DNA from: Candidatus Nomurabacteria bacterium
GTDB lineage: Bacteria > Patescibacteriota > Minisyncoccia > Phycocordibacterales > UBA2100
Direction: 5' to 3'
Assembly: GCA_943359395.1 (NCBI GenBank)
Contig: CALRHH010000003.1
Coordinates: forward strand, 24,846-88,845
Length of the DNA stretch: 64,000 nucleotides
Below, one piece after another: positions 1 to 64,000 of this stretch. The notes beneath the pieces were generated by a model, which was given only the letters and a program-made list of their open reading frames with translations, did no database searches and was not told the origin of the DNA. The translations under genes and the position numbers were made by a program. How positions within the stretch are numbered: position 1 is the first letter of the stretch; each line of letters opens with the position of its first letter.

Positions 1-48
1 GATTCAACGTGGATTTTAGGCACCTACTTCACGGCTCTCCGGGACGGC

Positions 49-843
49 ATGCCCCTCTTCCCCGATGCCCTCGCGGCACCCATCACGAACCTCGTCATCT
101 TCATGCAAGTAATCGGGAGTTGGTTCTTGCTCTCCAAAAGACGGGTGCTCCAACGGATGGCATTCTTGTACGCTCTCGCTTTTCATCTGTACTCCGGCGT
201 ATTCGTACTCTATTTTTATCCTTCAGTATCACTTCCTCCTGTACTTATCCTGTTCGGTGCCATGTACCGGCATACCCCGGTTCCATTCTCCAAAAAGACG
301 ATAGCCGGGTGGACTGTGATTGCGCTGGTCGCGATTTTCCAATTACTCGGTTTTACCGCTCCTGGTGACCGCCGGATGACACTCGAGGGGAATAAGTTCG
401 GTATGTTCATGTTCGAGGCGAACCACCAATGCATCGTTACGATCGGGACGTACAGTAAAAAAACTCCTAACGTGCGGCCGGATTGGGAAACCCCCGCGGG
501 GACACGGTGCCCAGGTTTCTTCTGCCTGGTCAAAACGACGACCAGTAAGACATCTGAAAATCTGTCGCTTCGCGAAGAGCGATACGAGTCGGGCACCGCA
601 TGGAACCGGTGCTACCCTTACGAATGGTGGTCCCGCCTCCACTCCCGCTGCGCACAAAACCAAAACATCGACCGGATTTCTCTCAAAATTGACCATTCGA
701 TTAACGGCGGGCCATTCTATCGCACCGTTGATGTGTCGGACATATGCGATGTACCCTATCATCCATTCGGTGGTAATACCTGGATTAAGGGGCCCCCGGA
801 AGCTCCTCTCATCGGGTACCCCGTCACGAACACGTATAACTAA
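49..843 (+). CDS. Membrane protein, function unknown; may be 5'-truncated at the window edge. Several hydrophobic helices N-terminally, hydrophilic Cys-containing C-terminal half.
   Basis: ORF translation shows multiple TM-like stretches (LVIFMQVIGSWFLL, FLYALAFHLYSGVFVLYFY, VLILFGAMY). The ORF begins 48 nt from the window edge, so the true start may lie upstream. Confidence 0.3.
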   Translation: MPLFPDALAAPITNLVIFMQVIGSWFLLSKRRVLQRMAFLYALAFHLYSGVFVLYFYPSVSLPPVLILFGAMYRHTPVPFSKKTIAGWTVIALVAIFQLLGFTAPGDRRMTLEGNKFGMFMFEANHQCIVTIGTYSKKTPNVRPDWETPAGTRCPGFFCLVKTTTSKTSENLSLREERYESGTAWNRCYPYEWWSRLHSRCAQNQNIDRISLKIDHSINGGPFYRTVDVSDICDVPYHPFGGNTWIKGPPEAPLIGYPVTNTYN

Positions 844-1020
844 TAAATCATATGGAAAACGGCACAACAACACTCATTGTCCTGAAAGAACTGGCTGGTA
901 ACCCGCCTCCCCACTTGAACGCCATCCAAGAATTGCTCGCGCCGCACGTCGGACTCCTTACGACACTCTGGATCTCCGTGTGGATAACGACAGCCGCCGT
1001 TCTCCTCGTACAACCCTGGC

Positions 1021-2730
1021 ATGCATACAAAGAACATAAGAATAACCAAAGCAATTAGTGAGCGCGGGAAGTACGAAGACTTGCGCGAGGCAATATCATC
1101 TACCGTATTCGTCCAAGCTGAAAAAGGTGCCGTTATCATCGGCTCTGAGCCCACAGGTGAGCGTAACCCGTGGATATTCGATTTCCGGGCACTTTTGCTG
1201 CAGTCGAAGTGGCTCGACAGATACGCGGAGATATTCTGGGAGCGTTATGCGTCGAATCCTCCATTCCAAGTAGGCGGTATCGAAACGGCTGGCATCGCAC
1301 TGGTCGCGGCAATCGTGATGAAAGGAGAGGAGCGCGGCACCCCAGTCAATGGTTTTTACATACGAAAGTCACGGAAGCGTCAGGGACTCGTGAAGTATAT
1401 TGAAGGCACGCTCAACGATTTGCCTATCGTCCTTGTCGACGACCTCATGAATTCGGGGCAAAGTATCGACAAAGGTATTGATATTCTTTCGCAAGAAGGG
1501 AAAAAAGTCACTGGCGTATTCGTCATCCTCGCCTTCCGTACAGATGATGCTTATGTGCATCTCAAAGAAAAAGGGGCTTCTCTTACACACCTGTTCACTC
1601 TCACCGATTTCGGTATGCCGCTTTTAAGATCGAAGGCGCCGGAAATTCCGGACGACTCTTTCGACGTCATGTGGCGCTACGCAGCACCGAACCCCAGCTA
1701 TCACCTCGTCGTACAAAAATCAGCCCCTGTTCTGGATGACGAAAGAGTCTTTCTTGGTTGCGACGACGGAACATTCCGGGCACTGAATCAAAAGACGGGG
1801 GAGATCGACTGGGAATTTTCTGTCGGCCACCATCCGCGAGGCAAAGGTATTCTCTCGTCCCCCACGCTTCACGAAGGCGTCGTCTACTTTGGCGCGTACG
1901 ACGGCGTCGTGTATGCGCTTGACGCGAAGACTGGGAAAAAGATATGGAGTTACGACGACGCCGATTGGATAGGCTCCTCACCCGACGTTGCCTCAGACCT
2001 CGGCCTCCTTTTCATCGGACTCGAATTCGGACTCTGGAGAAAACGGGGCGGCATTGCGGCGCTTGACCTAAAAACGGGAGTGCCGCGCTGGACTGCATAC
2101 CACACAGACTTAACGCACGGCTCCCCGCTCTACATCCCGGAAGAGTCCTTCGTAGTAATCGGGAGCAACGACGGTGCCTTGTATGCATACGATGCAAAGA
2201 CGGGTAGCTTGCGCTGGAAGTATCCGTCGCGGGGAGATATAAAAACGCGCCCGGCGTATGATACGAAACGACGTATTGTCATCTTCGGTTCAATGGATGG
2301 TACTCTCTACGTGCTCTCGGCGCGGGACGGCTCCCCTCTCTACGCCCGCGAGACCGGTGCCGGGATATATTCGACACCGCTCGTCCACGGCGACACCGTA
2401 TACGTCGCATCACTCGATAAATGTATCTATGCGATAAATAGTGTAAATTGGAAAGACCGCTGGGTGTATGAAACGAAAGGGCGCATCTTTGCCTCCCCGC
2501 TGATTACCGGCGATTCACTATGGATTGGTTCGAACGACGGCAGACTTTATGAGCTCAACCCCGATACCGGTACACTCAAACATTTCTTTCAAGCAACAGA
2601 GCGTATTGTAAACGCCGCCTGTTACAATGCCTCAACGAAAAGATTCTTTGTGCCAACTGTAGCGAACGAACTCTATTGTATCGAACGAAATAGCGGCGAC
2701 CGGACACTCATAGAGGCCTCTTCTATATAA
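1021..2730 (+). CDS. Fusion protein: N-terminal type I phosphoribosyltransferase domain (PRPP-binding loop VLVDDLMNSGQS) joined to a C-terminal PQQ-repeat beta-propeller.
   Basis: PRPP-binding signature V-L-V-D-D-x-x-x-S-G characteristic of type I PRTases (OPRT/APRT-like). Downstream are repeated ~40-aa units of form 'G.VYA.DAKTG...W' typical of PQQ/BamB-like propeller blades (at least 7 recognisable). Compound hairpin terminator directly follows. Confidence 0.6.
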   Translation: MHTKNIRITKAISERGKYEDLREAISSTVFVQAEKGAVIIGSEPTGERNPWIFDFRALLLQSKWLDRYAEIFWERYASNPPFQVGGIETAGIALVAAIVMKGEERGTPVNGFYIRKSRKRQGLVKYIEGTLNDLPIVLVDDLMNSGQSIDKGIDILSQEGKKVTGVFVILAFRTDDAYVHLKEKGASLTHLFTLTDFGMPLLRSKAPEIPDDSFDVMWRYAAPNPSYHLVVQKSAPVLDDERVFLGCDDGTFRALNQKTGEIDWEFSVGHHPRGKGILSSPTLHEGVVYFGAYDGVVYALDAKTGKKIWSYDDADWIGSSPDVASDLGLLFIGLEFGLWRKRGGIAALDLKTGVPRWTAYHTDLTHGSPLYIPEESFVVIGSNDGALYAYDAKTGSLRWKYPSRGDIKTRPAYDTKRRIVIFGSMDGTLYVLSARDGSPLYARETGAGIYSTPLVHGDTVYVASLDKCIYAINSVNWKDRWVYETKGRIFASPLITGDSLWIGSNDGRLYELNPDTGTLKHFFQATERIVNAACYNASTKRFFVPTVANELYCIERNSGDRTLIEASSI

Positions 2731-2733
2731 AAA

Positions 2734-2772
2734 GCGGAGGTGCGTTGCATCGGTTGATGCATCGTACCTCCG
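2734..2772. terminator. Compound GC-rich hairpin (GCGGAGGT...ACCTCCGC with an inner ATGCATC-GGTT-GATGCAT palindrome). Bidirectional terminator between the + strand PRTase-PQQ gene and the - strand small secreted peptide gene.
   Basis: Perfect 8-bp outer stem and nested inner palindrome read directly. A-run on one side gives a U-tract for the minus-strand transcript. Confidence 0.45.
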
Positions 2773-2821
2773 CATGCACCGGAGAAAACTATCTCCGAGT
2801 GTCAGGTGGCCACGGGGCCTT

Positions 2822-3052
2822 TTATTTCGGGAAAAACTGATTGCAGACCCCGGCACCATGCTTCTTGATGTTGTAACCGAGCTTCCGCCGGTTGTCCAGG
2901 CACTCGGCCCGGGTTCTCGGCAGCGGCAGAACCATCGTCTTCCCGTCGATCGTCGTCCGGGTAATGAACTGCCCCCGCTGGGCTTCAGCCGAGGAGACGG
3001 AGGCCGCCGCGAGCAGCACGCCCGCAACGGCAATCTTCAACAATGTCTTCAT
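2822..3052 (-). CDS. Small secreted protein (76 aa) with N-terminal signal peptide and basic ~55-aa mature region with two Cys. Last gene downstream of the ligase operon.
   Basis: N-terminus MKTLLKIAVAGVLLAAASVSSAEA is a classical Sec signal peptide with AxA cleavage site. Sits immediately downstream, same strand, of the 3146-9540 operon and is followed by a terminator hairpin. Confidence 0.4.
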   Translation of the reverse strand: MKTLLKIAVAGVLLAAASVSSAEAQRGQFITRTTIDGKTMVLPLPRTRAECLDNRRKLGYNIKKHGAGVCNQFFPK

Positions 3053-3145
3053 CAGAAGCTCCCATCTGCTGCGGGATGGATTTGGTGCGGACTCAATGCC
3101 CGCTCCGCAGCTGGCTGGAATTATACCTCATATTTTTTACAAAAG

Positions 3146-4453
3146 TCAAGCCCCGCCCCTCACCTGGCCCGCCCCGGGACGCGTGCTTTCGTCGATCACT
3201 ATCCTGCTTTTGCCCCGGGGAGCTAATGGAATATTTTCGACAATCTCCACGCCGACGCGCACATCCTTCCCTACGAGTTTTCCGAGGCTTTCTTTTACGC
3301 GCTCTTCCACACCGGCGTAAAATGCCGGGCCCGGGATGATGCGCGCTACGATTTCGCCGTCAGACTTCTTTGCAATCTGATACTGGAAGATGTAATTCAT
3401 AAAACCGTCCATCGCGCCGTCAAACTCGAGATGATGAATCCGGCGTGCGGGAAACGTGAGGTATGCGGAGTAGCGTCCCTTAATCCACAGACGGGGCGAA
3501 CGCAATCCGCAAGCACATGGCTCATAAGAAATCCTTCCGCGATCCCCCGTATCGTATCTGATAAAGGGCATGCCATAGTTTAAAAGGTCAGTGGCGATGA
3601 TTTTTCCTTCCACGCCCGGCGAAGCCTCCGCATACGAATCGTCCGTAATTTCGATAATGACCGATTCCGTATTCACATGAAAGCCGTCATGCCGGGCACA
3701 CTCCACTCCGACGACACCTATTTCCTCGAGACCATAGCGGTCATATATTTCACAACCCAGAGTATCTTCGACAAACCTGCGTACCGACGGAAAAAGCATC
3801 TCCCCGAACGAAAGTACGAATCGCAATTCGGGACGCGGAAGCGCCGGATTCTTTGAAACGAGCCGGGACATTTCAAGCAAAATTGACGGGTATGCTGACA
3901 AGACTTCAGCCTTAAAGGCCGCCATTCGCGCAAGCGCCTGCCTCGGATTGCTCAGAAACTCTCCGACGGGGACAAAAAGGTGCGACTCACTCGACAAGCC
4001 CCGTATCTTAATGCGGACGATACGTACTGTGGCGAGACTGCTGAGCGGCTCTCCGCGCCACCAGAGAAAACGGAATGAGGCAAAATCGATGTATTTGTCG
4101 ATGACGGCTTCTTCACTCATGAGAAACCGGAAGGGCGTACCGGCAGTCCCCGACGTAACGTACCAAAATGAATGCACGGCCTGACTACTGTCAATGTATT
4201 CTTCCGGCATTTTCCCTTCGAATGTCCGCTTACTCGTGACGGGGAGGCGGGACATGTCCGCAAGAGAACGGATGGAGTCCGGCTCTATCCCCTTTTCCCT
4301 GAGGAAAGTGCGCCAAAGCGGAACATGCAGATAGGCATGCCGGAGAAGTTTCCGCATGTGTTTCTCTTGCCATCGTTTTTGTGCCGAGGGGGAGCGTCTG
4401 TGCAAAACGCAAAATCGTGCGAACGCAAAACGTTCTGTGATTCGACGTATCAT
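3146..4453 (-). CDS. Adenylate-forming enzyme of the phenylacetate-CoA ligase (PaaK) / CapK / coenzyme F390 synthetase family.
   Basis: Motif YVTSGTAGTPFRF matches the P-loop-like AMP-binding motif of PaaK-family ligases (consensus xSGTTGxP). Size (~435 aa) and overall architecture are typical. Overlaps the upstream paralog by 4 nt (translational coupling). Confidence 0.6.
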   Translation of the reverse strand: MIRRITERFAFARFCVLHRRSPSAQKRWQEKHMRKLLRHAYLHVPLWRTFLREKGIEPDSIRSLADMSRLPVTSKRTFEGKMPEEYIDSSQAVHSFWYVTSGTAGTPFRFLMSEEAVIDKYIDFASFRFLWWRGEPLSSLATVRIVRIKIRGLSSESHLFVPVGEFLSNPRQALARMAAFKAEVLSAYPSILLEMSRLVSKNPALPRPELRFVLSFGEMLFPSVRRFVEDTLGCEIYDRYGLEEIGVVGVECARHDGFHVNTESVIIEITDDSYAEASPGVEGKIIATDLLNYGMPFIRYDTGDRGRISYEPCACGLRSPRLWIKGRYSAYLTFPARRIHHLEFDGAMDGFMNYIFQYQIAKKSDGEIVARIIPGPAFYAGVEERVKESLGKLVGKDVRVGVEIVENIPLAPRGKSRIVIDESTRPGAGQVRGGA

Positions 4454-5802
4454 GATTTATTTTCAAAATCTCTAATGAAGTATACGGCTTTCCCGCTCTT
4501 CGCCTCAGGGATGGTACCAGTGAGCTCCCACTGTATCCGCACACGGGGGTGCAGGAGCCTCACCATGAGCGCATCAAGAGATTCTTTATGCGCGTCAAAG
4601 GAAGAGCCGGGCACAACCTTCATGACAAAAGAAACTTTGCCCGTCTGGATTATCTGATATTGACGGATAGAGTCCCTGTAAGAACCCAGCGCGTACGCGA
4701 TATCGAGTAACGAGACAGTACGACTATCCTCGAGTTCGATGAGTTCAGTGGTCCTGCCCTTGAAGGTCAGCGTACGGAGTGTCCGGCCACACGCGCAGAG
4801 AGAATCCGTCATGACGCCGGTATCTCCGATTTCATAGCGGATGAAAGGCATCACGCGGTTGTCAAATGTCGTGACGAGAATACGGCCCTCGCGCCCTGGA
4901 GGCAGCGGGAGATTATTCTCGTCCACGACCTCGACGTACGCCCACTCTTCGCTTATGTGCATGTTGTGAAGCTCACATTCATATCCCAAGAATCCCACCT
5001 CCCGCGATGCGTAGAGCGTGAAGAGTTCTGTTTTCATGACACGTTCTACATACGCGCGGTCTGATTCCGTAAGGTGCTCCCCCGCCACCATAGCCACGCG
5101 CACCGGGAGTTCTATTCCGAGTTTCTCCATTTGCCGCGCGAGTTCAACGACCCAGGACGTGTATCCGTACAGTATAAAGCCCTTCCTGAGTTGACGTCCG
5201 AGTTCTTTAAAATCGTTCACCCGGTGCCGGATGCTGTTATATCCGCGGATATAGAACCACACGTGCCTGTAGAACGTGAACCCATTCCGGGGCCGTGCAC
5301 GCATGTACACGATGGGAAACCGTTTGCCTGTGCTGCGAAATATGCGTTCGGTCACGGCAAAACTCCGAAGAGAAGCATGCCAATCTTGAAGAAAGTGGAA
5401 GGGTTTCCCCGTTGATCCCGACGTATAATCGGGGTCGCTTTTGGCCAGAAGAGACGCGTCCGTAATATAGTCCATACGTTTCCCGACCAACGCTTTTTTC
5501 AGGGTGACGGGGAGTTTCGAGAGAATTTCCCGCGGTGACATTGAGGCATCTACCCCAGCTGTATTGAATACGTCTCTCCAGTAAGGAACATGAGTTACGT
5601 GGTGAAATAAATCTTTCAATCGCTCATCCTGAATCCTCTCAATACGCTCCCGTGACCAATACTGACTCTTCATCAACACGTACGTATCGAGAAAAAGAGG
5701 GATGTGCCTAAAAATACTTCTATATAAAAATTTGCTCGTCCAAATACGGTCGCTGCGCAAACCGTGTTTGAGTAAAATCGCTTCGCTCACGCTCGTAAAC
5801 AT
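4450..5802 (-). CDS. Second PaaK/CapK-family adenylate-forming ligase, paralogous to the downstream gene.
   Basis: Motif YTSGSTGKPFHF (AMP-binding loop of PaaK-like ligases). C-terminal 'RYEIGD' region resembles the PaaK C-terminal domain. ~450 aa. Confidence 0.6.
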   Translation of the reverse strand: MFTSVSEAILLKHGLRSDRIWTSKFLYRSIFRHIPLFLDTYVLMKSQYWSRERIERIQDERLKDLFHHVTHVPYWRDVFNTAGVDASMSPREILSKLPVTLKKALVGKRMDYITDASLLAKSDPDYTSGSTGKPFHFLQDWHASLRSFAVTERIFRSTGKRFPIVYMRARPRNGFTFYRHVWFYIRGYNSIRHRVNDFKELGRQLRKGFILYGYTSWVVELARQMEKLGIELPVRVAMVAGEHLTESDRAYVERVMKTELFTLYASREVGFLGYECELHNMHISEEWAYVEVVDENNLPLPPGREGRILVTTFDNRVMPFIRYEIGDTGVMTDSLCACGRTLRTLTFKGRTTELIELEDSRTVSLLDIAYALGSYRDSIRQYQIIQTGKVSFVMKVVPGSSFDAHKESLDALMVRLLHPRVRIQWELTGTIPEAKSGKAVYFIRDFENKS

Positions 5803-5854
5803 ATAGCGGAATGATACTGCTTGCCCGAATACACGTCTACGCTCGAGCTTTTGC

Positions 5855-6742
5855 TCACTTCCTCAGCAATTGACGCTCTAATTCCGGTACCGAAATATTG
5901 CACTCCCTGTATTGTTCGTGAAATTTTTCTCTCAGCGCATTTCTTGATGCGTCAATCATAGGACGTATCCGTTCGTACCCATCGCGCTTATACCTGAGGG
6001 CAAGATTGGTCCAGACAGATTGATACACGATGCGTTTGAACGTGTACGCGTTACTCCAGTGCCTGAACAGGAGTTCGGGATTATTGAGGACAAAATCTAC
6101 GAGCGGCTGGCGCAGATACGAGAGACATAGCTCGGGTGTGCTGAAGTGAAAATACGGTTCGTGTGCAGTCGAATTATCCTTACACCATTCGAGCGGGATG
6201 GCATTACCGTTTGAAAATGGGAGGAAAAGGTCGGACCGAGTAATGACGGGTTTCGTACGATCTACGTCGTAGACCTGCTCGCCGCTGCAGAGCACCGCAT
6301 ACCCTCCCCTCTCCTCGACATGTTCCATGAGACGTATTTGTATATACCTGAAGGGGTGTACCGCGGGATATCGCTCATAGGCAGCAACGCCAGAAGAGAT
6401 GAAGGAGGTGATGTTCAGAGGAACTATTTCCTGGTGCACGCCACGATCACGGCACCACTGTGCAGCGTAGTGAATGTCGTGTTGATTGAGGCCGTCTTCA
6501 AATTCGAGCGTCAGTACGGAAAAAGGAATCTGCTGGTCGTAGAACGCCTGACACGCCACTTCGCTGTCTATTCCACCACTCGAACACACCCAAAGAGGTT
6601 TCTTGGCTTTATGAGCTATCGAATGCGCGGCGGTATATATTTCTTCCTTCCAAATTGCTGGCTCACGGCTACAGGGGGTAAAGCGGAGCGAGAATGCACC
6701 ATCCTTTTCTTTGCCTCCGGCTTCGAAAGTAAATGCGGTCAT
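5855..6742 (-). CDS. PP-loop ATP pyrophosphatase superfamily protein (adenine-nucleotide alpha-hydrolase fold; asparagine-synthetase-C-domain / QueC / TilS-like class).
   Basis: Canonical PP-loop SGGxDS present as VCSSGGIDSEV near the N-terminus. ~295 aa, too short to carry a glutaminase domain. 4-nt overlap with the upstream Cys-rich gene. Confidence 0.55.
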   Translation of the reverse strand: MTAFTFEAGGKEKDGAFSLRFTPCSREPAIWKEEIYTAAHSIAHKAKKPLWVCSSGGIDSEVACQAFYDQQIPFSVLTLEFEDGLNQHDIHYAAQWCRDRGVHQEIVPLNITSFISSGVAAYERYPAVHPFRYIQIRLMEHVEERGGYAVLCSGEQVYDVDRTKPVITRSDLFLPFSNGNAIPLEWCKDNSTAHEPYFHFSTPELCLSYLRQPLVDFVLNNPELLFRHWSNAYTFKRIVYQSVWTNLALRYKRDGYERIRPMIDASRNALREKFHEQYRECNISVPELERQLLRK

Positions 6743-7947
6743 GATGTACGGCTGAACGAACGAATTTGTTCCATAGGGTCAATACCGAGATTCCTCAGAC
6801 CTTGTTGGCATACGCCATCATCGCTTCCGCATATCTCCCGCATGCGTTCCATCGATGTTCCAATCCGATTTAGAAAAAAGAAGAGCCCTTGATAACAGAT
6901 GGTTCTCATGGGAACATCCGACATAGCGGCGCAATACAAGGCAAGTGGCTTCGTCCGATCTTCTGTCGCAACGGCAAGCTTGCCGATAATGCATGACGCT
7001 TCCGCCTGCCGGCTTCCGAGCCCCTGGCAGGACTTGACCGCGGCGGGTGTGTTCGTCAACACCAGGTAAGAACCACTAGACCCCATTCCGCTGAAACAAG
7101 CGGTTCGCGCCATAGCTTCCCCATACGATTCACACACGTTTTTCACAATTTCAAGCGACTGCGCTTCAGAAACGTCCTGCCGCCTGAGAGTGGCATAGAC
7201 CATCCGCGGGAAGTACCGGAAACAAGCGCGCATTTCGGGCAATGAGGGAAAATCGCAGAGGGAGCGCAGGGAATCCTTATCCGGATACTCGATGTCGGGC
7301 GGAGAAGTCATGCTTCTTGACGAGAGAATGTCGGCGTATTCCATCGTAACGCCGTTGTAACATTGATTGAGCATGGAGCCGGATACTTCTCGGCACACTG
7401 CAAATGCCGGCTCAAACTTCTGATATACTTGGAAAAGCGCATGCCCCACGCCATGGCAGGTCCCGATGTTTGTACATAGTCGCTTTCCGACTTTCCGCAA
7501 CTCATCCACGCTCATATGCGCGAGATTTAGTTTTTCGTAGTCTATCCCGAGTTCCTCGGCGAAAGCTCCCCCGATAATCCCGTGGATACAAGCTGAATCG
7601 CAGGCACGGTTGCACTGAGAGATTGCGGCTTCGACGTCGTGATACCTTGTATACATCTGTTGCCCGACAACGTGACCTACGTAATGGCACCACATCGGTC
7701 CAGAGCGGGCCGATAGTATATCCATGAGATCGGCGCCGCCCGTAAGCTCGAGCAGTTTTTTTATCTCAGGCCGGACACACGCCACCCCATCTTTTTCGCC
7801 GGCACAGGCCGATACGCCCGCGAGCGCGCTCCTGAATTTGTATGAAGGCCACCACTGATTGTAAAGAGATTTTGCTCCAAGAACTCCAAGGATTGCGGCG
7901 ACAATGACCAGTCCGAGCACAATCCCGCGCACATCAAAAAAACGCAT
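6739..7947 (-). CDS. Membrane-anchored (single N-terminal TM), strongly Cys-rich extracytoplasmic protein of unknown function with recurring C-x(n)-HG-[VI]-GH / C..G..G motifs.
   Basis: N-terminal helix IVLGLVIVAAILGVLGA. More than 20 Cys in ~370 extracytoplasmic residues. Repeated motifs WCHYVGHVVG, CHGVGHALFQ, CIHGIIGGAF, CFSGMGSSGS read directly from the translation. Confidence 0.45.
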   Translation of the reverse strand: MRFFDVRGIVLGLVIVAAILGVLGAKSLYNQWWPSYKFRSALAGVSACAGEKDGVACVRPEIKKLLELTGGADLMDILSARSGPMWCHYVGHVVGQQMYTRYHDVEAAISQCNRACDSACIHGIIGGAFAEELGIDYEKLNLAHMSVDELRKVGKRLCTNIGTCHGVGHALFQVYQKFEPAFAVCREVSGSMLNQCYNGVTMEYADILSSRSMTSPPDIEYPDKDSLRSLCDFPSLPEMRACFRYFPRMVYATLRRQDVSEAQSLEIVKNVCESYGEAMARTACFSGMGSSGSYLVLTNTPAAVKSCQGLGSRQAEASCIIGKLAVATEDRTKPLALYCAAMSDVPMRTICYQGLFFFLNRIGTSMERMREICGSDDGVCQQGLRNLGIDPMEQIRSFSRTS

Positions 7948-9142
7948 ACCTCATTGTACTCGACAAGCCAGATAGCGACCATCCGTTACTATTCAGGAAA
8001 TCCCTAAACGGCGGGTGGAGGGCGGACATTTGACTGAAACGGTCGTAGCTATACCAGCGGCCTTGAGTACCCGTCGGACCGGCGAGCATCGTTTCGCGCA
8101 TAAATGCAAAAAACGAATTTTTGTGTACATTCGGATGTGCTTCCATACGTTCAATCATTCTGTCCAGGTGTCCCCTAACCTCGGGTAGGCGTGCATCGCC
8201 GTCAATCGCATATATAAAAGTCGCCAGCGAGAAATCAGTATAGACGAGTCTTGCTTCTATCATGATATTCCCTTGCTCGTCCGCCGTCCGCCGCTCTTGG
8301 TAATAATCAAACACTTTTTGAAACGCCGCTTCCGCCTTGGGTAAATTCTCATGACGCACGAGAGCAATTGACGCATTCAAAAAACCTTGAAAATAATAGA
8401 AAGCCGGCGCCTGCACTTCCCAATACGGCCTCCCAAGAATCCTTTTTTCTTCTTCGGGAAACAGTATGTTCGTATCATCCAGGATTTTCTCAATCGACCG
8501 AATATGCCTATCCAAATTACTTGTCGAAAGTTTTTCTATCCCGTCAAAATGTTTGAATATACTTGTTGCATGCCAGATACCCACTTTAAAGTACGCGACG
8601 CTTGTCGGATATTTTGAGAGTGAATATTCGGCGAGGTTTTTCAACGATCCGACATCGTCACCCGGAATACGCAGCTCTCCGTACGGCTCACCTTTGAAAA
8701 TCTCGTCAATGAGCTGAGGTTCCATTGCGGTCGTTATGTATCCCAAGAGTCGATTGATGAGGAGTGCCTGATTGTAGGGGCTTCCCGGGTAAGTGAGTAA
8801 CTGCTCCTTCGTAAGGCGCACCGCCTCAAGTTGTTTTTGCATATCGCCGCCCCAGAAATCCGCGACGACAGTCGCGGTTATCGCCCGCTGTCCGGCAACG
8901 CTGCTTGTACCTGTCGTTTGGAGTATCTTTTGAGCACTTTCTTGTGTGGCGAGAAAATCCCCCTTCTCAGTTAAATCATAGGTAAGCTCAAGGTCGCGAG
9001 TGATTGTTGTTTGTGGGAGCCCGAAGAAAGTCCGGAACGTTGATTGCGGCGCCGTGAACTCATAGAGGATAAAAAGCGCGGCGCATAAGACGGCAGTTGC
9101 GATTACCGGTCCTGTAACGCTCGAGCGGGACATCATATTCAT
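7934..9142 (-). CDS. Membrane-anchored protein of unknown function (N-terminal TM GPVIATAVLCAALFILYEF, ~370-aa extracytoplasmic domain). Start set at the internal MNMMS Met whose ATG overlaps the upstream stop (ATGA).
   Basis: The long ORF (to 9229) begins with an Arg/Trp-rich stretch that is just the alternative-frame reading of the GGGDC-coding repeat. The Met at 9140-9142 forms an ATGA overlap with the stop of the upstream small gene, which is typical translational coupling. Confidence 0.45.
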   Translation of the reverse strand: MNMMSRSSVTGPVIATAVLCAALFILYEFTAPQSTFRTFFGLPQTTITRDLELTYDLTEKGDFLATQESAQKILQTTGTSSVAGQRAITATVVADFWGGDMQKQLEAVRLTKEQLLTYPGSPYNQALLINRLLGYITTAMEPQLIDEIFKGEPYGELRIPGDDVGSLKNLAEYSLSKYPTSVAYFKVGIWHATSIFKHFDGIEKLSTSNLDRHIRSIEKILDDTNILFPEEEKRILGRPYWEVQAPAFYYFQGFLNASIALVRHENLPKAEAAFQKVFDYYQERRTADEQGNIMIEARLVYTDFSLATFIYAIDGDARLPEVRGHLDRMIERMEAHPNVHKNSFFAFMRETMLAGPTGTQGRWYSYDRFSQMSALHPPFRDFLNSNGWSLSGLSSTMRYAFF

Positions 9143-9540
9143 GGACAATCGCCGCCGCCATCGCCACCGCCGCCACAATCGCCGCCGCCACAATCGCCGC
9201 CGCCATCGCCCCCACAACTGCCGCCACAATCTCCGCCGCCGCAGGCGGGTACCTCAGGGATTGGGGCGTCTGCATGGGCGATTCCAACTGTGTCGGATGC
9301 CCACGGAGAATACCCCGTCTTCGACGACGAGCCAAAGAGGACCAGAATGAACCCTATTGCCACAAGAAATACCGACGGAAGGTACCTTCCCGACGACTCC
9401 CCACCATTATGTGCATTTTCTGCGGTATCGTTATCGGACATAGAGTTTAATTGTTGCGCAACAATGCAACTATTGTACTCCTCCGTCCCGTCGCTGAAAA
9501 CAGGACGTGTGGATAAAAAGTGCGGGCCATCCGGACGCAT
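9139..9540 (-). CDS. Small membrane protein with one TM helix and a C-terminal Cys/Gly/Asp tail made of imperfect (GGGDC)n repeats. Alternative start at Met34 (ATG 9438-9440) would give ~100 aa.
   Basis: Translation ends ...PACGGGDCGGSCGGDGGGDCGGGDCGGGGDGGGDCP. TM segment YLPSVFLVAIGFILVLF. Encoded by a 15-nt tandem DNA repeat (ACAATCGCCGCCGCC, the reverse complement of GGC GGC GGC GAT TGT). First gene of the coupled operon. Confidence 0.45.
   Translation of the reverse strand: MRPDGPHFLSTRPVFSDGTEEYNSCIVAQQLNSMSDNDTAENAHNGGESSGRYLPSVFLVAIGFILVLFGSSSKTGYSPWASDTVGIAHADAPIPEVPACGGGDCGGSCGGDGGGDCGGGDCGGGGDGGGDCP
9145..9245. repeat. Imperfect 15-nt tandem repeat (~6 units) encoding the GGGDC pentapeptide repeat on the minus strand.
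   Basis: Units acaatcgccgccgcc / atcgccaccgccgcc read directly. Produces spurious Arg/His-rich ORFs in the other frames. Confidence 0.8.
9449..9464. promoter_or_regulatory. Perfect 16-bp palindrome ATTGTTGCGCAACAAT between the ArsR-family gene and the divergent operon. Candidate operator.
   Basis: Read directly. Lies 8 nt upstream of the Met34 ATG of the small GGGDC gene and ~115 bp from the ArsR start. ArsR/SmtB-family repressors typically bind imperfect 12-2-12 inverted repeats near their divergent targets. Confidence 0.35.
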
Positions 9541-9577
9541 TGCGAGAGCGCATAAATAGTTGCATACTTCAGAAACT

Positions 9578-9880
9578 ATGAAGATCCGTCGACCGCTCCC
9601 CCGCTCCGCCTATGAGAGGAACGCGGAAACGTACAAGATATTGGCAAATTCAAAACGTCTGGAGATTTTAAATTTGCTTCGCGAACAGGAAATGGCCGTG
9701 CAAGATTTAGTGAAGATTCTCAAAATATCGAAGGCAAATGTGTCCCAGCACTTAGCGTTGCTCCGCCACGAGAAGTTGGTCACGGTGCGGCGGAAAGGAT
9801 TGAATGCGTATTACAATATTGTGGACCCGCGGATAGTAGAACCGTGCCGTATTCTTTACCAGCTTTTCCAAAAATCGTAG
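9578..9880 (+). CDS. ArsR/SmtB-family winged-helix transcriptional regulator, divergent from the GGGDC-ligase operon.
   Basis: HTH region LANSKRLEILNLLREQEMAVQDLVKILKISKANVSQHLALLRHEKLVTVRRKG matches the ArsR family pattern (..R..IL..L...E..V.EL.......Q..VSHHL..L...GLV...R.G). The Cys/His metal-sensing motifs of metal-responsive members (ELCVCDL, DxHx10H) are absent. ATG at 9578 preferred over TTG at 9560. Confidence 0.7.
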   Translation: MKIRRPLPRSAYERNAETYKILANSKRLEILNLLREQEMAVQDLVKILKISKANVSQHLALLRHEKLVTVRRKGLNAYYNIVDPRIVEPCRILYQLFQKS

Positions 9881-10046
9881 CGAGTGTACGTCGTGCGTAC
9901 GGAAATTGGAATGCTCTCACATAAGTGTCCACACCCACCGTCTTGTTTTTGCATGAAAGCGCAGTTGATGCGTTGTCTGTCACGGACATAAGAACATGGT
10001 ACAGTGCATACATCAGAAAAAGTAATTCTTCATACGCCCAAAATCT

Positions 10047-10742
10047 ATGTTTTTTAGAGATATCTTTAGCCGGACTCGTCACTCGATTCGCAGATTGAAG
10101 CCTCCGGTTCTGTATAGTGCGGTTGTAGATACAAGTAACTACACGTTGCTGGCAATCGGGACGTACACCCCCGCTTTACTTTTTTTGAACGAGTCGACGA
10201 TGGACACAGAGTATGTGCCGAGTGCGACGCTCGCCGACGACGTACTTCTTGTAATCAAGCCGGGACCCCGCGCGTATCCGGAGTTGTCGTGGGACAGCTC
10301 TAAGCGGACATTTAAGAAAACGAATCCCGCTATTGTCACAGAAGATATGCGGGAGCGCGCAGTGTTTGCTTCCCGGAAGGCACAGGCGATTGCGCAAGTT
10401 ATCCGAATGATAAATCGCTTCAGGAGCAGGATAAGCACTGGTTTTTTATTCCAAGAGGTTATCTATGCCGAGAAGGAAAGACAGGCCCGGGGCCTGAAAG
10501 ATGCAGGCTTTGCAGAAAAAAGTGGGGCCGAAGCTCCATACGTCGTCCAGTATGCCGACTTCTGCGGAATTCCGCTCCGGCAAGCGGCCGAGGAAATATT
10601 GCTTCAGGCTCAGCTCGACCACGAGCACCTTGCAAAGACGGAAAAAATACGGCTCGCTCTATTCAAAAAGATACGACTCGCAAAAACAAAGGAGGAGTTG
10701 GACGAAATTATCAACACCTACCGGGACGACGGGGTGGTATGA
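10047..10742 (+). CDS. Hypothetical protein, translationally coupled (ATGA) to the downstream PP-loop gene. True start may be the internal Met (MDTEYV, ~10198).
   Basis: ORF only. No recognisable motifs. 4-nt overlap with the next gene. Confidence 0.3.
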   Translation: MFFRDIFSRTRHSIRRLKPPVLYSAVVDTSNYTLLAIGTYTPALLFLNESTMDTEYVPSATLADDVLLVIKPGPRAYPELSWDSSKRTFKKTNPAIVTEDMRERAVFASRKAQAIAQVIRMINRFRSRISTGFLFQEVIYAEKERQARGLKDAGFAEKSGAEAPYVVQYADFCGIPLRQAAEEILLQAQLDHEHLAKTEKIRLALFKKIRLAKTKEELDEIINTYRDDGVV

Positions 10743-11836
10743 CGCGGCTCATCTACGCCCTCCCTTCAGCGATAGGCACTCCTTCCAACCTCGAACATCC
10801 GGGGATGCGACGCTACTCCTTGTTTTTCAAGCTCTACGGGAATTGGACAATACCGGTCGACAGGACCGGCACCGTCGCCATGCCCGTGAGAACTCTCTCG
10901 CTTTTCCCTATCCCGCAGTTCCGGCCGTTTTCGAAAACATTCGAAGAGCTCTGCGACGAGCGCGCCATACAGGTGCTCGCCGGTGCCGAAAGGCTTTCGA
11001 CTACCATGTACGTACTGTACTCAGGCGGGATAGACAGTACCTGCCTTCTCGTGTCCTTGCTCAAACACGCGACGCCAGAACAAAGGGAACATATCGTCGT
11101 GCTTCTGTCCCATGAGTCCATCGTGGAGAACCCTCGATTTTACGATGAGCATATCCGCGGGAAACTCCGCGTGGGCTCAAGCATTTCATTCACTGAGCTT
11201 ATTGGGGAAGACCGCTACTTGCTCTCCGCCGAGCACAACGACATGGTCATGGGGTCGGAGAAAATCGGAAAAATGATGACGCAGTACGGCCCTGAAAGCA
11301 TTTACCGGCCGTACAACCGGGAGACGGTTGCCGGACTTTTCTCGGCTGTGTTGTCTGGAGATACGGATATGGCTTATTTTTACGTGGATCTCTTCGAGCG
11401 TATACGCGACGTCGCGCCCGTGCCTATAGAAAACAACATGGATTTCCTCTGGTGGGCGAATTTCGTGGTCAAGTGGCAATCATGTTTCCATTACATCCTT
11501 TTGTTCACACCTCCGCGCAACGCGCACAAAGTCACGCAAAAGTATCTCGACAAGCGATTCATTTCTTTCTACAACACCGACGAGTTCCAGTTGTGGAGCA
11601 TGAACAACCCTGACAAACGCATCAAAGACACATGGAAGAGTTACAAGTGGGTGTGCAAGGACATCATTTACAAGTACAACAAGGATGCGGAGTATCGTGA
11701 CAACAAGACAAAAAAAGGCTCGCTTCTTCCTCTCATAGGATTTAATCCTCCATTTCGTTTTATTGCCGAGAATATGCGCTTTAGCAATGACGTACAGTTG
11801 GAAGAATACTTTAGTCCAGTAAATGACTTCACGTAA
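10739..11836 (+). CDS. Second PP-loop ATP pyrophosphatase superfamily protein, paralog-like to 5855-6742.
   Basis: PP-loop motif YVLYSGGIDSTCLLVSL. Start may be internal, since ~95 aa precede the PP-loop. Confidence 0.5.
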   Translation: MTRLIYALPSAIGTPSNLEHPGMRRYSLFFKLYGNWTIPVDRTGTVAMPVRTLSLFPIPQFRPFSKTFEELCDERAIQVLAGAERLSTTMYVLYSGGIDSTCLLVSLLKHATPEQREHIVVLLSHESIVENPRFYDEHIRGKLRVGSSISFTELIGEDRYLLSAEHNDMVMGSEKIGKMMTQYGPESIYRPYNRETVAGLFSAVLSGDTDMAYFYVDLFERIRDVAPVPIENNMDFLWWANFVVKWQSCFHYILLFTPPRNAHKVTQKYLDKRFISFYNTDEFQLWSMNNPDKRIKDTWKSYKWVCKDIIYKYNKDAEYRDNKTKKGSLLPLIGFNPPFRFIAENMRFSNDVQLEEYFSPVNDFT

Positions 11837-11920
11837 GAGGGGCGGCACACTTCTCTCACGTCGCCGTACTATGCGGCAGTCTACTCAGGTCTTCAAGATT
11901 GCCGATGCTATACTTTCCGC

Positions 11921-13450
11921 ATGAAAAAAGATGCGCGTGTACTATTGGCGACACTCGCACTCATTGTCGCCGGCACTTTAGCGCTCAGTGCCCTTCCCGA
12001 AACGCGAGCGAAGCCCAATATAATTCTCATATCAATTGATAGTTTGCGACCCGACCATATGGGAATCTACGGATATTCACGGGAAACTACTCCGTACATT
12101 GACGCCTGGGCAAAAAACTCCGTCGTGCTCGATAACTATTTCGCCGCGGCGTACCTCACTCCCATTTCTGAAACGAGCGTCCACACGGGAAAGTACCCTT
12201 TTACAAACGGCGTCATTAATTTTGAATCCGGACTCTCAAGCGGAACACGCACGCTCGCAGAAATACTTCAAAACAACGGCTGGCAGACTGCCGCATTTGG
12301 CTCATCGCCTGAATTCAGCCGTGAGAGGCCGGCGTTGTTCCGGAATTTCTCGCGGGGATTTGACGTGTATGAGTTTGAAAAAAATGACGCGAATATAGCT
12401 TGGTATGGTAGAGGAAATTCGCCCGTTCCCGATGCTATCGCCTGGATGAATAAGACGGGGGGTTCGGGCGATAAACCTTTTTTTGTCTGGCTCGTCATCG
12501 GTAGTGCCCACTGGCCGTACGGCCAGGATGAGCCGGTGCATTTTAGCGACCCGGAATATGACGGATTCTTCAACGTACCCGCGAAGGCCTTCGAGAGTAC
12601 GTTGGCCGCGCTTTTCAACGGCCGCTACGGTCGTGTATACAACGGCGCTATGTACGACAACGGTAAAATAATCAAAAATGACGCATCGGCAGACCTCAAA
12701 TACATAGTCGACCGTTATGACGATGGCCTCGTCTCGACCGATCGGTCGCTGAAAAATCTTTTCGAATTTCTCAACATGCCGCAGATGCACAACACCATCG
12801 TAATCTTGCAATCGGAACACGGCGAAGACCTGGGAGATCGCGGCACTGTCGCCCATTACGATATTTCAGACGTCACCGTTCATGCGCCGCTCATCATACA
12901 AATGCCAGGGCTTCCCGCACATCGCTCCAGCACTCTCGTTTCAGGCGTTGACCTCGCGCCCACGCTCCTCAGCGCACTCAACCTCGACAGTGAAGCGGCC
13001 GGCATGGACGGAAAAAGCTTTTATCCATTTCTCTCCAGCTCCGAGGGCGTCTCGCGTACTGAAGTGTTTCTCGCCCGGACTCCGTTGTGGGAGAGAGTCA
13101 TTGCTCCACCCGAGCCTTGGCTCGCGCCATTCGTGGCGGAGGACAACATCGAACATTTCTACGATACGGGGATCCGGACGGACGATTGGAAGTTGATACA
13201 CCGGCTCGCGCGAGACGCTATCGCGCAATACTCTTGGTATGGACGTCTTACGGGTGTACCTGTTGTATTACCTGAATATCAGCTCTATGACCTCAAGAAC
13301 GACCCCGAAGAACGAAACGATGTCTATGACACACGTAAGAATGACAACGTGGTGAGTGCCTTGCGGGACAAATTGAACGCGTGGGAGAAAAAGATGAATG
13401 AGTCTTTGCCGAGCTATTCACCTCCTGAGCAAATACAGCCATACTTCTAA
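11921..13450 (+). CDS. Secreted/membrane-anchored sulfatase-family (alkaline-phosphatase superfamily) enzyme. Candidate phospho-transferase (LtaS/EptA/OpgB-like) rather than a true sulfatase.
   Basis: Signal peptide MKKDARVLLATLALIVAGTLALSA. N-terminal IDSLRPDHMGIYGY metal-binding start typical of PF00884-type enzymes. No clear C/S-x-P-x-R formylglycine motif around the TP...TG region. Confidence 0.6.
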   Translation: MKKDARVLLATLALIVAGTLALSALPETRAKPNIILISIDSLRPDHMGIYGYSRETTPYIDAWAKNSVVLDNYFAAAYLTPISETSVHTGKYPFTNGVINFESGLSSGTRTLAEILQNNGWQTAAFGSSPEFSRERPALFRNFSRGFDVYEFEKNDANIAWYGRGNSPVPDAIAWMNKTGGSGDKPFFVWLVIGSAHWPYGQDEPVHFSDPEYDGFFNVPAKAFESTLAALFNGRYGRVYNGAMYDNGKIIKNDASADLKYIVDRYDDGLVSTDRSLKNLFEFLNMPQMHNTIVILQSEHGEDLGDRGTVAHYDISDVTVHAPLIIQMPGLPAHRSSTLVSGVDLAPTLLSALNLDSEAAGMDGKSFYPFLSSSEGVSRTEVFLARTPLWERVIAPPEPWLAPFVAEDNIEHFYDTGIRTDDWKLIHRLARDAIAQYSWYGRLTGVPVVLPEYQLYDLKNDPEERNDVYDTRKNDNVVSALRDKLNAWEKKMNESLPSYSPPEQIQPYF

Positions 13451-13456
13451 CCTGCC

Positions 13457-14914
13457 GTGCTACGATGTGATTCCAATATGAAAACACGCAAAGCATATTC
13501 TCGCGGTTTTTCCGTCGCCTTCGGATTAGCGGCAGTTGCCCTCGTCGCAATTTTCATTTTTGTACTGACCCGGCCGGCGCAGCACCCTGCAGTATGTCCG
13601 GATTGTAATGTGATTATCGTTGGCATTGATACGCTCCGGGCGGACCGGGTGCACGCGTTTGGTTACCAGAGGGAAACGACGCCGAATCTCGACAAGCTCG
13701 CGACAAATGGATACGTCTTTACCAATGCCGTCTCCGCTTCCAGCTGGACCGTTCCGTCTTTCATGTCGATTATGACGAGCGTGTATCCGTCGGTTCACAA
13801 GGTGGTCAATAAATTTTCGACCTTCAATGCGAAAGAGAAGAAAATATCAAATCTCAAAGAACTCTCGCCGCAGATAACGACGCTTGCAGAGGCAATGAGA
13901 AAAGCCGGGTACGCAACCGGCGGATTCACGGGCGATGCCGGGGTTTCCGGTCAATTCGGATACAAAGAGGGGTTCGACGTGTACACCGACGAAAAAGCGT
14001 TCGGCGGCCTTTCAAACAGTGAGGGGCACGCGCTCGGATGGCTCGACTCGCTGCAAAAAGACAAGAAATTCCTCATGTTTTTCCACGGATACGATTTGCA
14101 CGGGCAGTTTGATATACCAATCGACCTGCAGCGCTTCGTTCCCTCAGGGTACCGAGGTTCGCACACCGGTTTGCATGACGACGAAGCGGCGTTGAGGGAG
14201 GCGCAGCTCCACGGACCGCTGTCTTACAACGACGCCGATGTGGAGTTCTGGAATGGTTTATATGACAGCAAGATCCGTGCGGCGGACGAACAACTGGGTC
14301 ATTTTCTCGCGGAGCTCGAAAAGCGCGACGTGCTCAAGAATACCGTAATCATCGTGCTTTCGGATCATGGCGAGGAGTGGTTTGAACACGGCGGCATCGA
14401 CCACGGCCATACACTCTACGATGAACTCGTCCATGTGCCGCTCGTCATACACGTACCCGGCGGCGGCACTGCATCAATACCTGGGCAAATTTCCACTATG
14501 GATGTGGCGCCGACAATCTTCGACATACTCGGCATCATTCCTGATGATGCGTTTAGGAAGCAGGCGTACGGTCAAAGCCTCGTACCTTATTTCTCCGGCA
14601 AAAAAGACGGCCGTGATGTATTCCTTGAGACGGACTACCGCGACGCTATTCATAAACGTGCCGTGCGCAGTGCAGATGGATGGAAATACATCCGTAACAT
14701 GGTGAACGGAGAGGAGGAACTCTACGATTTGAATGCTGATCCTGCGGAGAAACAAAATCTCATTTCATCAAGGCAGAAAAAAGCTGATGATTTGAAGGCA
14801 AAGCTCTTCGCGCACATCACGAATGACCTTCACGCCGACCCTGCGGCTCGTTTTGAAGTAGGGTGTCTGCCGGTCTATCCGACCGAATGTCTCGAGAAAG
14901 CCGTGCTGCAATAA
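13457..14914 (+). CDS. Second membrane-anchored sulfatase-family (alkaline-phosphatase superfamily) enzyme.
   Basis: TM anchor VAFGLAAVALVAIFIFVL. Then IVGIDTLRADRVHAFGY. Putative nucleophile region SSWTVPSFMS has Thr where sulfatases carry Cys/Ser and lacks the Arg of CxPxR, which fits LtaS/EptA-type transferases. Confidence 0.6.
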   Translation: MLRCDSNMKTRKAYSRGFSVAFGLAAVALVAIFIFVLTRPAQHPAVCPDCNVIIVGIDTLRADRVHAFGYQRETTPNLDKLATNGYVFTNAVSASSWTVPSFMSIMTSVYPSVHKVVNKFSTFNAKEKKISNLKELSPQITTLAEAMRKAGYATGGFTGDAGVSGQFGYKEGFDVYTDEKAFGGLSNSEGHALGWLDSLQKDKKFLMFFHGYDLHGQFDIPIDLQRFVPSGYRGSHTGLHDDEAALREAQLHGPLSYNDADVEFWNGLYDSKIRAADEQLGHFLAELEKRDVLKNTVIIVLSDHGEEWFEHGGIDHGHTLYDELVHVPLVIHVPGGGTASIPGQISTMDVAPTIFDILGIIPDDAFRKQAYGQSLVPYFSGKKDGRDVFLETDYRDAIHKRAVRSADGWKYIRNMVNGEEELYDLNADPAEKQNLISSRQKKADDLKAKLFAHITNDLHADPAARFEVGCLPVYPTECLEKAVLQ

Positions 14915-15046
14915 AAGATGCGGCTGCCAAGACTGCCGGAACTCGACCTTCTCAAGCTTTCCCTTGGCTCTTTCGTAGGCCTTATGGAAAACCCCGGAGA
15001 GACGGACGATTTCTTGTCACACGAGGAGCGGATGGTCAATCAATAC

Positions 15047-15080
15047 AAAAACCGCCCGCTGTATGGCGGGCGGTCTTTTG
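15047..15080. terminator. Bidirectional rho-independent terminator (ACCGCCCGC-TGTATG-GCGGGCGGT followed by TCTTTTG) between the convergent sulfatase-like and DctP-like genes.
   Basis: 9-bp GC stem with flanking A-run/T-run read directly. Confidence 0.6.
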
Positions 15081-15097
15081 AAACATGGCGCGACTCA

Positions 15098-16132
15098 CTA
15101 GGAATTTTGAATCCGCTTCACCAAGTCTTTTGAGTTGAAATAGTCGGCATACATATCGTATACCTTTGATGTGATGTCCTTAAACTTCTCTATTTCGCCT
15201 GCCGGCATACGGACAACCTCGACACCCTCGCGCTCACACTGCGAGAGAATATTCGGAATATCTGCAACCGATTCTTTGCGCTCCAAGCGTGCGGCGTTTT
15301 GAGCGGCCTTGACCATGATTTTCTGCGTCTTGCTGTCAAGCGACTGAAAGAAGTCCTGATTTACGATGATGGAGGTGAGGAAGAGGCTGTGCGCTGTATC
15401 ATTGACGTACTTGAACGACTTATTGTGTTCGAGAGGAAATACGCGCACATACGTCGATTCGCCGGCATCAATAACGCCTTCGTCCGCCGCCCTGTTCATC
15501 TCCTCAAGAGGAATTCCTTCGTAATGAGTAGCGCCAAGAAGCTCAAACGTATCGACGGCTATAGGGCTGCGACTGGTGCGAACCCTCATCCCCTTCCAGG
15601 AATCAACCGTGTCGGCTCTGAAATTCGCCGGGACAATGCGGTATCCGCCCGAGTAGGTGAAGCTCATCGCTTTAATGTTGGATTGCTTCGATACACCCGC
15701 TAATAGTTCGGCTCCGATTTCTCCGTCGAGAACAGCGTCCGCATGCTTGTGGTCACGAAACAGGAACGGGAGGTCGAGAGCGTGCAGGTCCTTGTTGTGA
15801 TCGGCAAGCCACGTCGTATAAATATGGCTCATCTCAATTGCACCCGAATCAATAAGCCCGAGCAAGGCATCTTTAGTGATTTTCTTACCGTTGTTGTATT
15901 TCGTTGCATAATCACTGAGCGAGAGAACCTCGATGTCGAATTTTCCACCTGTTTTTTCATTCACCTCTTTGGTGAATCTCTCGGCCACCTTCAGGAAGAG
16001 CCCTATCGGCTCATGCGCTATTACCCAGCGAATTTTTTTGGTCATATTATTTATTCTTAATTTGATAATTGCTGCTAATGAAGTGTTGTTGCACCACCAA
16101 ACAATAGGTCGACAAACGCCTATTGTATACAT
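15098..16132 (-). CDS. DctP-like (TRAP-type) solute-binding protein homolog with no adjacent DctQ/DctM permease. Likely start at MTKKIRW (~16045).
   Basis: N-terminal 'IRWVIAHEPIGLF..AERF...V.E.T.G.F.IEV' and 'GLIDSGAIEMSHIY' resemble the DctP family signatures (W.lahv.....h, qaGaiDm). No obvious signal peptide. Confidence 0.45.
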   Translation of the reverse strand: MYTIGVCRPIVWWCNNTSLAAIIKLRINNMTKKIRWVIAHEPIGLFLKVAERFTKEVNEKTGGKFDIEVLSLSDYATKYNNGKKITKDALLGLIDSGAIEMSHIYTTWLADHNKDLHALDLPFLFRDHKHADAVLDGEIGAELLAGVSKQSNIKAMSFTYSGGYRIVPANFRADTVDSWKGMRVRTSRSPIAVDTFELLGATHYEGIPLEEMNRAADEGVIDAGESTYVRVFPLEHNKSFKYVNDTAHSLFLTSIIVNQDFFQSLDSKTQKIMVKAAQNAARLERKESVADIPNILSQCEREGVEVVRMPAGEIEKFKDITSKVYDMYADYFNSKDLVKRIQNS

Positions 16133-16227
16133 GGTACCCCTTTAGGGAGCTCTATAGAAAATGAACTGTGGATAACAGGCAGAGCATGGCAATAAAGCAA
16201 GCCGCCCACCCCTTCCCCGGAGAACGA

Positions 16228-17067
16228 TCATCCGGCGGCCTCGATATGGAGGGGTCCGCTTATTGCATCCGATGCCCAGTGGAGGCGCAGGTTGGGGTAC
16301 GGACGGGCGACCCACATGCCGCCGATAGGTTCCCACGTCTCGTGTCCGGGATGAAAACCAAAATAAGGCCGGAGCATAACGTTATACGGCGTTCCACCGA
16401 TATCCATCTTCATGGGGGCGATAAACGGCTGGAGGAGCATATGCTGATTCCGCTGAAGTGCTTCCGTTATTTGAGTGCGCGTGGACTTTCCCTTGAGGCC
16501 TCGACCCCAGGTAAACACGTCGTGAGCCTGCATCCCGTTCACCGGTTTTACGGTAAACGATCCGTGCCAAGGCAACATCGCTTCGTCGCTGACTTCTCTC
16601 CACCAGCCGAGCTTGATTCCGTAGGATTTACTATGCCGGTACCACAGCGGCGTGACCGAGCGGGCGGTAAGTAAACCGAACAGTTCTTTGAACCGGGGGT
16701 CGTCTCTACGCATCCCATTACGGATGAAAAGAAGGGCACCGCTTTCTGTCGCCTCGGGAAGGGGTATCTCAGGGAGCCATAGATGCTCGTCTTGAGTAGT
16801 ATTTGGAATAGGACCGACGACGAGCGAAAATGGCGGCCACACCTTTTCTTTAAAATTGGTAAGTGTATTCTTGAAATCAGATGAAACAATCGCCCCGTAA
16901 CCCATACCGATAGGACAGCTTTCTATTTCGTACGAGAGAAAATCCTTTTTGTCGCCGGAGAGAACTCCGTCGAAACGCGCGACGATGCTCGGGACGCCCC
17001 ATTGTGTTTGCGGAAACGTCCCTTCTTGGGGATATACCTTCCCCCATGCATCAAGTGTCGCGACCAT
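16228..17067 (-). CDS. Conserved hypothetical, paralog of 17824-18747. Weak ATP-grasp-like ligase features.
   Basis: Shares extended blocks with its paralog (…QPFIAPMKMDIGGTPYNVMLRPYF…WASDAISGPL). Order of motifs (R.D.V…YE.E.C…K-containing 'FTVKPVNG'… 'LQPFI..M.MDI') is reminiscent of the ATP-grasp fold, but this is not diagnostic. Confidence 0.35.
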   Translation of the reverse strand: MVATLDAWGKVYPQEGTFPQTQWGVPSIVARFDGVLSGDKKDFLSYEIESCPIGMGYGAIVSSDFKNTLTNFKEKVWPPFSLVVGPIPNTTQDEHLWLPEIPLPEATESGALLFIRNGMRRDDPRFKELFGLLTARSVTPLWYRHSKSYGIKLGWWREVSDEAMLPWHGSFTVKPVNGMQAHDVFTWGRGLKGKSTRTQITEALQRNQHMLLQPFIAPMKMDIGGTPYNVMLRPYFGFHPGHETWEPIGGMWVARPYPNLRLHWASDAISGPLHIEAAG

Positions 17068-17154
17068 CTGTTTTGTTACAACAGTAAGGTATGGTGAATG
17101 TGATGTCTGTCGTATAGGAGAATATCCGGCCGGCGTGCGTATATGTGCGGATAT

Positions 17155-17739
17155 TCATGAATGAGCGTGCTCTTGTATAAGTTCCCAGAGGGCGGAAATC
17201 TTCTGGTCGGCAATCTGTTGTGCGGCGATTCCCTCTTTGCCGGAAGTCCGGTGAAAAAAAATGGGGGTGGCTGGCGGAAACGGCTGCTGTTTTGCATGCG
17301 CCTTCTCACGCCTCCGTAAAGCACCGTCAACGGATTCTATTTTGCCTGCCTGACGTATACGTTCCAAGCGTACTCTAACCGAAGCTTCGTCGGATTCTAT
17401 CCACACAAAAACTACTGGCGTGTAGTACTTTCGTGCTTCTGACAGAAAATACTCACGTGGGATATCACGGTGAAATGTATCGTCTACGACGACATCCGGG
17501 TACATTTTCGACAACAGAGGAAAATCTTTGCAAACGTTTTCGTATACTTTTACGCGGTCCTTATCCGTCCTTGGTTGCAGGATTCTGAAATCGCCACGCC
17601 GGTCGAACGTTGGGTGCCGGATTTTCTTCCTATCAATATCGTAGTGATACAATCCGAATCTTGCCGCAAGCTGATCGGCAAGCGTCCGCGCCCCGTTTCC
17701 AAGTAACCCGCCAAGTACGACAAGCATACGTGAGCACAT
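17155..17739 (-). CDS. P-loop NTPase/kinase-like protein with a degenerate Walker A (GGLLGNGART, no Lys).
   Basis: N-terminal LVVLGGLLGNGARTLADQLAARFG resembles AAA_33/gluconate-kinase-type small kinases but lacks the canonical GK[ST]. May be a pseudo-kinase or use a different fold. Confidence 0.3.
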   Translation of the reverse strand: MCSRMLVVLGGLLGNGARTLADQLAARFGLYHYDIDRKKIRHPTFDRRGDFRILQPRTDKDRVKVYENVCKDFPLLSKMYPDVVVDDTFHRDIPREYFLSEARKYYTPVVFVWIESDEASVRVRLERIRQAGKIESVDGALRRREKAHAKQQPFPPATPIFFHRTSGKEGIAAQQIADQKISALWELIQEHAHS

Positions 17740-17823
17740 AGTAGCCCCGTGTGAGAAAATTGCATACAGCCGTGAAGAAAATCATGGAAGAAGTATGCTA
17801 CCCTATAGTCCCGTAACTGAATC

Positions 17824-18747
17824 ATGAAACTCAAATCTATCCGGCATCACGACCAGACGTTTACATACACTGACCACACCCTGACATTCCCCTCGTTCGC
17901 CACAGATGCGCTCCATCGTGCACTTGTGCAGTGGCAAAAGGTCTTTCCCCGCGAAGAGACGCTCATACAGATGCGGCACGACGTGCCGAGCCTGTTCGTG
18001 CGTTTCGACTGCGTCATTTCGCCGGCGGGCGATGTCCGGATATACGAATTGCAGGAGGGGTGCGCATGGGTCGGATACACGGGAATCGCGAACTCGGCAT
18101 TCCGTGGGATTCGCGACAGAATAGTTCAGGAGGAATGGCCTCATCTTAGGGTACTTCGCTCAGACAAGCAGACCGACAAAGACGATGACTTGTGGCTCTC
18201 GCGCTCGAATATCACGGAGGCACTCAGGAGTCCGGACCCACTTATGGTGCGAAGCAACATGCCGCTTCTCGCGGAGGAACTACGCACCATCATCATCAGG
18301 AAATCCGTACGACCCGTCATGATGCACAACGACAAGAGCTACGGCGAGGCTCTCGGATGGTGGCGGGTGGTGGATTGGGAGGAGAGTTCACACGGAGAAG
18401 AGAAGATTCCATGGCACGAGGCCTTCGTATTGAAACCGCGGTTCGGGTTCGGGAGTTCGGATATCATGCTCTGGAATCCACATAACCGCGTCGGGAGAGC
18501 GACACGGACTCAGGTACTGCGCGTGCTCAAAAGACGCGGCACGATGTACCTCCAGCCTTACATACCCCCAATGCATATGGATATCGACGGTACTCCGTAT
18601 AATTTTATATACCGGCCGTATTTCATATACTCCGGAAAACAAAAACAGTGGGTGCCGGCCCATGGTATATGGACCGCGCGTCCGCATCCCGCTCTCAGAA
18701 TCCACGGAGCATCCGATGCGATAAGCGGCCCGCTCAAGATGCAATAG
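17824..18747 (+). CDS. Conserved hypothetical, paralog of 16228-17067 (ATP-grasp-like features), divergently transcribed.
   Basis: Blocks VRFDCVISPAGDVRIYELQEGC, FVLKPRFGFGSSD, YLQPYIPPMHMDIDGTPYNFIYRPYF, GASDAISGPL align with the paralog. Confidence 0.35.
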   Translation: MKLKSIRHHDQTFTYTDHTLTFPSFATDALHRALVQWQKVFPREETLIQMRHDVPSLFVRFDCVISPAGDVRIYELQEGCAWVGYTGIANSAFRGIRDRIVQEEWPHLRVLRSDKQTDKDDDLWLSRSNITEALRSPDPLMVRSNMPLLAEELRTIIIRKSVRPVMMHNDKSYGEALGWWRVVDWEESSHGEEKIPWHEAFVLKPRFGFGSSDIMLWNPHNRVGRATRTQVLRVLKRRGTMYLQPYIPPMHMDIDGTPYNFIYRPYFIYSGKQKQWVPAHGIWTARPHPALRIHGASDAISGPLKMQ

Positions 18748-18887
18748 CACATACCCAACCTCCCGTTTGAAGCGTTAATCCTCAGACGCACCAGCGTGCT
18801 AAACTCGCGTCATGACTTGGCGGAAAGCGCAGGGTATCGGAATAGACGTACTGGCAATATCGACCATGGCGAGAGAGAAACCAAATA

Positions 18888-18914
18888 GAAGGGGCGCCTA
18901 CAACGGCGCCCTTC
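18888..18914. terminator. Convergent terminator hairpin GAAGGGGCGCC-TACAAC-GGCGCCCTTC.
   Basis: 10-bp GC-rich stem between the + strand gene ending at 18747 and the - strand small gene ending at 18935. Confidence 0.5.
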
Positions 18915-18934
18915 TCAGGTTTGCCGAGCATCAG

Positions 18935-19174
18935 TCAGCGCCGCTCAACGCGGGTGTCCTGAACCTTGCGGGACATCCACTCGCCAGTCTGCATACACGC
19001 GGCGTGGAACTTGGGGCACTCCCCGAGACACTTTTGCGAGCTGTTAAACTCTGTGGTGCAGACCCGCACGCACATTTTGCGATAGCCAGTGCAGGTCTCA
19101 GCACTCGCCGTCGACGAAACGGCAAACACCGCCCCGGCGCACAAGGCAACGGTCAGAAGAGCAATTCTCCGCAT
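18935..19174 (-). CDS. Small secreted Cys-rich protein (79 aa; signal peptide plus ~55-aa mature peptide with 6 Cys).
   Basis: Signal peptide MRRIALLTVALCAGAVFAVSSTASA. Mature ETCTGYRKMCVRVCTTEFNSSQKCLGECPKFHAACMQ… has 6 Cys, consistent with 3 disulfides. Terminator hairpin downstream. The overlapping + strand ORF is low-complexity and less likely to be real. Confidence 0.4.
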   Translation of the reverse strand: MRRIALLTVALCAGAVFAVSSTASAETCTGYRKMCVRVCTTEFNSSQKCLGECPKFHAACMQTGEWMSRKVQDTRVERR

Positions 19175-19413
19175 GATTCCCTCCTCGGAAATGCGAGCCT
19201 ATCGCGACATTCTTGCGTCACGATTTCAGACTGCGCTCACAATACAATTGTTAGTACCATGAGTCAATTCTAGAGAAACCCCTCAATCAAAGAACCCCGT
19301 CCGATGGGATTTAAAATCTCTGCGCCGCAGTCCCTGGGAGCTTGCGGCGTGAATCTAAAGCCGCCCTTGGAGGGCATATTTGTTTATGGTCTCCGCATTG
19401 GATGCGTCGCCCG

Positions 19414-19451
19414 TGATTTTCTGATTTCTCTTGGAGAGAAATCAGAAAATC
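19414..19451. terminator. Perfect 17-bp inverted repeat (TGATTTTCTGATTTCTC-TTGG-GAGAAATCAGAAAATCA) that starts on the rpsJ stop codon. Terminator-like hairpin without a strong U-tract.
   Basis: Read directly. The arms are exact reverse complements. Confidence 0.45.
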
Positions 19452-19866
19452 ACATCATCTTAACGTCTATTGAAACTCCGGACGGAAGGTCGATATTGGT
19501 CAATGCTTCAATGACTTTCGGCGCAGGATTCAAAATATCTATCATGCGCTTGTGGATGCGCATTTCGAACTGCTCGCGGGAGTCTTTATCGATAAATGCG
19601 GCACGGTTGACGGTGTATTTCTTTATATCGATAGGGAGCGGCACAGGACCGATGACTGTCGCATTGTAGCGAGCGGCAGTGTCGATGATTTGCTTCACGG
19701 ACTTGTCGAGGATGCCGTGCTCGTAGGCGCGGACCTTGATACGGAGGCGGTGAGCAGAATCAGATTTCTTAGCGCGTGGAGTAGGTGCAACGGAAGAGCC
19801 GTCTGCCGACTTGGCAGATTTGGCGCGCGGCTTGCGTGCCTTTTTGACTGTCTCTTCCGCTGTCAT
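19450..19866 (-). CDS. rpsJ: 30S ribosomal protein S10 (NusE) with an N-terminal Lys/Ala-rich ~40-aa extension.
   Basis: Core RLRIKVRAYEHGILDKSVKQIIDTAARYNATVIGPVPLPIDIKKYTVNRAAFIDKDSREQFEMRIHKRMIDILNP is unmistakably S10. The listed 423-aa ORF is an upstream in-frame extension antisense to the histidine kinase gene and is rejected. The ATG at 19864-19866 (MTAEETVKK) is the preferred start. Confidence 0.85.
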   Translation of the reverse strand: MTAEETVKKARKPRAKSAKSADGSSVAPTPRAKKSDSAHRLRIKVRAYEHGILDKSVKQIIDTAARYNATVIGPVPLPIDIKKYTVNRAAFIDKDSREQFEMRIHKRMIDILNPAPKVIEALTNIDLPSGVSIDVKMM

Positions 19867-20148
19867 AGAACCCGAAGAGTATGCACCAGCTCGCCTGAAA
19901 ACGCAAGAGTGTGGCCTTCGCACACAGATACCTGTTGCCAGAGCATAACGCGAGCCACATACTAGAACAATGCTTGGACTCGGATGGGTTGTTTTTGTTG
20001 CTGAGGTTTTCCTGTCCATCTTTTTTGGTGCAATCTTCTGGCATTTTTGGACACACTCCGCAATGAGTCGCCCCGTCGCCACTCGAGCCATCATTGTATA
20101 CGCGTCGGGCTGCATTGTATTCCTCCTCTTCACGCTTTTTCTACCGAT

Positions 20149-21360
20149 ATGACCGACCTCCCCCCAGAAGACGAGCAAGTGCTCCTCGTCGTGCACAAAC
20201 ACTGGGCATCCCTTCTCCGTGAAGCCGCACTCACCTTGATACCGGGCTTCATCATTCTCGGGATTCTTTTTCTCTTTAGTGGTCTGCCGCTCACTTTGGC
20301 TGACACGTCGGTACACGCCATTATCGTGCTGCTCATACCGTTTTGTTTCCTCACTCTCTGGACGATACTCGCCATCCAGTGGACGAACTACTACCTCGAC
20401 ATGTTTGTCGTAACGGACCGACGCATCTTCTATACGACTCAGATAAACTTTACCGAACGAACCACCGCGCAGTGGCACCTTCACGACGTGAATCATGTGC
20501 AAGTCCATTTCAGCGGTCTTTTCGAATCGTTCTTCAAGTACGGATCCCTCGTTATTGAAGGTCGTGAAGAAGATACCTCCGCAAAAATAGAGGGAGTTCC
20601 AGACCCTGAGTACGTCGCCGCCGTCATTCTCAAACAGGGTGACCAGTATGGGCAGCTCAAAGAAACGGCGCGGAAACAGCGCGAACTCCTGCACTTCTTC
20701 AGCCACGAAGTGAAGGGCCACCTCGCCAAGAGCAAGGCGGCTTTCGCTTCTATAGTGGAAGGCGACTACGGTCCTCTTCCCTCTCCCCTCGACTCAATGG
20801 CGCATGCAGCGCTCGACGACTCGCAAAAGGGGGTGGATACTGTCATGTCGATGCTGGATAACTCCGATTCCGCAAGCGGCGCCATGCACTTCGACAAAAA
20901 GCTATTTGACCTCTCCACAACCACGCGACGGGTTGCGGATGAATTCCGCGAGCGCGTGCAAAAGAAGGGGCTCACCTTCTTGCTCTCAATCGACAACTCC
21001 TGCGTCGTAGAGGGCGACGAACAGAAATTCGAACAACATGTCCTCAGAAACCTCCTCGAAAACGCATTGCGCTACACCCCAGCAGGACATATCGAGGTAA
21101 CGCTCGAGCGCAGCGCGAGCGGCATTCGCCTCTCGGTCGCGGATACGGGAATCGGCATCAGCGAAAAAGATATGGGAAAACTCTTTACGGAAGGCGGCCA
21201 CGGCGAACATTCAAAAGAAACCAACACAGAATCCACCGGCTACGGACTCTTCGTCGCGAAGCAAGTGGTGGAAGGGACAGGGGGACGCATCTGGGCGAGC
21301 TCAAGCGGACCGAGCGCGGGCTCAAATTTTTTCGTCGAGTTTCCTTCAGCATCTATATAA
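20149..21360 (+). CDS. Sensor histidine kinase: membrane-embedded bacterial PH (YdbT-like) N-terminal domain, HisKA and HATPase_c domains. No cognate response regulator nearby.
   Basis: C-terminal G-box region GTGIGISEKDMGKLFTEGGHG…STGYGLFVAKQVVEGTGGRIWASS. Phospho-acceptor region LHFFSHEVKGHLA (H-box). Start chosen at MTDLPPEDEQVLLVVHKHWASLL, a bPH_2-like opening. Confidence 0.7.
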   Translation: MTDLPPEDEQVLLVVHKHWASLLREAALTLIPGFIILGILFLFSGLPLTLADTSVHAIIVLLIPFCFLTLWTILAIQWTNYYLDMFVVTDRRIFYTTQINFTERTTAQWHLHDVNHVQVHFSGLFESFFKYGSLVIEGREEDTSAKIEGVPDPEYVAAVILKQGDQYGQLKETARKQRELLHFFSHEVKGHLAKSKAAFASIVEGDYGPLPSPLDSMAHAALDDSQKGVDTVMSMLDNSDSASGAMHFDKKLFDLSTTTRRVADEFRERVQKKGLTFLLSIDNSCVVEGDEQKFEQHVLRNLLENALRYTPAGHIEVTLERSASGIRLSVADTGIGISEKDMGKLFTEGGHGEHSKETNTESTGYGLFVAKQVVEGTGGRIWASSSGPSAGSNFFVEFPSASI

Positions 21361-21366
21361 AAAATC

Positions 21367-21398
21367 GAGGGCGCGCAAGCCGTAGCAAGCGCGCCCTC
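21367..21398. terminator. Bidirectional terminator GAGGGCGCGC-…-GCGCGCCCTC between convergent genes.
   Basis: 10-bp perfect GC stem read directly, with an A/T-rich flank. Confidence 0.5.
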
Positions 21399-21463
21399 AG
21401 AAACACCAGCAGGTACGGAGCCCCTTTCGCTGAGTTTGATTCTCAGTTTCTCTAGAGCGAGAC

Positions 21464-21886
21464 CTATTTCCGATCGGGGTCGAACGCAAAGGCAACGACT
21501 GATGCGCGATATGCGGCCATTTCACGCTCCGCCTTGAGTCGCTCGACGTCCATCATGAGTGTCAGCCGATCCTTTGTAGGCGAATCAGCCATCTCGACGA
21601 CTTTCTTCATTGTGTCGAGTTGGGCGATGAGAACTATTCCGATTTCAGCGAGCCAGTCATGCACAACCTCGCACGCATCTTTGTGTGCGATGTTGCGCTC
21701 GTGCCGACACCATTCCTTTTTTCGCTTCTGAGCTTCATTCACCCCGCCGTTAATCTTTTTTATTGCGGCGATGATTTCAGGCTTGGTCAGCAATTTGTTT
21801 GCTGACATCTTCTGGTCGGCGGCCTGAGCGACGCAGAGGCTGCCGACCAGCAATCCCGCAAACGCGGCACTAAGGATTCTGAGCAT
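21464..21886 (-). CDS. Secreted hypothetical protein (signal peptide, helical, charged).
   Basis: MLRILSAAFAGLLVGSLCVAQA signal peptide. An AT-rich promoter-like region lies upstream at 21890-22060. Confidence 0.35.
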   Translation of the reverse strand: MLRILSAAFAGLLVGSLCVAQAADQKMSANKLLTKPEIIAAIKKINGGVNEAQKRKKEWCRHERNIAHKDACEVVHDWLAEIGIVLIAQLDTMKKVVEMADSPTKDRLTLMMDVERLKAEREMAAYRASVVAFAFDPDRK

Positions 21887-22062
21887 GACGTTCCCTTTCT
21901 CCGGTTATGCCAATTTAATCCCGCAACAGCGCAAGGATTTTCAACAGGTTTAATTATACCATATATACTGTAATTTGCAAGCTAATATGTGGATAATCCT
22001 TTATTCTTCGTACTGTCCCCTTTTGGGTAATATACCCTGCATCATACTGTTATCATGGTCAC

Positions 22063-22776
22063 ATGATCGGTAAGTGGGCTGGAATTCTCGTACTAACTGC
22101 AGCTACGGGATTTATCTTGTATTTCGAGAATGCGACGCTTCGTCCCCAGCCGCAGACACTCACCGCGCAGGCAGCGGGCGCACAGTCAAAGTATGATACC
22201 AAAGCAGCTGATTCACAGTGCCCCCAGCCAAGCGAGACAGCTGGATACAATAAAGACGTAGCTTTTGATGCTGTGTATGAGGATTGTGGTGTCACGCCCC
22301 CGCCAGAGCATACGGGGCAAACTGCCTCAGCTGTCCTCGCCGTGAATTGTCCGAAAAAGAGGAATCTCTATGGTAAGCCTTGCGTGGGTGATTTTATCAA
22401 AGCGTCTTGCAGTAAGCCCAATTTCTGCGATGGTCAGATGCCGAAATCTGAGTGCTACAACGGCAAGGAATGGGTGAAGAAGTGCGAAGTGACAAAAGTG
22501 GCTGGGGCAGAAATCACCAAACCATTCGACGTTGCTGCCACGGGCGACTTAGCGGGCGTAAAAGCCCCTGTAACGCCAAAAGTACCGACGCCGCCAATTC
22601 AAGGAGACACAATCAAAGCCGCATACAGCACAGATGAATTAAGTGCCGCCGCGCGCAAGGCTCCCGCCGCAACAAGAATAGAACCTACTATCCAGGCACC
22701 TGCAGCACCTGCAGCACCTGCATCCCCAGCGCCTGTAGCGCCGGCTGGTCCAGCGCTCAGTCCAGACTCGATTTAG
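22063..22776 (+). CDS. Membrane-anchored extracellular protein with a Cys-rich middle domain (10 Cys) and a Pro/Ala-rich C-terminus.
   Basis: TM WAGILVLTAATGFILYF. Cys-rich region then PAAPAAPASPAPVAPAGPA tail. Upstream TTGCAA…TGGATAAT promoter-like hexamers. Confidence 0.35.
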   Translation: MIGKWAGILVLTAATGFILYFENATLRPQPQTLTAQAAGAQSKYDTKAADSQCPQPSETAGYNKDVAFDAVYEDCGVTPPPEHTGQTASAVLAVNCPKKRNLYGKPCVGDFIKASCSKPNFCDGQMPKSECYNGKEWVKKCEVTKVAGAEITKPFDVAATGDLAGVKAPVTPKVPTPPIQGDTIKAAYSTDELSAAARKAPAATRIEPTIQAPAAPAAPASPAPVAPAGPALSPDSI

Positions 22777-22836
22777 ACATCAAACAACACGCGTCCCTCC
22801 AATACCGCACCGCAAGGAAATTATCCCCTACAAGAC

Positions 22837-24012
22837 TTGGCTCGAGCACAGACGACTTTTCAAAATCCAAATGCCCCAAGCGGATACCAGAGCTGGAGCT
22901 CCCGCCCGAGCAGCGGGTATATTTCCGGTTTTGCGTCTCTCATTGGCGGACTCTTCTCGGTTCCCGCCAACACGGTCGTCACCTACATACAATCTTTCCT
23001 CGGCTCTTCCCAGCCAACACCAAAGACCCCTCCTCCGACACAAACACAACCCGTCATCGTACAAAATATCGTACTCGCCCCAAACACTCTTATCGCCCCG
23101 CCTTCGCCCGATATCCTTGCACAAATTCTCGCTATCGGAAATCAGCAGGGCAAAAACCTCCCATCGACAGTTCAAAAAGTGACAGCGGCCGATACTACCG
23201 CCACGGTCTCTCCTGCCCCGTCCGTCTCCTCTACACCGCAAGAGCAGACGACAAACCCCACAACCGTACCGGGCAACGAGTCCAGACCGGCGAAATCGGC
23301 TGCAGACCTCTTGCCGAGCGACCAAGTCAGCACACTCTCAGACTCGCGGAAGGAGGCGGACGCGACGAGCACAGAGAGCACGTCGAGTCCCCGGTGGATT
23401 GAGCCTGAGGTTGTAGAGGTCGGTGTACCTGTCGATATCACGTACCCCGCAATCTACGAATCAGTCCTTGCCTACATCAACGGAGACTGGACTCAGAGAC
23501 TCCGCACAGCAACTCAGAATAAAGCCGCTCTCGCGCAGGCGGAATCGGAGCGCGCGGCAATCGTCGCCTATATTGAATCGCTTCAGGAAGCGCGAGCAGC
23601 GGGCATTTGTGATGAGATGTGTTCCGCTGCACTCTCGGCGCTTCAAAGAGACCTCCCCGAATGGCAATCGCGGGTAGATGAGTTGCAAACGGCGGTCAGG
23701 AAAGATGCTGAGCCGCAGCCCGTTCCCCCACCGACCGTCGGACAGATTAGCCGTGTGGCCGACAGCTTGGTCAGCCCTTTGTACGAAGTTCCGAGTGTGC
23801 CCGCTCCTCGAAGCGCTTCTGCACCTCCTGCGGTTGTAAGCGTAAGCTCGCAGGAAACCCTCCCTCCGCCGAGCGAAGTCAAGGGAGAAGCAACTATCTT
23901 GCGAATAGTACGGGGCATCTGGGAATCCTTAAAGTCATGGTTCTTGCCATCCGCGCAAGCGCCACGAGAAAAATGCTCGCTCTTCCTCTCGCTCTTCGGG
24001 AGGTGTAAGTAA
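22837..24012 (+). CDS. Pro/Thr/Ser-rich hypothetical protein with a hydrophobic segment and a C-terminal coiled-coil-like region.
   Basis: ORF only. Low-complexity composition. Confidence 0.3.
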   Translation: MARAQTTFQNPNAPSGYQSWSSRPSSGYISGFASLIGGLFSVPANTVVTYIQSFLGSSQPTPKTPPPTQTQPVIVQNIVLAPNTLIAPPSPDILAQILAIGNQQGKNLPSTVQKVTAADTTATVSPAPSVSSTPQEQTTNPTTVPGNESRPAKSAADLLPSDQVSTLSDSRKEADATSTESTSSPRWIEPEVVEVGVPVDITYPAIYESVLAYINGDWTQRLRTATQNKAALAQAESERAAIVAYIESLQEARAAGICDEMCSAALSALQRDLPEWQSRVDELQTAVRKDAEPQPVPPPTVGQISRVADSLVSPLYEVPSVPAPRSASAPPAVVSVSSQETLPPPSEVKGEATILRIVRGIWESLKSWFLPSAQAPREKCSLFLSLFGRCK

Positions 24013-24029
24013 CACGGTAGAGACACTCA

Positions 24030-24518
24030 CTACGCGCCCGCAAGGTCAGCGTAGTTGAAGAGTACACCAAACGCTTTGCACCACGTGAGGACGTAGCGAT
24101 ACCGCGCTATATCTACCCCAGCAGGAATCTCGTAATTGATATTCCCCTCCGTCGCACGCACTTGACCGAGGTCTATAAAGTCCATTGCTTCCATATCTTT
24201 GGCAAGATACACACGGATATCTGGGCCGTTGAGTGTCTTGAAATTCTCGTAGCGCACATACGCCTTACCGTCAGCCCGCACAATGCGCGCCGTCCCCGAG
24301 GCAGGATGGCCGGCCGTACCTATCACCTGCGCTGGCAACGTAACCTCCCGTGCGGACACAGGAGCCGTTTCGTTCGCCTGAATATGTATGAAGAGCGGAG
24401 AGAGACCGTAGTAAGCAAGCGCAAGAACGGGAACCATCAAGATAGCCCCAAAAATGTAGAGTGCTTTCGTCTTCACCCTGTCATTATACCGCCCAGGTTT
24501 TAGAGTAAAAAGTGGCAT
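24030..24518 (-). CDS. Membrane-anchored DM13-domain protein.
   Basis: Segment GTAGHPASGTARIVRADGKAYVRYENFKTLNGPDIRVYLAKD matches the DM13 domain signature (G.v.G.a.i….lrlenf.t.nGPDl.vyL). N-terminal TM. Confidence 0.45.
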   Translation of the reverse strand: MPLFTLKPGRYNDRVKTKALYIFGAILMVPVLALAYYGLSPLFIHIQANETAPVSAREVTLPAQVIGTAGHPASGTARIVRADGKAYVRYENFKTLNGPDIRVYLAKDMEAMDFIDLGQVRATEGNINYEIPAGVDIARYRYVLTWCKAFGVLFNYADLAGA

Positions 24519-24552
24519 ACATAATAAGCCTGCAACCGCAGGCTTATTATGT
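24519..24552. terminator. Terminator hairpin ATAATAAGCCTGC-AACC-GCAGGCTTATTAT downstream of the DUF1697 gene and immediately upstream of the DM13 start.
   Basis: 13-bp perfect stem read directly. Confidence 0.55.
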
Positions 24553-24558
24553 ATGGGT

Positions 24559-25242
24559 TCAGGCGAGGATTTTTTCGATGGTGTTCCAATTTCGGGTGGT
24601 TATCTTCTTGCCGTACGATGCGCCGAGAAGTTTCATCACATCAGGCGTCTGCATCTTGGGATTGATTTCGAGCCAACTGTATACCTCGCCCGGAGTCACC
24701 TTCAGCACCGCATATTCATCGGTAAGACGCTGAGCCTTCATCGGTGAAGCTGGCTTCTCCGCGAGGAATGTCACATAGCGACGCGTCTGCGGGGTAACCT
24801 TGATGCCCTTGAATGGATTGGCCTTCTGCATTGTCTCTAGCTCCCCCACTGTGCGCACAATGACCCCGACATCAAATCCGAATTTCTTCTTGAGTGCCCC
24901 TTCAATCGTTTTCACGAGCGCGCTCGGCGTAGTCTTTCCCGAAGGGAAACGAACATTGCCGCTCGCGAGAAATGTCTGAACATCTTTGTACCCAAGTGAT
25001 TCCATGAGGGCGGCGAGCGCAGCCATTTTCACGATGCGCCTCCCCACATTAATCCCCAACAAAAACGCAACGTATTCCACTTCCGCATTATACCAAACCC
25101 GGTAGTCTGGCAAAAAATCCCGCTTGCACGGCGGGACCCTTGGGATACACCAACAGCTGAGACTAGCGTTCTGTGGAAATACGATTGAACCACTCCCCGA
25201 GCTTTCCCGCATTCTTCGCGCGGACCAAGGCGGCAGCGGCAC
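24559..25242 (-). CDS. DUF1697-family protein. True start is probably internal, because the 5' end of the ORF overlaps the upstream gene.
   Basis: YVAFLLGINVGRRIVKMAALAALMESLGYKDVQTFLASGNVRF matches the conserved DUF1697 N-terminal pattern (…LLRGINVGG.n.v.Ma.L…..lG…v.TyiaSGNvvF). Confidence 0.5.
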   Translation of the reverse strand: MPLPPWSARRMRESSGSGSIVFPQNASLSCWCIPRVPPCKRDFLPDYRVWYNAEVEYVAFLLGINVGRRIVKMAALAALMESLGYKDVQTFLASGNVRFPSGKTTPSALVKTIEGALKKKFGFDVGVIVRTVGELETMQKANPFKGIKVTPQTRRYVTFLAEKPASPMKAQRLTDEYAVLKVTPGEVYSWLEINPKMQTPDVMKLLGASYGKKITTRNWNTIEKILA

Positions 25243-26275
25243 TGACTATTCCCTTTTCGGCCTCGGTCGGAATGATGATGGTGATGCCGTCTCTGATGAA
25301 GCCCGTTCGGGCAGTCACCTCTTGCTCAATGGAGAGCTTTCGCTCTTTGAGCGCGAGTGTCTGTGCTTCCTCGGCAACAATATTCTGTTGGTCGGGAGTG
25401 AGAGATGCAAAGACAGTGCCGTTCATAACCATAAGCGTCAAAAACAAGTTGTGCTCTGTCTGAAGGACGGTCTTAATCTTATTGAATGCGGCGGGAGCTT
25501 TCGAACGATACGATTCGACGCGTATCATTTCTGCCTCTATCACCTGCAGACTGTCGTTCGCAATTCCCTCTTCCCACGCAGTCGATTGTTCGGGAACGTT
25601 ACTCTGCACAACGACACCCAATCCCTGCAAAAAGTCCTTCGAAAGGTACTGGACGGATGACGTGCGAAGGCCCGTGAGGTCGGCCAGCGACGAGATTGGT
25701 TTCGTCGTGAAAATGTCTCGATATCCGCCACTGTACGTAAAAGAGAGCGCATGAAGCTTCCCGCCAGAACCCGTATTTACCACGTCGCGCAACGCGTCCC
25801 CCACTGGCCCGTCGAGAACACGCGCAACCTGTTCGTGACTTGAAAATATCCCTGGTGCGTTGAGGATATCAAGCGGGTAGAGCGCGGGGTAAAGCTCTGA
25901 GTAACTAGTCACAGAAACCTGAGACATATCGGCTGCACCGCTATTCACCTCGGCGAGTCCTAAAGTATAAGTGGTTTTCGGACTACTGTAATCAACCGCG
26001 GAATAATTCGGGTCCACCAAGCGTATCGTGATAGCTCCTTGTGTACGCTGGTTGACCTTATCAGCAAATTCCTGGAGAAGAGCAACGTTATCGGTATTAT
26101 CCGGCTTGTGCGCCATGATAAAAGTGAGCGTCCGAGTCGCGACGGGGGTTGTCGCATAGTTTGCAAAGACGTAGTACCCGATTCCCGCTATTGCGAGAAC
26201 TGCAATTACGAGATAGGTGCTCCTGCTAGATGTCATATATATCGAGTACCGTAGTACAGTAACAATATAGCACAA
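25163..26275 (-). CDS. Membrane-anchored DctP-like (TRAP-type) solute-binding protein homolog. Second orphan copy.
   Basis: TM anchor STYLVIAVLAIAGIGYYVF. LTFIMAHKPDNTD…FADKVNQRTQGAITIRLV and EVNSGAADMSQVSVTSY resemble DctP family motifs. No DctQM nearby. Confidence 0.45.
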   Translation of the reverse strand: MCYIVTVLRYSIYMTSSRSTYLVIAVLAIAGIGYYVFANYATTPVATRTLTFIMAHKPDNTDNVALLQEFADKVNQRTQGAITIRLVDPNYSAVDYSSPKTTYTLGLAEVNSGAADMSQVSVTSYSELYPALYPLDILNAPGIFSSHEQVARVLDGPVGDALRDVVNTGSGGKLHALSFTYSGGYRDIFTTKPISSLADLTGLRTSSVQYLSKDFLQGLGVVVQSNVPEQSTAWEEGIANDSLQVIEAEMIRVESYRSKAPAAFNKIKTVLQTEHNLFLTLMVMNGTVFASLTPDQQNIVAEEAQTLALKERKLSIEQEVTARTGFIRDGITIIIPTEAEKGIVSAAAALVRAKNAGKLGEWFNRISTER

Positions 26276-26308
26276 TGTTTTCTACAATGTCACTCTACTC
26301 CCCAAAAC

Positions 26309-26725
26309 TCATTTCCTACGAAGAAACTCCTCCCCCGCCACCTTCGCGACAGGAGTTACGGCGAAGTGTATAGCGTAGAGAAGCCCGCCGATAATAGCGA
26401 GATTCTTCAGGATTTGCGTAAGGCTTACATAATCCCAAAAGCCCCAGTATACGACGAGGGTCAGAATGAAGGTGAGGACCGAGATGCTGTAGGCGGCAAT
26501 CTTCGTTTTAAAACCAAAAAGTAGCGCGAGCCCGCACCCGAGCTCAACGATGATTGCAATCGCGACCACAATTTCCGGCATCGGGAATCCGTGCGAACCC
26601 ATAAAAAGTACGGAACCCGGAAAATCAAGGAGCTTCGACGCCCCATGAAAGATGAAAAGCAACGAGAGAAGTACCCGTCCCGCAACAGGTAGGTGTGTCT
26701 CTAGCAATGAGTGGCTCGGATTCAT
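26309..26725 (-). CDS. DoxX-family small membrane protein.
   Basis: VAGRVLLSLLFIFHGASKLLDFPG…IAIIVELGCGLALLFG matches the DoxX pattern (4 TM, conserved H/G/K). Confidence 0.6.
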   Translation of the reverse strand: MNPSHSLLETHLPVAGRVLLSLLFIFHGASKLLDFPGSVLFMGSHGFPMPEIVVAIAIIVELGCGLALLFGFKTKIAAYSISVLTFILTLVVYWGFWDYVSLTQILKNLAIIGGLLYAIHFAVTPVAKVAGEEFLRRK

Positions 26726-26744
26726 ATGTGAGGGGTGAAGTTGC

Positions 26745-27248
26745 TCATAATTTCCGCACAGTGTCGAGCTGCTCGACCATGTCGAGGTCGCTATCGCGCA
26801 TGAGTACTATCGCTGCAGCGGTACACTTCCCGCTTTTCACATCATCAAGCGTCACCCGATGATCCATCTTTCCATCACATATCAGTACTGATCTATTCTG
26901 TGAGCAAATACCGAACGTCTTCCCAGCCTCAGGGCTGTAAAAATAAAAAAATGGGTGTTTTTCGGAAGAAAAAGGCTTGTCCCGACCTAAATCGGTGTAT
27001 ACGAGCGATGCGTCTGGGTATTCCTTCTTTATACGCAAACCAGAATCAGGCTCGTGGAGTTGAGTATACACATCGGCTATTTTTCCAGACATACCCGTAG
27101 TAGTAATACGCTTCAACACAGCAACAGGCGTGCCTTGCGCGTCACGTCCCGCCTTCATAAATCCGAGTACGCCAAGCAGTGCAATGAGCACAAATCCAAC
27201 AACCCACATTTGCCGACGCTTAAGATGTGTAGAAAGATAAAAATTCAC
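26745..27248 (-). CDS. Membrane-anchored hypothetical protein.
   Basis: N-terminal TM WVVGFVLIALLGVLGFM. No motifs. Confidence 0.3.
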   Translation of the reverse strand: MNFYLSTHLKRRQMWVVGFVLIALLGVLGFMKAGRDAQGTPVAVLKRITTTGMSGKIADVYTQLHEPDSGLRIKKEYPDASLVYTDLGRDKPFSSEKHPFFYFYSPEAGKTFGICSQNRSVLICDGKMDHRVTLDDVKSGKCTAAAIVLMRDSDLDMVEQLDTVRKL

Positions 27249-27293
27249 CTCCGCATTGTATCACTGGGAGATTCCGAGCCTTACCCAGACAAC

Positions 27294-27322
27294 AAAACCC
27301 CGCCGAGGGGCGGGGTTTTGTT
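27294..27322. terminator. Rho-independent terminator downstream of tuf (AAAACCCCGCC-GAGG-GGCGGGGTTTT).
   Basis: Perfect 7-bp GC stem flanked by A-run and T-run. Functional in both orientations. Confidence 0.7.
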
Positions 27323-27351
27323 TGCGAACGATTCCCGTTTGAAGACTTGGA

Positions 27352-28554
<1,203 letters not shown>

Positions 28555-28937
28555 ATAATTTAATTCCTTAAAACTAATAATCGGGATAAATCCCTCATAT
28601 CATGTCTTCGCTCGGATGAAGTGTAAGTGAAACTTCCACTTCAGTTCCTCGCTAGCCACGATAATTTATAATCTGCGCCAACGCTTTGGATGAGGCGAGA
28701 GCCTCGGTGCTCGGCGTATTCCTTGCGGGAGATATCCTTCGTTTAAAGCGGTTCGCTAGGCCGCACGGTGGAAATCCCGGACAAAATAATACGCACAGAG
28801 CGTGCGTCGGGACATAGTAGCAGAAGCCGCTTTTGCGTCAAGCTTTTGTGCGCGTCCAGTACATTTGGCACTCTTTGCAGGATGGTGTAATGCGAAAACT
28901 CGAGGTCGGAAACACCGGGGACGTAAAGATGTTTGTA

Positions 28938-30179
28938 TCAAAACCATCGCTTGAAAACATCCAACAGGCAGCCGAAGAACGTCGAGCAGTTTGGAGCATT
29001 CCCGGAAAAAAGATATTCCCCTTTGTCCACGAGTTGGTCCGGCCCTTTTTCGACTTCTGGAATTATGGAATGCGCGAGGATGTATGGGTCATGACGGATT
29101 CCTGTGACCATCCACGAGATCTCTTTGCCCGGCAGACCGCCGCCCACGACAAACGTATTGTCCTTCACTTCGTGCTTCACGTGCAGTTCCGGCATCGGCG
29201 CATCGATCGGGCGCAAGAAATACTGGAAGTCTTTGTTGAGCGCCTCGAAATATGCCGGCAAACGTATGGTCGCCATACCATCTTTCCCGATGACGGCGGT
29301 GCCCGCGTACTCATTGAGCGCATCCGGCGATTCGACGAATGAGTGGTACAGCAGCTCGTTTGCCGGATCCGCAGGATTGTCGATGACGAACGTCCCCGAT
29401 CCTTTGGTGAGATTACTGGAGACCGTTATGTTGCCAACGACCGATACCGCTTTGTTGATGCTGAGGTTGCGTGAAGAGGAGGGTAGGGTCCACGTAATTG
29501 AAACAGAGCCGGCGGTGCCACCTGAGCCGTTAGAGCCATCAGACGTGTATCCACCGCAAAACGGGTCTATGGAACCCGCAGGACTCCCGGCACCTCCGCT
29601 ACCGCCCGAACCAACGGTCACTGTGATATTTTGGCCCGTCGTGGGTGCACCAGCACCACCCGATGCCCACGTCTTGACCGCCTTTCCACCCGCGCCACCG
29701 GAACCACCAGAACCGCCTGAGGCCTGAGAGCCATTTCCCCCTGCTCCGCCACCCCCGCCGCCACTCCCTCCACCAGTAGTATTGGTGTCGCCCCCCGATG
29801 CGGTGCCGCTAGAGCCAGCGCTCCCGTTTTGGGATGCATATTGCCCCCCCGAACCGCCACCTCCGCTCCCACCGCTTACAGTGACCGAAGAGGCGAAAGA
29901 ACTTGCTCCACCACTTCCACCAGAACCGCCCAGAGCATAGGGATTAGTTGCGCTATTGCAGTATTCCCCTGAGCTAAGCCAGGCGGAACCGCCCGCTCCT
30001 CCTGCCCCGCCACCCCCTGCGCCGTTTACCGTCACCGTGAGCGAGCCGTACGAGGGAACGGTGAATGTGCCTGATGATGTGAAGTTCTGGGAACCAGCAA
30101 AGGCAAGCGCAGGCAATGCAAAGATGGCGAATGAGGCAAGCGCCAAGACTCCTAATCGATGTAGCGGCGTTATTTGCAT
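28938..30179 (-). CDS. Secreted Gly/Ser-rich protein with a conserved ~170-aa C-terminal domain (paralog 1 of 3). N-terminus resembles 'glycine-rich domain' proteins of tail-fibre type.
   Basis: Signal peptide …ALPALAFA. Then GSQNFTSSGTFTVPSYGSLTVTVNGAGGGG… poly-Gly/Ser run. C-terminal block FVIDNPADPANELLYHSFVESP…ISWMVTGIRHDPYILAHSIIPEVEKGP shared with the two neighbouring genes. Confidence 0.5.
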   Translation of the reverse strand: MQITPLHRLGVLALASFAIFALPALAFAGSQNFTSSGTFTVPSYGSLTVTVNGAGGGGAGGAGGSAWLSSGEYCNSATNPYALGGSGGSGGASSFASSVTVSGGSGGGGSGGQYASQNGSAGSSGTASGGDTNTTGGGSGGGGGGAGGNGSQASGGSGGSGGAGGKAVKTWASGGAGAPTTGQNITVTVGSGGSGGAGSPAGSIDPFCGGYTSDGSNGSGGTAGSVSITWTLPSSSRNLSINKAVSVVGNITVSSNLTKGSGTFVIDNPADPANELLYHSFVESPDALNEYAGTAVIGKDGMATIRLPAYFEALNKDFQYFLRPIDAPMPELHVKHEVKDNTFVVGGGLPGKEISWMVTGIRHDPYILAHSIIPEVEKGPDQLVDKGEYLFSGNAPNCSTFFGCLLDVFKRWF

Positions 30180-30778
30180 AACGGTTCAAAGACGCACTCC
30201 CCTTTATCGAGGAGCGCGCTGGGACCCTTCTCGACTTCAGGAACGATAGGATGCGCGAGGATGTACGGGTCGTGACGGATTCCTGTGACCATCCAGCTCA
30301 CCTCGCCGCCTGGTGCACCGCCGCCGATGACGAACGCGTTGTCTTGTATCTTTTGTTTAATGTACAGATTGGGCATCGACGCGTTCATTGGGAAGAATTG
30401 ATAAGTGGAATCCTTGTTGAGTGCCTCAAAGTAATCCGGTAGTTGAATTGTCGCTTCGCCTTTTCCATCGAACTGTGCGATTCCATTGTATTGATTCAGC
30501 GTATCGGGCGATTCGACGAACGAATGGTACAGGAGTTTGTTGGCAGGGTCCGTCGGATGGTCGATGACGAAGGTGCCTGCACCTTTGGAGATTGAGCCTG
30601 TGATATCAAACGTGCTCTTCGTAAGCAGGTTTGCATTGATGGTGAGCGCCGCTCGCGCCACAGGAGTGAGGGCGATAATCATGACAACGCCAACTCCGAG
30701 AATAAAGTATCGTCTCATACTATTTTTGTTTCGTGCTCGTCGCATACAATTCCGGATGAATGTACATGCCCTGCGCAT
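30170..30778 (-). CDS. Short paralog (2 of 3): signal/TM anchor plus the conserved C-terminal domain only, no Gly-rich region.
   Basis: FVIDHPTDPANKLLYHSFVESPDTLNQY…VSWMVTGIRHDPYILAHPIVPEVEKGP aligns block for block with the C-termini of the flanking genes. Confidence 0.5.
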   Translation of the reverse strand: MRRACTFIRNCMRRARNKNSMRRYFILGVGVVMIIALTPVARAALTINANLLTKSTFDITGSISKGAGTFVIDHPTDPANKLLYHSFVESPDTLNQYNGIAQFDGKGEATIQLPDYFEALNKDSTYQFFPMNASMPNLYIKQKIQDNAFVIGGGAPGGEVSWMVTGIRHDPYILAHPIVPEVEKGPSALLDKGECVFEPLCK

Positions 30779-32210
30779 ACGGGGCGCCCGCGCCTTTCTG
30801 TACTTCCGGAATTATTGGATTCGCGAGGATGTACGGGTCGTGCCGCACGCCGGTCACCATCCAGCTCACCTCTCCGCCAGGGCTCCCGCCCGCGATGGTG
30901 AAAACCGGAGTGCCTAACAATCCGAGAAAGCGCGGTTTTACCTTAACCGAAAGATGCAAATCCGGCATCGCAACCTCAATTGGCGTTGCGAAATAGCGGA
31001 AGTCTTTGTTGAGCGGCAAAAAATAGGTTGGCAGAGATATTGTCGCCTTGCCGGCATCATCGAGCGTCGCGCGGCCGACGTACACATTCATCACCTCCGG
31101 TGATTCCACGAACGAGTGGTAGAGCAATTTGTTCTTCGGGTCGAGCGGATGGTCGATAACGAACGAGCCTGAGCTCTTGGAGAGCGCGCCGGTGATATTG
31201 AGGTCGCCGTTGATAGTAACGGCCTTGTTGATAGTGAGTGTGGGCGACGCCGTCGTGAAGTTCTGAATGCTTCCGTATCCGGTGCCGTTGGAGTTGGTCG
31301 CATAGGCGCGTACGTAGTATGTGGTGCCCGTCGACAACGATGAGACGGCCCCGCTAAAAGAGCCTGTCCCCGATTTCGAGCCGAGCGTCGTGGTCGCAAT
31401 GACGGTCGTGAGCGTCGAAACAGTACCGTAAGCAAATCCGTGTTGTGTCGCGTCCGAACCGTTGGTCGCGGCAATGGAGCCGTTGAGCGTCGCACTGTTT
31501 ATCGTCACACCCGAAGCGGCCGAGGTGGTCACGGTGGGTGCAGCGGGGTCCGTCCACGTAATGGAGACGGAGCCCTTGGTGCCTGCATTGCCAGCGGTGC
31601 CCGACGCTGCACACCCCGCGCTTGTCCCTCCGCCGCCAGGGGTCCCTCCGTTTCCGACGGTGACCGTTATGCCCGCGCCCGGGGTAAGTTGGCCTACGGA
31701 GTAGGTTTTTACCGCTTTCCCTCCGGCAGCGCCATTCCCGCCAGTGCCGCCGCCGGGAAGTTGTTGACAATCTGGGTTTGCTGTAAAACCGCCGCCACCG
31801 CCGGTGCCGCCGCCTGCCCCTGCCCCTGTAGTGTTCGTGTCGCCGCCAGAAGCAGTGCCGCTGGAACCGTTGGAACCGGTACTTCCGGCACTAGAACCGC
31901 CGCCGCCATCTTGCGTGCCGCCGCCACCGCCGGTGCCGAAGCCGCCGCCGTTACCGATAACGTTGCCGTTGAAAGACACGGTTCCTCCTGATGTCCCCGC
32001 AGAACCATCCCCGCCGTTACCATAGAAAATATATGCCCCTCCACCGCCGCCTCCACCGCCGCCACCAGACCCGTTCACCGTGACGGTGAGCGACACGTAC
32101 GTTGGCACAGTAAAGGTGCCGCTTGAGGTGAAATTCTGCGAACCAGCAAAGGCAAGCGCAGGCAATGCGAAAAGTAGCAGCATTAGAAAAAGCACTCGCG
32201 CTTTCGGCAT
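30720..32210 (-). CDS. Secreted Gly/Ser/Thr-rich protein with conserved C-terminal domain (paralog 3 of 3). Longest copy.
   Basis: Signal peptide region nearly identical to paralog 1 (LPALAFAGSQNFTSSGTFTVP). A 29-nt identical DNA tract is shared with 30091-30119. C-terminal FVIDHPLDPKNKLLYHSFVESP…VSWMVTGVRHDPYILANPIIPEVQKG. Confidence 0.5.
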   Translation of the reverse strand: MPKARVLFLMLLLFALPALAFAGSQNFTSSGTFTVPTYVSLTVTVNGSGGGGGGGGGGAYIFYGNGGDGSAGTSGGTVSFNGNVIGNGGGFGTGGGGGTQDGGGGSSAGSTGSNGSSGTASGGDTNTTGAGAGGGTGGGGGFTANPDCQQLPGGGTGGNGAAGGKAVKTYSVGQLTPGAGITVTVGNGGTPGGGGTSAGCAASGTAGNAGTKGSVSITWTDPAAPTVTTSAASGVTINSATLNGSIAATNGSDATQHGFAYGTVSTLTTVIATTTLGSKSGTGSFSGAVSSLSTGTTYYVRAYATNSNGTGYGSIQNFTTASPTLTINKAVTINGDLNITGALSKSSGSFVIDHPLDPKNKLLYHSFVESPEVMNVYVGRATLDDAGKATISLPTYFLPLNKDFRYFATPIEVAMPDLHLSVKVKPRFLGLLGTPVFTIAGGSPGGEVSWMVTGVRHDPYILANPIIPEVQKGAGAPYAQGMYIHPELYATSTKQK

Positions 32211-32256
32211 CGATTTATTCTATCACTCGCCCGCTCCGGAAGGATGCGGGTGTTAC

Positions 32257-34398
32257 TTACTTCCTGCTTGCGATAACGAGGTCGGCAGCACTCTTCGGGA
32301 CAATCGCGTAGTGGCTGAATTCGAGGTTGGGGACGCCGCGGCCTTCGGTAAGGGATCGGAGCTGTGTGGTAAATCCAAACAATTCTGAAAGCGGCACTTT
32401 GGCCGTGATGACGCGTGCTTGTCCGCGCTCGCCCATCGCCTCGATAGCACCACGCTTCGAATTAATCATGCCGGTCACGTCACCCATGAACTTCTCAGGG
32501 ACAACGACTTCCAATTTCATGATTGGTTCGAGCAATACCGGCTTCGCTTTTTGCATAGCCTCTTGCATCGCGTTGATAGCCGCGAGCTTGAATGCGATTT
32601 CAGATGAGTCTACGTCGTGATACGAGCCGTCGTACAGCTCGACGGAAATGTCGACGACGGGGAATCCCGCTTGGATGCCACGCTCCATCGCTTCGATAAG
32701 ACCCTTTTTTACCGGCTGGATGTATTCCTGCGGAATGACGCCTCCTTTGATGTTGTTGATGAATTCGAAATGGTCTTCGCGGTCCACGTTGTTTTTGAGT
32801 TTCTTGCCTTCCTCCAACGGCTCCAATGGCTTGATGCGAATCTTGACGTGACCGTATTGGCCGCGACCTCCTGTCTGCTTGATGTGTTTGTATTCGACAT
32901 CCGCGGTGCCTTGAATGGTTTCGCGGTACGCGACCTGCGGCTTGCCCGTCGTTGCCTGCACGCCGAATTCGCGCTTCATGCGGTCAACGATAATTTCCAA
33001 GTGGAGCTCGCCCATTCCCGATACGATGGTTTCCATCGTTTCAGGGTCCGACTTGATGCGGAAGGTCGGATCTTCGTCGGAAAGCTTCGAGAGTGCCATA
33101 CCCATTTTCTCTTGGTCTGCTTTTGTGTTTGGCTCGATGCGCATTGAGACCACTGGCTCTGGGAATACGATTGATTCGAGTGCGATTGGGTGCGCGACGT
33201 CACAGAGAGTATGGCCGATTTTCACTTCTTTCATACCGACAGCTGCAGCGATTTCTCCTGCATAGACCGTCTTCACATCTTCACGCTTATCAGCCTGCAA
33301 GCGCACGATGCGTCCGACGCGTTCCTTCTTGTTGTTGGCAGAGTTGTATACCGTATCGCCGGCTGTGAATGTGCCTGAGTACACGCGGAAGAACGAAAGC
33401 TGTCCCACGAATGGGTCGGTCTGGATTTTGAAAACGAGTGCAGCGAAGGGAGCCTCATCGGATGCAGGACGAGTCTCTTCTGCGCCTGTATCCGTATTGA
33501 TGCCTTTTGATTCCGGCATGTCCTTCGGGCACGGGAGGTAATCCACGACCGCATCGAGTACGAGCTGCACGCCTTTGTTTTTGAGTGATGAGCCCGTGAG
33601 TACGGGGAAGATTTTGTTGGCGATGACACCCTTGCGAAGTGTCTTGCGGAGTGTTTCGAGTGGAATCTCTTTTCCATCCAAGAATTCAGCCATGACCGCA
33701 TCGTCATTCTCGACAATTCTCTCCACGAGCTCTGCGCGATACTTGTTCGCATCGGCCATCATGTCTGCGGGAATGTCATATGCAATGACATTTTTTCCCA
33801 TCTCTCCTTCAAATTTGTATGCCTTCATTGAGAGCAGGTCGATGATTCCCTCGAATTTATCTTCAAGTCCTATTGGGAGTTGGAATCGAACTGCCTTGTT
33901 TGAAAGCCGGTCCAAGATGCTTGCGTATGACTTTTCAAAAGATGCACCCGTGCGGTCGAGCTTGTTGATGTAGCAGATGCGGGGCACATTCGCCTCTTCT
34001 GCGTAACGCCAGTTGGTCTCGGATTGCGGCTCGACGCCGGCGACGCCGTCGAAGACGACAACTGCACCATCAAGCACGCGCATTGAACGCTTCACTTCTG
34101 AAGTAAAGTCGATGTGTCCAGGGGTGTCGATGATATTGAAACGGACTTTTTCGGAGAGGTCGGTGCCCATGTACGAGGGGTTCCAGAAACACGTGATGGC
34201 GGCGGCGGTGATGGTGATACCGCGCTCGCGCTCTTGTTCCATCCAGTCGGTGACTGTGTTGCCTTCGTGTACCTCACCGATTTTGTGCGACTCGCCTGTG
34301 TAATACAAAATACGCTCGGATGTGGTCGTTTTGCCCGCATCCACGTGCGCCACTATCCCAAAATTTCTCACCTTCTCCAACGGGTAATCTCTACTCAT
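32257..34398 (-). CDS. fusA: Elongation factor G.
   Basis: NFGIVAHVDAGKTTTSERILYYTG, DTPGHIDF and other full-length EF-G hallmarks. 713 aa. Confidence 0.95.
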   Translation of the reverse strand: MSRDYPLEKVRNFGIVAHVDAGKTTTSERILYYTGESHKIGEVHEGNTVTDWMEQERERGITITAAAITCFWNPSYMGTDLSEKVRFNIIDTPGHIDFTSEVKRSMRVLDGAVVVFDGVAGVEPQSETNWRYAEEANVPRICYINKLDRTGASFEKSYASILDRLSNKAVRFQLPIGLEDKFEGIIDLLSMKAYKFEGEMGKNVIAYDIPADMMADANKYRAELVERIVENDDAVMAEFLDGKEIPLETLRKTLRKGVIANKIFPVLTGSSLKNKGVQLVLDAVVDYLPCPKDMPESKGINTDTGAEETRPASDEAPFAALVFKIQTDPFVGQLSFFRVYSGTFTAGDTVYNSANNKKERVGRIVRLQADKREDVKTVYAGEIAAAVGMKEVKIGHTLCDVAHPIALESIVFPEPVVSMRIEPNTKADQEKMGMALSKLSDEDPTFRIKSDPETMETIVSGMGELHLEIIVDRMKREFGVQATTGKPQVAYRETIQGTADVEYKHIKQTGGRGQYGHVKIRIKPLEPLEEGKKLKNNVDREDHFEFINNIKGGVIPQEYIQPVKKGLIEAMERGIQAGFPVVDISVELYDGSYHDVDSSEIAFKLAAINAMQEAMQKAKPVLLEPIMKLEVVVPEKFMGDVTGMINSKRGAIEAMGERGQARVITAKVPLSELFGFTTQLRSLTEGRGVPNLEFSHYAIVPKSAADLVIASRK

Positions 34399-34452
34399 AT
34401 TTTGATGCGGGGTTAGCGACGACCTGCCCCGTAGTCAACGCGCAGCGTTGTA

Positions 34453-34504
34453 CTACTGGGGTGCCGAAATTTCGTACTTTTTCGAGTGGGTAATCGCGTG
34501 ACAT
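34453..34504 (-). pseudogene. Relic of a fusA 5' end: encodes MSRDYPLEKVRNFG, identical to the first 14 residues of EF-G, then diverges and stops. Lies ~100 bp upstream of the real fusA start.
   Basis: Reverse complement of 34463-34504 = ATG TCA CGC GAT TAC CCA CTC GAA AAA GTA CGA AAT TTC GGC, versus real fusA ATG AGT AGA GAT TAC CCG TTG GAG AAG GTG AGA AAT TTT GGG. 15 nt differences, all synonymous. Confidence 0.5.
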
Positions 34505-34672
34505 ATCTTTAAATAAAAACGCCGCAAACGGCGTTGCACTAATGTAACGGAAATCGGAGTGAAAAGCAATCTTCTCGACACACTCAAGCCTATACTATAT
34601 AAATCCGATAGGACTGGTCCTGGTCCTGCACTACCAAATCCCTGTACAACCAAGACATAAAGGAGGAGACCG

Positions 34673-35215
34673 GTGAATATTCGAAACCCGCCTACAGTGC
34701 GCCTGTTCCCGAAACAAGCCGCTTATAATGCGTTCGACCTGCTTGCTTACGCGAATCTAGAATTCGGCGATGACGTCCCGCCCCTTCCTCTGCCCCCGAT
34801 GCTGATGCTTCACCGCATCATCGACATCAACGAGGTCGGCGGCAAGGACGGCAAAGGTTGCGCCGTTGCCGAATACGATGTACGGCCCGACGACTTCTAC
34901 TTCAAGTACCACTTCAAGAACAACCCGCTTATGCCCGGGGTCTATGGCCTCGATAGCGTGCTCCAGCTTGCGGGCTTCATGTTGGCGTGGACGGGCCCCC
35001 GCGGCGACGGTATGGCGGTTGGTGTTGACGGAGTAAAATTCCGCAACAAGATCACCCCGGACTCCGCTACCATCCGTATCGGCGTCGAGGTCAAGCAGAT
35101 TAGGCCCGGAAAAACTTCTATTATCCGGGCTTCCGGCTGGGTCAGAGACAGCACCAAGCTTATCTCCGAGATGGATGAGGTTGTGGTCGGCGTGGTAGCC
35201 AGAAAGGCCGCGTGA
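34673..35215 (+). CDS. FabA/FabZ-like hotdog-fold (3-hydroxyacyl-ACP) dehydratase, encoded antisense inside the str operon between rpsG and fusA. GTG start preceded by AAGGAGG.
   Basis: LPPMLMLHRIIDINEVGGKDGKGCAVAEYDVRPDDFYFKYHFKNNPLMPGVYGLDSVLQLAGF fits the FabZ/FabA signature (LPHR.P.LLvDrv…g….a.k.V..ne.fF.GHFp..PvmPGVl.iEa.aQ). Strong SD AAGGAGG 6 nt before GTG. Confidence 0.6.
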   Translation: MNIRNPPTVRLFPKQAAYNAFDLLAYANLEFGDDVPPLPLPPMLMLHRIIDINEVGGKDGKGCAVAEYDVRPDDFYFKYHFKNNPLMPGVYGLDSVLQLAGFMLAWTGPRGDGMAVGVDGVKFRNKITPDSATIRIGVEVKQIRPGKTSIIRASGWVRDSTKLISEMDEVVVGVVARKAA

Positions 35216-35287
35216 CGCGCTTGTGCGTGACGCACAACGCGGACGGGGAATGTTTTCCCGCCCGCGTTTGCTATTTATACTGAGAAA

Positions 35288-35749
35288 TTACCACGCGAAG
35301 TGGGCGAACGCTTTGTTTGCCTCAGCCATTCTGTGAGTCGTTTCTTTCTTAGTGACCGCGGCCCCTTCACCCTTATGCGCAGCTTGAATTTCAGCGAGAA
35401 GACTCTCGTGCATTGGCTTGCCCTTGGTACCTTCGGCAGCTTCTACAATCCAGCGCATACCGAGTGCCATTTTGCGAGCCGGATTCACTTCGCGCGGAAC
35501 CTGATAGTTGGCACCACCGACACGGCGTGAGCGTACTTCTACGGCAGGAGAGGCTTTTTCGAGCGCCTCTTCAAGAATGAGAAGGGGGTCCCCTTCTTTC
35601 TTCAATTCATCCATCACCCTGTAGACGATTTTGCGGGCAGTATCTTTTTTTCCGCACTCCATTACGTAGTTAATGAGCTTGGCAACCTTGAAAGAGCCGT
35701 AGACTTCGTCCGGCTGAGGCTGTTTTCTATTTTTGATAGGGCGTCGCAT
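35288..35749 (-). CDS. rpsG: 30S ribosomal protein S7.
   Basis: Full-length S7-like sequence (…KFINYVMECGKKDTARKIVY…ANYQVPREV…). Sits immediately after rpsL. Confidence 0.9.
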   Translation of the reverse strand: MRRPIKNRKQPQPDEVYGSFKVAKLINYVMECGKKDTARKIVYRVMDELKKEGDPLLILEEALEKASPAVEVRSRRVGGANYQVPREVNPARKMALGMRWIVEAAEGTKGKPMHESLLAEIQAAHKGEGAAVTKKETTHRMAEANKAFAHFAW

Positions 35750-35754
35750 AAAAA

Positions 35755-36171
35755 TTACTTGGCAGCTTTCGGTTTCTTTGCACCGTAGTTCGAACGGCCA
35801 CGACGGCGTTTCTCTACACCCGTAGCATCCAATTTTCCGCGAACGATAGTGTAGCGTACGCCGATGTCCTTCACGCGACCGCCGCGGATAAGGACAACTG
35901 AGTGCTCTTGCAGATTGTGGCCTTCTCCTGGGATGTAAGCGGTAACTTCCATGCCGTTGGTGAGGCGTACGCGGGCGATTTTACGGATTGCAGAGTTTGG
36001 TTTGCGAGGCGTCTTTGTAGTAACACGGGTGCAAACGCCGCGCTTAAAAGGAGCTGCATAGAATGAAGGTCGATTCTGGAGCGTATTGAAACCGCGCGAA
36101 AGCGCGATGGTCTTCGTGCGCCACGTCTTTTTGACTCGACTCTTGCGCGTAAGCTGATTTATCGTAGACAT
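35755..36171 (-). CDS. rpsL: 30S ribosomal protein S12.
   Basis: [12 protein letters not shown]…PKKPNSALRK-like core ([19 protein letters not shown]…[24 protein letters not shown]). Confidence 0.9.
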
Positions 36172-36413
36172 GTTTACTCTGAGCTCGTCGAACGAGCAAA
36201 TGAAAACTCCCAGAGGGAGTCCGAGGAGTGTACCCCATGAGATAAAAAAGTCCAGCGTTTTGAGTACAGCAGCTTACCAACAAGCTCAATATGACCATGA
36301 GTATCATCGGATAAATCATATCTCACGGGGTGTACTACCTGCATTGCGCGAGCGCAAGCTTTCGTATAGATTTCGGGCTGCGTTGGTCGCATTGAAGCAT
36401 TTGGGAGGACAAA

Positions 36414-36689
36414 ATGAGCGGAAGACAACATCTACAGGTAAACGTGACGGCTGGTCCCAACGGAATGAATTACACTGCCAATCGACTTCCCCCTGGCGAA
36501 AAGCTTGTCGCCACTCTGAAGTACGAGCGGGCACCGAAGGGAAATGCCTGGCTTCTTGAACAAGCCGTGACAACGGGAGCCACGATATTCGAACGAAAAC
36601 CGTCCGACGAAAAGACCGTTGTGTCCTACAACCGTATCGATGTGTGCATTGACGAGTTTGTAAGACGACCTGAGCAAGCGAAAAGATAA
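36414..36689 (+). CDS. Small hypothetical protein (91 aa) with a good SD (GGGAGG) and a strong terminator directly downstream.
   Basis: tgGGAGGacaaaATG context, followed by the 36717-36757 hairpin. Confidence 0.3.
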   Translation: MSGRQHLQVNVTAGPNGMNYTANRLPPGEKLVATLKYERAPKGNAWLLEQAVTTGATIFERKPSDEKTVVSYNRIDVCIDEFVRRPEQAKR

Positions 36690-36716
36690 TCCACCCGCAT
36701 GTGAGGCGAAGGGGAA

Positions 36717-36757
36717 TAAAACGCGCCGTCCAGTGTGGACGGCGCGTTTATGTTTTA
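36717..36757. terminator. Strong bidirectional rho-independent terminator (AAACGCGCCGTCCA-GTGT-GGACGGCGCGTTTATGTTTT).
   Basis: 13-bp perfect stem plus T-run read directly. Confidence 0.75.
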
Positions 36758-37447
36758 GACACCCGTAATTGCGTGGGCGATTCCGTATACGAGGGTGCCA
36801 AAGGCTCCTCCCAAAACAACGATGAGGAGGAGAACGATTCCGAAACCGAGGAAGGGATTTTGTTCCATGCGGTCGCGAAGTGCATCGTACCCAAAACTCT
36901 TCGGGAGAAGGCTCGACAAAATCTTCGAACCGTCGAGTGGGGGTACGGGGATAAGGTTAAGAAGCATGAGCGAGACGTTGATAGCGACGATGTAGAGGAG
37001 AACACCTGCTGTGTCGGGGAAAATATTCAGGCGTATGACGAGACTCGTAATGAGTGCAATCACGAGGTTTGATGCGGGCCCAGCCGCAGCCACTATGGCT
37101 TCCCCCCAGCGAGGTGAACGAAAAAGGTTGTAGGGATTATAGGGAACGGGCTTCGCCCAGCCGAAAATAAAACCCCCGGGAGAGAGTGCGCAAAGGACAG
37201 GGAGAAGGATCGAGCCAAAAACGTCGATGTGCGGAATCGGATTGAGGGTGAGACGCCCCGCATATCGGGCGGTCGGGTCTCCGAGCGCGTCGGCCGCGAC
37301 GCCGTGCATCACCTCGTGGATGATGACCGAGAAGATGATTATCACTACTACGAAAACGGTGTCGAGAAATTCCATATGTTGAGAAATACTAACATATAGT
37401 TGTTTCCGTTGCGTTTGCTTCCACGCAGTGCTAAGATGCCGCGACAT
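36755..37447 (-). CDS. Site-2 protease (peptidase M50) family membrane metalloprotease.
   Basis: HEVMHGVAADALGD (HExxH in TM) and …NPIPHIDVFGSILLP… (LDG-like region) are typical of M50/SpoIVFB-type proteases. Multiple TM helices. Confidence 0.6.
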   Translation of the reverse strand: MSRHLSTAWKQTQRKQLYVSISQHMEFLDTVFVVVIIIFSVIIHEVMHGVAADALGDPTARYAGRLTLNPIPHIDVFGSILLPVLCALSPGGFIFGWAKPVPYNPYNLFRSPRWGEAIVAAAGPASNLVIALITSLVIRLNIFPDTAGVLLYIVAINVSLMLLNLIPVPPLDGSKILSSLLPKSFGYDALRDRMEQNPFLGFGIVLLLIVVLGGAFGTLVYGIAHAITGV

Positions 37448-37690
37448 ATGGCTCGTGTTTGCGACATAACAGGCAAAAGCTCACAGGTAGGCGGTGGGTA
37501 TTCCAACCGCGTCCGCGCGACCAAATTCAACCCGACAGGCAAACGCCGTCGCCAAGTTAACCTCCAGAAGAAAACTCTTTTCATTCCTGAACTCGGCAAG
37601 AAAGTGACTGTGCGTGTTTCTGCAAAAGGACTCAAGACTATGAAGAAGCGCGGGGCGTTTCTCACACTCAAGAAAGCTGGCCTCGTATAG
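37448..37690 (+). CDS. rpmB: 50S ribosomal protein L28.
   Basis: MARVCDITGKSSQVGGGYSNRVRATKFNPTGKRRR…VTVRVSAKGLKTMKKRG matches L28 (MSRVCQVTGK…N.SH…TKRRF.PNL… RVSAKG…). Terminator hairpin follows at 37705-37740. Confidence 0.7.
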   Translation: MARVCDITGKSSQVGGGYSNRVRATKFNPTGKRRRQVNLQKKTLFIPELGKKVTVRVSAKGLKTMKKRGAFLTLKKAGLV

Positions 37691-37704
37691 CTCTCCAAAG
37701 CAAA

Positions 37705-37740
37705 AAACAAGAGCCCGGGGGTCGCCCCGGGCTCTTTTTC
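37705..37740. terminator. Rho-independent terminator after rpmB (AGAGCCCGGGG-GTCG-CCCCGGGCTCTTTTT).
   Basis: 11-bp perfect stem plus T-run. Confidence 0.75.
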
Positions 37741-37758
37741 ACGCCAATCCAGACTAGG

Positions 37759-39006
37759 TCAGGTCGGATTCGTTGCACGTCTCATCAGACGCGGAACTAC
37801 CGCCAGAATCAGGATTGCTGCCAGAATATCGAGACTGGCTCCGATCCAGAGCAATTGCTCCCAGGTTACGAGCTTTCCCTTCACGAGGTAACTCGACGCC
37901 CAAGGTGCGATCGCGCCGAACCCTTTCGCGGTGTACAGCAGACAGAAGATTGCGGCGATGTTACGCTTTCTGAACATATCGCCGATGAGCGCTGGGAACA
38001 GGCCGAAAATCTCACCGTAGGCGAAAAAGACGAGACCCGTTAACACCACGAACATCATTGGATTGTGTAGCTCGTAGGACAGCCAGACGAATCCGATCGC
38101 TTCAAGGCAAAACGCAATACCCATGGCGGGCGGACGACCTGTGCGATCGGAGAGTTTCCCGAAGAAAAGGCGAGAAAGTCCGTTCGCAAGACTGTCCAGC
38201 ATGATTGTCCATGTCAGTACCCCTTGAGTAACCCAGAGGAACGTCAGCTGAACATCTCGCATACCGAAACTAGACGCCATTGGACCTCGCTGGGCGATAA
38301 TCATCGAACCGCTCAGCGCCACGAGCACGAACGCCAGATAAACCACGACGAACGCCGCGATCCCGTGAGGAATCGAGACAATTGCGCGTTTGGATTCTTC
38401 AGATTCACGCGCAATTTCATTCTCGGGCCATGACCGCATAAAGAACGCGAGTGCGGCCACAAGGAGTCCGAGAATGATACCGAGCTTTTCGAGCGTAACC
38501 TGATATCCGAAATCGCGAATCCAATGACTGATAGGCAGGAACGGCAGAATGAAGAAGGTGCCGCCGCCATACCCAAACGCAGTCACTCCAAGCGCGATTC
38601 CCCGACTTTTACCGGGCGCCCACTTGAGGGCACTCCCGTAGCAAGCGGCGGTAAGGGCGCCCACACCGATGCCCGTGACCAACCCACCTTGCCAGAGCAA
38701 CTCCACTGATGCTGCGTGCGCTTCAGTGGAAAGTCCGACATACAACATCACCGCACCGAACAATGCGACAATGCGCGGACCGGCAAACGATCGGTCGACC
38801 AAAATACCAAGCACGCCTGTGGTCACGGCTTGCGCCATGCCAAACGTGAAGTAGGTAAATTGGATATTTGCCTTCCCCCAGCGGGTCACATCGTCAATTG
38901 GGTTGACGAATTGTGTCCACGTATATTGAGGAAAGGATGCAACCATCAACATTGCCATGCAGACAAATATCTGCACTTTTGCATTCATTGTGAGACCTTG
39001 CCTCAT
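37759..39006 (-). CDS. Major facilitator superfamily transporter (oxalate/formate antiporter-like subfamily).
   Basis: 12 predicted TM segments. MFS-type motifs (G..VDR.GRRP-like 'LSDRTGRPPAMG'). Confidence 0.6.
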   Translation of the reverse strand: MRQGLTMNAKVQIFVCMAMLMVASFPQYTWTQFVNPIDDVTRWGKANIQFTYFTFGMAQAVTTGVLGILVDRSFAGPRIVALFGAVMLYVGLSTEAHAASVELLWQGGLVTGIGVGALTAACYGSALKWAPGKSRGIALGVTAFGYGGGTFFILPFLPISHWIRDFGYQVTLEKLGIILGLLVAALAFFMRSWPENEIARESEESKRAIVSIPHGIAAFVVVYLAFVLVALSGSMIIAQRGPMASSFGMRDVQLTFLWVTQGVLTWTIMLDSLANGLSRLFFGKLSDRTGRPPAMGIAFCLEAIGFVWLSYELHNPMMFVVLTGLVFFAYGEIFGLFPALIGDMFRKRNIAAIFCLLYTAKGFGAIAPWASSYLVKGKLVTWEQLLWIGASLDILAAILILAVVPRLMRRATNPT

Positions 39007-39102
39007 CGGTAAGCCCTTCCATGTTTCAGTTTAAGAACAACGCAGCCCACATCGTTGTAACATCCTCATTACAAGCAAACAACCTTGCTTATCGCACACC
39101 AC

Positions 39103-39960
39103 TTAGCGGATCCATAGCCGTGTACCGTCTGTCACAAACGTCACTGTCCCCTGTGCGCAAGTATCGAACGTGGGTATGTTGAATCTCACAAATCTATCCA
39201 TCACTTCCTTGCTTGGATGACCGTATTTATTATCACACCCGCGCGAAAAAACGGCGTATTCCGGAGCGACGTATCCGAGGAAGAGGTCCGATGAGGAGGT
39301 CTTGGAACCGTGGTGCCCTGCCTTTAATACATTGGAACGAAGCGCCGAACCGTCGAGTGAGACAAGATAATTCTCTATCGATTGCGGCGCATCGCACGAA
39401 AACATAAATGCCGTCGTGCCGTAGACGAGTCGCGCGACCACGCAGCCGTCGTTGGTATCGATATGCGGCATGAGCCGGTCAGGAGACAGTATTTCAAGGT
39501 ACGCGCTTCCTCCAAGTTCAATGATTTGTCCCCGCATAGCGACAATATCGCGCGCTTTCTCATCCGCAATCGTTTTGTTGAGGGCGGAGAATGTCGACGT
39601 ATCGCTTTCAACGCTGGAGTGAACAACCGCGTCCACCCGATAGCGCGCAAGGACATCAATGAGACCATTGACGTGGTCGGCATCGGGATGTGTCGGGATG
39701 ATGACGTCAATCGAACGGTCGTACCACGGAACTACTCTGGAAAGCTCCCGCAACACTTTGGTACTCGGTCCGCCGTCGATAAGCACTTGCCGACCGCTTG
39801 GTGCCTCTATGAAAATAGAATCCCCCTGACCAACATCAAGAAACGAAACCGTGAGGAGCCCATGTTGGTCTTCGCGCATCACTGCGTACCAGAGACATCC
39901 AGTAATAATGAGGAGCAAAAGTATCGTTATGCCTTTAACCTGCAGGCTCCGTCGCATCAC
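39103..39960 (-). CDS. Membrane-anchored metallo-beta-lactamase-fold hydrolase of the ComEC C-terminal-domain type.
   Basis: LTVSFLDVGQGDSIFIEAPSGRQVLIDGG and HPDADH motifs match the ComEC/Rec2 lactamase_B domain. N-terminal TM. Confidence 0.55.
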   Translation of the reverse strand: MMRRSLQVKGITILLLLIITGCLWYAVMREDQHGLLTVSFLDVGQGDSIFIEAPSGRQVLIDGGPSTKVLRELSRVVPWYDRSIDVIIPTHPDADHVNGLIDVLARYRVDAVVHSSVESDTSTFSALNKTIADEKARDIVAMRGQIIELGGSAYLEILSPDRLMPHIDTNDGCVVARLVYGTTAFMFSCDAPQSIENYLVSLDGSALRSNVLKAGHHGSKTSSSDLFLGYVAPEYAVFSRGCDNKYGHPSKEVMDRFVRFNIPTFDTCAQGTVTFVTDGTRLWIR

Positions 39961-40000
39961 GTAATTCTACTCTCGCAAACCAAAGTGATATAATCTACCG

Positions 40001-40600
40001 ATGCACACATACAAAGCAAAGAAATTCAACTTGCCTTCGCTCGAAGGAATCTCCGACGAATCGGTGAAGCAGCACATCGGTCTCTACGAAGGCTACGTGA
40101 AAAATTTCAACGCCATCACGAGCGCGGCAGTAGAGCTTATGGACGACAGCGAGAAAAACGCTCACGCAATCTCCGAGCTGTGGCGCCGCCGGAGCTTCGA
40201 ATTTGGCGGCATGCGACTTCACGAACACTACTTTGAGCAACTCGAAGGAGGAGCGAAGGCACCAGATACCTCAAGTTCTTTCTGGCAGCAGATCGCGGCA
40301 GAATTTCCTATGAACGGAGAAGGTCAGCCCCAGCTCGTACTGAAAAACATCGGCAACATGCGCGGCCCAGGGTGGGCAATTCTCTATTGGGATTCTGTCG
40401 GCAGATGCTTCCAAACAGGCTTCACGGGTGAACAACATCAGGGGCACTTCGTCACACTCCCCATTATCCTCGCGCTCGACGTATGGGAGCATGCATTTCT
40501 ACTCGACTACGGCACCACAGGCAAAGGCAAATACATTGACGCATTCTTCAAGAATCTGAATTGGGGGGTTATTGAGAAGAGGTTCGCGGAGGTGAGATGA
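40001..40600 (+). CDS. sodA: Fe/Mn superoxide dismutase.
   Basis: N-terminal LP.L.y….lep.is…h…H…Y pattern and C-terminal DVWEHAFLLDY signature (consensus D.WEHAYY). Confidence 0.85.
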   Translation: MHTYKAKKFNLPSLEGISDESVKQHIGLYEGYVKNFNAITSAAVELMDDSEKNAHAISELWRRRSFEFGGMRLHEHYFEQLEGGAKAPDTSSSFWQQIAAEFPMNGEGQPQLVLKNIGNMRGPGWAILYWDSVGRCFQTGFTGEQHQGHFVTLPIILALDVWEHAFLLDYGTTGKGKYIDAFFKNLNWGVIEKRFAEVR

Positions 40601-40747
40601 CAGCCCTTCGACAAGCATAGGGTACTTCATCTCGCTTAATCTTGTGGTGTTTACACTGAGCGAGCACAGCGAGTCGAAGTGTGGAGAAGGTGCTTGCACC
40701 CCCTTGGGCATGGTATCCTTTAGACATTAGGATAATATATATACATT

Positions 40748-41188
40748 ATGAAACTCGATAGAGCGATTTTAGTGGTGTTTTTAGGTAATTATTTGATAAA
40801 TACGGTTCTTGCAGCCGTGGTCGCACTTGTTCCAGCATCGACAAGCGGCGGGATACTCACCGCACAATATGTCACCTTTGTCATACTCTCAGCTGTCCTC
40901 GTAGGAGCACTCACGTGGTGGTACGGTGCACGCGACCTCAAGAGCGGCGCCATCTTCGGTGCCACAGGCTTCGTGGTTGCCATCGCGACGGCATTTGTTA
41001 CGGGAGTTTCGGGAGTCTTATCGCAGACTGGCTCGCTCTCGGCAGTCATCGGGGTTCTCCCCAACTTCTGGCCATTCCTCGCCAACTGGTCTACCCTCGT
41101 CCTCGCTGGTTACTGGATAATTCCAGCAGCAGCATACGGATGGTACGCACAGCCAAAGGCAGCAGCTTCAATGAGCGGAGGGATGTAG
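40748..41188 (+). CDS. Membrane protein, unknown function (4 TM).
   Basis: Hydrophobic segments only. Terminator follows at 41209-41240. Confidence 0.3.
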   Translation: MKLDRAILVVFLGNYLINTVLAAVVALVPASTSGGILTAQYVTFVILSAVLVGALTWWYGARDLKSGAIFGATGFVVAIATAFVTGVSGVLSQTGSLSAVIGVLPNFWPFLANWSTLVLAGYWIIPAAAYGWYAQPKAAASMSGGM

Positions 41189-41208
41189 CCTTCCTTGCAA
41201 ACCAAATT

Positions 41209-41240
41209 GAAAGGCGCGACCAACTGGTCGCGCCTTTTTC
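41209..41240. terminator. Rho-independent terminator (AAAGGCGCGACC-AACT-GGTCGCGCCTTTTT).
   Basis: 12-bp perfect stem plus T-run. Confidence 0.75.
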
Positions 41241-41575
41241 GATTTAGTCGGCCGAAGCGGACTTTGCTTAATCGAGCTTGTTGGGATGTATCCTAAAGGA
41301 GCCACTGGCCGAAGGATTTCTTGCCTGGTCGTCAGAATCCTTTTCAATCTCAGTTTTGGCCTCGAGGTTATCATGACCAAGAATCGACTCGGCCTCGATT
41401 GCCTGCCTCCCGACAGGACCACCCCCATCTTCGAGAAGACGGAAGTTCGCTGTACCGGGAACTCGTAAGCCCTCTTCGGCGGTGCGTCTTGCTTCGTCTG
41501 AATCCACTGGTGTATTCCTTTGCGGCTTAGGTTTTTCCATACTCAACTCAATGCAAATAGTAGCACACTGAGTCC

Positions 41576-43114
41576 CTACTCAACAACAGAGCTCGGCGAA
41601 TGAGTCAGCCGATTATACCTCCAAGAAAAAATCACCGCGTATACGAGCAGGAGCCACCATGCGCTAAAGGCAGAAATCGAGACGGCGGCAAACGGAAGCG
41701 CGGCGAAGAATTTGGCGACTCCGATAATGTACGCGAGCAGAAGGTATGCAGGAAACGCGAGCGGGACAGCGTACGAGCCGGCAATCATGCCGCCTACCGC
41801 TGCAACAAACGACGCGAACATCGCAAGAGGTACCGCCACGAGGGCGAGGAGGTTTGCGGGGAGTGCGACCAATGAGAGCAATCCGTTCTGATAGAGCAGC
41901 AGAGGCAGCACCACAAGCTGCGTCGCAAAAGTCGAGGAGACAATCTCGCGCACGCCGAACCGCTCCGTGAGCCAAAGCAGCCGTTCAGTGAATACAGGCG
42001 TAAAAGAAATGAGTCCGAGCGTTGCAAGCGTAGACAATTGGAAGCTCGGGTCAAACGCAAGCTCGTATGGATTCCACAACACCATCAGTGACGCCACGAC
42101 TCCGAGGATGCGCCCCGCGAGGTAGGTGCGTCCCGTGGCACGCGCCAACACCGCGACAAAAGCCATCGCTCCGGCGCGCACGGCACTTGCTGCTCCGCCC
42201 GACATGAGCATGAAAAAGAGCACGGCCAATCCGCTCCCGCCGAACTGGAAGACTCTTGGCAGTGACGTGAGCACATATGAAATCGCATTGATAACGACAG
42301 TTATGTTGTGTCCTGAAAGAACAACCATGTGAATGAGCGATGCACGCTGAAAGTCTGCAGACAGTTCTTTGCCTATAGAGCGCTTGTCCCCCACCGTAAT
42401 CCCGCCTGCGAGTCCCGCCTCGGGTTCCGGGAGTACGGCAGTTTCGCCGCTGAGGTACTCGTGCTTAACGCGTATCGCCACGGCTTTCAGGACGTTTCCC
42501 CGATTACCCTCCGTCTTTTCTATCTGCGCGAAAGCGAGCTGATAGCCGATACCATCCTTTGCAAGATATTCTGGATAGCGGAACTGCCGACCGAACCCCG
42601 TATCAAAAGCCTCGGGGAGTCTGAGCGTGCCGACGGCGCGCACATTGTCGCCATACAAGACCTCCGTATGTGGAGGGACCGACGCAATCACACCCGCACT
42701 TACTGGAGTGGTGCTGCTTGCCCCGTTAGAAGCACCGCTTCTAACGGGGCTTGCGACAACGAGCCGCTCGACGTGCAGAGAAATTCGGACTCCAGTGTCG
42801 CGTACATCTGGTTCCGCTGTCACATATCCTTCTAGTGTTACAGGGCTATCGAGCCGTTCGGTAAGTGAAGCATCTCCTTCAAGAGTCGCTGCATGCATTC
42901 GCGCAACTCCCCCCGCGAAAGCAAGAAATACCACTGATACGATGATGAGCGGTTTCTTTCGTGATACATCGAGGAAAGCGAGTGCGAGCATTGCCGTCGC
43001 AAGAAGGAGCCCGAAAGCAACCACCGAGAGACCGAGTGGCGTAAACGAACGCACGAAAACACCTATCAGAAATCCCGCGACGAGTGTCCAGAGAACCTCC
43101 GTCCTCATGGACAC
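41576..43114 (-). CDS. ComEC/Rec2-like DNA-uptake channel protein, N-terminal (DUF4131-like) plus polytopic 'competence' membrane domain, without the lactamase domain.
   Basis: Long polytopic membrane domain with …LHMVVLSGHNITVV… and the Ala/Leu-rich TM bundle typical of PF03772. The MBL-fold domain is encoded separately at 39103-39960. Confidence 0.45.
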   Translation of the reverse strand: MSMRTEVLWTLVAGFLIGVFVRSFTPLGLSVVAFGLLLATAMLALAFLDVSRKKPLIIVSVVFLAFAGGVARMHAATLEGDASLTERLDSPVTLEGYVTAEPDVRDTGVRISLHVERLVVASPVRSGASNGASSTTPVSAGVIASVPPHTEVLYGDNVRAVGTLRLPEAFDTGFGRQFRYPEYLAKDGIGYQLAFAQIEKTEGNRGNVLKAVAIRVKHEYLSGETAVLPEPEAGLAGGITVGDKRSIGKELSADFQRASLIHMVVLSGHNITVVINAISYVLTSLPRVFQFGGSGLAVLFFMLMSGGAASAVRAGAMAFVAVLARATGRTYLAGRILGVVASLMVLWNPYELAFDPSFQLSTLATLGLISFTPVFTERLLWLTERFGVREIVSSTFATQLVVLPLLLYQNGLLSLVALPANLLALVAVPLAMFASFVAAVGGMIAGSYAVPLAFPAYLLLAYIIGVAKFFAALPFAAVSISAFSAWWLLLVYAVIFSWRYNRLTHSPSSVVE

Positions 43115-43521
43115 TATGTGGCCTCGTCTACCGCCTCGTTGACGAGTCTGTCTGCTTCAGCATTTTGCTCTCGAGGAATGTGTACGAAATGATGTTTAGG
43201 AAAATCTGCGAGCAGCGCTCGCACCTTCGCAACTTGCGGCTTGAGAGTTGGTTCTTTTATCTTCCAATTTCCCAATATCTGTTCGACGGCGAGCTTAGAA
43301 TCCATTCTTACTTCTATTTCCCGCCCTCCAAGTCCGCGCACTTTCGCGTCGTGGAGCGCGAGCGCCACGGCTTCGTATTCTGCCCAATTGTTAGTCTGAC
43401 TCCCAAGAAACTGCTTACCCTCAAACAAGAGTCTCTCTCCCTCAAGGGCCTGAAACCCCGCCCCAGCGGGGCCTGGATTATTGCGCGCCCCGCCATCCGT
43501 GTAGATTATGATTTTTTTCAT
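43114..43521 (-). CDS. rnhA: Ribonuclease HI.
   Basis: MKKIIIYTDGGARNNPGPAGAG…NNWAEYEAVALAL…HIPREQNAEADRL — the DEDD catalytic pattern of RNase H1. The ORF-track start is extended upstream, so the Met at 43519-43521 is preferred. Confidence 0.75.
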   Translation of the reverse strand: MKKIIIYTDGGARNNPGPAGAGFQALEGERLLFEGKQFLGSQTNNWAEYEAVALALHDAKVRGLGGREIEVRMDSKLAVEQILGNWKIKEPTLKPQVAKVRALLADFPKHHFVHIPREQNAEADRLVNEAVDEAT

Positions 43522-44162
43522 TACACTACTGCGGGAGCCTCTACTTGAAACGATAATGTGCGGTACGCGTGCGCGATAGCGAGCGACGACACGGAACCTG
43601 ATACAAGCAGCCCTACAACCAGACAGAGGAATCCAAGAATATTCACAAGTACGATGAGCCCAATCATTTTTAGAAGCTGCCATTTGTGACCGTCTGTGAT
43701 ACGAGCACTTTCTTTAAGTGCCTCGAAAGGCTTGAGTTTGCGCTCCATCACAAGGTACGGGACAAACATGTATCGTAAGCCCCACAGTATTCCGGGGACT
43801 ATGAGGAGAATGAGTCCTACGACGACAATGATGCCGACGAGCATGGAAGCTCCAACGTACTTCCAGAAAGGATGCGGCGCCCACAAGTCACTGAATGTGA
43901 CAGAGTCCGCGTTATTCTGCGCCTTCAGCACGACTTGAATTGACCCCATTTTTGCCAAGATTGAAATGACCGCCATGGCAAGCCCGACGAAGACGATCAG
44001 CGCGATTGTAGATGGCGAGTTCTGGATACTATCTCCCATTCTGAAACTTGTTCCGCCGGATAGTACACCGACAATGAAGGTGACGCCGGCGAAGAACCAT
44101 GGACGCTTCTTGAAAGTCTCCCACCCAAATCCAATCATCGCACCCGCTCTGAATGTATTCAT
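43521..44162 (-). CDS. Polytopic membrane protein, unknown function.
   Basis: 5-6 TM segments. No motif. Confidence 0.35.
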   Translation of the reverse strand: MNTFRAGAMIGFGWETFKKRPWFFAGVTFIVGVLSGGTSFRMGDSIQNSPSTIALIVFVGLAMAVISILAKMGSIQVVLKAQNNADSVTFSDLWAPHPFWKYVGASMLVGIIVVVGLILLIVPGILWGLRYMFVPYLVMERKLKPFEALKESARITDGHKWQLLKMIGLIVLVNILGFLCLVVGLLVSGSVSSLAIAHAYRTLSFQVEAPAVV

Positions 44163-44236
44163 ATGACCACGCTAGCATGGGCAACAGAAAAGCCAATAGC
44201 CCCTGTGTATACGATGCTACACAAGCTACTCAATTC

Positions 44237-45904
44237 TCACGGGACAGGGAGGAAGTCGACAATACGCAAGGCGAGTCCACCGTGGTAGGAATCACGCTCT
44301 ATGGTCGCAAGCACATTTGCAAACAATCCTGGCTCTGGCGAAAGAGAGAAGTCGTGAGGGGACTTGAAGAACTCAAAACCCCGGACCGACTTGCCGCTCT
44401 CGCGGCACTCGAGCACGACCTCGACGTGATTTTGCTCTTTTCCAAAACGCTTTACGCCTGTAATGGTCGTATTACTCAAAAGGAAGAGGGGCTTGGGGTT
44501 TCCGACACCAAAGGGTGCAAGTCTTGAAATCTCTTTGAATAGAATCCCTGAAATATCAGAGAGCATTACGGATACATCGTGCTCGAGCGTGCCGAGAGGA
44601 GAACGGAGAGGCAGGGTATCGATGGCGCGGGCAAGCGTCTCTGGTAACCGATGTACATGTTCGTGCGAGACGGTGAAGCCACCCGACGCGGCATGTCCTC
44701 CGTATTCCTCAAAGACATCGCCGGCATTCTGAAAGAGGTCGAGGAGGGAAACGTCTCCATCGGAACGGCATGAGCCCTTGAGCTTGCCGTTTGCATCGCG
44801 TCCCCACATACATACGATACCGCCGCGGTCTCCCATAATAGAATTCGCCGCAAGACCCAAAAGGGCAGGTTTCCATTCGGGATTACCCAAGACGACTACA
44901 CGGTCTTTCTCTGTAAATCTCTCTTTCACGTGTGCGCGTGCTTGTTTTACCAAACCTGCCACCACGCCTTTTCGCCGTGCATTCAACTTTTCGAGCTGAG
45001 CTGTCACCTTCTCAGCTTCCCCGATGTCGCGCGTGACCAAGAACCGAAGCGCCAAGTCGGGCTCGTCCATGCGTGATGCGGCATTGATGCGAGGGGCAAT
45101 AGAAAATCCTATGTCACTCTCGGAGAGCTCACTCTGACGCAAGCGCAGCGTGCTGCAGACAGCCCGGATACCGGGACGTGGTGACTTGCGCAATACTTGG
45201 ATGCCCCAGTGAGTGAGCACGCGATTTTCTCCGACGAGCGGAACCATATCGGCAATAGTCGCGATTGCGACCGTATCGAGAAGCCACTTTTCCCAGCCGT
45301 CTTGTATCTTTTGAAAACGCCCCGCGCCTCTCTTTTTTCCCTCTGAAAGCGTCGCTTGAACGAGCTTGAATGCGACCGCGGCTCCGCAGAGGTGTGGAAA
45401 CGGGTAGGGAGATATCTTCGGATTGAGTACCGCAACGGCGTCGGGGAGAGACGCTGAAATCTCGTGGTGGTCTGTCACAATGACGTCCACGCCTTTTTCT
45501 TTTGCAAAGCGTACGGCATCGACCGCCGTTGTCCCGACGTCGATTGTAATGATGAGTTTCACGTCACGGGCGGCGAGCGCTTCTATCGCGGTCGTGTGAA
45601 ATCCATAACCCTCCCTATCACGATGCGGCAGGTACACTTCGAAATTCTCGTATTCAAGCTTGGTGAAAAAATCTGAGAAAAGTGCGGCGCCCGGGATTCC
45701 GTCGCAATCAAAATCAGCATAGATGGCGATGCGCTCATTCCGTTCTACTCCCTGCAGGAGGCGCCCCACCGCCACGTCCATTCCGTGTAACAAGGATGGA
45801 CTGTGCGTATGAAGGCCATAGTCTGGATTGAGAAATGCCGCGACGTCCGATTCCAATGCGATACCGCGTTTTTCGAGCAACGAACGGACAATTCTAGAAT
45901 ACAT
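44237..45904 (-). CDS. recJ: Single-stranded-DNA-specific exonuclease RecJ (DHH/DHHA1 family).
   Basis: DFDCDGIPGAALF (motif I), VIVTDHHE (DHH motif), GGHAAS (DHHA1 GGH motif). Confidence 0.8.
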   Translation of the reverse strand: MYSRIVRSLLEKRGIALESDVAAFLNPDYGLHTHSPSLLHGMDVAVGRLLQGVERNERIAIYADFDCDGIPGAALFSDFFTKLEYENFEVYLPHRDREGYGFHTTAIEALAARDVKLIITIDVGTTAVDAVRFAKEKGVDVIVTDHHEISASLPDAVAVLNPKISPYPFPHLCGAAVAFKLVQATLSEGKKRGAGRFQKIQDGWEKWLLDTVAIATIADMVPLVGENRVLTHWGIQVLRKSPRPGIRAVCSTLRLRQSELSESDIGFSIAPRINAASRMDEPDLALRFLVTRDIGEAEKVTAQLEKLNARRKGVVAGLVKQARAHVKERFTEKDRVVVLGNPEWKPALLGLAANSIMGDRGGIVCMWGRDANGKLKGSCRSDGDVSLLDLFQNAGDVFEEYGGHAASGGFTVSHEHVHRLPETLARAIDTLPLRSPLGTLEHDVSVMLSDISGILFKEISRLAPFGVGNPKPLFLLSNTTITGVKRFGKEQNHVEVVLECRESGKSVRGFEFFKSPHDFSLSPEPGLFANVLATIERDSYHGGLALRIVDFLPVP

Positions 45905-45980
45905 GCGTGCGGTATATAGTATCTCGTATATGGTATCTAGTATACGACATACGAAATACTAAATACGATATACTGCATTT

Positions 45981-46394
45981 ATGACTTCTGATTGCCTGTT
46001 CTGCAAAATTACTGCGCGGGAGATTCCCGCCCAAGTCGTATACGAAGATGGGGATACTCTTGCATTCCTTGATATAAACCCTATCAATCCCGGACACACC
46101 CTCGTCATCCCGAAAGAGCATTCGAAGGATATATTCGATATTGATGAGAAAAATTGGGCAGCCGTCATGAGAACATCGCGCATCGTCGCTCACGCCCTTG
46201 AGAAAGCTTTGAAAACTGACGGCATAAACCTCGGTATGAATAATCGCGCGGGTGCGGGACAAATGATATTTCACGCACACGTGCACGTGATGCCTCGTAC
46301 GGTGGGAGACCCCCACAGGCCATGGCCGGGACGACCATATGCAGAAGGGGAGTTTGTCGCAATGGGAGAAAAACTCCGTGCAGCCCTGAAGTAG
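45981..46394 (+). CDS. HIT-family (histidine triad) nucleotide hydrolase.
   Basis: CLFCKI…A…VYEDGDTLAFLDINPINPGHTLVIPKEH and HAHVHVMPR (H-x-H-x-H-xx) motif. Confidence 0.8.
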   Translation: MTSDCLFCKITAREIPAQVVYEDGDTLAFLDINPINPGHTLVIPKEHSKDIFDIDEKNWAAVMRTSRIVAHALEKALKTDGINLGMNNRAGAGQMIFHAHVHVMPRTVGDPHRPWPGRPYAEGEFVAMGEKLRAALK

Positions 46395-46401
46395 AATCTC
46401 T

Positions 46402-47265
46402 TTACTGCCAGCAGAGACTAATTGGCTCTCCGATTATTTGTTCAAGATATGCGAGTGCCTCGCGTGAGCCTCCGATTCCGTCGATGAGTCCGCTCTCAAG
46501 TGCTTGTTGCCCAAGCATCGTAGAACCGTCAGCGAGTGCGTCCACCTTTTCAATTGGCAGACCCCGGTATCCCGCGACCTGCTTCACAAAAGTCTCCCGC
46601 AATATATTGAGGTCGCGGGTAATCAGCTCTCGCTCAGCGCCCGTCAGCGGCTTATCAGGACTAAAGGTATCTTTGAACGGTCCCGACGAAAGTTGCTCGT
46701 ATATCAGACCTTCGTTTTTATTCTTCTCTGATTGATTCACAAATGAGTAGGTCGCTCCGATAGAACCGACGGTTGAATCTTCGAGGGCAAGGATGCGATT
46801 CGCGGCCGCGGCGACGAGATAACCGGACGAAACACCGCCGCCGTGTATCACCGCGATAGAGGGCTTCCCGAAAGCCCGTATGGCATTTGCGATTTCCTGC
46901 CCCGCCTCGGAGCCTCCTCCAAACGAGTCGACGTCAACCAAAAGCGCTTTGATGTTTTGGTTCTCCTCCGCGGCTTTCAGTCCGTACTGTACATCGGTCG
47001 CGACGGTGTAATTGGGTGTCAAGACCGTACTCGCGGCATCATTGAGCATGAGGGTATCCGTAACAGGGACGTCTGCTCGCGTATTCACGATGTTGCCGTA
47101 CACCTGAAGGTCGAGTACGTTACAAGCAGAAAAAGAATCCGTACTCCCTGCAGACTGCACCGCCTGCGTAATGAACGGAGCCGCAGCAGACCCAACAGCC
47201 GATGCGATTATTACTGCACCCAGAAAAAGTATGGTCTTAGGGGAGAAATTATCTTCCATTCGCAT
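46402..47265 (-). CDS. sppA: Signal peptide peptidase SppA (S49 family), membrane-anchored.
   Basis: …ALLVDVDSFGGGSEAGQEIANAI…AVIHGGGVSSGYLVAAAANRILA… matches the S49/ClpP-fold pattern. Confidence 0.6.
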   Translation of the reverse strand: MRMEDNFSPKTILFLGAVIIASAVGSAAAPFITQAVQSAGSTDSFSACNVLDLQVYGNIVNTRADVPVTDTLMLNDAASTVLTPNYTVATDVQYGLKAAEENQNIKALLVDVDSFGGGSEAGQEIANAIRAFGKPSIAVIHGGGVSSGYLVAAAANRILALEDSTVGSIGATYSFVNQSEKNKNEGLIYEQLSSGPFKDTFSPDKPLTGAERELITRDLNILRETFVKQVAGYRGLPIEKVDALADGSTMLGQQALESGLIDGIGGSREALAYLEQIIGEPISLCWQ

Positions 47266-47319
47266 AGAATAGCACCCTTTAACGCGAGGCTCTTGCCACG
47301 TCTTCTAAATTGTGGAGAT

Positions 47320-48447
47320 TTAGCTGAGCACCTCTATGCCAGGCAGTGTCCCCTTCAATAGATACTCCAGCATGGCACCGCCGCCGGTTGAGAGAAAGCC
47401 TAAGCTCTCTTGCGCTACGCCTGTCTTTTCTATCGCGGCAATAGTGTCGCCGCCGCCGATTACCTTTTGTGCCTCGCTTTTCGCAATCAATTCCGCGATT
47501 CCCTGCGTGTAATGAATGTACCCGCTCTCGTACATACCGGTCGGACCTGCCCAGAGAATAAATTTTGCACTTGCAATATGCGGAGAAAGCATCGCGACGG
47601 TATCAGGTCCGATGTCTACAATCTTGTCATCGGCTTCAACATCTTGCGGTTTTTTCACGTGCGACTGACCGTCAGGTCGCTCAACGGTCACGTCGACAGG
47701 CGCAAGAAAGTTTGAGTGTTCCAAAATAGATGCGTCGGGCAATTCCTTGGATATGAGTGAGCGACCGACGGGGAGACCTCGCGCCTTGAATACATCGTTG
47801 GCAAGTGCGCCCGTAACAAACACGCGGTCATACTTTTCAAGAAGTAATTTGATGAGTGGAGCCTTTGTCTCAAATTTGGCACCACCGAGGATGGCGAAGG
47901 ACAGATGTCCAGGTGCACGCGCGGCATCAATCTGACGAACTTCCTCACGAACGAGAATGCCTGCGTACGAGGGTAAGAATTTCGTGATGTTGACCATTGT
48001 CGTACTCTCGCGGTGAATGCTCGGAAACGCATCGTTTACGTACATATCCGCGAGCGACGCGAGTTCTTGCGCAAAGGCGTCACTTCCCTCAATCTCACGC
48101 GGGTCCTGCTGTAGATTTTCAAGGAGAACAATGTTCCCGTCTTTCATCGCGGTCACAGCATCATTCACGAGCGGACCGGAGAGCGCAGGAACAAAGAAGA
48201 CGGAAAAATACGCTTTCATTGCCTTTGCCACGGGCGCCATAGTAGCCTTCGGGTCCCGACCAATCTTGGCAATCACGATAACGCGCGCTTCGTTCTTAAT
48301 AAGGAATTTGATAGTAGCGAACGATTGTTTCAAACGAAAAACATCCGTGACCTCTCCCTCGTCATTTACGGGCAAGTCTAGACCAGCACGCAATAAAACC
48401 CGCTTTCCCTTTAACTCGCCTGCAGGAATTTCATCGATACATTTCAT
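47320..48447 (-). CDS. pgk: Phosphoglycerate kinase.
   Basis: LKGKRVLLRAGLDLPVNDEGEVTD…RLKQS..TIKFL (N-terminal PGK pattern, 'RvDfNVP'-like), hinge region, C-terminal GGGDT…GGGA ATP-binding motifs. Confidence 0.8.
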   Translation of the reverse strand: MKCIDEIPAGELKGKRVLLRAGLDLPVNDEGEVTDVFRLKQSFATIKFLIKNEARVIVIAKIGRDPKATMAPVAKAMKAYFSVFFVPALSGPLVNDAVTAMKDGNIVLLENLQQDPREIEGSDAFAQELASLADMYVNDAFPSIHRESTTMVNITKFLPSYAGILVREEVRQIDAARAPGHLSFAILGGAKFETKAPLIKLLLEKYDRVFVTGALANDVFKARGLPVGRSLISKELPDASILEHSNFLAPVDVTVERPDGQSHVKKPQDVEADDKIVDIGPDTVAMLSPHIASAKFILWAGPTGMYESGYIHYTQGIAELIAKSEAQKVIGGGDTIAAIEKTGVAQESLGFLSTGGGAMLEYLLKGTLPGIEVLS

Positions 48448-48452
48448 GCTAA

Positions 48453-49199
48453 CTATCCAAGTGAACTCATAAGAATACTGAATCGCTCGGCATTGATGCT
48501 CACGTGGCCTACGATAAATCCCTGCACGCCGCTTTCTTGGAGCATCGGGAGCGCATTTGATTCAGTCGTGGCGCCTCCGTACAGAACTTTGGTATTCATT
48601 CCCGTCTCTCCCTTCAGCCCAACGATTGTCTTACGGATGAATATCGCCATCTCATGCATATCGCGCGGACTCATAGATTTCTCGCCGCCAATCGCCCAGA
48701 CAGGCTCGTATCCCACGAGCACCTTGGCAACTTTGCCTGGTTCTACGTGCGAAAAACCCGCACGCAACTGCTCTTTTACCGCGCTGTAATGTTCGCCGTT
48801 GTGCGAGCGTTCCCGTTCGCCGACACAGAGGACCGGCGTTACACCCGAAGCGAGCGCAGCGGCAACGACGTTCCCTGCACTCTCACTCGTTTCTCCTTTT
48901 GCGCGCTGCTCTGAGTGCCCTACGATAACGTACTCCGCCCCCGCTTCTTTTGCTTGAAGAATAGAGGTATCTCCCGTATATGCTCCGCTCCCCTCGGCAT
49001 TTACATTTTGAGCTGCAAAAGCGATGTGCTTGCCCTTGTATCGAGCTCGCAGCTCTCGCAAAAAGATGGTCGGAGGTGCCACGATAAGGATTACGTTCTT
49101 GGAAGCCCCGGCGGCCTTGCGTGTCGCATCAAAAAGCTGCTTCGCCTCGCGCATCGTTACAGGATTCATCTTCCAATTTGCAACGACGATAGATTTCAT
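48453..49199 (-). CDS. tpiA: Triosephosphate isomerase.
   Basis: VVANWKMN, IVGHSEQR (catalytic His/Glu region), 'GGAT' C-terminal motif. Confidence 0.85.
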   Translation of the reverse strand: MKSIVVANWKMNPVTMREAKQLFDATRKAAGASKNVILIVAPPTIFLRELRARYKGKHIAFAAQNVNAEGSGAYTGDTSILQAKEAGAEYVIVGHSEQRAKGETSESAGNVVAAALASGVTPVLCVGERERSHNGEHYSAVKEQLRAGFSHVEPGKVAKVLVGYEPVWAIGGEKSMSPRDMHEMAIFIRKTIVGLKGETGMNTKVLYGGATTESNALPMLQESGVQGFIVGHVSINAERFSILMSSLG

Positions 49200-49287
49200 T
49201 TGCCGATTGTATCACGCATAAAAAACTTGAGCGCGGCCTGCCTAGATGTGCAGGTCGCGCTCAGTGTTTTTCGACAAGGAACGGAAT

Positions 49288-49791
49288 TCAGCGGGGACCG
49301 TAGAGATCGGGATCTGGTCCACTGAAATCGGGATAGGGTTCCCCGCCCGCCCGCCAAAACAAGAATTTCTCCTGCCGCGGGGTGCGCTTAATCGGCAACT
49401 CGCCGGTCACGAACCGTGCAATGAAGTCGTCGGCGGCGATGATGGCGACCGCGACGACCACGCCCCCAGTCGGGCACGCCACAGCCCAGACGACAGAATA
49501 CTTCCAGTGACGCTTGACTTCGTACTGGAAGCGCTTCATCTGGCGCTTGGTCATCTTTTTGAGCGGGACCGGCTTGCCGACGGCAAGAATGCCCTCACCC
49601 AAGACACAGGCAACGACCTTTACGACCGCACCCGTATTATTTTTGGAACTGCCCGACTCATTGCTCGTGGAACCGCCAGGGTCAGGACAGCCGCCTTTGC
49701 AGCCGCCCCCACCACCGCCAATGTCCGCCATCGCAACTGACGAGACAAAGACCATGAACGCTGCGACTACCGCAGCGACGATATGTTTCAT
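49288..49791 (-). CDS. Small secreted Gly-rich hypothetical protein.
   Basis: Signal peptide MKHIVAAVVAAFMVFVSSVAMA, then a GGGGGGCKGGCPDPGG low-complexity region. Confidence 0.3.
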   Translation of the reverse strand: MKHIVAAVVAAFMVFVSSVAMADIGGGGGGCKGGCPDPGGSTSNESGSSKNNTGAVVKVVACVLGEGILAVGKPVPLKKMTKRQMKRFQYEVKRHWKYSVVWAVACPTGGVVVAVAIIAADDFIARFVTGELPIKRTPRQEKFLFWRAGGEPYPDFSGPDPDLYGPR

Positions 49792-49867
49792 CGATACATC
49801 TCCTCTTTCCGCCGCTGTCTCGCAACGGTGGCGATATTATGTAAGGAAAATCCACTTTGCGCAAGTT

Positions 49868-51388
49868 CTACTGCTCCCGCCACAGCTGCAGGAGGTAATC
49901 ACTACCGATACCGGGCGTAAAAGGCGCTGGATTAAAGGCTTGGAGCCTATCGTAACTCTCGTATCGGTTAAGAAATCCGGACGTATTCGCTCCGGGGCAA
50001 TATGAACTTGAGTAAGACCACTGAGTACCGACACGCTTATTCGAGACAATGGTGCCGTTCAGAGTCAGCGATGTTCTTTTGTCGTACGGTGCCTCCTCAC
50101 AATCGTAGAGGTTACGGCCGTAGTATCCATTTTGTGCGACAAACGTCCCTCGTACAGACATGACGGTCGGAGTATTTTCCGGATACATAATTGAATTTTC
50201 CGCTATAACGGTAAGTCCCGTAGTTCCGTCCGTCGTCTGGTAGTTTATGTTGTTGGGAATCAAGACGTCGGGGTTGTACGGACTCGATACGTCCGCATCT
50301 GCGGCTACCACTGTAATTTTACCTAGAACAGTACCTTCAATCCATGTGCGCGCCTTCGAGTAAATAATGGCACAGCCAGACGGAACCGTGAATGGTGAGC
50401 CCGTGAGTTCCGTTTCGGCCGCAATCCTATAGTAGTCGTGCAGCCACGTGCTCCCCGTATCAACGTGCTGGCTCCAATTCCACGATGTGGCCGTAACGCT
50501 ATAAATTCGCACGGTACCGTTACTCTGAAATATTATGTGGTACCCCTTCTGTTCGTTTTTCGCGACGGTGGAGTAGGTACTCCCCTTTTTGACGTTACCC
50601 ACGTACGTCTCGGTCCCCGAAAGAAAGATACCGCTCGCCCTTGCATACGTCTCAAGGTTGGTAAACGAAGTCGAGATACTTCCAAAGTCTATCGATTGCA
50701 CTGGATACAACCAGAGCGCAGAGCCGCTACCAGCACCAAATACGCCCGCCTTTGTCTGCGTCGGTGAACAGCCGAACGATGAGCTGCATTGCCACGTGGA
50801 AACGGCGCTCGAGACAGTTGAATTATTTGTTCCGTCCATTCGAATACCGAGATTGTTGAAGTACGGTCCGGTGATTTGGCGGTCGGAACCCGCCCACACG
50901 TCACTATTGAGGAGGTTTGAATACTCTCCGACGGAAGGTCTCATGTAGCGCGCCAAAAGCGTCCGTTTAAACGTGGGGTCCACGCTGGCGGATCCCGTCG
51001 AGGAAAGATCCACCCACTGCGTCCTCCCGCATTGAAGTGCGGCCGTCGCTGTAATGGTGGCGCTTCCAACCGTACCTCCCTCAGGGTCAGATACGACGTA
51101 TGTAGTCGGTAGCGAACTGAGCCCCGCGCCCGTCGACATTATTGTTCCGCCCGCAGCCGTGTTGTGCGCAATGAGCCATCGAAAATTCTCGAGTCCTGCC
51201 TCGGCAATATGAAGTGCTTGCTCACCGGCAAAGAGAGCGCGTCCATACCTCCCTTGCTGTAAAGCGTAGCTCGAGATCGTACCCAAAATGAGCATAAAAA
51301 CTACCGTGAACCCAACAACCATGAGTGTCGTCATGCCCGCTTGCGGTGAACGGGGAATGCTAGGACGAGAGACGCGGGAATGTTCCAT
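49868..51388 (-). CDS. Type IV pilus minor pilin / PilX-like assembly protein (hydrophobic N-terminal helix, large extracellular domain).
   Basis: N-terminal GMTTLMVVGFTVVFMLILGTISSYA resembles prepilin-type N-terminal helices. In the pilus gene block. Confidence 0.4.
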   Translation of the reverse strand: MEHSRVSRPSIPRSPQAGMTTLMVVGFTVVFMLILGTISSYALQQGRYGRALFAGEQALHIAEAGLENFRWLIAHNTAAGGTIMSTGAGLSSLPTTYVVSDPEGGTVGSATITATAALQCGRTQWVDLSSTGSASVDPTFKRTLLARYMRPSVGEYSNLLNSDVWAGSDRQITGPYFNNLGIRMDGTNNSTVSSAVSTWQCSSSFGCSPTQTKAGVFGAGSGSALWLYPVQSIDFGSISTSFTNLETYARASGIFLSGTETYVGNVKKGSTYSTVAKNEQKGYHIIFQSNGTVRIYSVTATSWNWSQHVDTGSTWLHDYYRIAAETELTGSPFTVPSGCAIIYSKARTWIEGTVLGKITVVAADADVSSPYNPDVLIPNNINYQTTDGTTGLTVIAENSIMYPENTPTVMSVRGTFVAQNGYYGRNLYDCEEAPYDKRTSLTLNGTIVSNKRVGTQWSYSSSYCPGANTSGFLNRYESYDRLQAFNPAPFTPGIGSDYLLQLWREQ

Positions 51389-51390
51389 AA

Positions 51391-51996
51391 TTAGCGGCGA
51401 ATGATATTCCGCATCGCGGCGGAAGAACGGAATGTCACCGAGACAGGGGGTTTGTTTACATCTACGTCGACGACAATATTCGCAGTCACAAAACGCAACC
51501 CTAAAATATTAGTGTAATTGAGTATCTGGACGCCACTCGCATCAAAGTAGGTAAATGCGCCGAGTGCTTGTGATATATTCCTGACATTTTCGGCAATAAT
51601 AGTCGCCACTTCTGCACCAGTATAGGCTGGAGGATCTCCCGTCGGGTTTACTATTCCCTCATACAGATTCGTACCTTGTACGTAGTAATGCACTCTCTCG
51701 ATGGCCGAATCGCTGTCGACATCCGCATAAAATACAAAATCATTGGCCGCGAGAGAAACAACGGGATACGCTCCGTTGCTCGAATACGCCGCCTCGCGAA
51801 TCGTTCGAACCATTCTGTCGATGCCACGTTGTGCCGAGGTCACGGCGGTCGCTTCCTGCAGGGCGAAACTGCTCGTACGGTAAAAATAGAGGAGAGAAGA
51901 TACGATGGCCACCATCGTCACGGCGAACATCCCCACCCAAACGACAACCTCGAGGAGTGAGAGCCCGCGGATATGCCTTGAATTTGTCGCGTACAT
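51391..51996 (-). CDS. Prepilin-type N-terminal cleavage/methylation domain protein (pilin/pseudopilin).
   Basis: RGLSLLEVVVWVGMFAV: G|(F/L)(S/T)L(L/I)E class III signal peptide motif. Confidence 0.5.
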   Translation of the reverse strand: MYATNSRHIRGLSLLEVVVWVGMFAVTMVAIVSSLLYFYRTSSFALQEATAVTSAQRGIDRMVRTIREAAYSSNGAYPVVSLAANDFVFYADVDSDSAIERVHYYVQGTNLYEGIVNPTGDPPAYTGAEVATIIAENVRNISQALGAFTYFDASGVQILNYTNILGLRFVTANIVVDVDVNKPPVSVTFRSSAAMRNIIRR

Positions 51997-51997
51997 A

Positions 51998-53803
51998 TTA
52001 GTTGAGTAGGACGGAACTACGCGTCGTCCCGCTTACGGACATCGAGCCGTTCGTACTGGTCGAATATCCTGAGGCGGAAACGACCAGTGTGTACGTACCA
52101 GATGAAAGACTACTGAAGATGGTCTGGCCACATCGGTCAGCGGTTTGCGTTGTGTCATATCCGGTCTTATACAGACGGACCGTCGCGTACGGGATGAAGC
52201 TTCCCGTCGCCGCCGAGCGCACATCCACGGCGAGTGCATGCGATGAGTGCGCGACGAGGTAAATGTCACTCACCGTTTGTGATCCCGCCACGAGAGAGAA
52301 CTTCGTTGACGTATCGAGCAGCTGAGGACTTTCTAATACCCCGTGGCAGGCTGACGCAATATCGTACACCGAGCCACTGGACTTAAATTCGTATGTGTCC
52401 CACTCCATGTTCGGTAACACAACACTCGCGCCCGCACCGCTGTTTTGACTTGTGCTGTATTTGTACTGAGTACCCGAAGGACCCGTCCCGATAGTCTTGG
52501 CCCCTACTAAAGTAAACACGACGTTCGGCAAGGGGTTGGGGCCGTAGTCGTACGAGATTGTATAAGAGTCTATTGACGGGGTGACGGAGGGACTGGCTGA
52601 TGTCAAAATTGATGCAACGCGAATAGACGGGTATGTTGTCGTCGATACATTCAGAAGGCTAATCGTCGAAGTGCCGATTCCCGCACTATTACCGGGAATT
52701 GCCGAGTCTGGGATAAGTGTCGTGCCCGAACCATCGTAAAAACGAAACAAAATTGAGGTTTGAGCGGGAGTTGATGTCGACGCGGAAAAGCTCTTCCACT
52801 TGCTAAGCGTCGTCGGCGCGATTGCAATAGATTGCAAATCGCCCGTCGCGGGATAGGAGCCCGCGCTCCCCGTGAGACGTACCACGCCACTCGCAACGGT
52901 AGTGGTAGCCGAACTCGCGATTTTACTCGAATCGGTGAACGTATCGGTCCACGTAGCGGGAAGGATTGGAGTCCACGTGTTGATTGTTTTTTGTGCCAAT
53001 ACATCGATACCGAATTGCCATGTTTTCGTCTGATTTGGAAATACGATGAGATGAGCTGGGCTCGGACTCGTATTCTGGGCGGTGACGCCATACGTCTGGT
53101 CTGATGAGTAGTCGGTCTTCGTTACCGTAATTTGGTACGCTCCAGTTGTCGTTGCGCCGATAAAGGAGGCCGTGCCGTTAACATTTGTATAAGTGGTGAA
53201 ATCAATAGCGAGACTCGCTGGCGTTGTCCCAGAATTTACGACGTGTATCTGAGCGTTTGAGACAGGCTGTGAGGACGAGTTAACGACGTTGAGTGTGAGG
53301 GTCCCTCCCGGGACCGCCGTTTCAATCCCGTTGCCGCCCGGACTCATGCGCGACAGTACAGTGATGTGCCTCTCCGTTCCACGGGATGTCCAATACACGT
53401 CGGAACGAAGCGCCTTGTAGTCGGCTGTAATGCTGTTGGTGTCAGCGCCGCCCAAGCCGTCCCCCGAGTCATCGGCATACTGAATGAACGTGCGGCGCGT
53501 ATAGGAGACACCGTTCAAGACGACTGTCTCTGTCTGCGGAATTATTCCTGCAGGTATTCCTCCTACCGTCCCGACTTGCGCATATGTAAGGCTGCGGATA
53601 TATTCCATGCGTTCATTGGCGAGCGCGATGGCTCCTGCGCGCGCCTTGCTGTTGAGGACGACATCAACCGACAATTGAAATGCGGCGAAAATCCCCAAAA
53701 AGACGACGAGCATGAGCGCCGTGCCCACAACGGTGTCCATCAGAGTCATCCCTCGCGAACGAGAAGCTGGCACAGTATAATCTGGAGAAATATATCTTTT
53801 CAT
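51998..53803 (-). CDS. Large pilin-like protein (prepilin-type N-terminus followed by ~550-aa Ser/Thr-rich extracellular region).
   Basis: RGMTLMDTVVGTALMLVVFLGIFAAF N-terminus. Co-located with pilB/pilC. Confidence 0.4.
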   Translation of the reverse strand: MKRYISPDYTVPASRSRGMTLMDTVVGTALMLVVFLGIFAAFQLSVDVVLNSKARAGAIALANERMEYIRSLTYAQVGTVGGIPAGIIPQTETVVLNGVSYTRRTFIQYADDSGDGLGGADTNSITADYKALRSDVYWTSRGTERHITVLSRMSPGGNGIETAVPGGTLTLNVVNSSSQPVSNAQIHVVNSGTTPASLAIDFTTYTNVNGTASFIGATTTGAYQITVTKTDYSSDQTYGVTAQNTSPSPAHLIVFPNQTKTWQFGIDVLAQKTINTWTPILPATWTDTFTDSSKIASSATTTVASGVVRLTGSAGSYPATGDLQSIAIAPTTLSKWKSFSASTSTPAQTSILFRFYDGSGTTLIPDSAIPGNSAGIGTSTISLLNVSTTTYPSIRVASILTSASPSVTPSIDSYTISYDYGPNPLPNVVFTLVGAKTIGTGPSGTQYKYSTSQNSGAGASVVLPNMEWDTYEFKSSGSVYDIASACHGVLESPQLLDTSTKFSLVAGSQTVSDIYLVAHSSHALAVDVRSAATGSFIPYATVRLYKTGYDTTQTADRCGQTIFSSLSSGTYTLVVSASGYSTSTNGSMSVSGTTRSSVLLN

Positions 53804-53838
53804 TTTCCTTTCAGCTGTACCATACCAGCCTGCGGTCG

Positions 53839-55140
53839 CTAAATGTTCTCCGAGAGGGAGTAGATTGGACTTATCATCGAGACCGCAAAGAACCCAACCG
53901 CCCCTCCGATAATGAGCATGAGGAATGGCTCGATGATAGTCGACATATCTTTGGTCTTGCGGTCCACTTCAACCTCATAAAATACCGCGAGGCGTTTCAG
54001 CATTTCCGCAGTTTGTCCGGTCTCTTCGCCAACCGCCATCATTTCGCCCACGAATGCGGGGTAAAGGTCTTCTCGTCGCATGAACGCTGCCGAGAGAGGT
54101 TGACCTCCGCCCACGGCGACAGATGCATCTTTTATGACATTTCGGAAATATGAATTCTGTACGACTTCACCCACGATATCGAGCGATGTAATCACATCGA
54201 CACCCGAAGAAAGGAGCGAGGCGAGTGTGCGTGCCGTGCGTGCCGCATTGACTTCGCGTACCATCACGCCGATGAGCGGCAGATGTATAAAGAAGAAATC
54301 CAACCCTCTTTTTCCCCACGACGTGTGGGCAATGATGTACAAAAGTGCAACTGCCCCAAGCATGCCTCCGACCGCCACGAGGGTGTACTGGACAAGGAAG
54401 TCGCTGATACCAATGACCACTTGAGTCGAGGCAGGCAGGTCCGCGTTCATTTCTTTGAACGTCTGCGCCAAGGTCGGCACGACCTCTATCATCATGACAA
54501 TACCGATACCGAATATCGCTATCAAAATGATGCACGGATAAATGAGTGCCCCCCGTATCTTCTTCTTCAATTCATACATCCGCTCCATTTGGTCGGATGT
54601 GACGGTAAGAGCGGACGAGAGGTCCCCCCCTTCTTCTCCCGCACGGACCATGGCAACGAATATCTTTGGAAACACGCGCGGGAATTTTGCGAGGGCGGCG
54701 TGGAGAGTCTCACCCCGACGGACATCGGAAGAAACCTGTGAGACAATTAGAGACATTTTTGGGTTCTTTGTCTGTCTCTCGATGACCGCCAAGGCGCGCG
54801 CAAGCGCCAATCCCGCGCTCAACATCGCGCCCAGATTGCGGGAAAAAAGGATCTTTTCGTACTCAGATATACGGGAAATCTTTGCGTTCCAGTACGCCAT
54901 TGAACGCCAGCTCGTGTCGTTTGATTCTTCGAGTGAAATTATTTTGCCTCCTTCCTGCCGCACGACATCATAGAGTTCAAATCGGTCGGCGGCTTCGCCG
55001 ACGCCTTTGTATACTTCTCCGTCACTTTTTTCAGCAGTGTAGGTGAACTTCATCCACGTAAGTATACCCCGTGAGATAAACATGAAGGCTGTTTTATGCA
55101 CTTTTTTCTTCAGTATCAAACTCGCGCGTCGACAGGACAA
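53839..55140 (-). CDS. pilC: Type IV pilus assembly platform protein PilC (GspF family).
   Basis: Two T2SF repeats. ALIYPCIILIAIFGIGIVMMIEVVPTLAQTF motif typical of PilC/GspF. Confidence 0.8.
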   Translation of the reverse strand: MSCRRASLILKKKVHKTAFMFISRGILTWMKFTYTAEKSDGEVYKGVGEAADRFELYDVVRQEGGKIISLEESNDTSWRSMAYWNAKISRISEYEKILFSRNLGAMLSAGLALARALAVIERQTKNPKMSLIVSQVSSDVRRGETLHAALAKFPRVFPKIFVAMVRAGEEGGDLSSALTVTSDQMERMYELKKKIRGALIYPCIILIAIFGIGIVMMIEVVPTLAQTFKEMNADLPASTQVVIGISDFLVQYTLVAVGGMLGAVALLYIIAHTSWGKRGLDFFFIHLPLIGVMVREVNAARTARTLASLLSSGVDVITSLDIVGEVVQNSYFRNVIKDASVAVGGGQPLSAAFMRREDLYPAFVGEMMAVGEETGQTAEMLKRLAVFYEVEVDRKTKDMSTIIEPFLMLIIGGAVGFFAVSMISPIYSLSENI

Positions 55141-55200
55141 TCGTCATCTGTATCTCATTGGGTATAGCGCGCAAAACGCTTGTGCTTACTTTTTTCCACC

Positions 55201-56958
55201 CTACTCGGTGATAACGCGCAACACTTCTTCAATAGTAGTAACCCCTTGCGCCGCTTTGAAAATACCGTCCTCGCTCATCGTGAGCATGCCTTCGCTCCGA
55301 GCCTGTTTCTCAATCGCATCTCCCGTTTCGTTTTTCATCACGAGCTCTTTGATCGTCGAGGTCATCGGCAAGACTTCATAAATTCCAACGCGTCCCGAAT
55401 ATCCCGAAGGAGTCTGACCATTCTCTTTTTGCTTGTAGAAAGAGACATTTTTCCATGTGGCATTTGCCGCGACTGCCTTTTCTTCCTTGAGTGCTTTCAG
55501 CACGGTTCCCACATCTACCACACGTTCAAGCTGTGTTTGTTCATCGCGCGAGAGTTCGTATTTTTCCTTGTCGGGCGAGAGTTTGCGCACGAGTCGCTGT
55601 CCGATGATGACACGGAGCGTGGAGACGAGGAGAAATGGCTCAACGCCCATGTCGAGTAATCGCGCGACAGCACCTGCCGCAGAGTTGGTGTGCAGCGTCG
55701 AGAGTACGAGGTGTCCCGTGAGTGCGGCGTTGATTGCAAGCGACGCAGTTTCTTTGTCGCGGATTTCACCAACCATGACGATGTCCGGGTCCTGGCGAAC
55801 GAGAGAGCGCAGACCGTTGGCAAAGGTGAATCCGATATCGGGCCGTACCTGTGTCTGGTTGATACGCGGCATCTGATATTCAATAGGGTCCTCAATAGTG
55901 GATATGTTCACATCGGGTGTATTCACGATATCGAGCAGCGTGTAGAGTGTCGTCGATTTTCCGGCGCCTGTCGGACCGGTGGTCAGTATCATGCCGGTTG
56001 TCTTGCGCATCGCTTCGTGCATGCGCTCAAGACCACTGCCATGGAATCCAACGCTTTCGAGCGTAAATCCGGAAATGGAGTCCCGCAAAAGGCGCATAAC
56101 AATCTTCTCTCCATAATAGGTTGGCAAAATTGACACACGGAATGAAATTTTCTCACCGCCACTCTCGGCTCCGAAGCGACCGTCCTGCGGTAAGCGATGT
56201 TCGTCGAGACGCATGTTTGCCAAGACTTTGATACGCGCAGTGAGTGCGGCGGCGGCATGCTTCGGAAGCTCCATCGCGTCGTGCAAGATTCCGTCGATAC
56301 GGTAACGAATGAGGAGTGTTTGCTCGAGGGGCTCTATGTGAATATCCGAGGCGTTCTGCGCGTTCGCATGTCTAATGAGCGTGTCGACGATGCGTACCGC
56401 GGGAATACCTTCTGCTATCTCTTTCAAGTCTACCTCTTTTCCCTCACCCGCCGCGACAAGGTCGGCAGCGGTTTTCTCAAGAGCAGCTGTCTCACGCCCG
56501 ATGACATCTCCGAGATTATCTTTGAGTCCTTGCTGGTACTGCTTAAGTGCCGTTTTGATGGAATCGACATCGGTGAGTCGTGGCAAAACCTTGAGATGCG
56601 TCTTCTTCTTTATGAAGTCTATCGCCGCCAAATCATCAGTGTCGAGCATCGCCACTTCGAGCTCTTCCGCATTGTGATTGTACGCGATGATGTTATTGCG
56701 TCGTGCGACGGGCTCAGGAATCATTGAGAGGACATCGTATTTAATCGTCGTCCCGACGAGCGACACGAATGGAATACCGAGGATGTAAGCGTAGGTGCGA
56801 CGCAGCTCGTCTTCGCCGATTGCATTCTTCGCTTTCAAGACATCCCCCACCTGTTGCCCCGTCTTCTTCGCCTCAACATCAGCGGCATCAAAATCTTTTT
56901 GCGAAACGAGCCCCGCATCAGCGAGAAATGATTTGAGGTGTGTGTCCGAGATGTACAT
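55201..56958 (-). CDS. pilB: Type IV pilus assembly ATPase PilB (GspE family) with N-terminal GSPII_E_N domain.
   Basis: Walker A ILTTGPTGAGKSTTLY, Walker B/Asp box MVGEIRD, His box TLHTN, tetracysteine-like region absent but overall GspE layout. Confidence 0.85.
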   Translation of the reverse strand: MYISDTHLKSFLADAGLVSQKDFDAADVEAKKTGQQVGDVLKAKNAIGEDELRRTYAYILGIPFVSLVGTTIKYDVLSMIPEPVARRNNIIAYNHNAEELEVAMLDTDDLAAIDFIKKKTHLKVLPRLTDVDSIKTALKQYQQGLKDNLGDVIGRETAALEKTAADLVAAGEGKEVDLKEIAEGIPAVRIVDTLIRHANAQNASDIHIEPLEQTLLIRYRIDGILHDAMELPKHAAAALTARIKVLANMRLDEHRLPQDGRFGAESGGEKISFRVSILPTYYGEKIVMRLLRDSISGFTLESVGFHGSGLERMHEAMRKTTGMILTTGPTGAGKSTTLYTLLDIVNTPDVNISTIEDPIEYQMPRINQTQVRPDIGFTFANGLRSLVRQDPDIVMVGEIRDKETASLAINAALTGHLVLSTLHTNSAAGAVARLLDMGVEPFLLVSTLRVIIGQRLVRKLSPDKEKYELSRDEQTQLERVVDVGTVLKALKEEKAVAANATWKNVSFYKQKENGQTPSGYSGRVGIYEVLPMTSTIKELVMKNETGDAIEKQARSEGMLTMSEDGIFKAAQGVTTIEEVLRVITE

Positions 56959-57578
56959 ACCCTATGATTATATCAGTCCCCGGCGACTGGATTCTCAATC
57001 CACAACGTCACATTGTGCGTATATGTACTGAGTATAGAATTGCTGTGTTGTCGTCATAGGTGATGCATCAGACGTATGAATCTCGACCAAGACCCGAATG
57101 CGAACATAATGAAGAGTCCTGAGCTTCAAGAAGCAATGGATCTGCGGGGTAGAATATCGGACATCATGGGGCAAGTGAAACAAGGTAACCCTGCTGTCTA
57201 TGAAATGCTGGGCGGTGAGGAGTCACAAGATTTATTGGATGGCGCGCTTAGTTCCCGTACTGATGACGTTTCGCTTATTGCACAATATAGCGAAGCATGG
57301 AAAAGTGGTCTTGCTGTCTTGGAAGAGATAAAGACAATGCATAGTTCCAAAGCCCCCGAAGACGCCCTCCGCAAAAAAGGTGAAGAATTTCAGAGTAGCA
57401 TGGGATTCGATACATTCCTGTATATAGCCCCTAGCGGGGTCCTCTTCCAAAGAAGAAAGAAGTAGCGCGTGATGGCTGCAAGCTGTCTTGACCTTAGAAT
57501 AATTCGGTGTATACTGGCCTGCATAAGTTCCGCCTCTGGCGGGCGCTTTTTTTAGAAGACTTCAAAAAACACAAAAAT

Positions 57579-58919
57579 ATGGCTCTACTCGACCTCAAAT
57601 CACTCAACTCTGCTCTCGACGAATTGCAGACGGAGCGCGGCATTTCGCGCGAATCCGTCGTAGATGCCCTCTCAACAGCCCTCGCCGCCGCATACCGTCG
57701 CGAATACGGCAAGCGCGGACAAATAATCCGCGCCACATTCAATCCTGCGACGGGAGATATGGAGTTTCGTCAGGCAAAAATTGTCGTCGACAAGACGCTC
57801 GTCCGCGGGGAGGGTGATGAGCCTACGGGTGACGACGACCATCGTTCACGCTTCAATCCAGAGCAGCATATCATGATTGAAGATGCGCGTCGCATCAAAA
57901 AAGATTCCACGCTCGACGAAGAAATATCGTTCCCGCTCGAAACGCAGGAAGATTTCGGCCGCATCGCCGCACAAGCCGCAAAGCAGGTCATCATGCAGAA
58001 GGTGCGCGAGGCTGAGCGCACGAGTATTATCCAAGAATACGGACAACGTGAGGGTGATATCGTAACGGGCCATGTCCAGCGCTTCGAGCGCGGCAACCTC
58101 TTTGTCGACCTCGGTCGTGCGACCGCCATTCTTCCCTACGACGAGCAGATTCCGGGGGAGCGCTACCGTCAGGGAGAGCGCGTCCGCGCGCTTCTCTTGC
58201 GCGTGGACGAAGGTGTCCGCGGTACGTTCATCCGTCTCTCCCGTTCGCATCCGCGCTTCCTCACAAAATTGTTCGAGGCCGAGGTGCCCGAAATGGCCAG
58301 CGGCATCGTAGAGGTCAAGGGCATTGTCCGCGAACCGGGCAGCCGCGCAAAAATCGCCGTGTTTTCCAAAGACGACCACATCGACCCCGTCGGCGCACTT
58401 GTCGGCCAGCGAGGCGTCCGAGTCGCCGTCGTTACATCTGAATTGGGGGGTGAGAAAATCGACGTCGTCGAATGGTCAGAGAAGACCGAAGATTTCGTTA
58501 AAGAATCTCTGAAACCCGCTCAGGTCTTGGCGATAGAGCTCAACGAAGAAGAGAACCGCGCTATTGTACAAGTCGCCGAGGACCAGCAATCACTCGCTAT
58601 CGGTCGCGGTGGACAAAATGTCCGTCTCGCCGCCCGCCTCACGGGCTGGAAAATTGATATCCGTAGTACGGGCGGAGAGCACATAGCGGCAACGGACGGC
58701 TCGGAAGCTCCCGCAGTGCAAGATACGCAAGTAGAAGATATCTCCCAGAAAGAAAGCGGGTTTGAAGAAACAAAAAAGGAGATGGGTGAGGATGATGAAG
58801 CAGCTGACACTGGCGAGAAAAATATCGACCCCGTCGCTCAAGATCGCGATATCGCATCTGAGAAAGTTGAAGAACAGCAGGAGGAAGTGATTACAGACAA
58901 AGAAAAAGACGCCGAATAG
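57579..58919 (+). CDS. nusA: Transcription termination/antitermination factor NusA (N-domain, S1, KH, acidic C-terminal tail).
   Basis: MALLDLKSLNSALDELQTERGISRESVVDALSTALAAAYRREYG (NusA N-terminus), S1 domain IVTGHVQRFERGNLFVDLG, KH GIGRGGQNVRLAARLTGWKIDI. Confidence 0.8.
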   Translation: MALLDLKSLNSALDELQTERGISRESVVDALSTALAAAYRREYGKRGQIIRATFNPATGDMEFRQAKIVVDKTLVRGEGDEPTGDDDHRSRFNPEQHIMIEDARRIKKDSTLDEEISFPLETQEDFGRIAAQAAKQVIMQKVREAERTSIIQEYGQREGDIVTGHVQRFERGNLFVDLGRATAILPYDEQIPGERYRQGERVRALLLRVDEGVRGTFIRLSRSHPRFLTKLFEAEVPEMASGIVEVKGIVREPGSRAKIAVFSKDDHIDPVGALVGQRGVRVAVVTSELGGEKIDVVEWSEKTEDFVKESLKPAQVLAIELNEEENRAIVQVAEDQQSLAIGRGGQNVRLAARLTGWKIDIRSTGGEHIAATDGSEAPAVQDTQVEDISQKESGFEETKKEMGEDDEAADTGEKNIDPVAQDRDIASEKVEEQQEEVITDKEKDAE

Positions 58920-58937
58920 GTACCGGGGTGAGGTTCT

Positions 58938-58972
58938 GAGCGGGGTTGTGCATAGCACAGCCCCGCTTTTTT
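58938..58972. terminator. Rho-independent terminator after nusA (GAGCGGGGTTGTGC…GCACAGCCCCGCTTTTTT).
   Basis: Near-perfect 12-bp stem plus T6. Confidence 0.7.
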
Positions 58973-59028
58973 CCCGTTCCACATAGCCGACACTTTCCAA
59001 AAACGACCTTTCTGTTACACTCTCTCTT

Positions 59029-59565
59029 ATGAATCTTTGGCACGACATACCGCTTGGCGATGGCGCACCTGAGGAATTCAACACCATCATCGAAATACCG
59101 CGCGGTTCGCACAACAAATATGAGATAGACAAAGACACCGGTCTCATCAAGCTCGACCGCGTCAATTTCTCTGCAGCACCGTATCCATTTGATTATGGAT
59201 TTGCCCCGCGGACACTTTGGGAAGACGGCGATGCGCTTGACGTGGTATTACTCACGACCAATCCTATTCCCTCAGGGATTCTCGTCACCGTTCGACCTGT
59301 TGGCCTCATGAAAATGATTGACGGCGGCGAATCCGACGACAAAGTACTCTGTGTACCGACCGATGATATTCGGTTTGACGACGTACATGACCTTGCAGAC
59401 ATCAATCCACACACCCTCAAAGAGATGCGGCACTTCTTTGAACACAACAAGGCGCTCAAGAAGAAGCCCGTTCAAATATCAATTACCGGATTTGAAGGTC
59501 GCGCTGCGGCTCTCGCAGCGGTCAGACGCTCTGTCGAACTCTATAAAGAGAAATTCGGAAAATAA
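59029..59565 (+). CDS. ppa: Inorganic pyrophosphatase (family I).
   Basis: IIEIPRGSHNKYEID…DGDALDVV…DDKV motifs (Asp-rich metal site) of soluble PPases. Confidence 0.85.
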   Translation: MNLWHDIPLGDGAPEEFNTIIEIPRGSHNKYEIDKDTGLIKLDRVNFSAAPYPFDYGFAPRTLWEDGDALDVVLLTTNPIPSGILVTVRPVGLMKMIDGGESDDKVLCVPTDDIRFDDVHDLADINPHTLKEMRHFFEHNKALKKKPVQISITGFEGRAAALAAVRRSVELYKEKFGK

Positions 59566-59627
59566 CCCCCCACTCAGTAAGATTCCTTCCATCCCCACGT
59601 CTACTGGTACTGAGATGGTAGAATGTT

Positions 59628-60446
59628 TTGAATAGTCCTCCTTATCAAGAGTCATTAACTATACATTTTGGCATGCAAAACTTAATAAGAATCTCGCTCC
59701 TTCCTCTCGTGGCGACACTGATTCTCAGTCTGGCAGGAGTAACGTACGCAGAAGACGGAAGTGCGGAGACGTCCGTGACTGTCGGAGCGACGACGTCTCG
59801 GTCCAAGCCTCGACCAACCCCTTTGCAGGTAATGCAAGAGAAAAAGGCTCGGCTGCTCGAAAATGCGAGGAGTATTCGACAAAACTTGCGCGGTGACTTG
59901 CAGGAGGAACGGGCGGAAACGCGCGTAGAGCTGAGAGCTGCGACCTCAGGACCTGAGCGTCGCGACATCATCAAAGGAAGCCTCGAGGACCGAAAAGAAG
60001 TCCGGGCAGACGCACGGGCGGAAATTAAAGGAAACATAAAGGAACGCCTCCAAGCGCTTATAAAAACGCATGTCGGATCTATCATTCGCCGCCTCGGCGC
60101 CGCATTCAAACAATTCGACAACATCATCGAGCGTATCGACTCACGTATACAGAAACTGAAACAGCGAGGCGTCGACACCTCATCCGTAGAAGCATCGCTT
60201 TCAACCTCAGCGAGCCTAGTCGCGACCGCAAAAGAGAACGCAGGAGCGCTCTCAACCCTCGTTGGATCTGTTAGCGAGTCCAGTGATGCCGCATCAGTCA
60301 AAGAACAGCTCCGTACCGCTACCGACAAAGCGACCGCGAGCGTGAAAGCGGCACACCGTGCGCTCCTCGAGACGGCGAAGATGCTCTCGGCGATTATACG
60401 CGCTTCGGCAAGTGTAGAATCGAGCTCATCTACGGAAGAAAATTAA
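59628..60446 (+). CDS. Secreted coiled-coil protein, unknown function. True start likely MQNLIRISLLPLVATLILSLAGVTYA.
   Basis: Signal peptide and charged heptad-like repeats. Resembles the C-terminal domain of the anti-sigma-like protein at 62812. Confidence 0.35.
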   Translation: MNSPPYQESLTIHFGMQNLIRISLLPLVATLILSLAGVTYAEDGSAETSVTVGATTSRSKPRPTPLQVMQEKKARLLENARSIRQNLRGDLQEERAETRVELRAATSGPERRDIIKGSLEDRKEVRADARAEIKGNIKERLQALIKTHVGSIIRRLGAAFKQFDNIIERIDSRIQKLKQRGVDTSSVEASLSTSASLVATAKENAGALSTLVGSVSESSDAASVKEQLRTATDKATASVKAAHRALLETAKMLSAIIRASASVESSSSTEEN

Positions 60447-60463
60447 TCACCACCAAAAAATCT

Positions 60464-60796
60464 ATGGAACCAAACACACCGGCAGAATCCAATACCCAAG
60501 GATACACAACACCTTCCGTGCTCACGAAGAGCTCTTCCGGACCCATTATCGGAGCCGTCATCATAATCGTGCTCCTCGTCTTCGGCGGTCTCTACGTATG
60601 GATGCAGGGACCTACAGATAAGATGAGCGACCTCCCCCTCATCCCAGGTGACCCGAGCGAAAACGAAGCATGGATACCAGAATCCACCACCTCCGATGCT
60701 GCCGCTGACATTGAAGCCGAGCTTACCGCAACGGATATGGACGCATTCGAAGCACAAATGAACGCAGACGCGGCGGCGGCGTCCAAAAGCTTGTAA
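60464..60796 (+). CDS. Small single-TM protein (paralog of the next gene).
   Basis: SSGPIIGAVIIIVLLVFGGLYVW TM. Acidic C-terminus. Confidence 0.3.
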   Translation: MEPNTPAESNTQGYTTPSVLTKSSSGPIIGAVIIIVLLVFGGLYVWMQGPTDKMSDLPLIPGDPSENEAWIPESTTSDAAADIEAELTATDMDAFEAQMNADAAAASKSL

Positions 60797-60819
60797 TCCG
60801 AGATGCTACAATTGAGTCG

Positions 60820-61038
60820 ATGCCCTCGTCCAACCAAACACCCTTTGACCTTACCGACCACCTCCTACCCCCCGCGCCAAAACCTTCGGCTGGTCCCATC
60901 GTCGGTATCGTAATCATCATTACCTTTCTCATTATTGGTGCACTGTACTTTTGGGGCGCTCACCTCAACGCGCAAAGTCCCGAAGATACTTTGCCTCTCA
61001 TTTTAGACGACGACTCCTCGGCGGTGCAGTCGAGCTAG
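60820..61038 (+). CDS. Small single-TM protein (paralog of the preceding gene).
   Basis: SAGPIVGIVIIITFLIIGALYFW TM shared with 60464-60796. Confidence 0.3.
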   Translation: MPSSNQTPFDLTDHLLPPAPKPSAGPIVGIVIIITFLIIGALYFWGAHLNAQSPEDTLPLILDDDSSAVQSS

Positions 61039-61139
61039 TTTGCGGCGACCGCCGTTTGCAGGTAAACCCCGTTAGATAATCCAGCAATCTTTGGTTTCAA
61101 AAACTCGACGAACGTTATCTAACGGGGTAAACTCCTCCG

Positions 61140-62231
61140 ATGCAATTACAGAACGTGAAAGTAACTCGCGACGATGCTGCGTGGGAGACGGAAGTGAAAG
61201 CCGAGATACCCGCGGAGGTGCTTGCGCATTACCGCACCGCGGCATTGAAAGAAATTAAGAAGACCGCGAAATTGGACGGCTTTCGTCCGGGCAAGGCTCC
61301 CGAAGAAAAGATTATCCAAGTATACGGAGAAAGTGTGATACTGCGTGAAGCTGTACAACATGCCATTGAGCACGAGCTCCCCGAGCTTCTTGCGGCTCAA
61401 AAGCTACTTATTATAGAATCTCCACGCGTGACAACCGACACGCCAGAACTGGGCAAGCCTGTTACCTTCACCGCACGTGCCGCACTTGCTCCTTCAATCG
61501 AATTACCAGATTACAAAAAGATTGCGGCGAAACACACCGCAGAAAAAGAAAAGGTCGTCGTCACGGACCAAGAACACGCACAAGCACTCACTCACTTGCG
61601 CAGAGAGCGCTCCCGCATCGACAAGATAGAAAGTGGTACCGACGCTCAGAAAGCTGCGGAAGAATCGCGTGCAGCAGAGGAGAAAGACCTCCCGGAGCTC
61701 GATGACGCATTCGTCCAATCACTTGGATACGAAAGCGCAGAGAAATTCGCCGAGGTACTCCGCGTAAACATAAAAACTGAAAAAGAAATGCAGGCGCAAG
61801 AGAAGCGACGGGCCCTTATTCTCGATGAACTCGTGAAGGACTCCAAGATATCCTACCCGTCGGCGCTACGCGAGTACGAACTCGACGACATGGAAGCCCG
61901 GCTTAAGGACGACCTCACGCGCATCGGACAGACGCTCGAGGCGTACTTTGCACAAACTAAGAAAACCCGGGAGCAGATTCGTACTGAATGGAAGGATGCT
62001 GCCGACAAACGGGCGAAAGTCCGCCTTATACTCACCGAAATAGCCCGGAAAGAATCTATCAGCCCAGACGAGAAAGCGCTTGAACATCAACTCGAACAGG
62101 CTCGCAAGCAATACCCCGCCGCAGACGCAATAGCGCTGCGTGCGCACATCTCACACGCGATGCGCAACGATGCAACCCTACGATTTTTGGAGGGAAACGC
62201 AGAGCTGCCGAAGCACCGCCACGAACACTAG
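61140..62231 (+). CDS. tig: Trigger factor (short form; PPIase domain apparently reduced or absent).
   Basis: N-terminal ribosome-binding domain with the GFRPGKAP signature (consensus GFR.GK.P). C-terminal helical arm domain. 363 aa versus ~430 typical. Confidence 0.6.
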   Translation: MQLQNVKVTRDDAAWETEVKAEIPAEVLAHYRTAALKEIKKTAKLDGFRPGKAPEEKIIQVYGESVILREAVQHAIEHELPELLAAQKLLIIESPRVTTDTPELGKPVTFTARAALAPSIELPDYKKIAAKHTAEKEKVVVTDQEHAQALTHLRRERSRIDKIESGTDAQKAAEESRAAEEKDLPELDDAFVQSLGYESAEKFAEVLRVNIKTEKEMQAQEKRRALILDELVKDSKISYPSALREYELDDMEARLKDDLTRIGQTLEAYFAQTKKTREQIRTEWKDAADKRAKVRLILTEIARKESISPDEKALEHQLEQARKQYPAADAIALRAHISHAMRNDATLRFLEGNAELPKHRHEH

Positions 62232-62278
62232 GAAACAAGCGGCGCACAAAGAGGGGTATGTGCTAAGGTAAGAATGTT

Positions 62279-62815
62279 ATGGATGAGACGTCTCAGCAAG
62301 AGGGAGAAGAGGAATTCCTTATGGCCTATGACACGTACAGTGATGCGATTTTCCGGTTTCTGACGATGAAGATTGCCGACCGTGAAACAGCGCGCGACCT
62401 CACCCAAGAAACGTTCACCCGCGCGTGGGACTTTTACAGAGAGGGCGGTGTCGTCCGAGATTGGAAGCCATTCCTCTATCAAACCGCATACAACCTCGTT
62501 GTAGACGTGTATCGGAAAAAGAAGTCTGTTTCGCTCGACGCGCTCATTGATGACCATGGATTCGGCGTCTCCGACGACAGCAGCGAAGAAAAGAAGGCGA
62601 TAACAAAGGCAGAAATGTCTCTCGTCCGAAAAGGAATCGATGCTCTCAATGAGGTGTATCGTGAAGTGATTCTCCTCCGCTATTCTGAAGGTCTCCAACC
62701 GAAAGACATCGCCAACATTACTGGTCTTTCAGAAAACGTCGTGTCTGTCCGAATACACCGCGGCGTCGAAAAACTGCGAACAATCCTTTCCTCACCTACC
62801 GACCACCAACTATGA
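62279..62815 (+). CDS. ECF (group 4) sigma-70 family RNA polymerase sigma factor.
   Basis: Region 2 AYDTYSDAIFRFLTMKIADRETARDLTQETFTRAW and region 4 HTH VILLRYSEGLQPKDIANITGLSENVVSVRIHRGVEKLR. Confidence 0.8.
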   Translation: MDETSQQEGEEEFLMAYDTYSDAIFRFLTMKIADRETARDLTQETFTRAWDFYREGGVVRDWKPFLYQTAYNLVVDVYRKKKSVSLDALIDDHGFGVSDDSSEEKKAITKAEMSLVRKGIDALNEVYREVILLRYSEGLQPKDIANITGLSENVVSVRIHRGVEKLRTILSSPTDHQL

Positions 62816-63945
62816 GTACCTCACATTTTTCACATAATGACGAACGGGAACTAGAGTCCTGTGTTAAGGCAGTGCTCCGCATTTCGCTCGACCAATCAGA
62901 CAAGGCGGCTATGCGGGCGCATCTTTTGGAGTACGCACACATGAAACCACTCCGCCCGCACGCTTCGGCGCATCCCGCGTACCCTATCCTCGACAAGATC
63001 TCCGTCTTTTTCGCACAACACTCCATGCCGTTTATTACCGCTGCGCTCATCCTGACAATCGGAGGTAGCACTGTTGCCGCGGCTGAGAGTGCGCTCCCCG
63101 GCGAGTTTCTCTACCCCATAAAAATACACGTAACGGAGGAGGTACGCGCCACGCTCGCGACATCTGCAAAAGCAAAAGCGGATTGGTCCGTCGTGCGGGC
63201 AGAGCGCAGACTTGAGGAGGCGGCTACTCTTGCCGTCGCGGGTAGGCTCGATGAAGCAACCCGGGCCGAAATCGACATCAACATCGACGCGCAAGTCGAG
63301 AGCGCAGGTAAAAATCGTGCAGAGCTTGCGGGGAAGAATGACCCCTCCGCACAAGAAGTGCAAACCAACATAGGTTCCATTCTCGTCGCCCGCGCCAACA
63401 TCCTTGGCAGCAAGCAAGCAAATATTGCGAGCGCCGATGCGGGAATCAGCTTACGCGCGACCGTCGTCGCACCGACGGTACCCCCACCCCCGATGATTGC
63501 GACAACGAGTATGACGGCGCAGACATTGTCTGCTGACGAGTCCGTGTCTCCCGAAGCAGTCCGCAAGGGTGAGCGGACAGCTGCAAACGCTCGACTCCAA
63601 GCCTCTAAAAAATACCTCGACTCCAGCAAGACGCTTCGTCCTGAAGCGCGTGAGACCGTACAATCACGCATCAGGGAAGTGACCGAGGCGATTACATCGG
63701 GAGACGTTGATGCCGCACGTGGAAATACCGACGGAGCCGCATCGAGTTTCACATCCGCGCTCAAAGCCGCAACCGACATCGAGACGATTATCGCCGAATC
63801 ACAAAACGCCTCTTCTACGGGCACGAGTACGCCACAAAACGCCACAAGCACGTACAGTGCGACATCTTCTCTCAACGCCACGTCAACGGCATCCACCACA
63901 GAAAGCGGGGCAGATGTTCGCGAGATAGTAAATACTGGATTATAG
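62812..63945 (+). CDS. Membrane-anchored anti-sigma-factor-like protein (cytoplasmic N-domain, one TM, extracytoplasmic coiled-coil/Ser-Thr-rich domain), translationally coupled (ATGA) to the ECF sigma gene.
   Basis: 4-nt overlap with sigma gene. TM FITAALILTIGGSTVAAA. Gene-pair architecture typical of ECF sigma/anti-sigma modules. Confidence 0.45.
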   Translation: MSTSHFSHNDERELESCVKAVLRISLDQSDKAAMRAHLLEYAHMKPLRPHASAHPAYPILDKISVFFAQHSMPFITAALILTIGGSTVAAAESALPGEFLYPIKIHVTEEVRATLATSAKAKADWSVVRAERRLEEAATLAVAGRLDEATRAEIDINIDAQVESAGKNRAELAGKNDPSAQEVQTNIGSILVARANILGSKQANIASADAGISLRATVVAPTVPPPPMIATTSMTAQTLSADESVSPEAVRKGERTAANARLQASKKYLDSSKTLRPEARETVQSRIREVTEAITSGDVDAARGNTDGAASSFTSALKAATDIETIIAESQNASSTGTSTPQNATSTYSATSSLNATSTASTTESGADVREIVNTGL

Positions 63946-64000
63946 GAAGCAAAAATTTGCGCGCTTGCCCACTTGGTGTACACTCCTCTCTGTATGAACA

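Follow-up and report, generated by a model that had tools for sequence, protein, structure and literature searches.

The 64,000-nt stretch of DNA analyzed here (the window; Candidatus Nomurabacteria bacterium, GCA_943359395.1, CALRHH010000003.1:24846-88845) encodes a small protein that ends in regularly spaced cysteines among glycines and aspartates, which raises the question whether this is a real gene and, if so, what its tail serves. The ORF described from the sequence alone (9139..9540, 133 aa) is present on the minus strand, with the C-terminus ...GGGDCGGGDCGGGGDGGGDCP exactly as claimed, and the hydrophobic (membrane) segment was confirmed (mean Kyte-Doolittle value 2.22 over 19 residues). 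As had also been stated, the gene is the first of an operon that includes the ligase genes, and its stop codon TGA (9141-9139) overlaps the next start codon ATG (9142-9140) as ATGA. The small ORF was confirmed as a real gene; the coding frame of the tail was borne out by homologues that keep architecture and tail in the same frame.

Two starts, Met1 and Met34, had been considered. The true start is most likely Met34, which yields a protein of 100 aa. The homologues P0002, L094, L096 and L097 begin at the equivalent of Met34, and in L007 an in-frame stop is located 17 codons upstream of that position, so that the frame opens only there. A start at Met1 was rejected on account of these relatives, the stop in L007 and the position of the promoter-like site, which lies downstream of Met1. 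The extension Met1-Ser33 is not conserved among relatives and is probably untranslated. Four parts make up the protein: the N-terminus is short and followed by a hydrophobic helix, after which a linker that closes with G(V/I)AHADAP leads to the Gly/Asp/Cys tail of 43 aa (20 Gly, 7 Asp, 6 Cys, 1 Ser). Neither Pfam nor NCBIfam gave a match to it. The positions of all features are shown in Table 1.

Table 1. Features of the small-gene locus and of the adjoining operon, in window coordinates
Feature	Position	Strand	Remark
457-aa polytopic membrane protein after SagB, C-terminal part	1..843	+	HMM E = 2e-89
68-aa TM protein, YcaO-SagB operon	852..1058	+	homologous 68-aa gene in L008
Phosphoribosyltransferase-like domain plus PQQ/BamB-like beta-propeller, 569 aa, last gene of the YcaO-SagB operon	1021..2730	+	Pfam
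PaaK/CapK-like adenylate-forming ligase 2	3146..4453	-	NF045666 3e-42, PF00501
PaaK/CapK/F390-synthetase-like adenylate-forming ligase 1	4450..5802	-	NF045666 1e-31, below cut-off
PP-loop / asparagine-synthase-like ATPase, 295 aa, accessory	5855..6742	-	weak PF00733 match
Cys-rich membrane-anchored protein, 402 aa, accessory	6739..7947	-	
Partner protein (402 aa), all-alpha TPR-like solenoid preceded by a TM helix at the N-terminus	7934..9142	-	
Small gene, Met34 start, TGA stop, putative precursor/substrate peptide, 100 aa	9139..9441	-	
Tail DAPIPEVPACGGGDCGGSCGGDGGGDCGGGDCGGGGDGGGDCP, 43 aa, putative core peptide	9142..9270	-	
15-nt repeat region, unit GGCGGCGGCGATTGT	9145..9240	-	
Junction motif G-I-A-H-A-D-A-P between leader part and low-complexity tail, family-defining	9262..9285	-	
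Single hydrophobic TM / signal-anchor segment LPSVFLVAIGFILVLFGSS	9325..9381	-	residues 21-39 from Met34, Kyte-Doolittle
ORF extension Met1-Ser33, with promoter-like site and operator-like boxes	9442..9540	-	
Operator-like elements: perfect 16-nt palindrome ATTGTTGCGCAACAAT (9450-9465) and box AATAGTTGCAT (9464-9474, minus strand)	9450..9474		
Promoter of the small-gene operon, sigma-70-like (TTTTCA and TACAAT separated by 17 nt)	9472..9500	-	
Second AATAGTTGCAT copy, before the ArsR-family gene	9555..9565	+	
Divergent ArsR/SmtB-family HTH regulator, 100 aa	9578..9880	+	

A profile search of 1.84 billion representatives (E<=1e-3) yielded 264 family hits, nearly all of 75-125 aa and matched over their full length. 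The family is large and confined to Patescibacteria; it is uncurated and present in no curated protein-family library, and for 13 members and the window protein NCBIfam gave no match, TIGR03601 included. Members start with a basic N-terminus, followed by one TM helix, the motif (V/I)AHAD(A/V)P and finally a tail of Gly, Asp, Ser and Cys. That the ORF is a chance frame, with the gene of the 402-aa partner protein as the true first gene and a GC-rich simple repeat in front of it that opens the frame, was regarded as extremely improbable and is effectively refuted by these homologues. While GC-rich low-complexity repeats do open several frames at once (e.g., 9141-9350(+) and 7934-9229(-)), all 264 are homologous cluster representatives of equal length and architecture with the motif in the same frame; position and ATGA coupling are conserved, as is the promoter-like site, and relatives keep the peptide period with different codons.

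A hydrophobic segment is present in 147 of 153 family members, and the N-terminal flank of the helix is more positive than the C-terminal flank in 144 of the 153, predicting that the tail is outside. The N-terminus of the window protein itself is acidic, so that the topology prediction for this member is ambiguous. The AHA|D motif follows 12-25 residues past the helix; its columns A55, H56, A57, D58 and P60 are invariant or nearly so, with AHAD in 90, AYAD in 16 and ANAD in 7 of 137 members. Regarding the tails (137 members), the sum of Cys, Ser and Thr has a median of 10 and is never zero, whereas the number of Cys ranges from 0 to 14, with 0-1 Cys in 34 tails and none in 11. In most cases Cys is preceded by G, S, D or A; a small residue before Cys is a known context for azole synthetases. 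A Hint autoprocessing domain is found at the C-terminus of some members, which points to processing or attachment of their C-end.

The family is closely associated with genes for YcaO and a SagB-type dehydrogenase. Regarding the 47 YcaO genes of the close clade, taken from contigs of one genome per species, 43 had enough upstream sequence; a family ORF was adjacent and divergent in 36 of these, elsewhere in the locus in five and absent in two. Among the more distant YcaO genes, 21 had enough sequence; 20 of these, nearly all labelled as other phyla, had no family ORF, and the sole exception was a second Kaiserbacteria copy. The genes of P0003, P0006 and P0011 are divergent and directly beside YcaO, which is followed by a nitroreductase-fold gene; that of P0013 is divergent from the YcaO operon, with a beta-propeller gene between. 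Paralogous copies of the whole module occur in L016, L017, L032 and L048. The best NCBIfam match of YcaO was TIGR03604 (SagD type), with 202 and 194 bits slightly under the cut-off of 219, and the reductase matched TIGR03605 (SagB) with 119 and 99 bits (cut-off 78; L003 and L012). YcaO carries an N-terminal region of ~100 aa without family assignment, and in L012 a polytopic membrane protein is encoded between YcaO and SagB.

Neither YcaO nor SagB was found within the 64-kb window (tblastn and clade HMMs, all six-frame ORFs). A contig of a second assembly (L014), which shares 99.95% identity with the window along 9211 nt (window position 1 corresponds to L014 position 1824), places the start of the 457-aa protein gene, SagB and YcaO 0.5-2.7 kb to the left of the window. 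The gene order in L014 is YcaO (a C-terminal fragment of 179 aa, HMM 265 bits), SagB (351 bits to the clade HMM), 457-aa membrane protein, 68-aa protein and beta-propeller protein. This operon is convergent with the small-gene operon, and the small gene lies ~10 kb from YcaO in this genome and is not adjacent to it. The beta-propeller protein (family HMM E = 1e-270) has a homologue in most YcaO loci. A secreted PQQ-type beta-propeller protein was considered and rejected, as the sequence has no signal peptide and starts with a PRPP-binding-like motif, which indicates a cytoplasmic protein.

The best explanation, with a probability of about 0.6, is that the small protein is a LAP/TOMM-type RiPP precursor with a membrane-targeting leader, the Cys residues of which would be converted to thiazoles. 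Among the roles offered by the sequence-only reading, that of a substrate for Cys-directed post-translational modification is the one supported, as the family adjoins SagD-type YcaO and SagB, and both are encoded in the adjacent convergent operon. As in LAP systems, the short gene is clustered with YcaO (36/43 at the family level, in the adjoining operon here), a SagB-type FMN dehydrogenase is part of the cluster, and a conserved N-terminal leader precedes a Cys/Ser/Thr-rich C-terminal core. The E1-like or RRE-containing C protein of such systems was not detected among the cluster proteins (NCBIfam, Pfam). The missing partner weakens the LAP assignment but is compatible with it, as some YcaOs form azolines without a partner. 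It is also unusual for a LAP leader to contain a TM helix. Further points against the assignment are the distance between the small gene and YcaO in this genome, the YcaO scores slightly under the TIGR03604 cut-off and the 11 of 137 family tails that lack Cys. Neither a peptidase nor an ABC transporter was found among the recurrent cluster genes.

The small-gene operon is tightly packed, with overlaps of 4, 14, 4 and 4 nt. In nearly every family locus examined, a partner gene is located directly after the small gene, and the partner is regarded as obligatory; translation of the two appears to be coupled via the ATGA overlap. The predicted structure of the partner (AF2 pLDDT 85, pTM 0.82) has its best PDB matches among TPR solenoids, with weak scores. 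For the partner, the Cys-rich 402-aa protein and the 457-aa membrane protein, Pfam and NCBIfam gave no match. Homologues of the Cys-rich protein were found in clusters L016, L023, L028 and L030, and homologues of the PP-loop ATPase (47-49% identity) in clusters L017, L023 and L028. The last two genes of the operon encode PaaK/CapK-like adenylate-forming ligases; homologues of ligase 1 adjoin YcaO-SagB in L042, L028 and L050, and those of ligase 2 occur in L042, L028, L050 and L071. In L017, L023, L028, L042 and L050, homologues of the PP-loop, ligase and Cys-rich genes adjoin YcaO-SagB or are at most a few kb away from it.

According to the precursor reading, transcription would start, as predicted, near position 9465 from the sigma-70-like promoter, which is overlapped by operator-like boxes and would be controlled by the divergent ArsR-family repressor, and the small protein would be co-translated with its membrane-anchored TPR-like partner through the ATGA overlap. 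In the cytoplasm, the ATP-dependent SagD-type YcaO cyclodehydratase and the SagB-type FMN dehydrogenase would heterocyclise X-Cys, possibly also X-Ser, of the tail to thiazol(in)es and oxazol(in)es; carboxylates may be modified further by the co-transcribed PP-loop ATPase and the pair of adenylating, PaaK-like ligases. The hydrophobic N-terminal segment would carry the tail across the membrane or anchor it in the membrane (the predicted topology of most members is N-in, tail-out), with the AHA|D junction as a candidate processing site. Hydrophobic leader and AHA|D motif together suggest export and processing by the general pathway.

The loci of the nearest relatives of the window pair, from the subfamily with tails ending in ...CP, count against the precursor reading and bear on a different explanation. 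In L094, which is part of a complete 859-kb Kaiserbacteria genome (CP066682.1), no YcaO or SagB was found within 10 kb on either side; none was found in L096 in 10 kb on one side and 6.5 kb on the other, and both are absent from the 16.8 kb of sequence of L097. The pair of small protein and partner can therefore exist without nearby azole machinery. It is conceivable, albeit unlikely, that the two form an autonomous envelope module, with the flexible, acidic, Gly-rich tail ending in Cys-Pro located outside the membrane and bound or handled by the partner; modification by YcaO/SagB would be an optional decoration in some lineages and possibly leave the protein of the window untouched. The partner follows the small gene nearly always, whereas YcaO is not always present, and the three relatives that have no YcaO/SagB in 16.8-21 kb have tails with 1-2 Cys. 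The flank charges (144 of 153 members) predict an outside tail, the fold modelled for the partner is a peptide-binding one, and the Hint domain at the C-end of some members fits as well. Points against this explanation are the small gene being adjacent and divergent at 36 of 43 clade YcaO genes, duplications that copy the whole set, and the YcaO-SagB genes retained in the adjoining operon of the window's genome, where the tail has gained Cys (6, compared with 1-2 in the relatives without nearby YcaO).

LAP clusters in CPR genomes have already been reported in 2020, 110 of them in 93 genomes, 51 Parcubacteria (Sharrar et al. 2020, mBio, PMC7298704). They consist of YcaO, an adjacent nitroreductase-fold dehydrogenase and, beside YcaO, a putative precursor of ~84 aa with Ser and Cys as the proposed sites (PMC7298704). 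Layout and phyla are the same as in the small-protein family. To judge by its text, that paper does not define a family of precursors and mentions neither a membrane helix nor an AHADxP motif, and no regulator, ligases or TPR-like partner; the definition of the presumed precursor family and its partner are added here. Compared with these clusters, the window locus is rearranged, its precursor operon being convergent with YcaO and not divergent, and it additionally contains the ArsR-type regulator, two PaaK-like ligases and the PP-loop ATPase. A peptidase was looked for in vain.

Heterocycloanthracin/sonorensin of Bacillus (TIGR03601) is a putative thiazole-forming TOMM precursor (Haft 2009, PMC2674419). 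Like that of the small protein, its low-complexity core repeats a short Cys-containing unit; the Bacillus core varies between strains, with whole-unit indels. It is likewise encoded away from its maturation operon. Its unit is Cys-Xaa-Xaa, whereas that of the small protein has five residues, and there is no sequence relationship; the Bacillus precursors have no TM helix, and the partner set is different. In the streptolysin S operon (sagA-sagBCD) a small precursor is followed by the SagB dehydrogenase and SagD (YcaO), and the best NCBIfam models here are likewise SagD and SagB. No homologue of SagC (E1-like) was found, its place being taken at some loci, e.g., L012, by a polytopic membrane protein, and the core composition is quite different. 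In microcin B17, scattered Cys and Ser of the Gly-rich core of McbA are converted to thiazoles and oxazoles by McbBCD, with a YcaO cyclodehydratase and an FMN dehydrogenase. McbA resembles the small protein in its Gly-rich core and in the small residues that precede cyclised Cys or Ser. Its leader is soluble and recognised by the E1-like scaffold McbB, and an ABC transporter exports it, whereas the leader of the small protein is hydrophobic, Asp is abundant, and neither an E1-like protein nor an ABC exporter was found in the clusters. The microcin B17 system has been reviewed (PMC4603692).

Bufferins are MNIO-modified RiPP metallophores with precursors of 80-120 aa and an N-terminal Sec signal (PMC11626156). 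Their Cys are converted to heterocycles in the cytoplasm, followed by export through the general pathway, and the heterocycles bind copper (PMC11626156). Bufferins use MNIO/DUF692 and DUF2063, the small-gene cluster YcaO/SagB; no Pfam match to MNIO (DUF692), DUF2063, DUF2282 or BUF_6/12Cys was found in the operon proteins or the precursor. In its mature form a bufferin is a small folded protein; the tail described here is of low complexity and without family match. Cleavage of the bufferin signal takes place close to the helix, at a canonical site, whereas AHA|D is located 12-25 residues past the helix in the small-protein family.

Regarding the control region, one promoter-like site was found (0.1 expected), and its -10 element is kept in relatives (TATAAT in L007, TACAAT in L094). 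The box AATAGTTGCAT at 9464-9474 overlaps the -10 element; this 11-mer occurs in exactly two copies in 64 kb (0.03 expected), and the second is conserved in L007. The regulator scores 52 bits with PF01022 (cut-off 22) and 84 bits with NF033788 (cut-off 55), which places it in the winged-helix ArsR fold. The divergent pairing of regulator and small gene is also found in L007 (98.6% identity) and L094, and ArsR is joined to the small-gene locus in only three of ~60 loci examined.

Metal binding, another role put forward by the sequence-only reading, would mean that the unmodified Cys/Asp/Gly tail, fixed to the membrane by its anchor, acts as a metallothionein-like or metal-buffering module and that a metal-sensing ArsR/SmtB repressor controls its expression. 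The tail does offer thiolate and carboxylate ligands at regular spacing, but no metallothionein or other Pfam/NCBIfam match was obtained, and many family tails have 0-1 Cys (34 of 137). By its NF033788 match (84 bits) the regulator falls into the ArsR/SmtB metalloregulator subfamily, and operator-like boxes precede both genes; inspection of the window and L094 orthologues against motifs known from the literature nevertheless revealed neither the alpha3 CxC nor the alpha5 D/H/H/E site, and the two share one conserved Cys (EPCRIL), with no His pair in the last helix. The dominant association is with YcaO/SagB, and ArsR occurs at three loci only; this role was considered weak and very unlikely. 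The copper-binding heterocycles of bufferins (PMC11626156) indicate that a modified tail could chelate as well. A metallothionein was rejected as the main explanation in view of the family Cys count of 0 to 14, the lack of a Pfam match and the lack of Cys-X-Cys or Cys-Cys clusters conserved across the family.

The YcaO/SagB system is widespread in Patescibacteria and barely studied. The genomes of Patescibacteria are tiny, yet many devote at least 10 kb to the YcaO/small-protein system, sometimes in two or three copies, so the system probably matters for their lifestyle. The presumed precursors can now be defined by TM helix, AHADxP motif and G/D/S/C tail. Should heterocyclisation of the tail be followed by export through the general pathway, the system would be the YcaO-type counterpart of the Sec-exported bufferins and a rare case of a membrane-anchored RiPP. 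A speculative extension, possible but on the improbable side, is that the family represents a membrane-tethered, heterocyclised, polyanionic surface peptide, not a diffusible antibiotic, with a hypervariable repeat core for metal capture or host-cell contact. The peptide would be part of a conserved apparatus with the TPR-like partner, a second TPR protein, the polytopic membrane protein and the cytoplasmic PRT/beta-propeller protein, occasionally joined by adenylating ligases or a Hint autoprocessing domain, i.e., a RiPP pathway co-opted for a surface structure of episymbionts. For the question whether azole formation is essential or decorative, the loci with small protein and partner but without YcaO close by provide a natural test.

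The repeat that encodes the tail was detected by TRF with a period of 15 nt at 9145-9205 (4.1 copies, 78% matches, score 87). The unit GGCGGCGGCGATTGT (= GGGDC) is exact at 9145-9159, 9175-9189 and 9190-9204, has one mismatch at 9226-9240 and is absent elsewhere in 64 kb (0.01 matches expected by chance). The description as 'near-perfect' holds for the three exact units but is slightly generous, the remaining units being degenerate. Phase variation, which had also been proposed, is ruled out: a 15-nt unit inside the coding region changes the length in frame only and provides no on/off switch. A phase-variable contingency locus was rejected because the unit is a multiple of 3 and is not located in the promoter. 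Variability in length and sequence is plausible and was seen in part. The differences between L014 and the window are confined to the repeat (5 substitutions, at 9166, 9174, 9179, 9187 and 9194), and in-frame indels distinguish relatives; over the 70 nt that L014 covers, no difference in copy number was seen. Three public contigs terminate within the repeat. Two metagenome scans, one with an exact 29-mer at the tail/partner junction and one with the partner alignment, gave no match and no further repeat alleles. L007 keeps the peptide period with different codons, and the close relatives L094, L096 and L097 have one terminal G(D/G)CP unit with 1-2 Cys. As part of the precursor reading, the (GGGDC)n DNA repeat is a recent in-frame tandem expansion of a conserved C-terminal unit GGGDC-P that multiplies the modifiable Cys sites; the core is the fastest-changing part of the locus and evolves through tandem duplication of short units. 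By-product ORFs of the repeat are an Arg-rich frame at 9141-9350(+) and a TTG extension of 7934-9229(-).

The open reading frame with a Cys/Gly/Asp C-terminus described in the sequence-only reading is present on the minus strand and ends in ACGGGDCGGSCGGDGGGDCGGGDCGGGGDGGGDCP. As also described there, its stop overlaps the next start, and it is the first gene of a ligase operon. The TGA and the downstream ATG share ATGA; the partner gene follows, and then four more genes (overlaps of 14, 4 and 4 nt and one 52-nt gap), the last two encoding PaaK/CapK-like adenylate-forming ligases. Regarding the start codon, left open between Met1 and Met34, the nearest homologue, P0002 of locus L007 (59% identity), and the genes of loci L094, L096 and L097 all start at the Met34 equivalent, and the L007 reading frame opens only 17 codons 5' of it. 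Together with a promoter-like site between the two codons, this favours Met34, and we infer a protein of 100 aa.

The -10 element of that site is kept in relatives (TATAAT in L007, TACAAT in L094). The 64-kb window holds two copies of the 11-mer AATAGTTGCAT (0.03 expected), one before each of the two divergent genes. These boxes and the palindrome ATTGTTGCGCAACAAT are candidate operators of the divergently encoded ArsR-family regulator; L007 conserves them, and L094 does so in part. The regulator is divergently paired with the small gene in L007 (98.6% identical) and L094 as well, and it probably controls both promoters. To the right of the regulator lie two tandem sulfatase-family genes and a gene for a DctP-type solute-binding protein.

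Features of the window discussed in the text
Feature	Position	Strand	Remark
Small gene	9139..9540	minus	133 aa from Met1
Sigma-70-like site TTTTCA, 17 nt, TACAAT	9500-9472	minus	between Met1 and Met34
11-mer box, copy 1	9464-9474	minus	overlaps -10
11-mer box, copy 2	9555-9565	plus	precedes divergent gene
Perfect 16-nt palindrome	9450-9465		between -10 box and Met34 start
ArsR/SmtB-family regulator	9578-9880		divergent to small gene
15-nt period	9145-9205		4.1 copies, 78% matches
15-nt unit, exact	9145-9159, 9175-9189, 9190-9204
15-nt unit, one mismatch	9226-9240
Partner gene	7934..9142	minus	402 aa
Cys-rich protein	6739-7947	minus	402 aa, membrane-anchored
Polytopic membrane protein	1-843, continuing left (L014:1293-2666)	plus	457 aa, Cys-rich C-terminal part; after SagB
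Beta-propeller protein	1021-2730	plus	'PQQ/BamB-like'
Secreted-looking protein	2822-3052	minus	76 aa, 2 Cys
Promoter-like site TTGACT, 18 nt, TATAAT	3149-3120		of the 76-aa gene
Two sulfatase-family genes	11921-14914	plus	tandem
DctP-type solute-binding protein	15098-16132	minus
tRNA-Cys(GCA)	22664-22740	minus	sole tRNA of the window

Word-indexed searches for relatives of the small protein yielded 3 and then 14 sequences; a profile search against all cluster representatives raised this to 264 matches (E ≤ 1e-3), nearly all of them 75-125 aa long and matching end-to-end. Members consist of a basic N-terminus, one hydrophobic helix, a 12-25-residue linker, a motif and a low-complexity tail. The helix was found in 147 of 153 members (19-residue window, mean Kyte-Doolittle of at least 1.6), and the N-terminal flank was more positive than the C-terminal flank in 144 of the 153; the window protein is one of three members with the less positive N-flank, and its charge distribution indicates no clear topology. 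The motif is (V/I)A(H/Y/N)AD(A/V)P, with the AHAD form in 90 of 137 members. The tails contain 34% Gly, 16% Asp, 16% Ser and 10% Cys, with a median of 3 Cys (range 0-14) and of 10 Cys, Ser and Thr combined, the latter sum being zero in none. Neither the window protein nor 13 other members matched Pfam or NCBIfam models.

Family proteins with a TM helix, an A-x-AD motif and a G/D/S/C- or S/Y-rich tail are fused C-terminally to a Hint/intein-like autoprocessing domain (Pfam PF05203, 33 bits; PF07591, 36.8 bits; both above cut-off) in two Patescibacteria loci (L061:9059-9769 and L065:8956-9801, minus strand), which suggests that in these members the tail C-terminus is released or transferred via a thioester. 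Two others (L055:8842-9645 and L071:8732-9604, minus strand) combine the family N-part with a short Pro/Gly/Ser/Cys tail and a conserved ~200-aa domain without Pfam match.

At the loci of the homologues P0003, P0006, P0011 and P0013 the small gene precedes a partner homologue and a TPR-protein gene (4/4). It is divergent from YcaO, with a nitroreductase-fold gene next after YcaO, in the first three, and divergent from a YcaO/nitroreductase operon with a beta-propeller gene between in the fourth. The YcaOs had TIGR03604 (SagD-type thiazole/oxazole maturase) as best model, with 202 and 194 bits just below the cut-off of 219, and the reductases matched TIGR03605 (SagB dehydrogenase) with 119 and 99 bits (cut-off 78). 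A YcaO-alignment scan of one genome per species yielded 78 loci, the closest labelled nearly all Patescibacteria (Parcubacteria/Paceibacterota, Kaiserbacteria, Nomurabacteria, Adlerbacteria and others). Purpose-built HMMs were applied to these loci. Of 47 close-clade YcaO genes, 43 had enough upstream sequence; a family ORF was divergent and adjacent in 36 of them, elsewhere in the locus in five and absent in two. Among more distant YcaO genes, nearly all labelled as other phyla, it was absent in 20 of 21 with enough sequence, the sole exception being a second Kaiserbacteria copy. In duplicated systems (L016, L017, L032, L048) the small gene, partner and YcaO were copied together, with SagB as well in L016 and L032; single very small genomes hold two or three paralogous module copies inside ~20 kb. 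YcaO and SagB were absent from the 16.8-21 kb examined per locus in L094, L096 and L097, and the clusters yielded no E1-like/RRE partner, no peptidase and no ABC exporter.

The 64-kb window itself holds neither YcaO nor SagB. Its first 843 nt match a polytopic membrane protein found alongside YcaO-SagB at other loci (E = 2e-89), and the gene at 1021-2730 matches the beta-propeller protein of YcaO-SagB operons (E = 1e-270). Over 9211 nt the window is matched at 99.95% identity by L014, a contig from a second assembly that reaches 1.8 kb further left. Its genes are, in order, YcaO (C-terminal 179 aa), SagB, the membrane protein of 457 aa, one protein of 68 aa and the beta-propeller protein. This gene order places the azole machinery in a neighbouring operon that converges with that of the small gene; the cluster covers ~12.6 kb. 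The genes that share the small gene's operon recur as accessory members of the YcaO system: homologues of the Cys-rich 402-aa protein, a PP-loop ATPase and the two ligases were found across L016, L017, L023, L028, L030, L042 and L050, with the ligases immediately after SagB in L042.

The 457-aa protein has no family match; in L012 its homologue lies between YcaO and SagB, the sagC position of the streptolysin S operon. The N-terminal ~220 aa of the beta-propeller protein contain a PRPP-binding-like motif (IVLVDDLMNSGQS; Pfam Pribosyltran, E = 3e-4, below cut-off). Because of this phosphoribosyltransferase-like start and the lack of a signal peptide it is taken to be cytoplasmic, a PRT-like plus beta-propeller fusion inside a RiPP-type operon. 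The Cys-rich protein has about nine C-x-(H/Y/F/I)-G-x-G-type repeats (such as WCHYVGH, TCHGVGH and ACIHGIIG) and no Pfam or NCBIfam match; its homologues occur in the YcaO clusters of L016, L023, L028 and L030. The 76-aa gene, with its own strong promoter-like site, lies between the two convergent operons; a similar Cys-containing secreted protein, 88 aa long, is encoded near the cluster of L008. The partner carries an N-terminal TM helix; its body is predicted with confidence to be all-alpha (pLDDT 85, pTM 0.82). The top PDB hits for it are TPR solenoids binding extended peptides (Pins/LGN, LapB, PEX5, Tom70, NprR), all weak (E at least 0.012, TM 0.3-0.4), and it is read as a putative membrane-anchored TPR-like scaffold.

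The small protein is probably (about 60%, all proposed steps included) the precursor or substrate in a pathway of LAP/TOMM type. In it, YcaO and SagB would convert X-Cys, perhaps also X-Ser, of the tail to thiazoles and oxazoles; more speculatively, the PP-loop ATPase and ligases may modify carboxylates. By analogy with the Sec signal of bufferins (PMC11626156), the hydrophobic N-part would carry the product to the membrane or across it, and AHA|D is a candidate processing site. Caveats to this reading are the negative results above for L094, L096 and L097 and for an E1-like/RRE partner, peptidase or ABC exporter, and the window protein's ambiguous charge distribution. The putative Gly-rich Cys/Ser core resembles that of microcin B17. 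This kind of system is already known, since LAP clusters with YcaO, nitroreductase and a ~84-aa putative precursor beside YcaO were reported from CPR bacteria (110 clusters in 93 genomes; PMC7298704). As far as found, earlier publications neither define the precursor family nor describe its AHADxP motif and membrane helix, its obligatory TPR-like partner, the ligases and PP-loop ATPase as an accessory set, or the rearranged, ArsR-controlled layout of this locus.

Tandem Repeats Finder recovered the 15-nt repeat in the tail, although 'near-perfect', as it had been called, is slightly generous: the unit GGCGGCGGCGATTGT (Gly-Gly-Gly-Asp-Cys) occurs in three exact copies and one with a mismatch. 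It is found nowhere else in the 64-kb window (0.01 chance matches expected). In the nearest subfamily, tails end in G-(D/G)-C-P, with one Cys in L094 (...GDGGGDCP) and L097 ((GGE)5-GDCP), two in L096 (...GGSSGCP), four in L007 and six in the window. Three of the window's units are identical in their codons and seem to have arisen by recent tandem expansion of the terminal GGGDC. L007 retains the peptide period with different codons, which indicates that selection acts on the peptide; other members have short periods of their own (DCAS/DCAP in L042, GGE in L097). Phase variation in the sense of on/off switching is ruled out, because a 15-nt unit allows in-frame length change only.

Over the 9211 nt compared, the window and L014 differ at five sites, all within 9166-9194 (two Asp-to-Val, one Gly-to-Cys, two synonymous). 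Every public contig with an identical partner gene stops inside the repeat (L001:1-70 = window 9142-9211; L002:1-27 = window 9142-9168), and the furthest-reaching differs from the window in the repeat only. This pattern fits local hypervariability of the repeat, comparable to the repeat-driven variability of heterocycloanthracin (PMC2674419), with contig-end errors as a possible alternative source.

What the first reader, a model, noticed from the sequence alone, without database searches (positions are those of the whole stretch)
15098..18747. Divergent pair of paralogous ATP-grasp-like proteins flanking a degenerate P-loop kinase-like gene and an orphan DctP-like binding protein
16228-17067 (-) and 17824-18747 (+) are clear paralogs. 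Shared blocks include …YLQP[FY]I[AP]PM[KH]MDI[GD]GTPYN[VF][MI][LY]RPYF… and …ASDAISGPL. They are transcribed divergently from an 85-bp region. Their motif order loosely resembles ATP-grasp carboxylate-amine ligases. Between them and downstream lie a P-loop kinase-like protein whose Walker A lacks the Lys (GGLLGNGART) and a DctP-like solute-binding protein with no signal peptide and no DctQM permease. A binding protein plus two ligase-like paralogs plus a (pseudo)kinase could form a small-molecule or peptide ligation module or a sensing module. I recognise none of these as a characterised family.
Basis: partly seen in the sequence, partly recalled or inferred. Interest (0 to 1): 0.55.

Follow-up and report, generated by a model that had tools for sequence, protein, structure and literature searches.

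The report
Undescribed small ATP-grasp ligase pair
Two old gene copies in an uncultured ultra-small bacterium (Patescibacteria) belong to an undescribed family of small ATP-dependent bond-forming enzymes built like glutathionylspermidine synthetase. One copy is broken by a frameshift, and the neighbouring "transporter" binding protein is a cytoplasmic protein also found in large phages.

Summary
All four ORFs exist. The two paralogs are 39% identical (E 2e-63). The kinase-like protein lacks the Walker A lysine. The DctP-like protein has no signal peptide and the window has no DctQ/DctM.

The ATP-grasp guess is supported and can be sharpened. An AlphaFold model of paralog B (pLDDT 94.6) best matches E. 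coli glutathionylspermidine synthetase. The family conserves the GspS/TryS catalytic residues in the same order. No Pfam or NCBIfam model recognises it, yet it has about 431 cluster representatives, and all named relatives are Patescibacteria.

New points:
- Paralog A carries a one-base frameshift at codon 25. Its ancestral start overlaps the P-loop gene's stop codon.
- In close relatives, the recurrent neighbours of the ligase gene are a PP-loop ATPase with a ~230-aa partner and a transporter gene. More distant family members are always followed by an M20 peptidase gene.
- The P-loop protein is a recurrent but optional neighbour.
- The DctP-like protein is very conserved (68-94% identity) and occurs on at least 17 viral contigs. 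There a PP-loop ATPase, not the ligase, is its usual neighbour.

Most likely function: ATP-dependent ligation of a carboxylate to a positively charged amine, acting on an imported small molecule. The substrates are unknown.

The parts
17824..18747 (+). Paralog B: intact 307-aa GspS-type (permuted) ATP-grasp ligase of an undescribed family.
   Evidence: AF2 model pLDDT 94.6, pTM 0.92. Foldseek top hits are 2io7 GspS (E 4e-6, TMq 0.52), 5oev and 3k1t, then Ddl, PurK, GshB and LysX. Catalytic residues R60, D62, E75, Q77, K171, K204, Q244 and R286 are conserved in 83-100% of 174 representatives. No Pfam or NCBIfam hit reaches threshold.
16228..17158 (-). Paralog A (A-type subfamily): frameshifted gene. 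The ancestral start ATG at 17158 overlaps the P-loop stop (ATGA). An extra T near 17086 shifts the frame. The N-terminal 35-codon ORF stops at 17051. The 279-aa ORF restarts at ATG 17067.
   Evidence: The upstream frame encodes MNIRTYTHAGRIFSYTTDITFTIP, which matches ortholog N-termini. Deleting one T gives 309 aa colinear with P0079 (309 aa, 56% identity, E 6e-134). The sequence is identical in three assemblies. All catalytic residues are retained.
17155..17739 (-). 194-aa P-loop kinase-fold protein with a degenerate Walker A (GLLGNGART).
   Evidence: Pfam AAA_33 is sub-threshold (19.4 bits against a cutoff of 27). AF2 model pLDDT 87.6. Foldseek matches gluconate/sugar kinases, APS kinase, the PFK-2 kinase domain, Kti12, PSTK and chloramphenicol phosphotransferase at E about 1e-7 to 1e-6. 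The family Walker A varies: AKT, ART, TRT, RRP, RGF, RKD, KRS.
17740..17823 (.). 84-bp divergent intergenic region between the P-loop gene and paralog B.
   Evidence: Coordinates, sequence. No inverted repeat and no sigma-70-like match.
15098..16045 (-). 315-aa cytoplasmic DctP-family binding protein with no signal peptide. It keeps the ligand-carboxylate arginine (R136).
   Evidence: Pfam DctP E 6e-45. There are more than 1300 homologues; the best 120 clusters are 73-94% identical and nearly all 314-318 aa. 'SGGYR' aligns with the conserved Arg of 4n8y, 4xfe and 4p47. It occurs on at least 17 IMG/VR viral contigs at 68-77% identity.
15047..15078 (.). Bidirectional hairpin terminator that closes the minus-strand P-loop / A / DctP unit.
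   Evidence: 13-bp stem with 8 G-C pairs, followed by a T-run on the minus strand.
10047..10742 (+). 231-aa partner protein of the PP-loop ATPase. There is a 4-nt overlap with the next gene.
   Evidence: Co-occurs with the PP-loop gene next to ligase genes in L004, L010, L013, L014, L018, L019 and L020. Only a weak PHROG hit.
10739..11836 (+). 365-aa PP-loop ATPase (SGGIDS motif). It is the most consistent neighbour of both the B-type ligase and the DctP-like protein.
   Evidence: S95-G-G-I-D-S100 is invariant. Only sub-threshold PP-loop, Asn synthase and LarE matches. It sits 5-6 bp upstream of the ligase gene in L004 and L007. A homologue lies within about 3 kb of DctP in 15 of 18 viral loci.
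11921..14914 (+). Two membrane-anchored 'sulfatase'-family (alkaline-phosphatase superfamily) genes. In this genome they sit between the PP-loop gene and the DctP gene.
   Evidence: Pfam Sulfatase and NCBIfam partial hits. In L010 and the P0223 contig the PP-loop and DctP genes are directly adjacent without them.
19450..19770 (-). rpsJ (ribosomal protein S10), the conserved anchor of the variable island.
   Evidence: 86-92% identical S10 lies next to the island in L004, L006, L007, L018, L019 and L020. In the P0223 contig the island lies between S10 and L3.

Best explanation
The two paralogs are old duplicates, an A-type and a B-type subfamily, of an undescribed family of small (~300 aa) ATP-grasp amide ligases. 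All named relatives are Patescibacteria. The family has the permuted domain order of glutathionylspermidine/trypanothione synthetases.

Inferred mechanism:
- ATP binds between the two-lysine lid (K171, K204, Q244) and the N-terminal hairpin.
- D62, E75 and E/Q77 hold Mg2+.
- A substrate carboxylate is phosphorylated to an acyl-phosphate, stabilised by R60 and R286.
- The acyl-phosphate is attacked by an amine held by the conserved acidic residues D120/D121 and D298. These occupy the positions of the spermidine-binding E391 and D610 of E. coli GspS. The amine is therefore probably cationic, such as a polyamine or a basic amino acid.

Paralog B is intact. Paralog A was translationally coupled to the P-loop gene and now carries a 1-nt frameshift at codon 25, so at best a truncated enzyme is made.

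The genes lie in a variable island downstream of rpsJ. The island combines several carboxylate-activating enzymes (PP-loop ATPases, PaaK/CapK-like adenylating enzymes) with transporters. The cytoplasmic DctP-like protein sits where relatives carry MFS or SSF transporters and keeps its carboxylate-clamping arginine. It most likely binds the organic-acid substrate or product.

The P-loop protein, with a variable Walker A but invariant substrate/lid arginines, is most likely an accessory phosphate- or nucleotide-binding subunit or a weak kinase.

Shown: fold, residue conservation, gene neighbourhoods, frameshift. Inferred: chemistry, substrate class, roles of the DctP-like and P-loop proteins.
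For: Paralogy: E 2e-63.

Fold: model pLDDT 94.6. The three best PDB matches are all permuted-type ATP-grasp enzymes: GspS 2io7, the eukaryotic-type GSH synthetase-like 5oev, and 3k1t. Classical Ddl, PurK, GshB and LysX follow at lower TM-scores.

Secondary-structure order: hairpin 58-78, then a small alpha/beta domain 83-165, then the lid 171-245, then C-terminal strands 250-306. This equals subdomains A-B-C-A of TryS (PMC2427367).

Catalytic residues: the GspS/TryS set R, D, E, N, K, K, R plus the adenine-binding Gln maps in order onto R60, D62, E75, E/Q77, K171, K204, Q244 and R286. Local motifs are alike (GRMDF..LKVYEYN vs VRFDC..VRIYELQ; YAVKPIAGRCGSNIDL vs FVLKPRFGFGSSDIML; ESDIEPL vs ASDAISGPL). 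Conservation is 83-100% over 174 representatives.

Amine site: the acidic pair D120/D121 is 95-97% conserved and D298 80%. E391 and D610 bind spermidine in EcGSPS.

Context:
- The PP-loop gene is 5-6 bp upstream of the ligase gene in L004 and L007.
- Transporters or DctP occupy the same slot in L010, L013, L014, L018, L019 and L020.
- An M20 peptidase gene lies immediately downstream in all four distant-clade loci. This is a synthetase/amidohydrolase pairing like the two domains of GspS.
- The DctP-like protein keeps its Arg.
- The ancestral A start overlaps the P-loop stop as ATGA, and one terminator follows DctP.
Against: Sequence-only links to GspS are weak. hhalign gave E about 0.01 with probability below 10%. 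No Pfam GSP_synth hit was found.

Residue equivalences come from motif order and a Foldseek match of TM 0.52, not from a superposition I could inspect. K171=K498 is my own assignment; the hhalign alignment placed that segment differently.

No substrate is identified. The polyamine-like amine is an analogy only.

DctP is adjacent to a ligase gene in only two sequenced contexts and is otherwise tied to the PP-loop ATPase, including in phages that lack the ligase. The P-loop protein is absent from many ligase loci.

Paralog A is frameshifted, so the 'pair' may now be a single working enzyme.
Confidence: 0.6

Rival explanations
1. The ligases modify a protein or a ribosomally made peptide rather than a free metabolite. 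Examples would be adding an amine or amino acid to a C-terminal or side-chain carboxylate, as RimK, tubulin-tyrosine ligases, graspetide synthetases, or the E. coli peptide-spermidine ligases YgiC/YjfC do. The target could be a ribosomal protein or a product of the island.
For: The island sits inside the S10 ribosomal-protein cluster. Related islands carry YcaO plus a nitroreductase-type gene, which are typical peptide-modifying enzymes. The closest characterised relatives include peptide-spermidine ligases. The PP-loop and ligase families are both multiplied within islands.
Against: No conserved small precursor ORF was found next to the ligase genes; the downstream ORFs differ between loci. 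Transporters in the conserved slot and the M20 peptidase partner in the distant clade fit small-molecule chemistry better. No graspetide synthetase ranked high in the fold search (7m4s at rank 38, E 0.34).
Confidence: 0.2
2. The four genes are neighbours by accident of a hypervariable island and do not work together. The DctP-like protein belongs functionally with the PP-loop ATPase, a phage-shared pair. The P-loop protein has its own role, and the ligases act alone.
For: Island content differs greatly between relatives. A PP-loop homologue lies within about 3 kb of DctP in 15 of 18 viral loci, while the ligase was not found in viral collections. DctP evolves far more slowly than its neighbours: in L010 it is 88% identical against 64% for the ligase and 42% for the P-loop protein.
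Against: The ancestral ATGA overlap couples the P-loop and A genes, and a single terminator follows DctP. Beside the window, DctP and P-loop homologues share a contig in L010 and the 462,403-bp P0223 contig. Matching contig lengths point to two more cases (6,984 and 8,864 bp). P-loop homologues lie beside or near ligase genes in L006, L010, L011 and L019. DctP occupies the transporter slot beside the ligase in L010.
Confidence: 0.3
3. The module is non-catalytic: a ligand-sensing or regulatory unit in which the ATP-grasp-like and kinase-like proteins are pseudoenzymes.
For: The Walker A lysine is missing, and neither the Walker A lysine nor the Walker B aspartate is conserved in the P-loop family. 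Paralog A is frameshifted. A histidine kinase gene lies 1.3 kb away.
Against: Every ATP-grasp catalytic residue is conserved in 83-100% of 174 family representatives, including both paralogs. There is no DNA-binding or signalling domain in any of the four proteins. The histidine kinase lies beyond rpsJ and is not a conserved neighbour of the ligase genes.
Confidence: 0.05

Closest known systems
Glutathionylspermidine synthetase / trypanothione synthetase / E. coli YgiC and YjfC peptide-spermidine ligases (Pfam GSP_synth, PF03738)
   Same: It is the best structural match (2io7). The subdomain order A-B-C-A is the same. The ordered catalytic set R-x-D, E-x-N/E/Q, K, K, Q, R is the same, with similar local motifs. 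Acidic residues sit at the positions of the polyamine-binding E391 and D610. In the distant clade it is paired with an amidohydrolase gene (M20), as GspS is fused to an amidase.
   Different: It is about 300 aa, against about 390-420 aa for the synthetase domain. The long N-terminal helical region is missing and subdomain B is much smaller. No Pfam or NCBIfam model detects it. The third Mg ligand is E/Q/D instead of N. The partner hydrolase is M20, not CHAP. Substrates are unknown. All named relatives are Patescibacteria.
Circularly permuted ATP-grasp proteins (e.g. PDB 3k1t, 'putative gamma-glutamylcysteine synthetase') and eukaryotic-type glutathione synthetases (5oev)
   Same: They are the second and third best fold matches. 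The Mg-binding hairpin precedes the ATP lid in the sequence.
   Different: TM-scores are low (0.37-0.43) and identity is about 10%. There is no sequence-model match. These proteins are larger and their gene contexts differ.
Classical ATP-grasp ligases (Ddl, GshB, LysX/ArgX, MptN, DcsG)
   Same: The central lid motif 'FVLKP-x2-G-x-G/S-S-x-D/N-I ... ylQpfI' gives weak HMM hits to MptN, DcsG and GSH-S_ATP. LysX works with an M20 hydrolase (LysK) in the LysW pathway; that pairing is from my own knowledge, not tested here.
   Different: The domain order differs and only partial structural alignments are obtained (TM 0.25-0.37). There is no LysW-like carrier gene nearby.
TRAP-transporter DctP-family solute-binding proteins
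   Same: There is a full-length Pfam DctP match, and the ligand-carboxylate arginine is kept.
   Different: There is no signal peptide and no DctQ/DctM. It is found in phage-like contigs. It is unusually conserved (68-94% identity), and a PP-loop ATPase is its usual neighbour.
Gluconate kinase / APS kinase / AAA_33-type P-loop kinases
   Same: The fold matches (TM 0.55-0.64), as does the Gly-rich P-loop with helix. Lid and substrate-side arginines are invariant (R95, R144).
   Different: The canonical Walker A Lys is replaced (A17, with R18 next to it). The family varies at this site. The Walker B Asp and the usual catalytic Asp are not conserved.

Membership tests
ATP-grasp superfamily | ATP-grasp fold (lid domain plus kinase-like sheet enclosing ATP) | tested here: met
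   AF2 model pLDDT 94.6. Ranks 1-28 of the Foldseek PDB search are all ATP-grasp enzymes.
ATP-grasp superfamily | Phosphate-binding lysines, a Gly-rich flexible loop, a hinge Gln/Glu for adenine, and acidic Mg2+ ligands | tested here: met
   K171 95%, K204 98%, 'KPxxGxG/S' loop, Q244 100%, D62 95%, E75 95%, E/Q/D77 97% of 174 representatives.
ATP-grasp superfamily | Match to a curated sequence model above its threshold | tested here: not met
   No Pfam hit for either paralog. NCBIfam MptN/DcsG score 12-18 bits against cutoffs of 350-360. Only sporadic sub-threshold hits among 35 members.
ATP-grasp superfamily | ATP-dependent carboxylate-amine ligase activity | not testable with these tools
   Needs an enzyme assay.
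GspS/TryS/YgiC-type synthetases (PF03738) | Permuted order: the Mg-binding R-x-D...E-x-N hairpin is N-terminal of the two-lysine lid, and the C-terminal strands carry the catalytic Arg | tested here: met
   Secondary-structure order in the model compared with the subdomain description in PMC2427367. Motif order R60, D62, E75, Q77, K171, K204, Q244, R286.
GspS/TryS/YgiC-type synthetases (PF03738) | Significant sequence similarity to family members or the family model | tested here: not met
   hhalign against Gss alone gave probability 0.3%. Against Gss+YgiC+YjfC it gave E 0.012 and 0.009, probability below 10%. No GSP_synth hit in Pfam scans.
GspS/TryS/YgiC-type synthetases (PF03738) | Full-size synthetase domain (~390-420 aa) with an N-terminal helical region and a large substrate subdomain | tested here: not met
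   The family is 270-335 aa. Only about 55 residues precede the hairpin, and subdomain B is about 85 residues.
GspS/TryS/YgiC-type synthetases (PF03738) | Polyamine as the amine substrate, bound by E391 and D610 equivalents | tested here: inconclusive
   D120/D121 and D298 are conserved at the corresponding positions. No superposition or ligand data are available.
TRAP transporter solute-binding protein (DctP family) | DctP-family fold/sequence and the conserved ligand-carboxylate Arg | tested here: met
   Pfam DctP E 6e-45 and NCBIfam TRAP_S1 at 121.7 bits against a cutoff of 50. R136 aligns with the conserved Arg of solved structures.
TRAP transporter solute-binding protein (DctP family) | Export signal (periplasmic or lipoprotein location) | tested here: not met
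   It starts directly at the first beta-strand. Nearly all of the best 120 homologue clusters are 314-318 aa. Solved binding proteins have about 25 more N-terminal residues.
TRAP transporter solute-binding protein (DctP family) | Genetic linkage to DctQ/DctM membrane subunits | tested here: not met
   There is no DctM- or DctQ-like polytopic ORF in the 64-kb window. None was annotated in the related loci whose gene tables were retrieved.
P-loop NMP/sugar-kinase-like (AAA_33, gluconate kinase, APS kinase) | Kinase-type P-loop fold | tested here: met
   Model pLDDT 87.6. Foldseek E about 1e-7 to 1e-6 and TM 0.55-0.64 to gluconate, sugar and APS kinases.
P-loop NMP/sugar-kinase-like (AAA_33, gluconate kinase, APS kinase) | Canonical Walker A GxxxxGK[ST] | tested here: not met
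   The window has GLLGNG-A-R-T. Homologues have AKT, TRT, RRP, RGF, RKD and KRS. Only one (L019) has Lys at the canonical position.
P-loop NMP/sugar-kinase-like (AAA_33, gluconate kinase, APS kinase) | Pfam model above threshold | tested here: not met
   AAA_33 scores 19.4 bits against a cutoff of 27.
PP-loop ATP pyrophosphatase superfamily (for 10739-11836) | SGGxDS PP-loop motif at the N-terminus of a Rossmann-like domain | tested here: met
   S95-G-G-I-D-S100 is invariant in 11 homologues, including phage copies. The profile matches the LarE PP-loop region at E 0.005.
PP-loop ATP pyrophosphatase superfamily (for 10739-11836) | Membership of a defined PP-loop family (TilS, QueC, Asn synthase, LarE and others) | tested here: not met
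   Only sub-threshold hits limited to the motif region.

The most novel reading that the evidence does not exclude
The island downstream of rpsJ in Minisyncoccia may encode a pathway specific to the candidate phyla radiation (CPR). In it, minimal GspS-type ligases, PP-loop ATPases and a cytoplasmic DctP-type protein would build an acyl- or peptidyl-polyamine-like conjugate from an imported organic acid, for example a low-molecular-weight protective or redox compound analogous to glutathionylspermidine. Separately, the DctP / PP-loop pair shared with large phages may be a new two-component enzyme. In that enzyme a transporter-type binding protein has been recruited to the cytoplasm as the substrate-presenting subunit of an adenylating enzyme.
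Probability: 0.15. Interest if true: 0.75.

Novelty: new variant of a known kind. Interest (0 to 1): 0.45.

Why it matters
Patescibacteria have tiny genomes with very little recognisable biosynthesis, so any conserved ATP-dependent ligase family in them is a lead to chemistry these organisms cannot do without. This family has about 431 clusters at 50% identity and is invisible to Pfam and NCBIfam. Yet it carries a complete GspS-type active site in about 300 residues, which makes it the smallest version of that architecture I am aware of and a tractable target for substrate screening.

The side finding may be the more surprising one. A signal-less DctP-type binding protein is 68-94% identical across Minisyncoccia and large phage-like contigs and usually has a PP-loop ATPase nearby. 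This suggests a soluble, non-transport role for a TRAP binding protein.

Tried and rejected
Sequence links:
- hhalign of the family against E. coli Gss alone found nothing (probability 0.3%).
- Global hhalign failed.
- A local hhalign against Gss+YgiC+YjfC gave only weak, though colinear, alignments.
- A PDB sequence search found only DcsG, at E 0.09.

Locus searches:
- With the narrow alignment it gave only 3 genome and 8 metagenome loci.

Defence or phage origin of the ligase was rejected. PADLOC gave nothing for the four proteins of the finding, only two chance-level hits for the PP-loop gene. PHROGs gave only a weak hit for the 231-aa protein. There was no ligase homologue in GenBank phages or IMG/VR and no significant BFVD fold match. 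DctP hits in GenBank phages were only distant (19-27% identity) ordinary TRAP proteins.

Other negatives:
- No operator-like inverted repeat or promoter consensus in the 84-bp divergent region.
- Recent horizontal transfer of the locus is not indicated, since GC is 0.50-0.54 throughout.
- Programmed +1 frameshifting in paralog A was considered. It seems unlikely because CCU-U is not a known slippery +1 site (my own knowledge), but it is not excluded.
- Literature searches for the family, for DctP in Parcubacteria or phages, and for the island found nothing relevant.

Full report
**1. What is in the sequence**

The four ORFs exist as described:
- a DctP-like gene at 15098-16132(-), whose true start is 16045
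- paralog A at 16228-17067(-)
- a P-loop gene at 17155-17739(-)
- paralog B at 17824-18747(+)

A and B align over their full length with 39% identity, E 2e-63. The P-loop gene and B diverge from an 84-bp spacer (17740-17823). That spacer has no inverted repeat and no sigma-70-type consensus. P-loop, A and DctP share the minus strand, and a 13-bp-stem hairpin terminator follows them at 15047-15078. GC content is even across the region at 0.50-0.54.

The organism is a member of Patescibacteria, class Minisyncoccia (Parcubacteria). This follows from the names attached to homologues and related contigs.

**2. Paralog A is frameshifted**

The 87 bp upstream of A's ORF encode, in another frame, MNIRTYTHAGRIFSYTTDITFTIP. 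This matches the N-termini of A-type orthologs. That ATG (17158) overlaps the P-loop stop codon as ATGA, which is a classical translational-coupling arrangement.

Removing one T at about 17086 (CCT[T]ACT) gives a 309-aa protein. It is colinear from residue 1 to 307 with P0079 (309 aa, 56% identity, E 6e-134). The same sequence is present in three assemblies of essentially the same strain.

It lacks the three N-terminal strands and part of the first helix seen in the B model. All catalytic residues are still present, so the lesion is recent, or a truncated protein is made by re-initiation.

A has its own orthologs: 56 of 207 family proteins are closer to A than to B. A and B therefore represent an old duplication.

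**3. What the paralogs are**

Neither paralog matches any Pfam family. NCBIfam gives only 12-18-bit hits to the ATP-grasp enzymes MptN and DcsG over the central motif. A scan of 35 family members gave only sporadic sub-threshold ATP-grasp hits.

The family is real and sizeable. The word-indexed search found 65 homologues, all unnamed or 'hypothetical'. A full profile search found 431 representatives of 50%-identity clusters, 223 of them at E below 1e-30.

An AlphaFold2 model of B built on 35 sequences has pLDDT 94.6 and pTM 0.92. Foldseek against the PDB gave these matches:

| Rank | Match | E-value | TMq |
|---|---|---|---|
| 1 | E. coli glutathionylspermidine synthetase, 2io7 | 4e-6 | 0.52 |
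| 2 | Glutathione-synthetase-like protein, 5oev | 1e-4 | 0.37 |
| 3 | 'Putative gamma-glutamylcysteine synthetase', 3k1t | 9e-4 | 0.43 |
| lower | PurK, Ddl, GshB, LysX/ArgX, biotin carboxylase | 3e-3 to 0.6 | 0.2-0.37 |

The top three all have the Mg-binding hairpin ahead of the ATP lid, which is the permuted order. The classical enzymes align only partly.

The model's secondary-structure order is:
- beta-hairpin 58-78
- small alpha/beta domain 83-165
- lid 171-245
- C-terminal strands 250-306

This reproduces the A-B-C-A subdomain order described for trypanothione synthetase (PMC2427367).

That paper lists the residues conserved between LmTSA and EcGSPS: R328, D330, E344, N346, K513, K548 and R613, plus Q583 for adenine. 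The family's conserved residues fall in the same order with similar spacing (B numbering, 174 representatives):

| Residue | Conservation |
|---|---|
| R60 | 89% |
| D62 | 95% |
| E75 | 95% |
| E/Q/D77 | 97% |
| K171 | 95% |
| K204 | 98% |
| Q244 | 100% |
| R286 | 83% |

The local motifs also resemble those of E. coli Gss:
- GRMDFCMDERGLKVYEYNAD vs VRFDCVISPAGDVRIYELQEG
- GNKAILPILW vs NDKSYGEALGWW
- YAVKPIAGRCGSNIDL vs FVLKPRFGFGSSDIML
- IYQQ vs MYLQ
- ESDIEPL vs ASDAISGPL

Profile-profile comparison with Gss+YgiC+YjfC picks out exactly the R-x-D...E-x-N segment (E 0.012). It also gives a colinear alignment over residues 8-307 (E 0.009). These scores are weak, so membership of PF03738 by sequence is not established.

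In EcGSPS, E391 and D610 contact the spermidine part of an inhibitor. The family has an almost invariant D120-D121 at the equivalent spot, the N-terminus of the first helix after the first strand of subdomain B. It also has D298 in the ASD motif that aligns with ESD610. This is the basis for proposing a cationic amine substrate. It is an inference.

**4. Gene context**

I collected 17 loci carrying family members, plus the window. I then mapped the window's proteins onto them by tblastn.

*B-type clade (Minisyncoccia, 41-66% identical to B).* The ligase gene lies in a variable island next to rpsJ.
- The recurrent neighbours are a ~230-aa protein and a 365-aa PP-loop ATPase, often in two or three copies (L004/L012, L007, L010, L013, L014, L016, L018, L019, L020).
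- In L004 and L007 the PP-loop gene ends 5-6 bp before the ligase gene.
- Where there is a gene between them, it is a polytopic membrane protein: MFS in L018 and L019, SSF-like with 12 TM in L020, a protein with at least 6 TM in L013 and L014. In L010 it is the DctP-like gene.
- In the window the homologous pair is at 10047-11836, separated from DctP by two membrane-anchored 'sulfatase'-family genes.
- Other island genes vary. They include a PRTase-beta-propeller fusion, two PaaK/CapK-like adenylating enzymes, a second PP-loop protein and Cys-rich membrane-anchored proteins. L006 has PAPS synthase plus a sulfotransferase. Other relatives have YcaO and/or a nitroreductase gene.
- In the one contig that spans it, the island lies between rpsJ and rplC. 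In the window fusA, tuf and rpsJ lie on the minus strand, and the island fills everything downstream.

*Distant clade (31-35% identity, including a Saccharibacteria genome).* The ligase gene is followed within about 30-90 bp by an M20 peptidase gene in all four loci examined (L009, L021, L022, L023). A synthetase/amidohydrolase pair on one amide bond is what GspS embodies as a fusion protein.

**5. The P-loop protein**

Only nine homologues were found in 5.8 billion proteins. Three more were found by tblastn in L006, L011 and L019. The model (pLDDT 87.6) matches gluconate/sugar kinases, APS kinase, the PFK-2 kinase domain, Kti12, PSTK and chloramphenicol phosphotransferase.

The Walker A is variable: GNG-ART here, and AKT, TRT, RRP, RGF, RKD and KRS elsewhere. 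A basic residue is always present at position 17 or 18, but a canonical Lys only once (L019). The Walker-B-like Asp and the usual catalytic Asp are not conserved either. D59, R95 and W113 are invariant, R144 is nearly so, and the 'FHR..PR' motif is well conserved. This fits a phosphate- or nucleotide-binding accessory protein or a weak, atypical kinase better than a standard kinase.

It lies beside or near ligase genes in L006, L010, L011 and L019. Matching contig lengths suggest two further cases (P0209/P0003 and P0210/P0019). Beside the window, it shares a contig with DctP homologues in L010 and the 462,403-bp P0223 contig. Matching contig lengths suggest two more (6,984 and 8,864 bp). It is absent from many ligase loci.

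**6. The DctP-like protein**

It is a full-length DctP-family protein and keeps the arginine that clamps the ligand carboxylate in TRAP binding proteins (R136). It starts at the first beta-strand. The window contains no DctQ or DctM.

It is strikingly conserved. There are more than 1300 homologues. The best 120 clusters are 73-94% identical, and nearly all are 314-318 aa.

It also occurs on at least 17 IMG/VR viral contigs at 68-77% identity, and a partial copy at 60% on one more. These include contigs of 206 kb and 170 kb with tail-fibre and T4 gp13-like genes, at GC about 0.4. In 15 of 18 viral loci a PP-loop homologue lies within about 3 kb, mostly directly adjacent, although it is only 23-29% identical to the window's copy. 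Many of these loci also hold a ~490-aa radical SAM gene and a Cys/Asn-rich ~122-aa ORF.

The ligase family was not found in viral collections. The strongest partner of the DctP-like protein is therefore the PP-loop ATPase. Its link to the ligases is limited to a subgroup of Minisyncoccia.

**7. Most likely mechanism and rivals**

*Shown:* an ATP-grasp fold of the GspS type with a complete and conserved active site; two old subfamilies; a frameshift in A; operon-like linkage to PP-loop ATPases, transporters or M20 peptidases; a cytoplasmic carboxylate-type binding protein; a degenerate P-loop protein.

*Inferred:* B (and formerly A) phosphorylate a substrate carboxylate and couple it to a cationic amine. 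The substrate is an imported small molecule. The DctP-like protein binds that organic acid or the product. The P-loop protein is an accessory.

The main rival is modification of a protein or peptide carboxylate, of the YgiC/YjfC, RimK or graspetide type. It is favoured by the ribosomal-operon location and by YcaO in related islands. It is disfavoured by the transporter and M20 partners and by the lack of a conserved precursor ORF.

A second, non-exclusive rival is that the four genes are only neighbours in a hypervariable island. A sensing or pseudoenzyme reading is unlikely given the conservation of the catalytic residues.

**8. Novelty**

I found no description of this family, of the DctP/PP-loop pairing or of the island in the searchable literature. 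The fold and the probable chemistry are known. The family, its minimal size, its apparent restriction to Patescibacteria and its contexts are new. I rate it a new variant of a known kind, of moderate interest. The phage-shared cytoplasmic DctP/PP-loop pair is the most unexpected by-product.

Noticed in passing
window 15098-16045 (-); L025, L026, L031-L047: The signal-less DctP-like protein is 68-77% identical to copies on at least 17 IMG/VR viral contigs (up to 206 kb, GC about 0.4). A PP-loop ATPase homologue lies within about 3 kb in 15 of 18 loci. The PP-loop neighbour itself is only 23-29% identical to the window's copy, so the DctP-like protein is under unusually strong constraint.
   Followed up: partly
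L026 6608-9654 (and 10-11 other viral loci): Next to the phage DctP/PP-loop pair lie a conserved ~490-aa radical SAM gene with a Cys-rich C-terminus, a ~370-aa ORF and a ~122-aa ORF full of CNC/CAC repeats (…CNCACNACNSACNCNCGNC…NCNCNCACNCNCACNCNC). This may be a modified peptide or a metal-binding protein.
   Followed up: no
window 1-19400 and 19450-19770; P0223 contig: The whole region downstream of rpsJ is a variable island. In a related 462-kb contig, 13 kb of such genes (aminotransferase, P-loop, DctP, PP-loop, beta-propeller, nitroreductase, YcaO) separate rpsJ from rplC, which are normally adjacent.
   Followed up: partly
window 18935-19174 (-): A 79-aa ORF with a clear signal peptide and 8 cysteines is flanked by a promoter-like site (19267-19239) and a terminator-like hairpin (18911-18892). 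It overlaps, and looks more credible than, the 153-aa plus-strand ORF (18812-19273) called by gene finders.
   Followed up: no
L009, L021, L022, L023 (distant family members): An M20 peptidase gene follows the ligase gene within about 30-90 bp in all four loci. Some of these ligases carry an extra ~160-aa N-terminal domain with a Rossmann-like beginning (MRLLFV..GD..G) and no Pfam match.
   Followed up: partly
window 11921-13450 and 13457-14914 (+): The two 'sulfatase' genes have DSLRPD and DTLRAD where true sulfatases have C/S-x-P-x-R, and both have an N-terminal membrane anchor. They look like Ser/Thr-nucleophile alkaline-phosphatase-superfamily transferases or hydrolases rather than sulfatases. 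A relative (L006) instead carries PAPS synthase plus a sulfotransferase next to the ligase.
   Followed up: no
window 3146-5802 (-), 5855-6742 (-), 6739-7947 (-), 1021-2730 (+): The island also holds two tandem PaaK/CapK-like adenylating enzymes, a second PP-loop protein (295 aa), a Cys-rich N-terminally anchored 402-aa protein with paralogs in related islands, and a phosphoribosyltransferase fused to a PQQ-type beta-propeller. All but the second PP-loop protein (found only in L018) recur in two or more related islands (L004, L006, L018, L019, L020).
   Followed up: partly
L018 8758-9684 and 10001-10927; L004, L010, L019: Ligase genes and the PP-loop/230-aa pairs are repeatedly duplicated within single islands: two B-type ligases in L018, and two or three PP-loop genes in L004, L010 and L019. 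This suggests diversification of the pathway.
   Followed up: no

Follow-up and report, generated by a model that had tools for sequence, protein, structure and literature searches.

The window, a 64-kb stretch of DNA, contains rpsL, rpsG, fusA, and tuf in the order and on the single strand that are typical of the str operon. Unlike the canonical operon, the cluster is not contiguous. The rpsG–fusA junction is interrupted by a FabA-like gene (34673–35215, opposite strand), and the fusA–tuf junction by three minus-strand ORFs, designated A, B, and C. Unrelated genes lie past tuf, encoding a 167-aa unknown protein, DoxX, and a DctP-like protein. The principal features are:

32257–34398, minus strand: fusA (EF-G, 713 aa; ORF listing), 86% identical to that of relative L002 and 96.6% to that of L095
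32211–32256, minus strand: fusA–A spacer of 46 nt, with a hairpin (−13.8 kcal/mol) and no U-tract
30720–32210, minus strand: gene A, p1-class paralog of 496 aa, a chimera (ORF listing, alignment, family HMM)
32145–32210, minus strand: gene A, signal peptide, residues 1–22
32140–32168 (gene A) and 30091–30119 (gene C), minus strand: two identical copies of a 29-nt tract
31233–32160, minus strand: in-frame insert of about 928 nt with Gly-rich and Ig-like modules (blastn against L095)
31539–32144, minus strand: gene A, TNF-like/polyglycine module, residues 23–224
31236–31538, minus strand: gene A, Ig/FN3-like segment, about residues 225–325
30723–31235, minus strand: gene A, short stalk and conserved C-domain, residues 326–496
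30170–30718, minus strand: gene B, p2-class paralog of 182 aa, from the ATG at 30718
28938–30179, minus strand: gene C, p3-class paralog of 413 aa
30096–30179, minus strand: gene C, signal peptide, residues 1–28
29475–30095, minus strand: gene C, TNF-like/polyglycine module, residues 29–235
28941–29474, minus strand: gene C, C-domain and conserved Cys-containing amphipathic tail, residues 236–413
28791–28841, minus strand: promoter-like TTGACG-N16-TACTAT (TG before), then the hairpin ACGCACGCTCTGTGCGT and a U-rich tail
27352–28554, minus strand: tuf (EF-Tu, 400 aa; ORF listing), 93% identical to the L002/L005 gene

The L002 counterpart of fusA carries the Pfam domains of EF-G, and the L002/L005 counterpart of tuf those of EF-Tu. 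The products of A, B, and C align over approximately 170 C-terminal residues with 55–65% identity, and the family HMM detects all three (E values of 1e-69 to 1e-93; 229–308 bits). A preliminary description of this DNA had placed three same-strand paralogs between fusA and tuf, with which the ORF listing and the C-terminal alignment agree; the motifs that it quoted, FVIDxPxDPxNxLLYHSFVESP and SWMVTG[IV]RHDPYILA, are present in the alignment. That the three are paralogous and secreted is borne out by this identity, by HMM scores far beyond chance, and by signal peptides, which were called by reading the sequence. The same description had granted a signal peptide to two of the proteins and regarded the third as the C-domain alone, which holds for A and C and fails for B. 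Gene B was listed as 30170–30778 (202 aa), but its most likely start is the ATG at 30718, residue M21 of this ORF and one base past the stop of A (TAGTATG). From this codon the protein has its own signal peptide (residues 1–23; MRRYFILGVGVVMIIALTPVARA, followed by ALT), then a stalk and the C-domain, and at about 180 aa it has the length of more than 1,000 homologs; with this start all three proteins, not two, would be secreted. It ends in KGECVFEPLCK, the two Cys of which are near-invariant. Gene C begins at an ATG within the end of B, an overlap of 10 nt. By reading, no LPXTG motif is present in the three proteins, and Pfam and NCBIfam gave no sorting-domain match, including Por_Secre_tail; sortase or T9SS sorting was dropped for want of a motif, and no cell-anchoring signal was identified. 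An exact-sequence look-up of gene A among contigs returned no match.

The N-terminal heads of A and C are predicted to adopt a TNF-topology β-sandwich with Gly-rich extended segments in a lattice, that is, a TNF-like plus polyglycine-II fold. The nearest relatives are the Pam3 gp24 tail fibre (7ypx), the mycobacteriophage Bxb1 gp33 "tail wing brush" (9d93), S16 gp38, and the glycine-rich domain of ALK/LTK. Gene A has in addition the Ig/FN3-like segment, which went beyond the preliminary description. Pfam PF21722 (Gly_rich_2; gathering score 24.3 bits) gave no match to either A or C, even with the cut-off relaxed to E ≤ 1; it matched two of 13 homologs weakly (best E 0.0024), and two other head modules, in L002 p3 and L009 p2, scored 19.6–21.2 bits over nearly the full profile. 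When the head type of the window was compared by hhalign with the Gly_rich_2-type heads of relatives, the first strand alone aligned (probability 38%). A homolog search with the head gave 11 matches swamped by poly-Gly words, reduced to two when Gly runs were masked. Glycine codons also account for the high GC content (0.63–0.67) at 29500–30000 and 31250–32000. Since the rise is limited to these codons, and the parts encoding the C-domain have the local GC content of about 0.52–0.55, which matches the genome, foreign origin by composition was dropped.

The C-terminal domain had been described as one that could not be named, and searches of Pfam, NCBIfam, PHROG, and PDB sequences leave it so. 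Scans of A, B, and C against the first three gave nothing significant for the C-domain and no significant PHROG tail match, while a 72-sequence profile found only noise in PDB (E about 0.2, Mycoplasma P116). Peptidase_S74 of Pfam matched neither A, B, and C nor 80 other family members, and the literature on PF21722 and on Patescibacteria tail fibres or adhesins yielded no paper about the family. By sequence census the domain is un-named but not rare, with 15,771 representatives (clusters at 50% identity, E ≤ 1e-3), and belongs among the larger unannotated domains of bacteria and phages. It is found at or near the C-terminus of proteins of 200–1700 aa from many phyla; in nearly all of about 230 matches listed, as in A, B, and C, the match stops approximately 0–40 residues from the end. 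The profile match of A, B, and C includes SKGxGxFxIDHPxDPxNKxLYHSFVESP and later SW(Q/M)VTG(I/V)R(H/x)D. Between phyla the domain retains 50–60% identity; D30, S43, E46, S47, R125, D127, E138, and K141 are invariant polar residues, H31 and H42 are nearly so, and a catalytic or metal-binding function of the conserved motif is conceivable.

In the predicted model the strongly conserved motif region is followed by a β-sandwich, with the most conserved motif in the lower-confidence part (pLDDT 62–76). The fold matches the C-terminal β-sandwiches of phage tailspikes and fibres (Pam1 tailspike, 7eea; R2 pyocin fibre, 6cl6/6cu2; AP22 gp53, 4mtm; K64-1 depolymerase, 9k4a), although identity is just 12–20%, no solved structure belongs to the family, and IDHPxDPxNKxLYHSFVESP is missing from those that were tested. 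Phage proteins are themselves among the members. The domain occurs with tail-fibre N-termini (PHROGs 24607, 28473, and 1980; the domain region corresponds to phrog_17834) and in Arthrobacter phage Mufasa8 gp19, annotated as a "minor tail protein", whose gene is the final one of the tail set and precedes those for lysis. In a Taibaiella member it directly follows a collagen triple-helix region. Collagen-like regions require a trimerising domain.

The metagenomes were scanned with exact peptide patterns from B, which matched only two close relatives, the most informative loci. The trio lies directly after fusA in L095/L096 (EF-G about 97% identical) and in L002/L005 (EF-G 86%, EF-Tu 93%), all of which show the same break between fusA and tuf, the adjacency that the preliminary description had proposed to check. 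This position is confined to close relatives (EF-G 86–97% identical), among which the rest of the island varies; relatives have different cargo at both the rpsG–fusA and fusA–tuf junctions. In more distant relatives the trio is found away from fusA and tuf, and two trios occur in certain genomes (L001 and L011 share one contig). The order p1-p2-p3 is kept in every untruncated Patescibacteria locus examined, and the paralogs group in position-specific clades, each class with its own conserved C-terminal tail. Judged from the sequences, the triplication is ancient, the paralogs having split before the radiation of these Patescibacteria. As a rule p1 and p2 consist of a signal peptide and the C-domain, nothing more. 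Neighbours of the trio in relatives include other large secreted proteins (one type with PG_binding_1 and F5/8-type-C domains, and giant proteins); Pfam scans of conserved neighbours elsewhere in Patescibacteria, namely a family of about 400 aa rich in Cys and His and the giant proteins, gave no match.

Compared with L095, identity falls from 96.6% for EF-G to 84.7% for the A C-domain, 83% for B, 76% for the C C-domain, and 62% for the C head. The window aligns with L095 by blastn at 34462–32161 and 31232–29989; the roughly 928-nt interval between has no counterpart in the short p1 gene of L095/L096 (p1 of L095, L005, and L001 encodes about 195 aa). The alignment thus shows that gene A is a recent chimera, a short p1 gene that acquired the Gly-rich and Ig-like modules just past the signal-peptidase site. 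The identity of 30091–30119 and 32140–32168 reported previously is real. This tract, which codes for ALPALAFAGS where the signal peptide is cleaved, lies within a 134-nt stretch of 78% identity, at which level we estimate the chance expectation of such a run to be about 0.02. Alignment of four 5′ ends shows that it spans the left junction of the insertion, and it is read as a recombination or gene-conversion crossover. It does mark recombination, as had been proposed, but not a recent duplication, the paralogs themselves being ancient.

The fusA–A spacer is colinear with L095 in a single blastn segment, and its hairpin, lacking a U-tract, is not a canonical intrinsic terminator; fusA is probably the first gene of a transcription unit running on into A-B-C. 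The element at 28791–28841 is kept in L002 exactly where the variable cargo ends, despite different cargo upstream, and may regulate tuf itself, terminate transcription of the island, or do both. Scans for tRNA and Rfam families found no match in the 383-nt C–tuf gap. Since tuf keeps this promoter-like element and hairpin, the co-transcription with EF-G and EF-Tu suggested earlier is plausible for fusA, given the 46-nt spacer, and doubtful for tuf.

We consider it somewhat probable that A, B, and C are Sec-secreted, trimeric proteins for surface recognition or adhesion, assembled from two modules of phage receptor-binding proteins and encoded by an old p1-p2-p3 cassette. A surface or adhesin role, also suggested in the preliminary description, is the best reading of the signal peptides, predicted folds, gene order, and conservation. 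The producer would be a Patescibacteria (CPR; Paceibacteria/Kaiserbacteria-like) bacterium exporting the three proteins by Sec to its surface. The C-domain would serve as an oligomerisation or assembly "foot" that most likely trimerises in the manner of tail fibres and tailspikes; the fold matches and the collagen-fused homolog point to such trimers. In A and C, the exposed, fast-evolving ligand-binding head would be the TNF-like/polyglycine domain; binding is assigned to it rather than to the C-domain because 50–60% identity across phyla is unusual for a receptor-binding part. Given the translational coupling, the three proteins are probably produced jointly, and they may co-assemble. The cassette would sit in a variable surface-protein island downstream of fusA, probably read through from it, with tuf under its own control region and heads swapped by recombination, gene A being a recent example. 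The likely role would be recognition of, or adhesion to, the surface of another cell, the host of the episymbiont. In a bolder version, drawn by analogy and in our judgement unlikely, p1, p2, and p3 would be the chains of an obligate heterotrimeric C1q-/tail-fibre-like surface complex of Paceibacteria-type CPR, joined 1:1:1 through the C-domain and given host specificity by exchangeable heads; if true, the heterotrimer would owe its expression to a hypervariable island lodged in the str operon.

That the closest structural and sequence relatives of both modules are phage tail proteins, and that one phage contig family (L092/L093) also has three tandem paralogs, could mean that the genes are remnants of a prophage, tailocin, or gene-transfer agent, tail-fibre genes that were domesticated and do not act at the cell surface. 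We regard this as very unlikely: where a virion protein would have its N-terminal attachment part, all three carry a Sec signal peptide; fusA, tuf, and genes for housekeeping or transport surround the locus, and no other phage genes flank it; the C-domain parts have the GC content of the genome; and the ordered trio is kept across distant Patescibacteria in differing contexts. A phage tail fibre proper failed for lack of a tail-gene module and of an N-terminal virion- or baseplate-attachment domain. The preliminary description had raised, as an alternative, a recent selfish insertion, or a recently duplicated family with phase or antigen variation, drawing on a strong promoter. The content of the fusA–tuf gap does differ among close relatives, and the 29-nt identity and chimeric A attest to ongoing recombination; yet all three close relatives share the trio at the same place and, together with the position-specific clades, this makes it a lineage-typical cassette, with paralogs only 55–65% identical that predate the radiation. 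In the window, the ORF listing and repeat comparisons showed no mobile-element genes (transposase or integrase), flanking repeats, invertible element, phase-variation machinery, or DGR-type template or variable repeats; its repeats of at least 45 nt are confined to paralogous segments and one Gly/Cys-codon repeat at 9132–9253. The recent-insertion account is thus largely refuted and highly improbable.

Abundant structural envelope proteins, forming an S-layer- or sheath-like lattice and placed beside translation-factor genes for high constitutive expression, would explain the location directly after fusA with no canonical terminator between, the secretion signals, and the universality of the family in the lineage (more than 1,000 homologs), and three co-expressed paralogs could tile such a lattice. 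We doubt this explanation, as more distant relatives have the trio away from fusA and tuf, some genomes have two trios, known S-layer folds show no similarity, and heads that evolve quickly and are swapped between paralogs fit recognition better. S74 is an intramolecular chaperone domain at the C-terminus of endosialidases and tail spikes, and the C-terminal place of our domain on diverse fibre-like proteins resembles its distribution. The C-domain might accordingly be an enzyme or a self-cleaving, S74-like assembly chaperone, the mature products being the N-terminal parts only, and the clustering of invariant polar residues in a motif conserved across phyla would suit this. It seems a rather poor prospect, as no Peptidase_S74, other Pfam, or NCBIfam model matched and p1 and p2 usually offer nothing upstream of the C-domain to fold and then discard.

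Type IV pili have been studied in Saccharibacteria (PMC12206443, PMC9894109). For most Patescibacteria/CPR cells, host recognition and attachment are largely unexplained, and a lineage-wide secreted trio that resembles phage receptor-binding proteins and exchanges its heads rapidly offers a concrete candidate for the recognition step. The C-domain family spans bacteria and phages without a curated model or structure, and a definition of the family would provide annotation for thousands of fibre-like proteins and minor tail proteins of phages. In addition, the locus offers a clean natural case of in-frame head-module insertion with an apparent crossover inside the signal peptide, and shows that a variable surface-protein island can be accommodated within the str operon.

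By comparison with phage fibres such as that of Pam3, in which the Gly-rich head forms the distal C-terminus of a virion protein, and with most other homologs, in which it is likewise C-terminal, the heads of A and C are N-terminal, following the signal peptide of a cellular protein, and no gp25/Tfa-type chaperone gene adjoins them. The C-domain family is also far more conserved than typical receptor-binding tips. A variable stalk with a conserved C-terminal globular domain likewise characterizes collagen-like fibres with trimerising domains, such as Bacillus BclA and C1q A/B/C, a likeness strengthened by the family member with collagen repeats directly upstream. C1q is built of three paralogous chains from tandem genes, to which p1-p2-p3 offers a parallel by analogy. 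The fold of the C-domain matches phage fibre domains and not C1q/TNF, whereas the TNF-like fold resides here in the N-terminal module.

Besides the break between fusA and tuf, the str operon (rpsL-rpsG-fusA-tuf) is broken at a second junction: rpsG and fusA are separated by a gene of the opposite strand for a FabA-like dehydratase (E 8e-33 to Pfam FabA). At the same junction L002 and L005, a pair of relatives, carry other genes (PEMT-like, UDG and two minus-strand ORFs). The ORF listing, together with alignment, confirms the three same-strand paralogs reported earlier between fusA and tuf; these are A, B and C, occupying positions p1, p2 and p3.

Genes of the str region
35755-36171, minus strand, rpsL
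35288-35749, minus strand, rpsG
34673-35215, plus strand, FabA-like dehydratase gene
32257-34398, minus strand, fusA
30720-32210, minus strand, A, 496 aa
30170-30778 as listed, best start ATG 30718, minus strand, B, 182 aa from that ATG
28938-30179, minus strand, C, 413 aa
27352-28554, minus strand, tuf, separated from C by a 383-nt gap

Downstream of tuf (26309-27248 and 25163-26275, minus strand) are genes for an unknown 167-aa protein, for the membrane protein DoxX and for a solute-binding protein of DctP type; the S10 ribosomal-protein operon is absent directly after tuf in the window.

Alignment reveals that the C-terminal ~170 aa (the C-domain) are common to A, B and C, with an identity of 55-65%. 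Both A and C possess an N-terminal signal peptide followed by a Gly-rich module (the head) of ~205 aa beginning GSQNFTSSGTFTVP. A possesses an extra Ig/FN3-like segment, with weak Pfam matches to Big_10/fn3 and an NCBIfam match to the N-terminal beta-sandwich of BT0360. The best start of B is ATG 30718, one base past the A stop (…AAATAGTATGAGA…), giving a protein of 182 aa, the size of many homologs. B had been described as essentially the C-terminal domain alone; it is indeed short, but from this start it has its own signal peptide. The C ATG overlaps the final codons of B by 10 nt, and from these two junctions we conclude that A, B and C are translationally coupled.

The preliminary description could put no name to the C-domain, and rightly so: it lies outside all Pfam and NCBIfam models and has no significant PHROG match; a 72-sequence profile likewise gave no match by sequence to solved structures. 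The family is very large, yet uncharacterised and uncurated. When 1.84 billion cluster representatives were searched exhaustively with HMMER, 15,771 proteins matched at E<=1e-3, and 6,907 did so at E<=1e-30. With B as the query, a word-indexed search found 1,015 matches; among the matches listed, the proteins are ~180 aa and the few named sources are Kaiserbacteria, Parcubacteria, Paceibacterota or Patescibacteria. In a set of one genome per species there are at least 590 matching loci, with cross-phylum identity of 50-60% over ~125 residues; the phyla include Bacteroidota, Acidobacteriota, Chloroflexota, Planctomycetota, Proteobacteria and Verrucomicrobiota, among others. Outside Patescibacteria the C-domain forms the C-terminal end of proteins of 400-1700 aa, the upstream regions of which mostly lack annotation, with sporadic partners (Collagen, Laminin_G_3, CBM96, CBM_5_12 and UspA1-type adhesin repeats). 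Some Acidobacteriota-type loci and peat-metagenome loci (L064, 5449-20391; L105, L104, L097 and L106) carry tandem arrays of 5-7 large proteins, each ending in the C-domain.

The C-domain is also present in phages. In ten IMG/VR contigs it is the C-terminus of tail-fibre-like proteins; the N-terminus of one of these matches tail and tail-fibre PHROGs, and its C-domain region corresponds to positions ~307-451 of phrog_17834. Among cultured phages, gene 19 of Arthrobacter phages Mufasa8 and Sonali encodes it, and it is present in Synechococcus phage S-T4 as well. Mufasa8 gp19, annotated as "minor tail protein," is the product of the final tail gene, which comes after the tape-measure gene and precedes those for lysis.

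Every Patescibacteria locus not cut by a contig end possesses three paralogs, which in most cases abut and overlap. In a neighbour-joining tree of their C-domains, paralogs cluster with those in the same position and not with those of the same genome: the p1 genes form one clade, the p2 genes another, and the p3 genes two groups. The classes differ in their conserved C-terminal tails, namely …YxHPELY… in p1 (the same as in the non-CPR consensus), …GECxFEPLC… in p2, and …GNAPxCSTxFGCxxDxFKRWF in the window-type group of p3. The triplication must therefore be older than the radiation of these lineages, and the recent duplication suggested previously does not hold. The chain bearing the N-terminal head varies between genomes.

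Lengths of the three proteins in four loci
Window: p1 496 aa, p2 182 aa, p3 413 aa
L005: p1 ~195 aa, p2 ~190 aa, p3 451 aa
L009: p1 ~190 aa, p2 ~430 aa, p3 ~245 aa
L006: p1, p2 and p3 all short

The head type also differs, being "GSQNFTSSGTFTVP" in the window and L095, and Gly_rich_2-like "TTIYLTSGTSWTVP…" in p3 of L005 and L001 and p2 of L009 and L010. Candidatus Kaiserbacteria contig JACRFK010000003.1 carries two three-paralog sets (L001 and L011) ~10-20 kb apart, which indicates that the cassette can duplicate as a unit.

Two JGI contigs (L095 and L096) represent a very close relative, the EF-G of which is 96.6-97.5% identical to that of the window. Here a short p1 (~195 aa) comes immediately after fusA, and then p2 and a ~411-aa p3 with the same head as C. 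By blastn, two segments of the window are colinear with L095, one running from fusA to 32161 and the other starting at 31232; the intervening 928 nt, which encode the A head and Ig-like segment, match nothing in L095. Nucleotide alignment of four 5′ ends reveals that A begins with a p1-type signal peptide, equals C over exactly the 29-nt tract already noticed (30091-30119 = 32140-32168), which encodes ALPALAFAGS, and then proceeds into a p3-type head. Since A shifts from p1-type to p3-type within it, the tract, which is exact, marks where crossover or conversion took place, at the left junction of the insert; gene A is a recent chimera. The remainder of the A head shares 63.6% protein identity with the C head, about equal to the 62% between the C head and its L095 ortholog, so that the resident C cannot simply have been the donor unless heads diverge very fast. 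Identity to L095 declines from EF-G (96.6%) through the A C-domain (84.7%), B (83%) and the C C-domain (76%) to the C head (62%), a gradient which identifies the heads as the fastest-evolving part. Apart from the paralogs, the window has one repeat family, the repeat DNA at 9132-9253 of a 133-aa ORF (9139-9540, minus strand) possessing one hydrophobic segment and a Gly/Asp/Cys-repeat C-terminal tail (…ACGGGDCGGSCGGDGGGDCGGGDCGGGGDGGGDCP).

The trio adjoins fusA in close relatives only, namely L095/L096 and L002/L005 (EF-G 86% and EF-Tu 93% identical to the window). In the latter pair fusA and tuf, far from being adjacent, are ~10 kb apart, and the gap contains the trio, an 889-aa PG_binding_1 plus F5/8-type-C protein and four more genes; in L095 a different further secreted protein follows p3. 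With the trio shared and the other contents varying, the arrangement goes back to the ancestor of a narrow clade, with the gap behaving as a variable surface-protein island, and the earlier proposal of a recent insertion between fusA and tuf must be abandoned. In the more distant Patescibacteria loci the trio is not at fusA; often a giant protein precedes it and arrays of ~400-aa Cys/His-rich membrane-anchored proteins follow. The latter, with motifs such as CYHGLGHG, have no Pfam match; multi-copy arrays lie directly beside the trio in most other Patescibacteria loci, and the family may be its functional partner. The giant proteins (one called at 4,795 aa), which are homologous and found immediately upstream of the trio in four of the Patescibacteria loci, also lack a Pfam match.

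Neighbouring families
Window 6739-7947, minus strand, single Cys/His-rich member, 22 kb from the trio
L004 9496-16549; L006 4301-6510; L007 1367-4934; L009 11244-14612; L011 8649-12408, Cys/His-rich arrays
L004 1-6892; L009 1-7302; L011 1-3555; L006 2-931, giant proteins

The 46-nt spacer between fusA and A contains a hairpin and lacks a U-tract; read-through from fusA into A-B-C is plausible. Past C, at 28841-28791, lies a promoter-like TTGACG-N16-TACTAT preceded by TG, then a hairpin, ACGCACGCTCTGTGCGT (-8.7 kcal/mol), with a U-rich tail. Both elements are conserved almost base-for-base in L002, where the upstream sequences are unrelated, which argues that tuf has its own conserved control region; co-transcription with EF-Tu, and the very high expression expected from it, thus find no support. 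This hairpin may also terminate island transcripts. No tRNA or Rfam elements were found in the 383-nt gap. A second short block upstream of tuf (28620-28700, minus strand; L002 14440-14480; …GCGTTGGC…ATTATAAATTA…) is conserved and could be a real -10 region or leader element; its distance to the tuf start is ~85 nt greater in the window than in L002.

The best-supported interpretation, in which we have moderate confidence, makes A, B and C secreted surface proteins with the layout of a phage receptor-binding protein in inverted order. As to trimerisation, localisation and function, we infer that the C-domain most likely trimerises and nucleates assembly, that the fast-evolving, exchangeable TNF-like/polyglycine head would bind the ligand, and that the role would be host-surface recognition by a CPR bacterium presumed attached to other cells. 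A p1-p2-p3 heterotrimer, which the fixed gene order, translational coupling and distinct tail of each class would allow, is given an outside chance.

Other explanations appear weaker. An S-layer-type structural protein would also be secreted, and with heads so variable is considered unlikely. The C-domain might instead be a self-cleaving chaperone or enzyme, its conserved motif being catalytic, metal-binding or self-processing; we regard this alternative as distinctly improbable. In the AlphaFold2 model of mature B (mean pLDDT 80.8), the N-terminal 50 residues, where the most conserved motif lies, score 62-76, and residues 51-130 form an all-beta core with pLDDT >92. The tail-fibre occurrences might point to a prophage remnant, which is very unlikely for genes retained as a trio across Patescibacteria, and a selfish or phase-variable insertion, to which the exchange in A might point, is scarcely credible; no transposase, integrase or flanking repeats are found at the trio in the window.

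Both modules are of known structural kinds; in the literature searched, the arrangement itself (cellular, Sec-secreted, with an N-terminal head, as an ordered paralog trio in a str-operon island) is not described. The C-domain is common to phage tail fibres and collagen- or repeat-containing bacterial fibres. Among 13 homologous Gly-rich modules aligned, the module is C-terminal in most proteins other than A and C, some of which have phage-like N-termini. The A and C heads fall outside Pfam Gly_rich_2 by sequence, and likeness is thus claimed at the fold level only. In Pam3 gp24 TNF-like together with glycine-rich domains make up the fibre's distal portion, for which recognition of the host receptor was proposed, with a variable tip borne on conserved Gly stems, and its authors likened it to S16 gp38 and ALK (PMC9608196); domains of Bxb1 gp33 and gp29 have been identified as belonging to this kind too, being helical bundles of polyproline-II type (PMC13243192). 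The cellular trio is paralleled in one phage contig family from IMG/VR (L092, 6070-12801; L093, 6543-13274), where three tandem paralogs of 716-775 aa, with very Cys-rich N-terminal parts, each possess the C-domain followed by an extra C-terminal extension.
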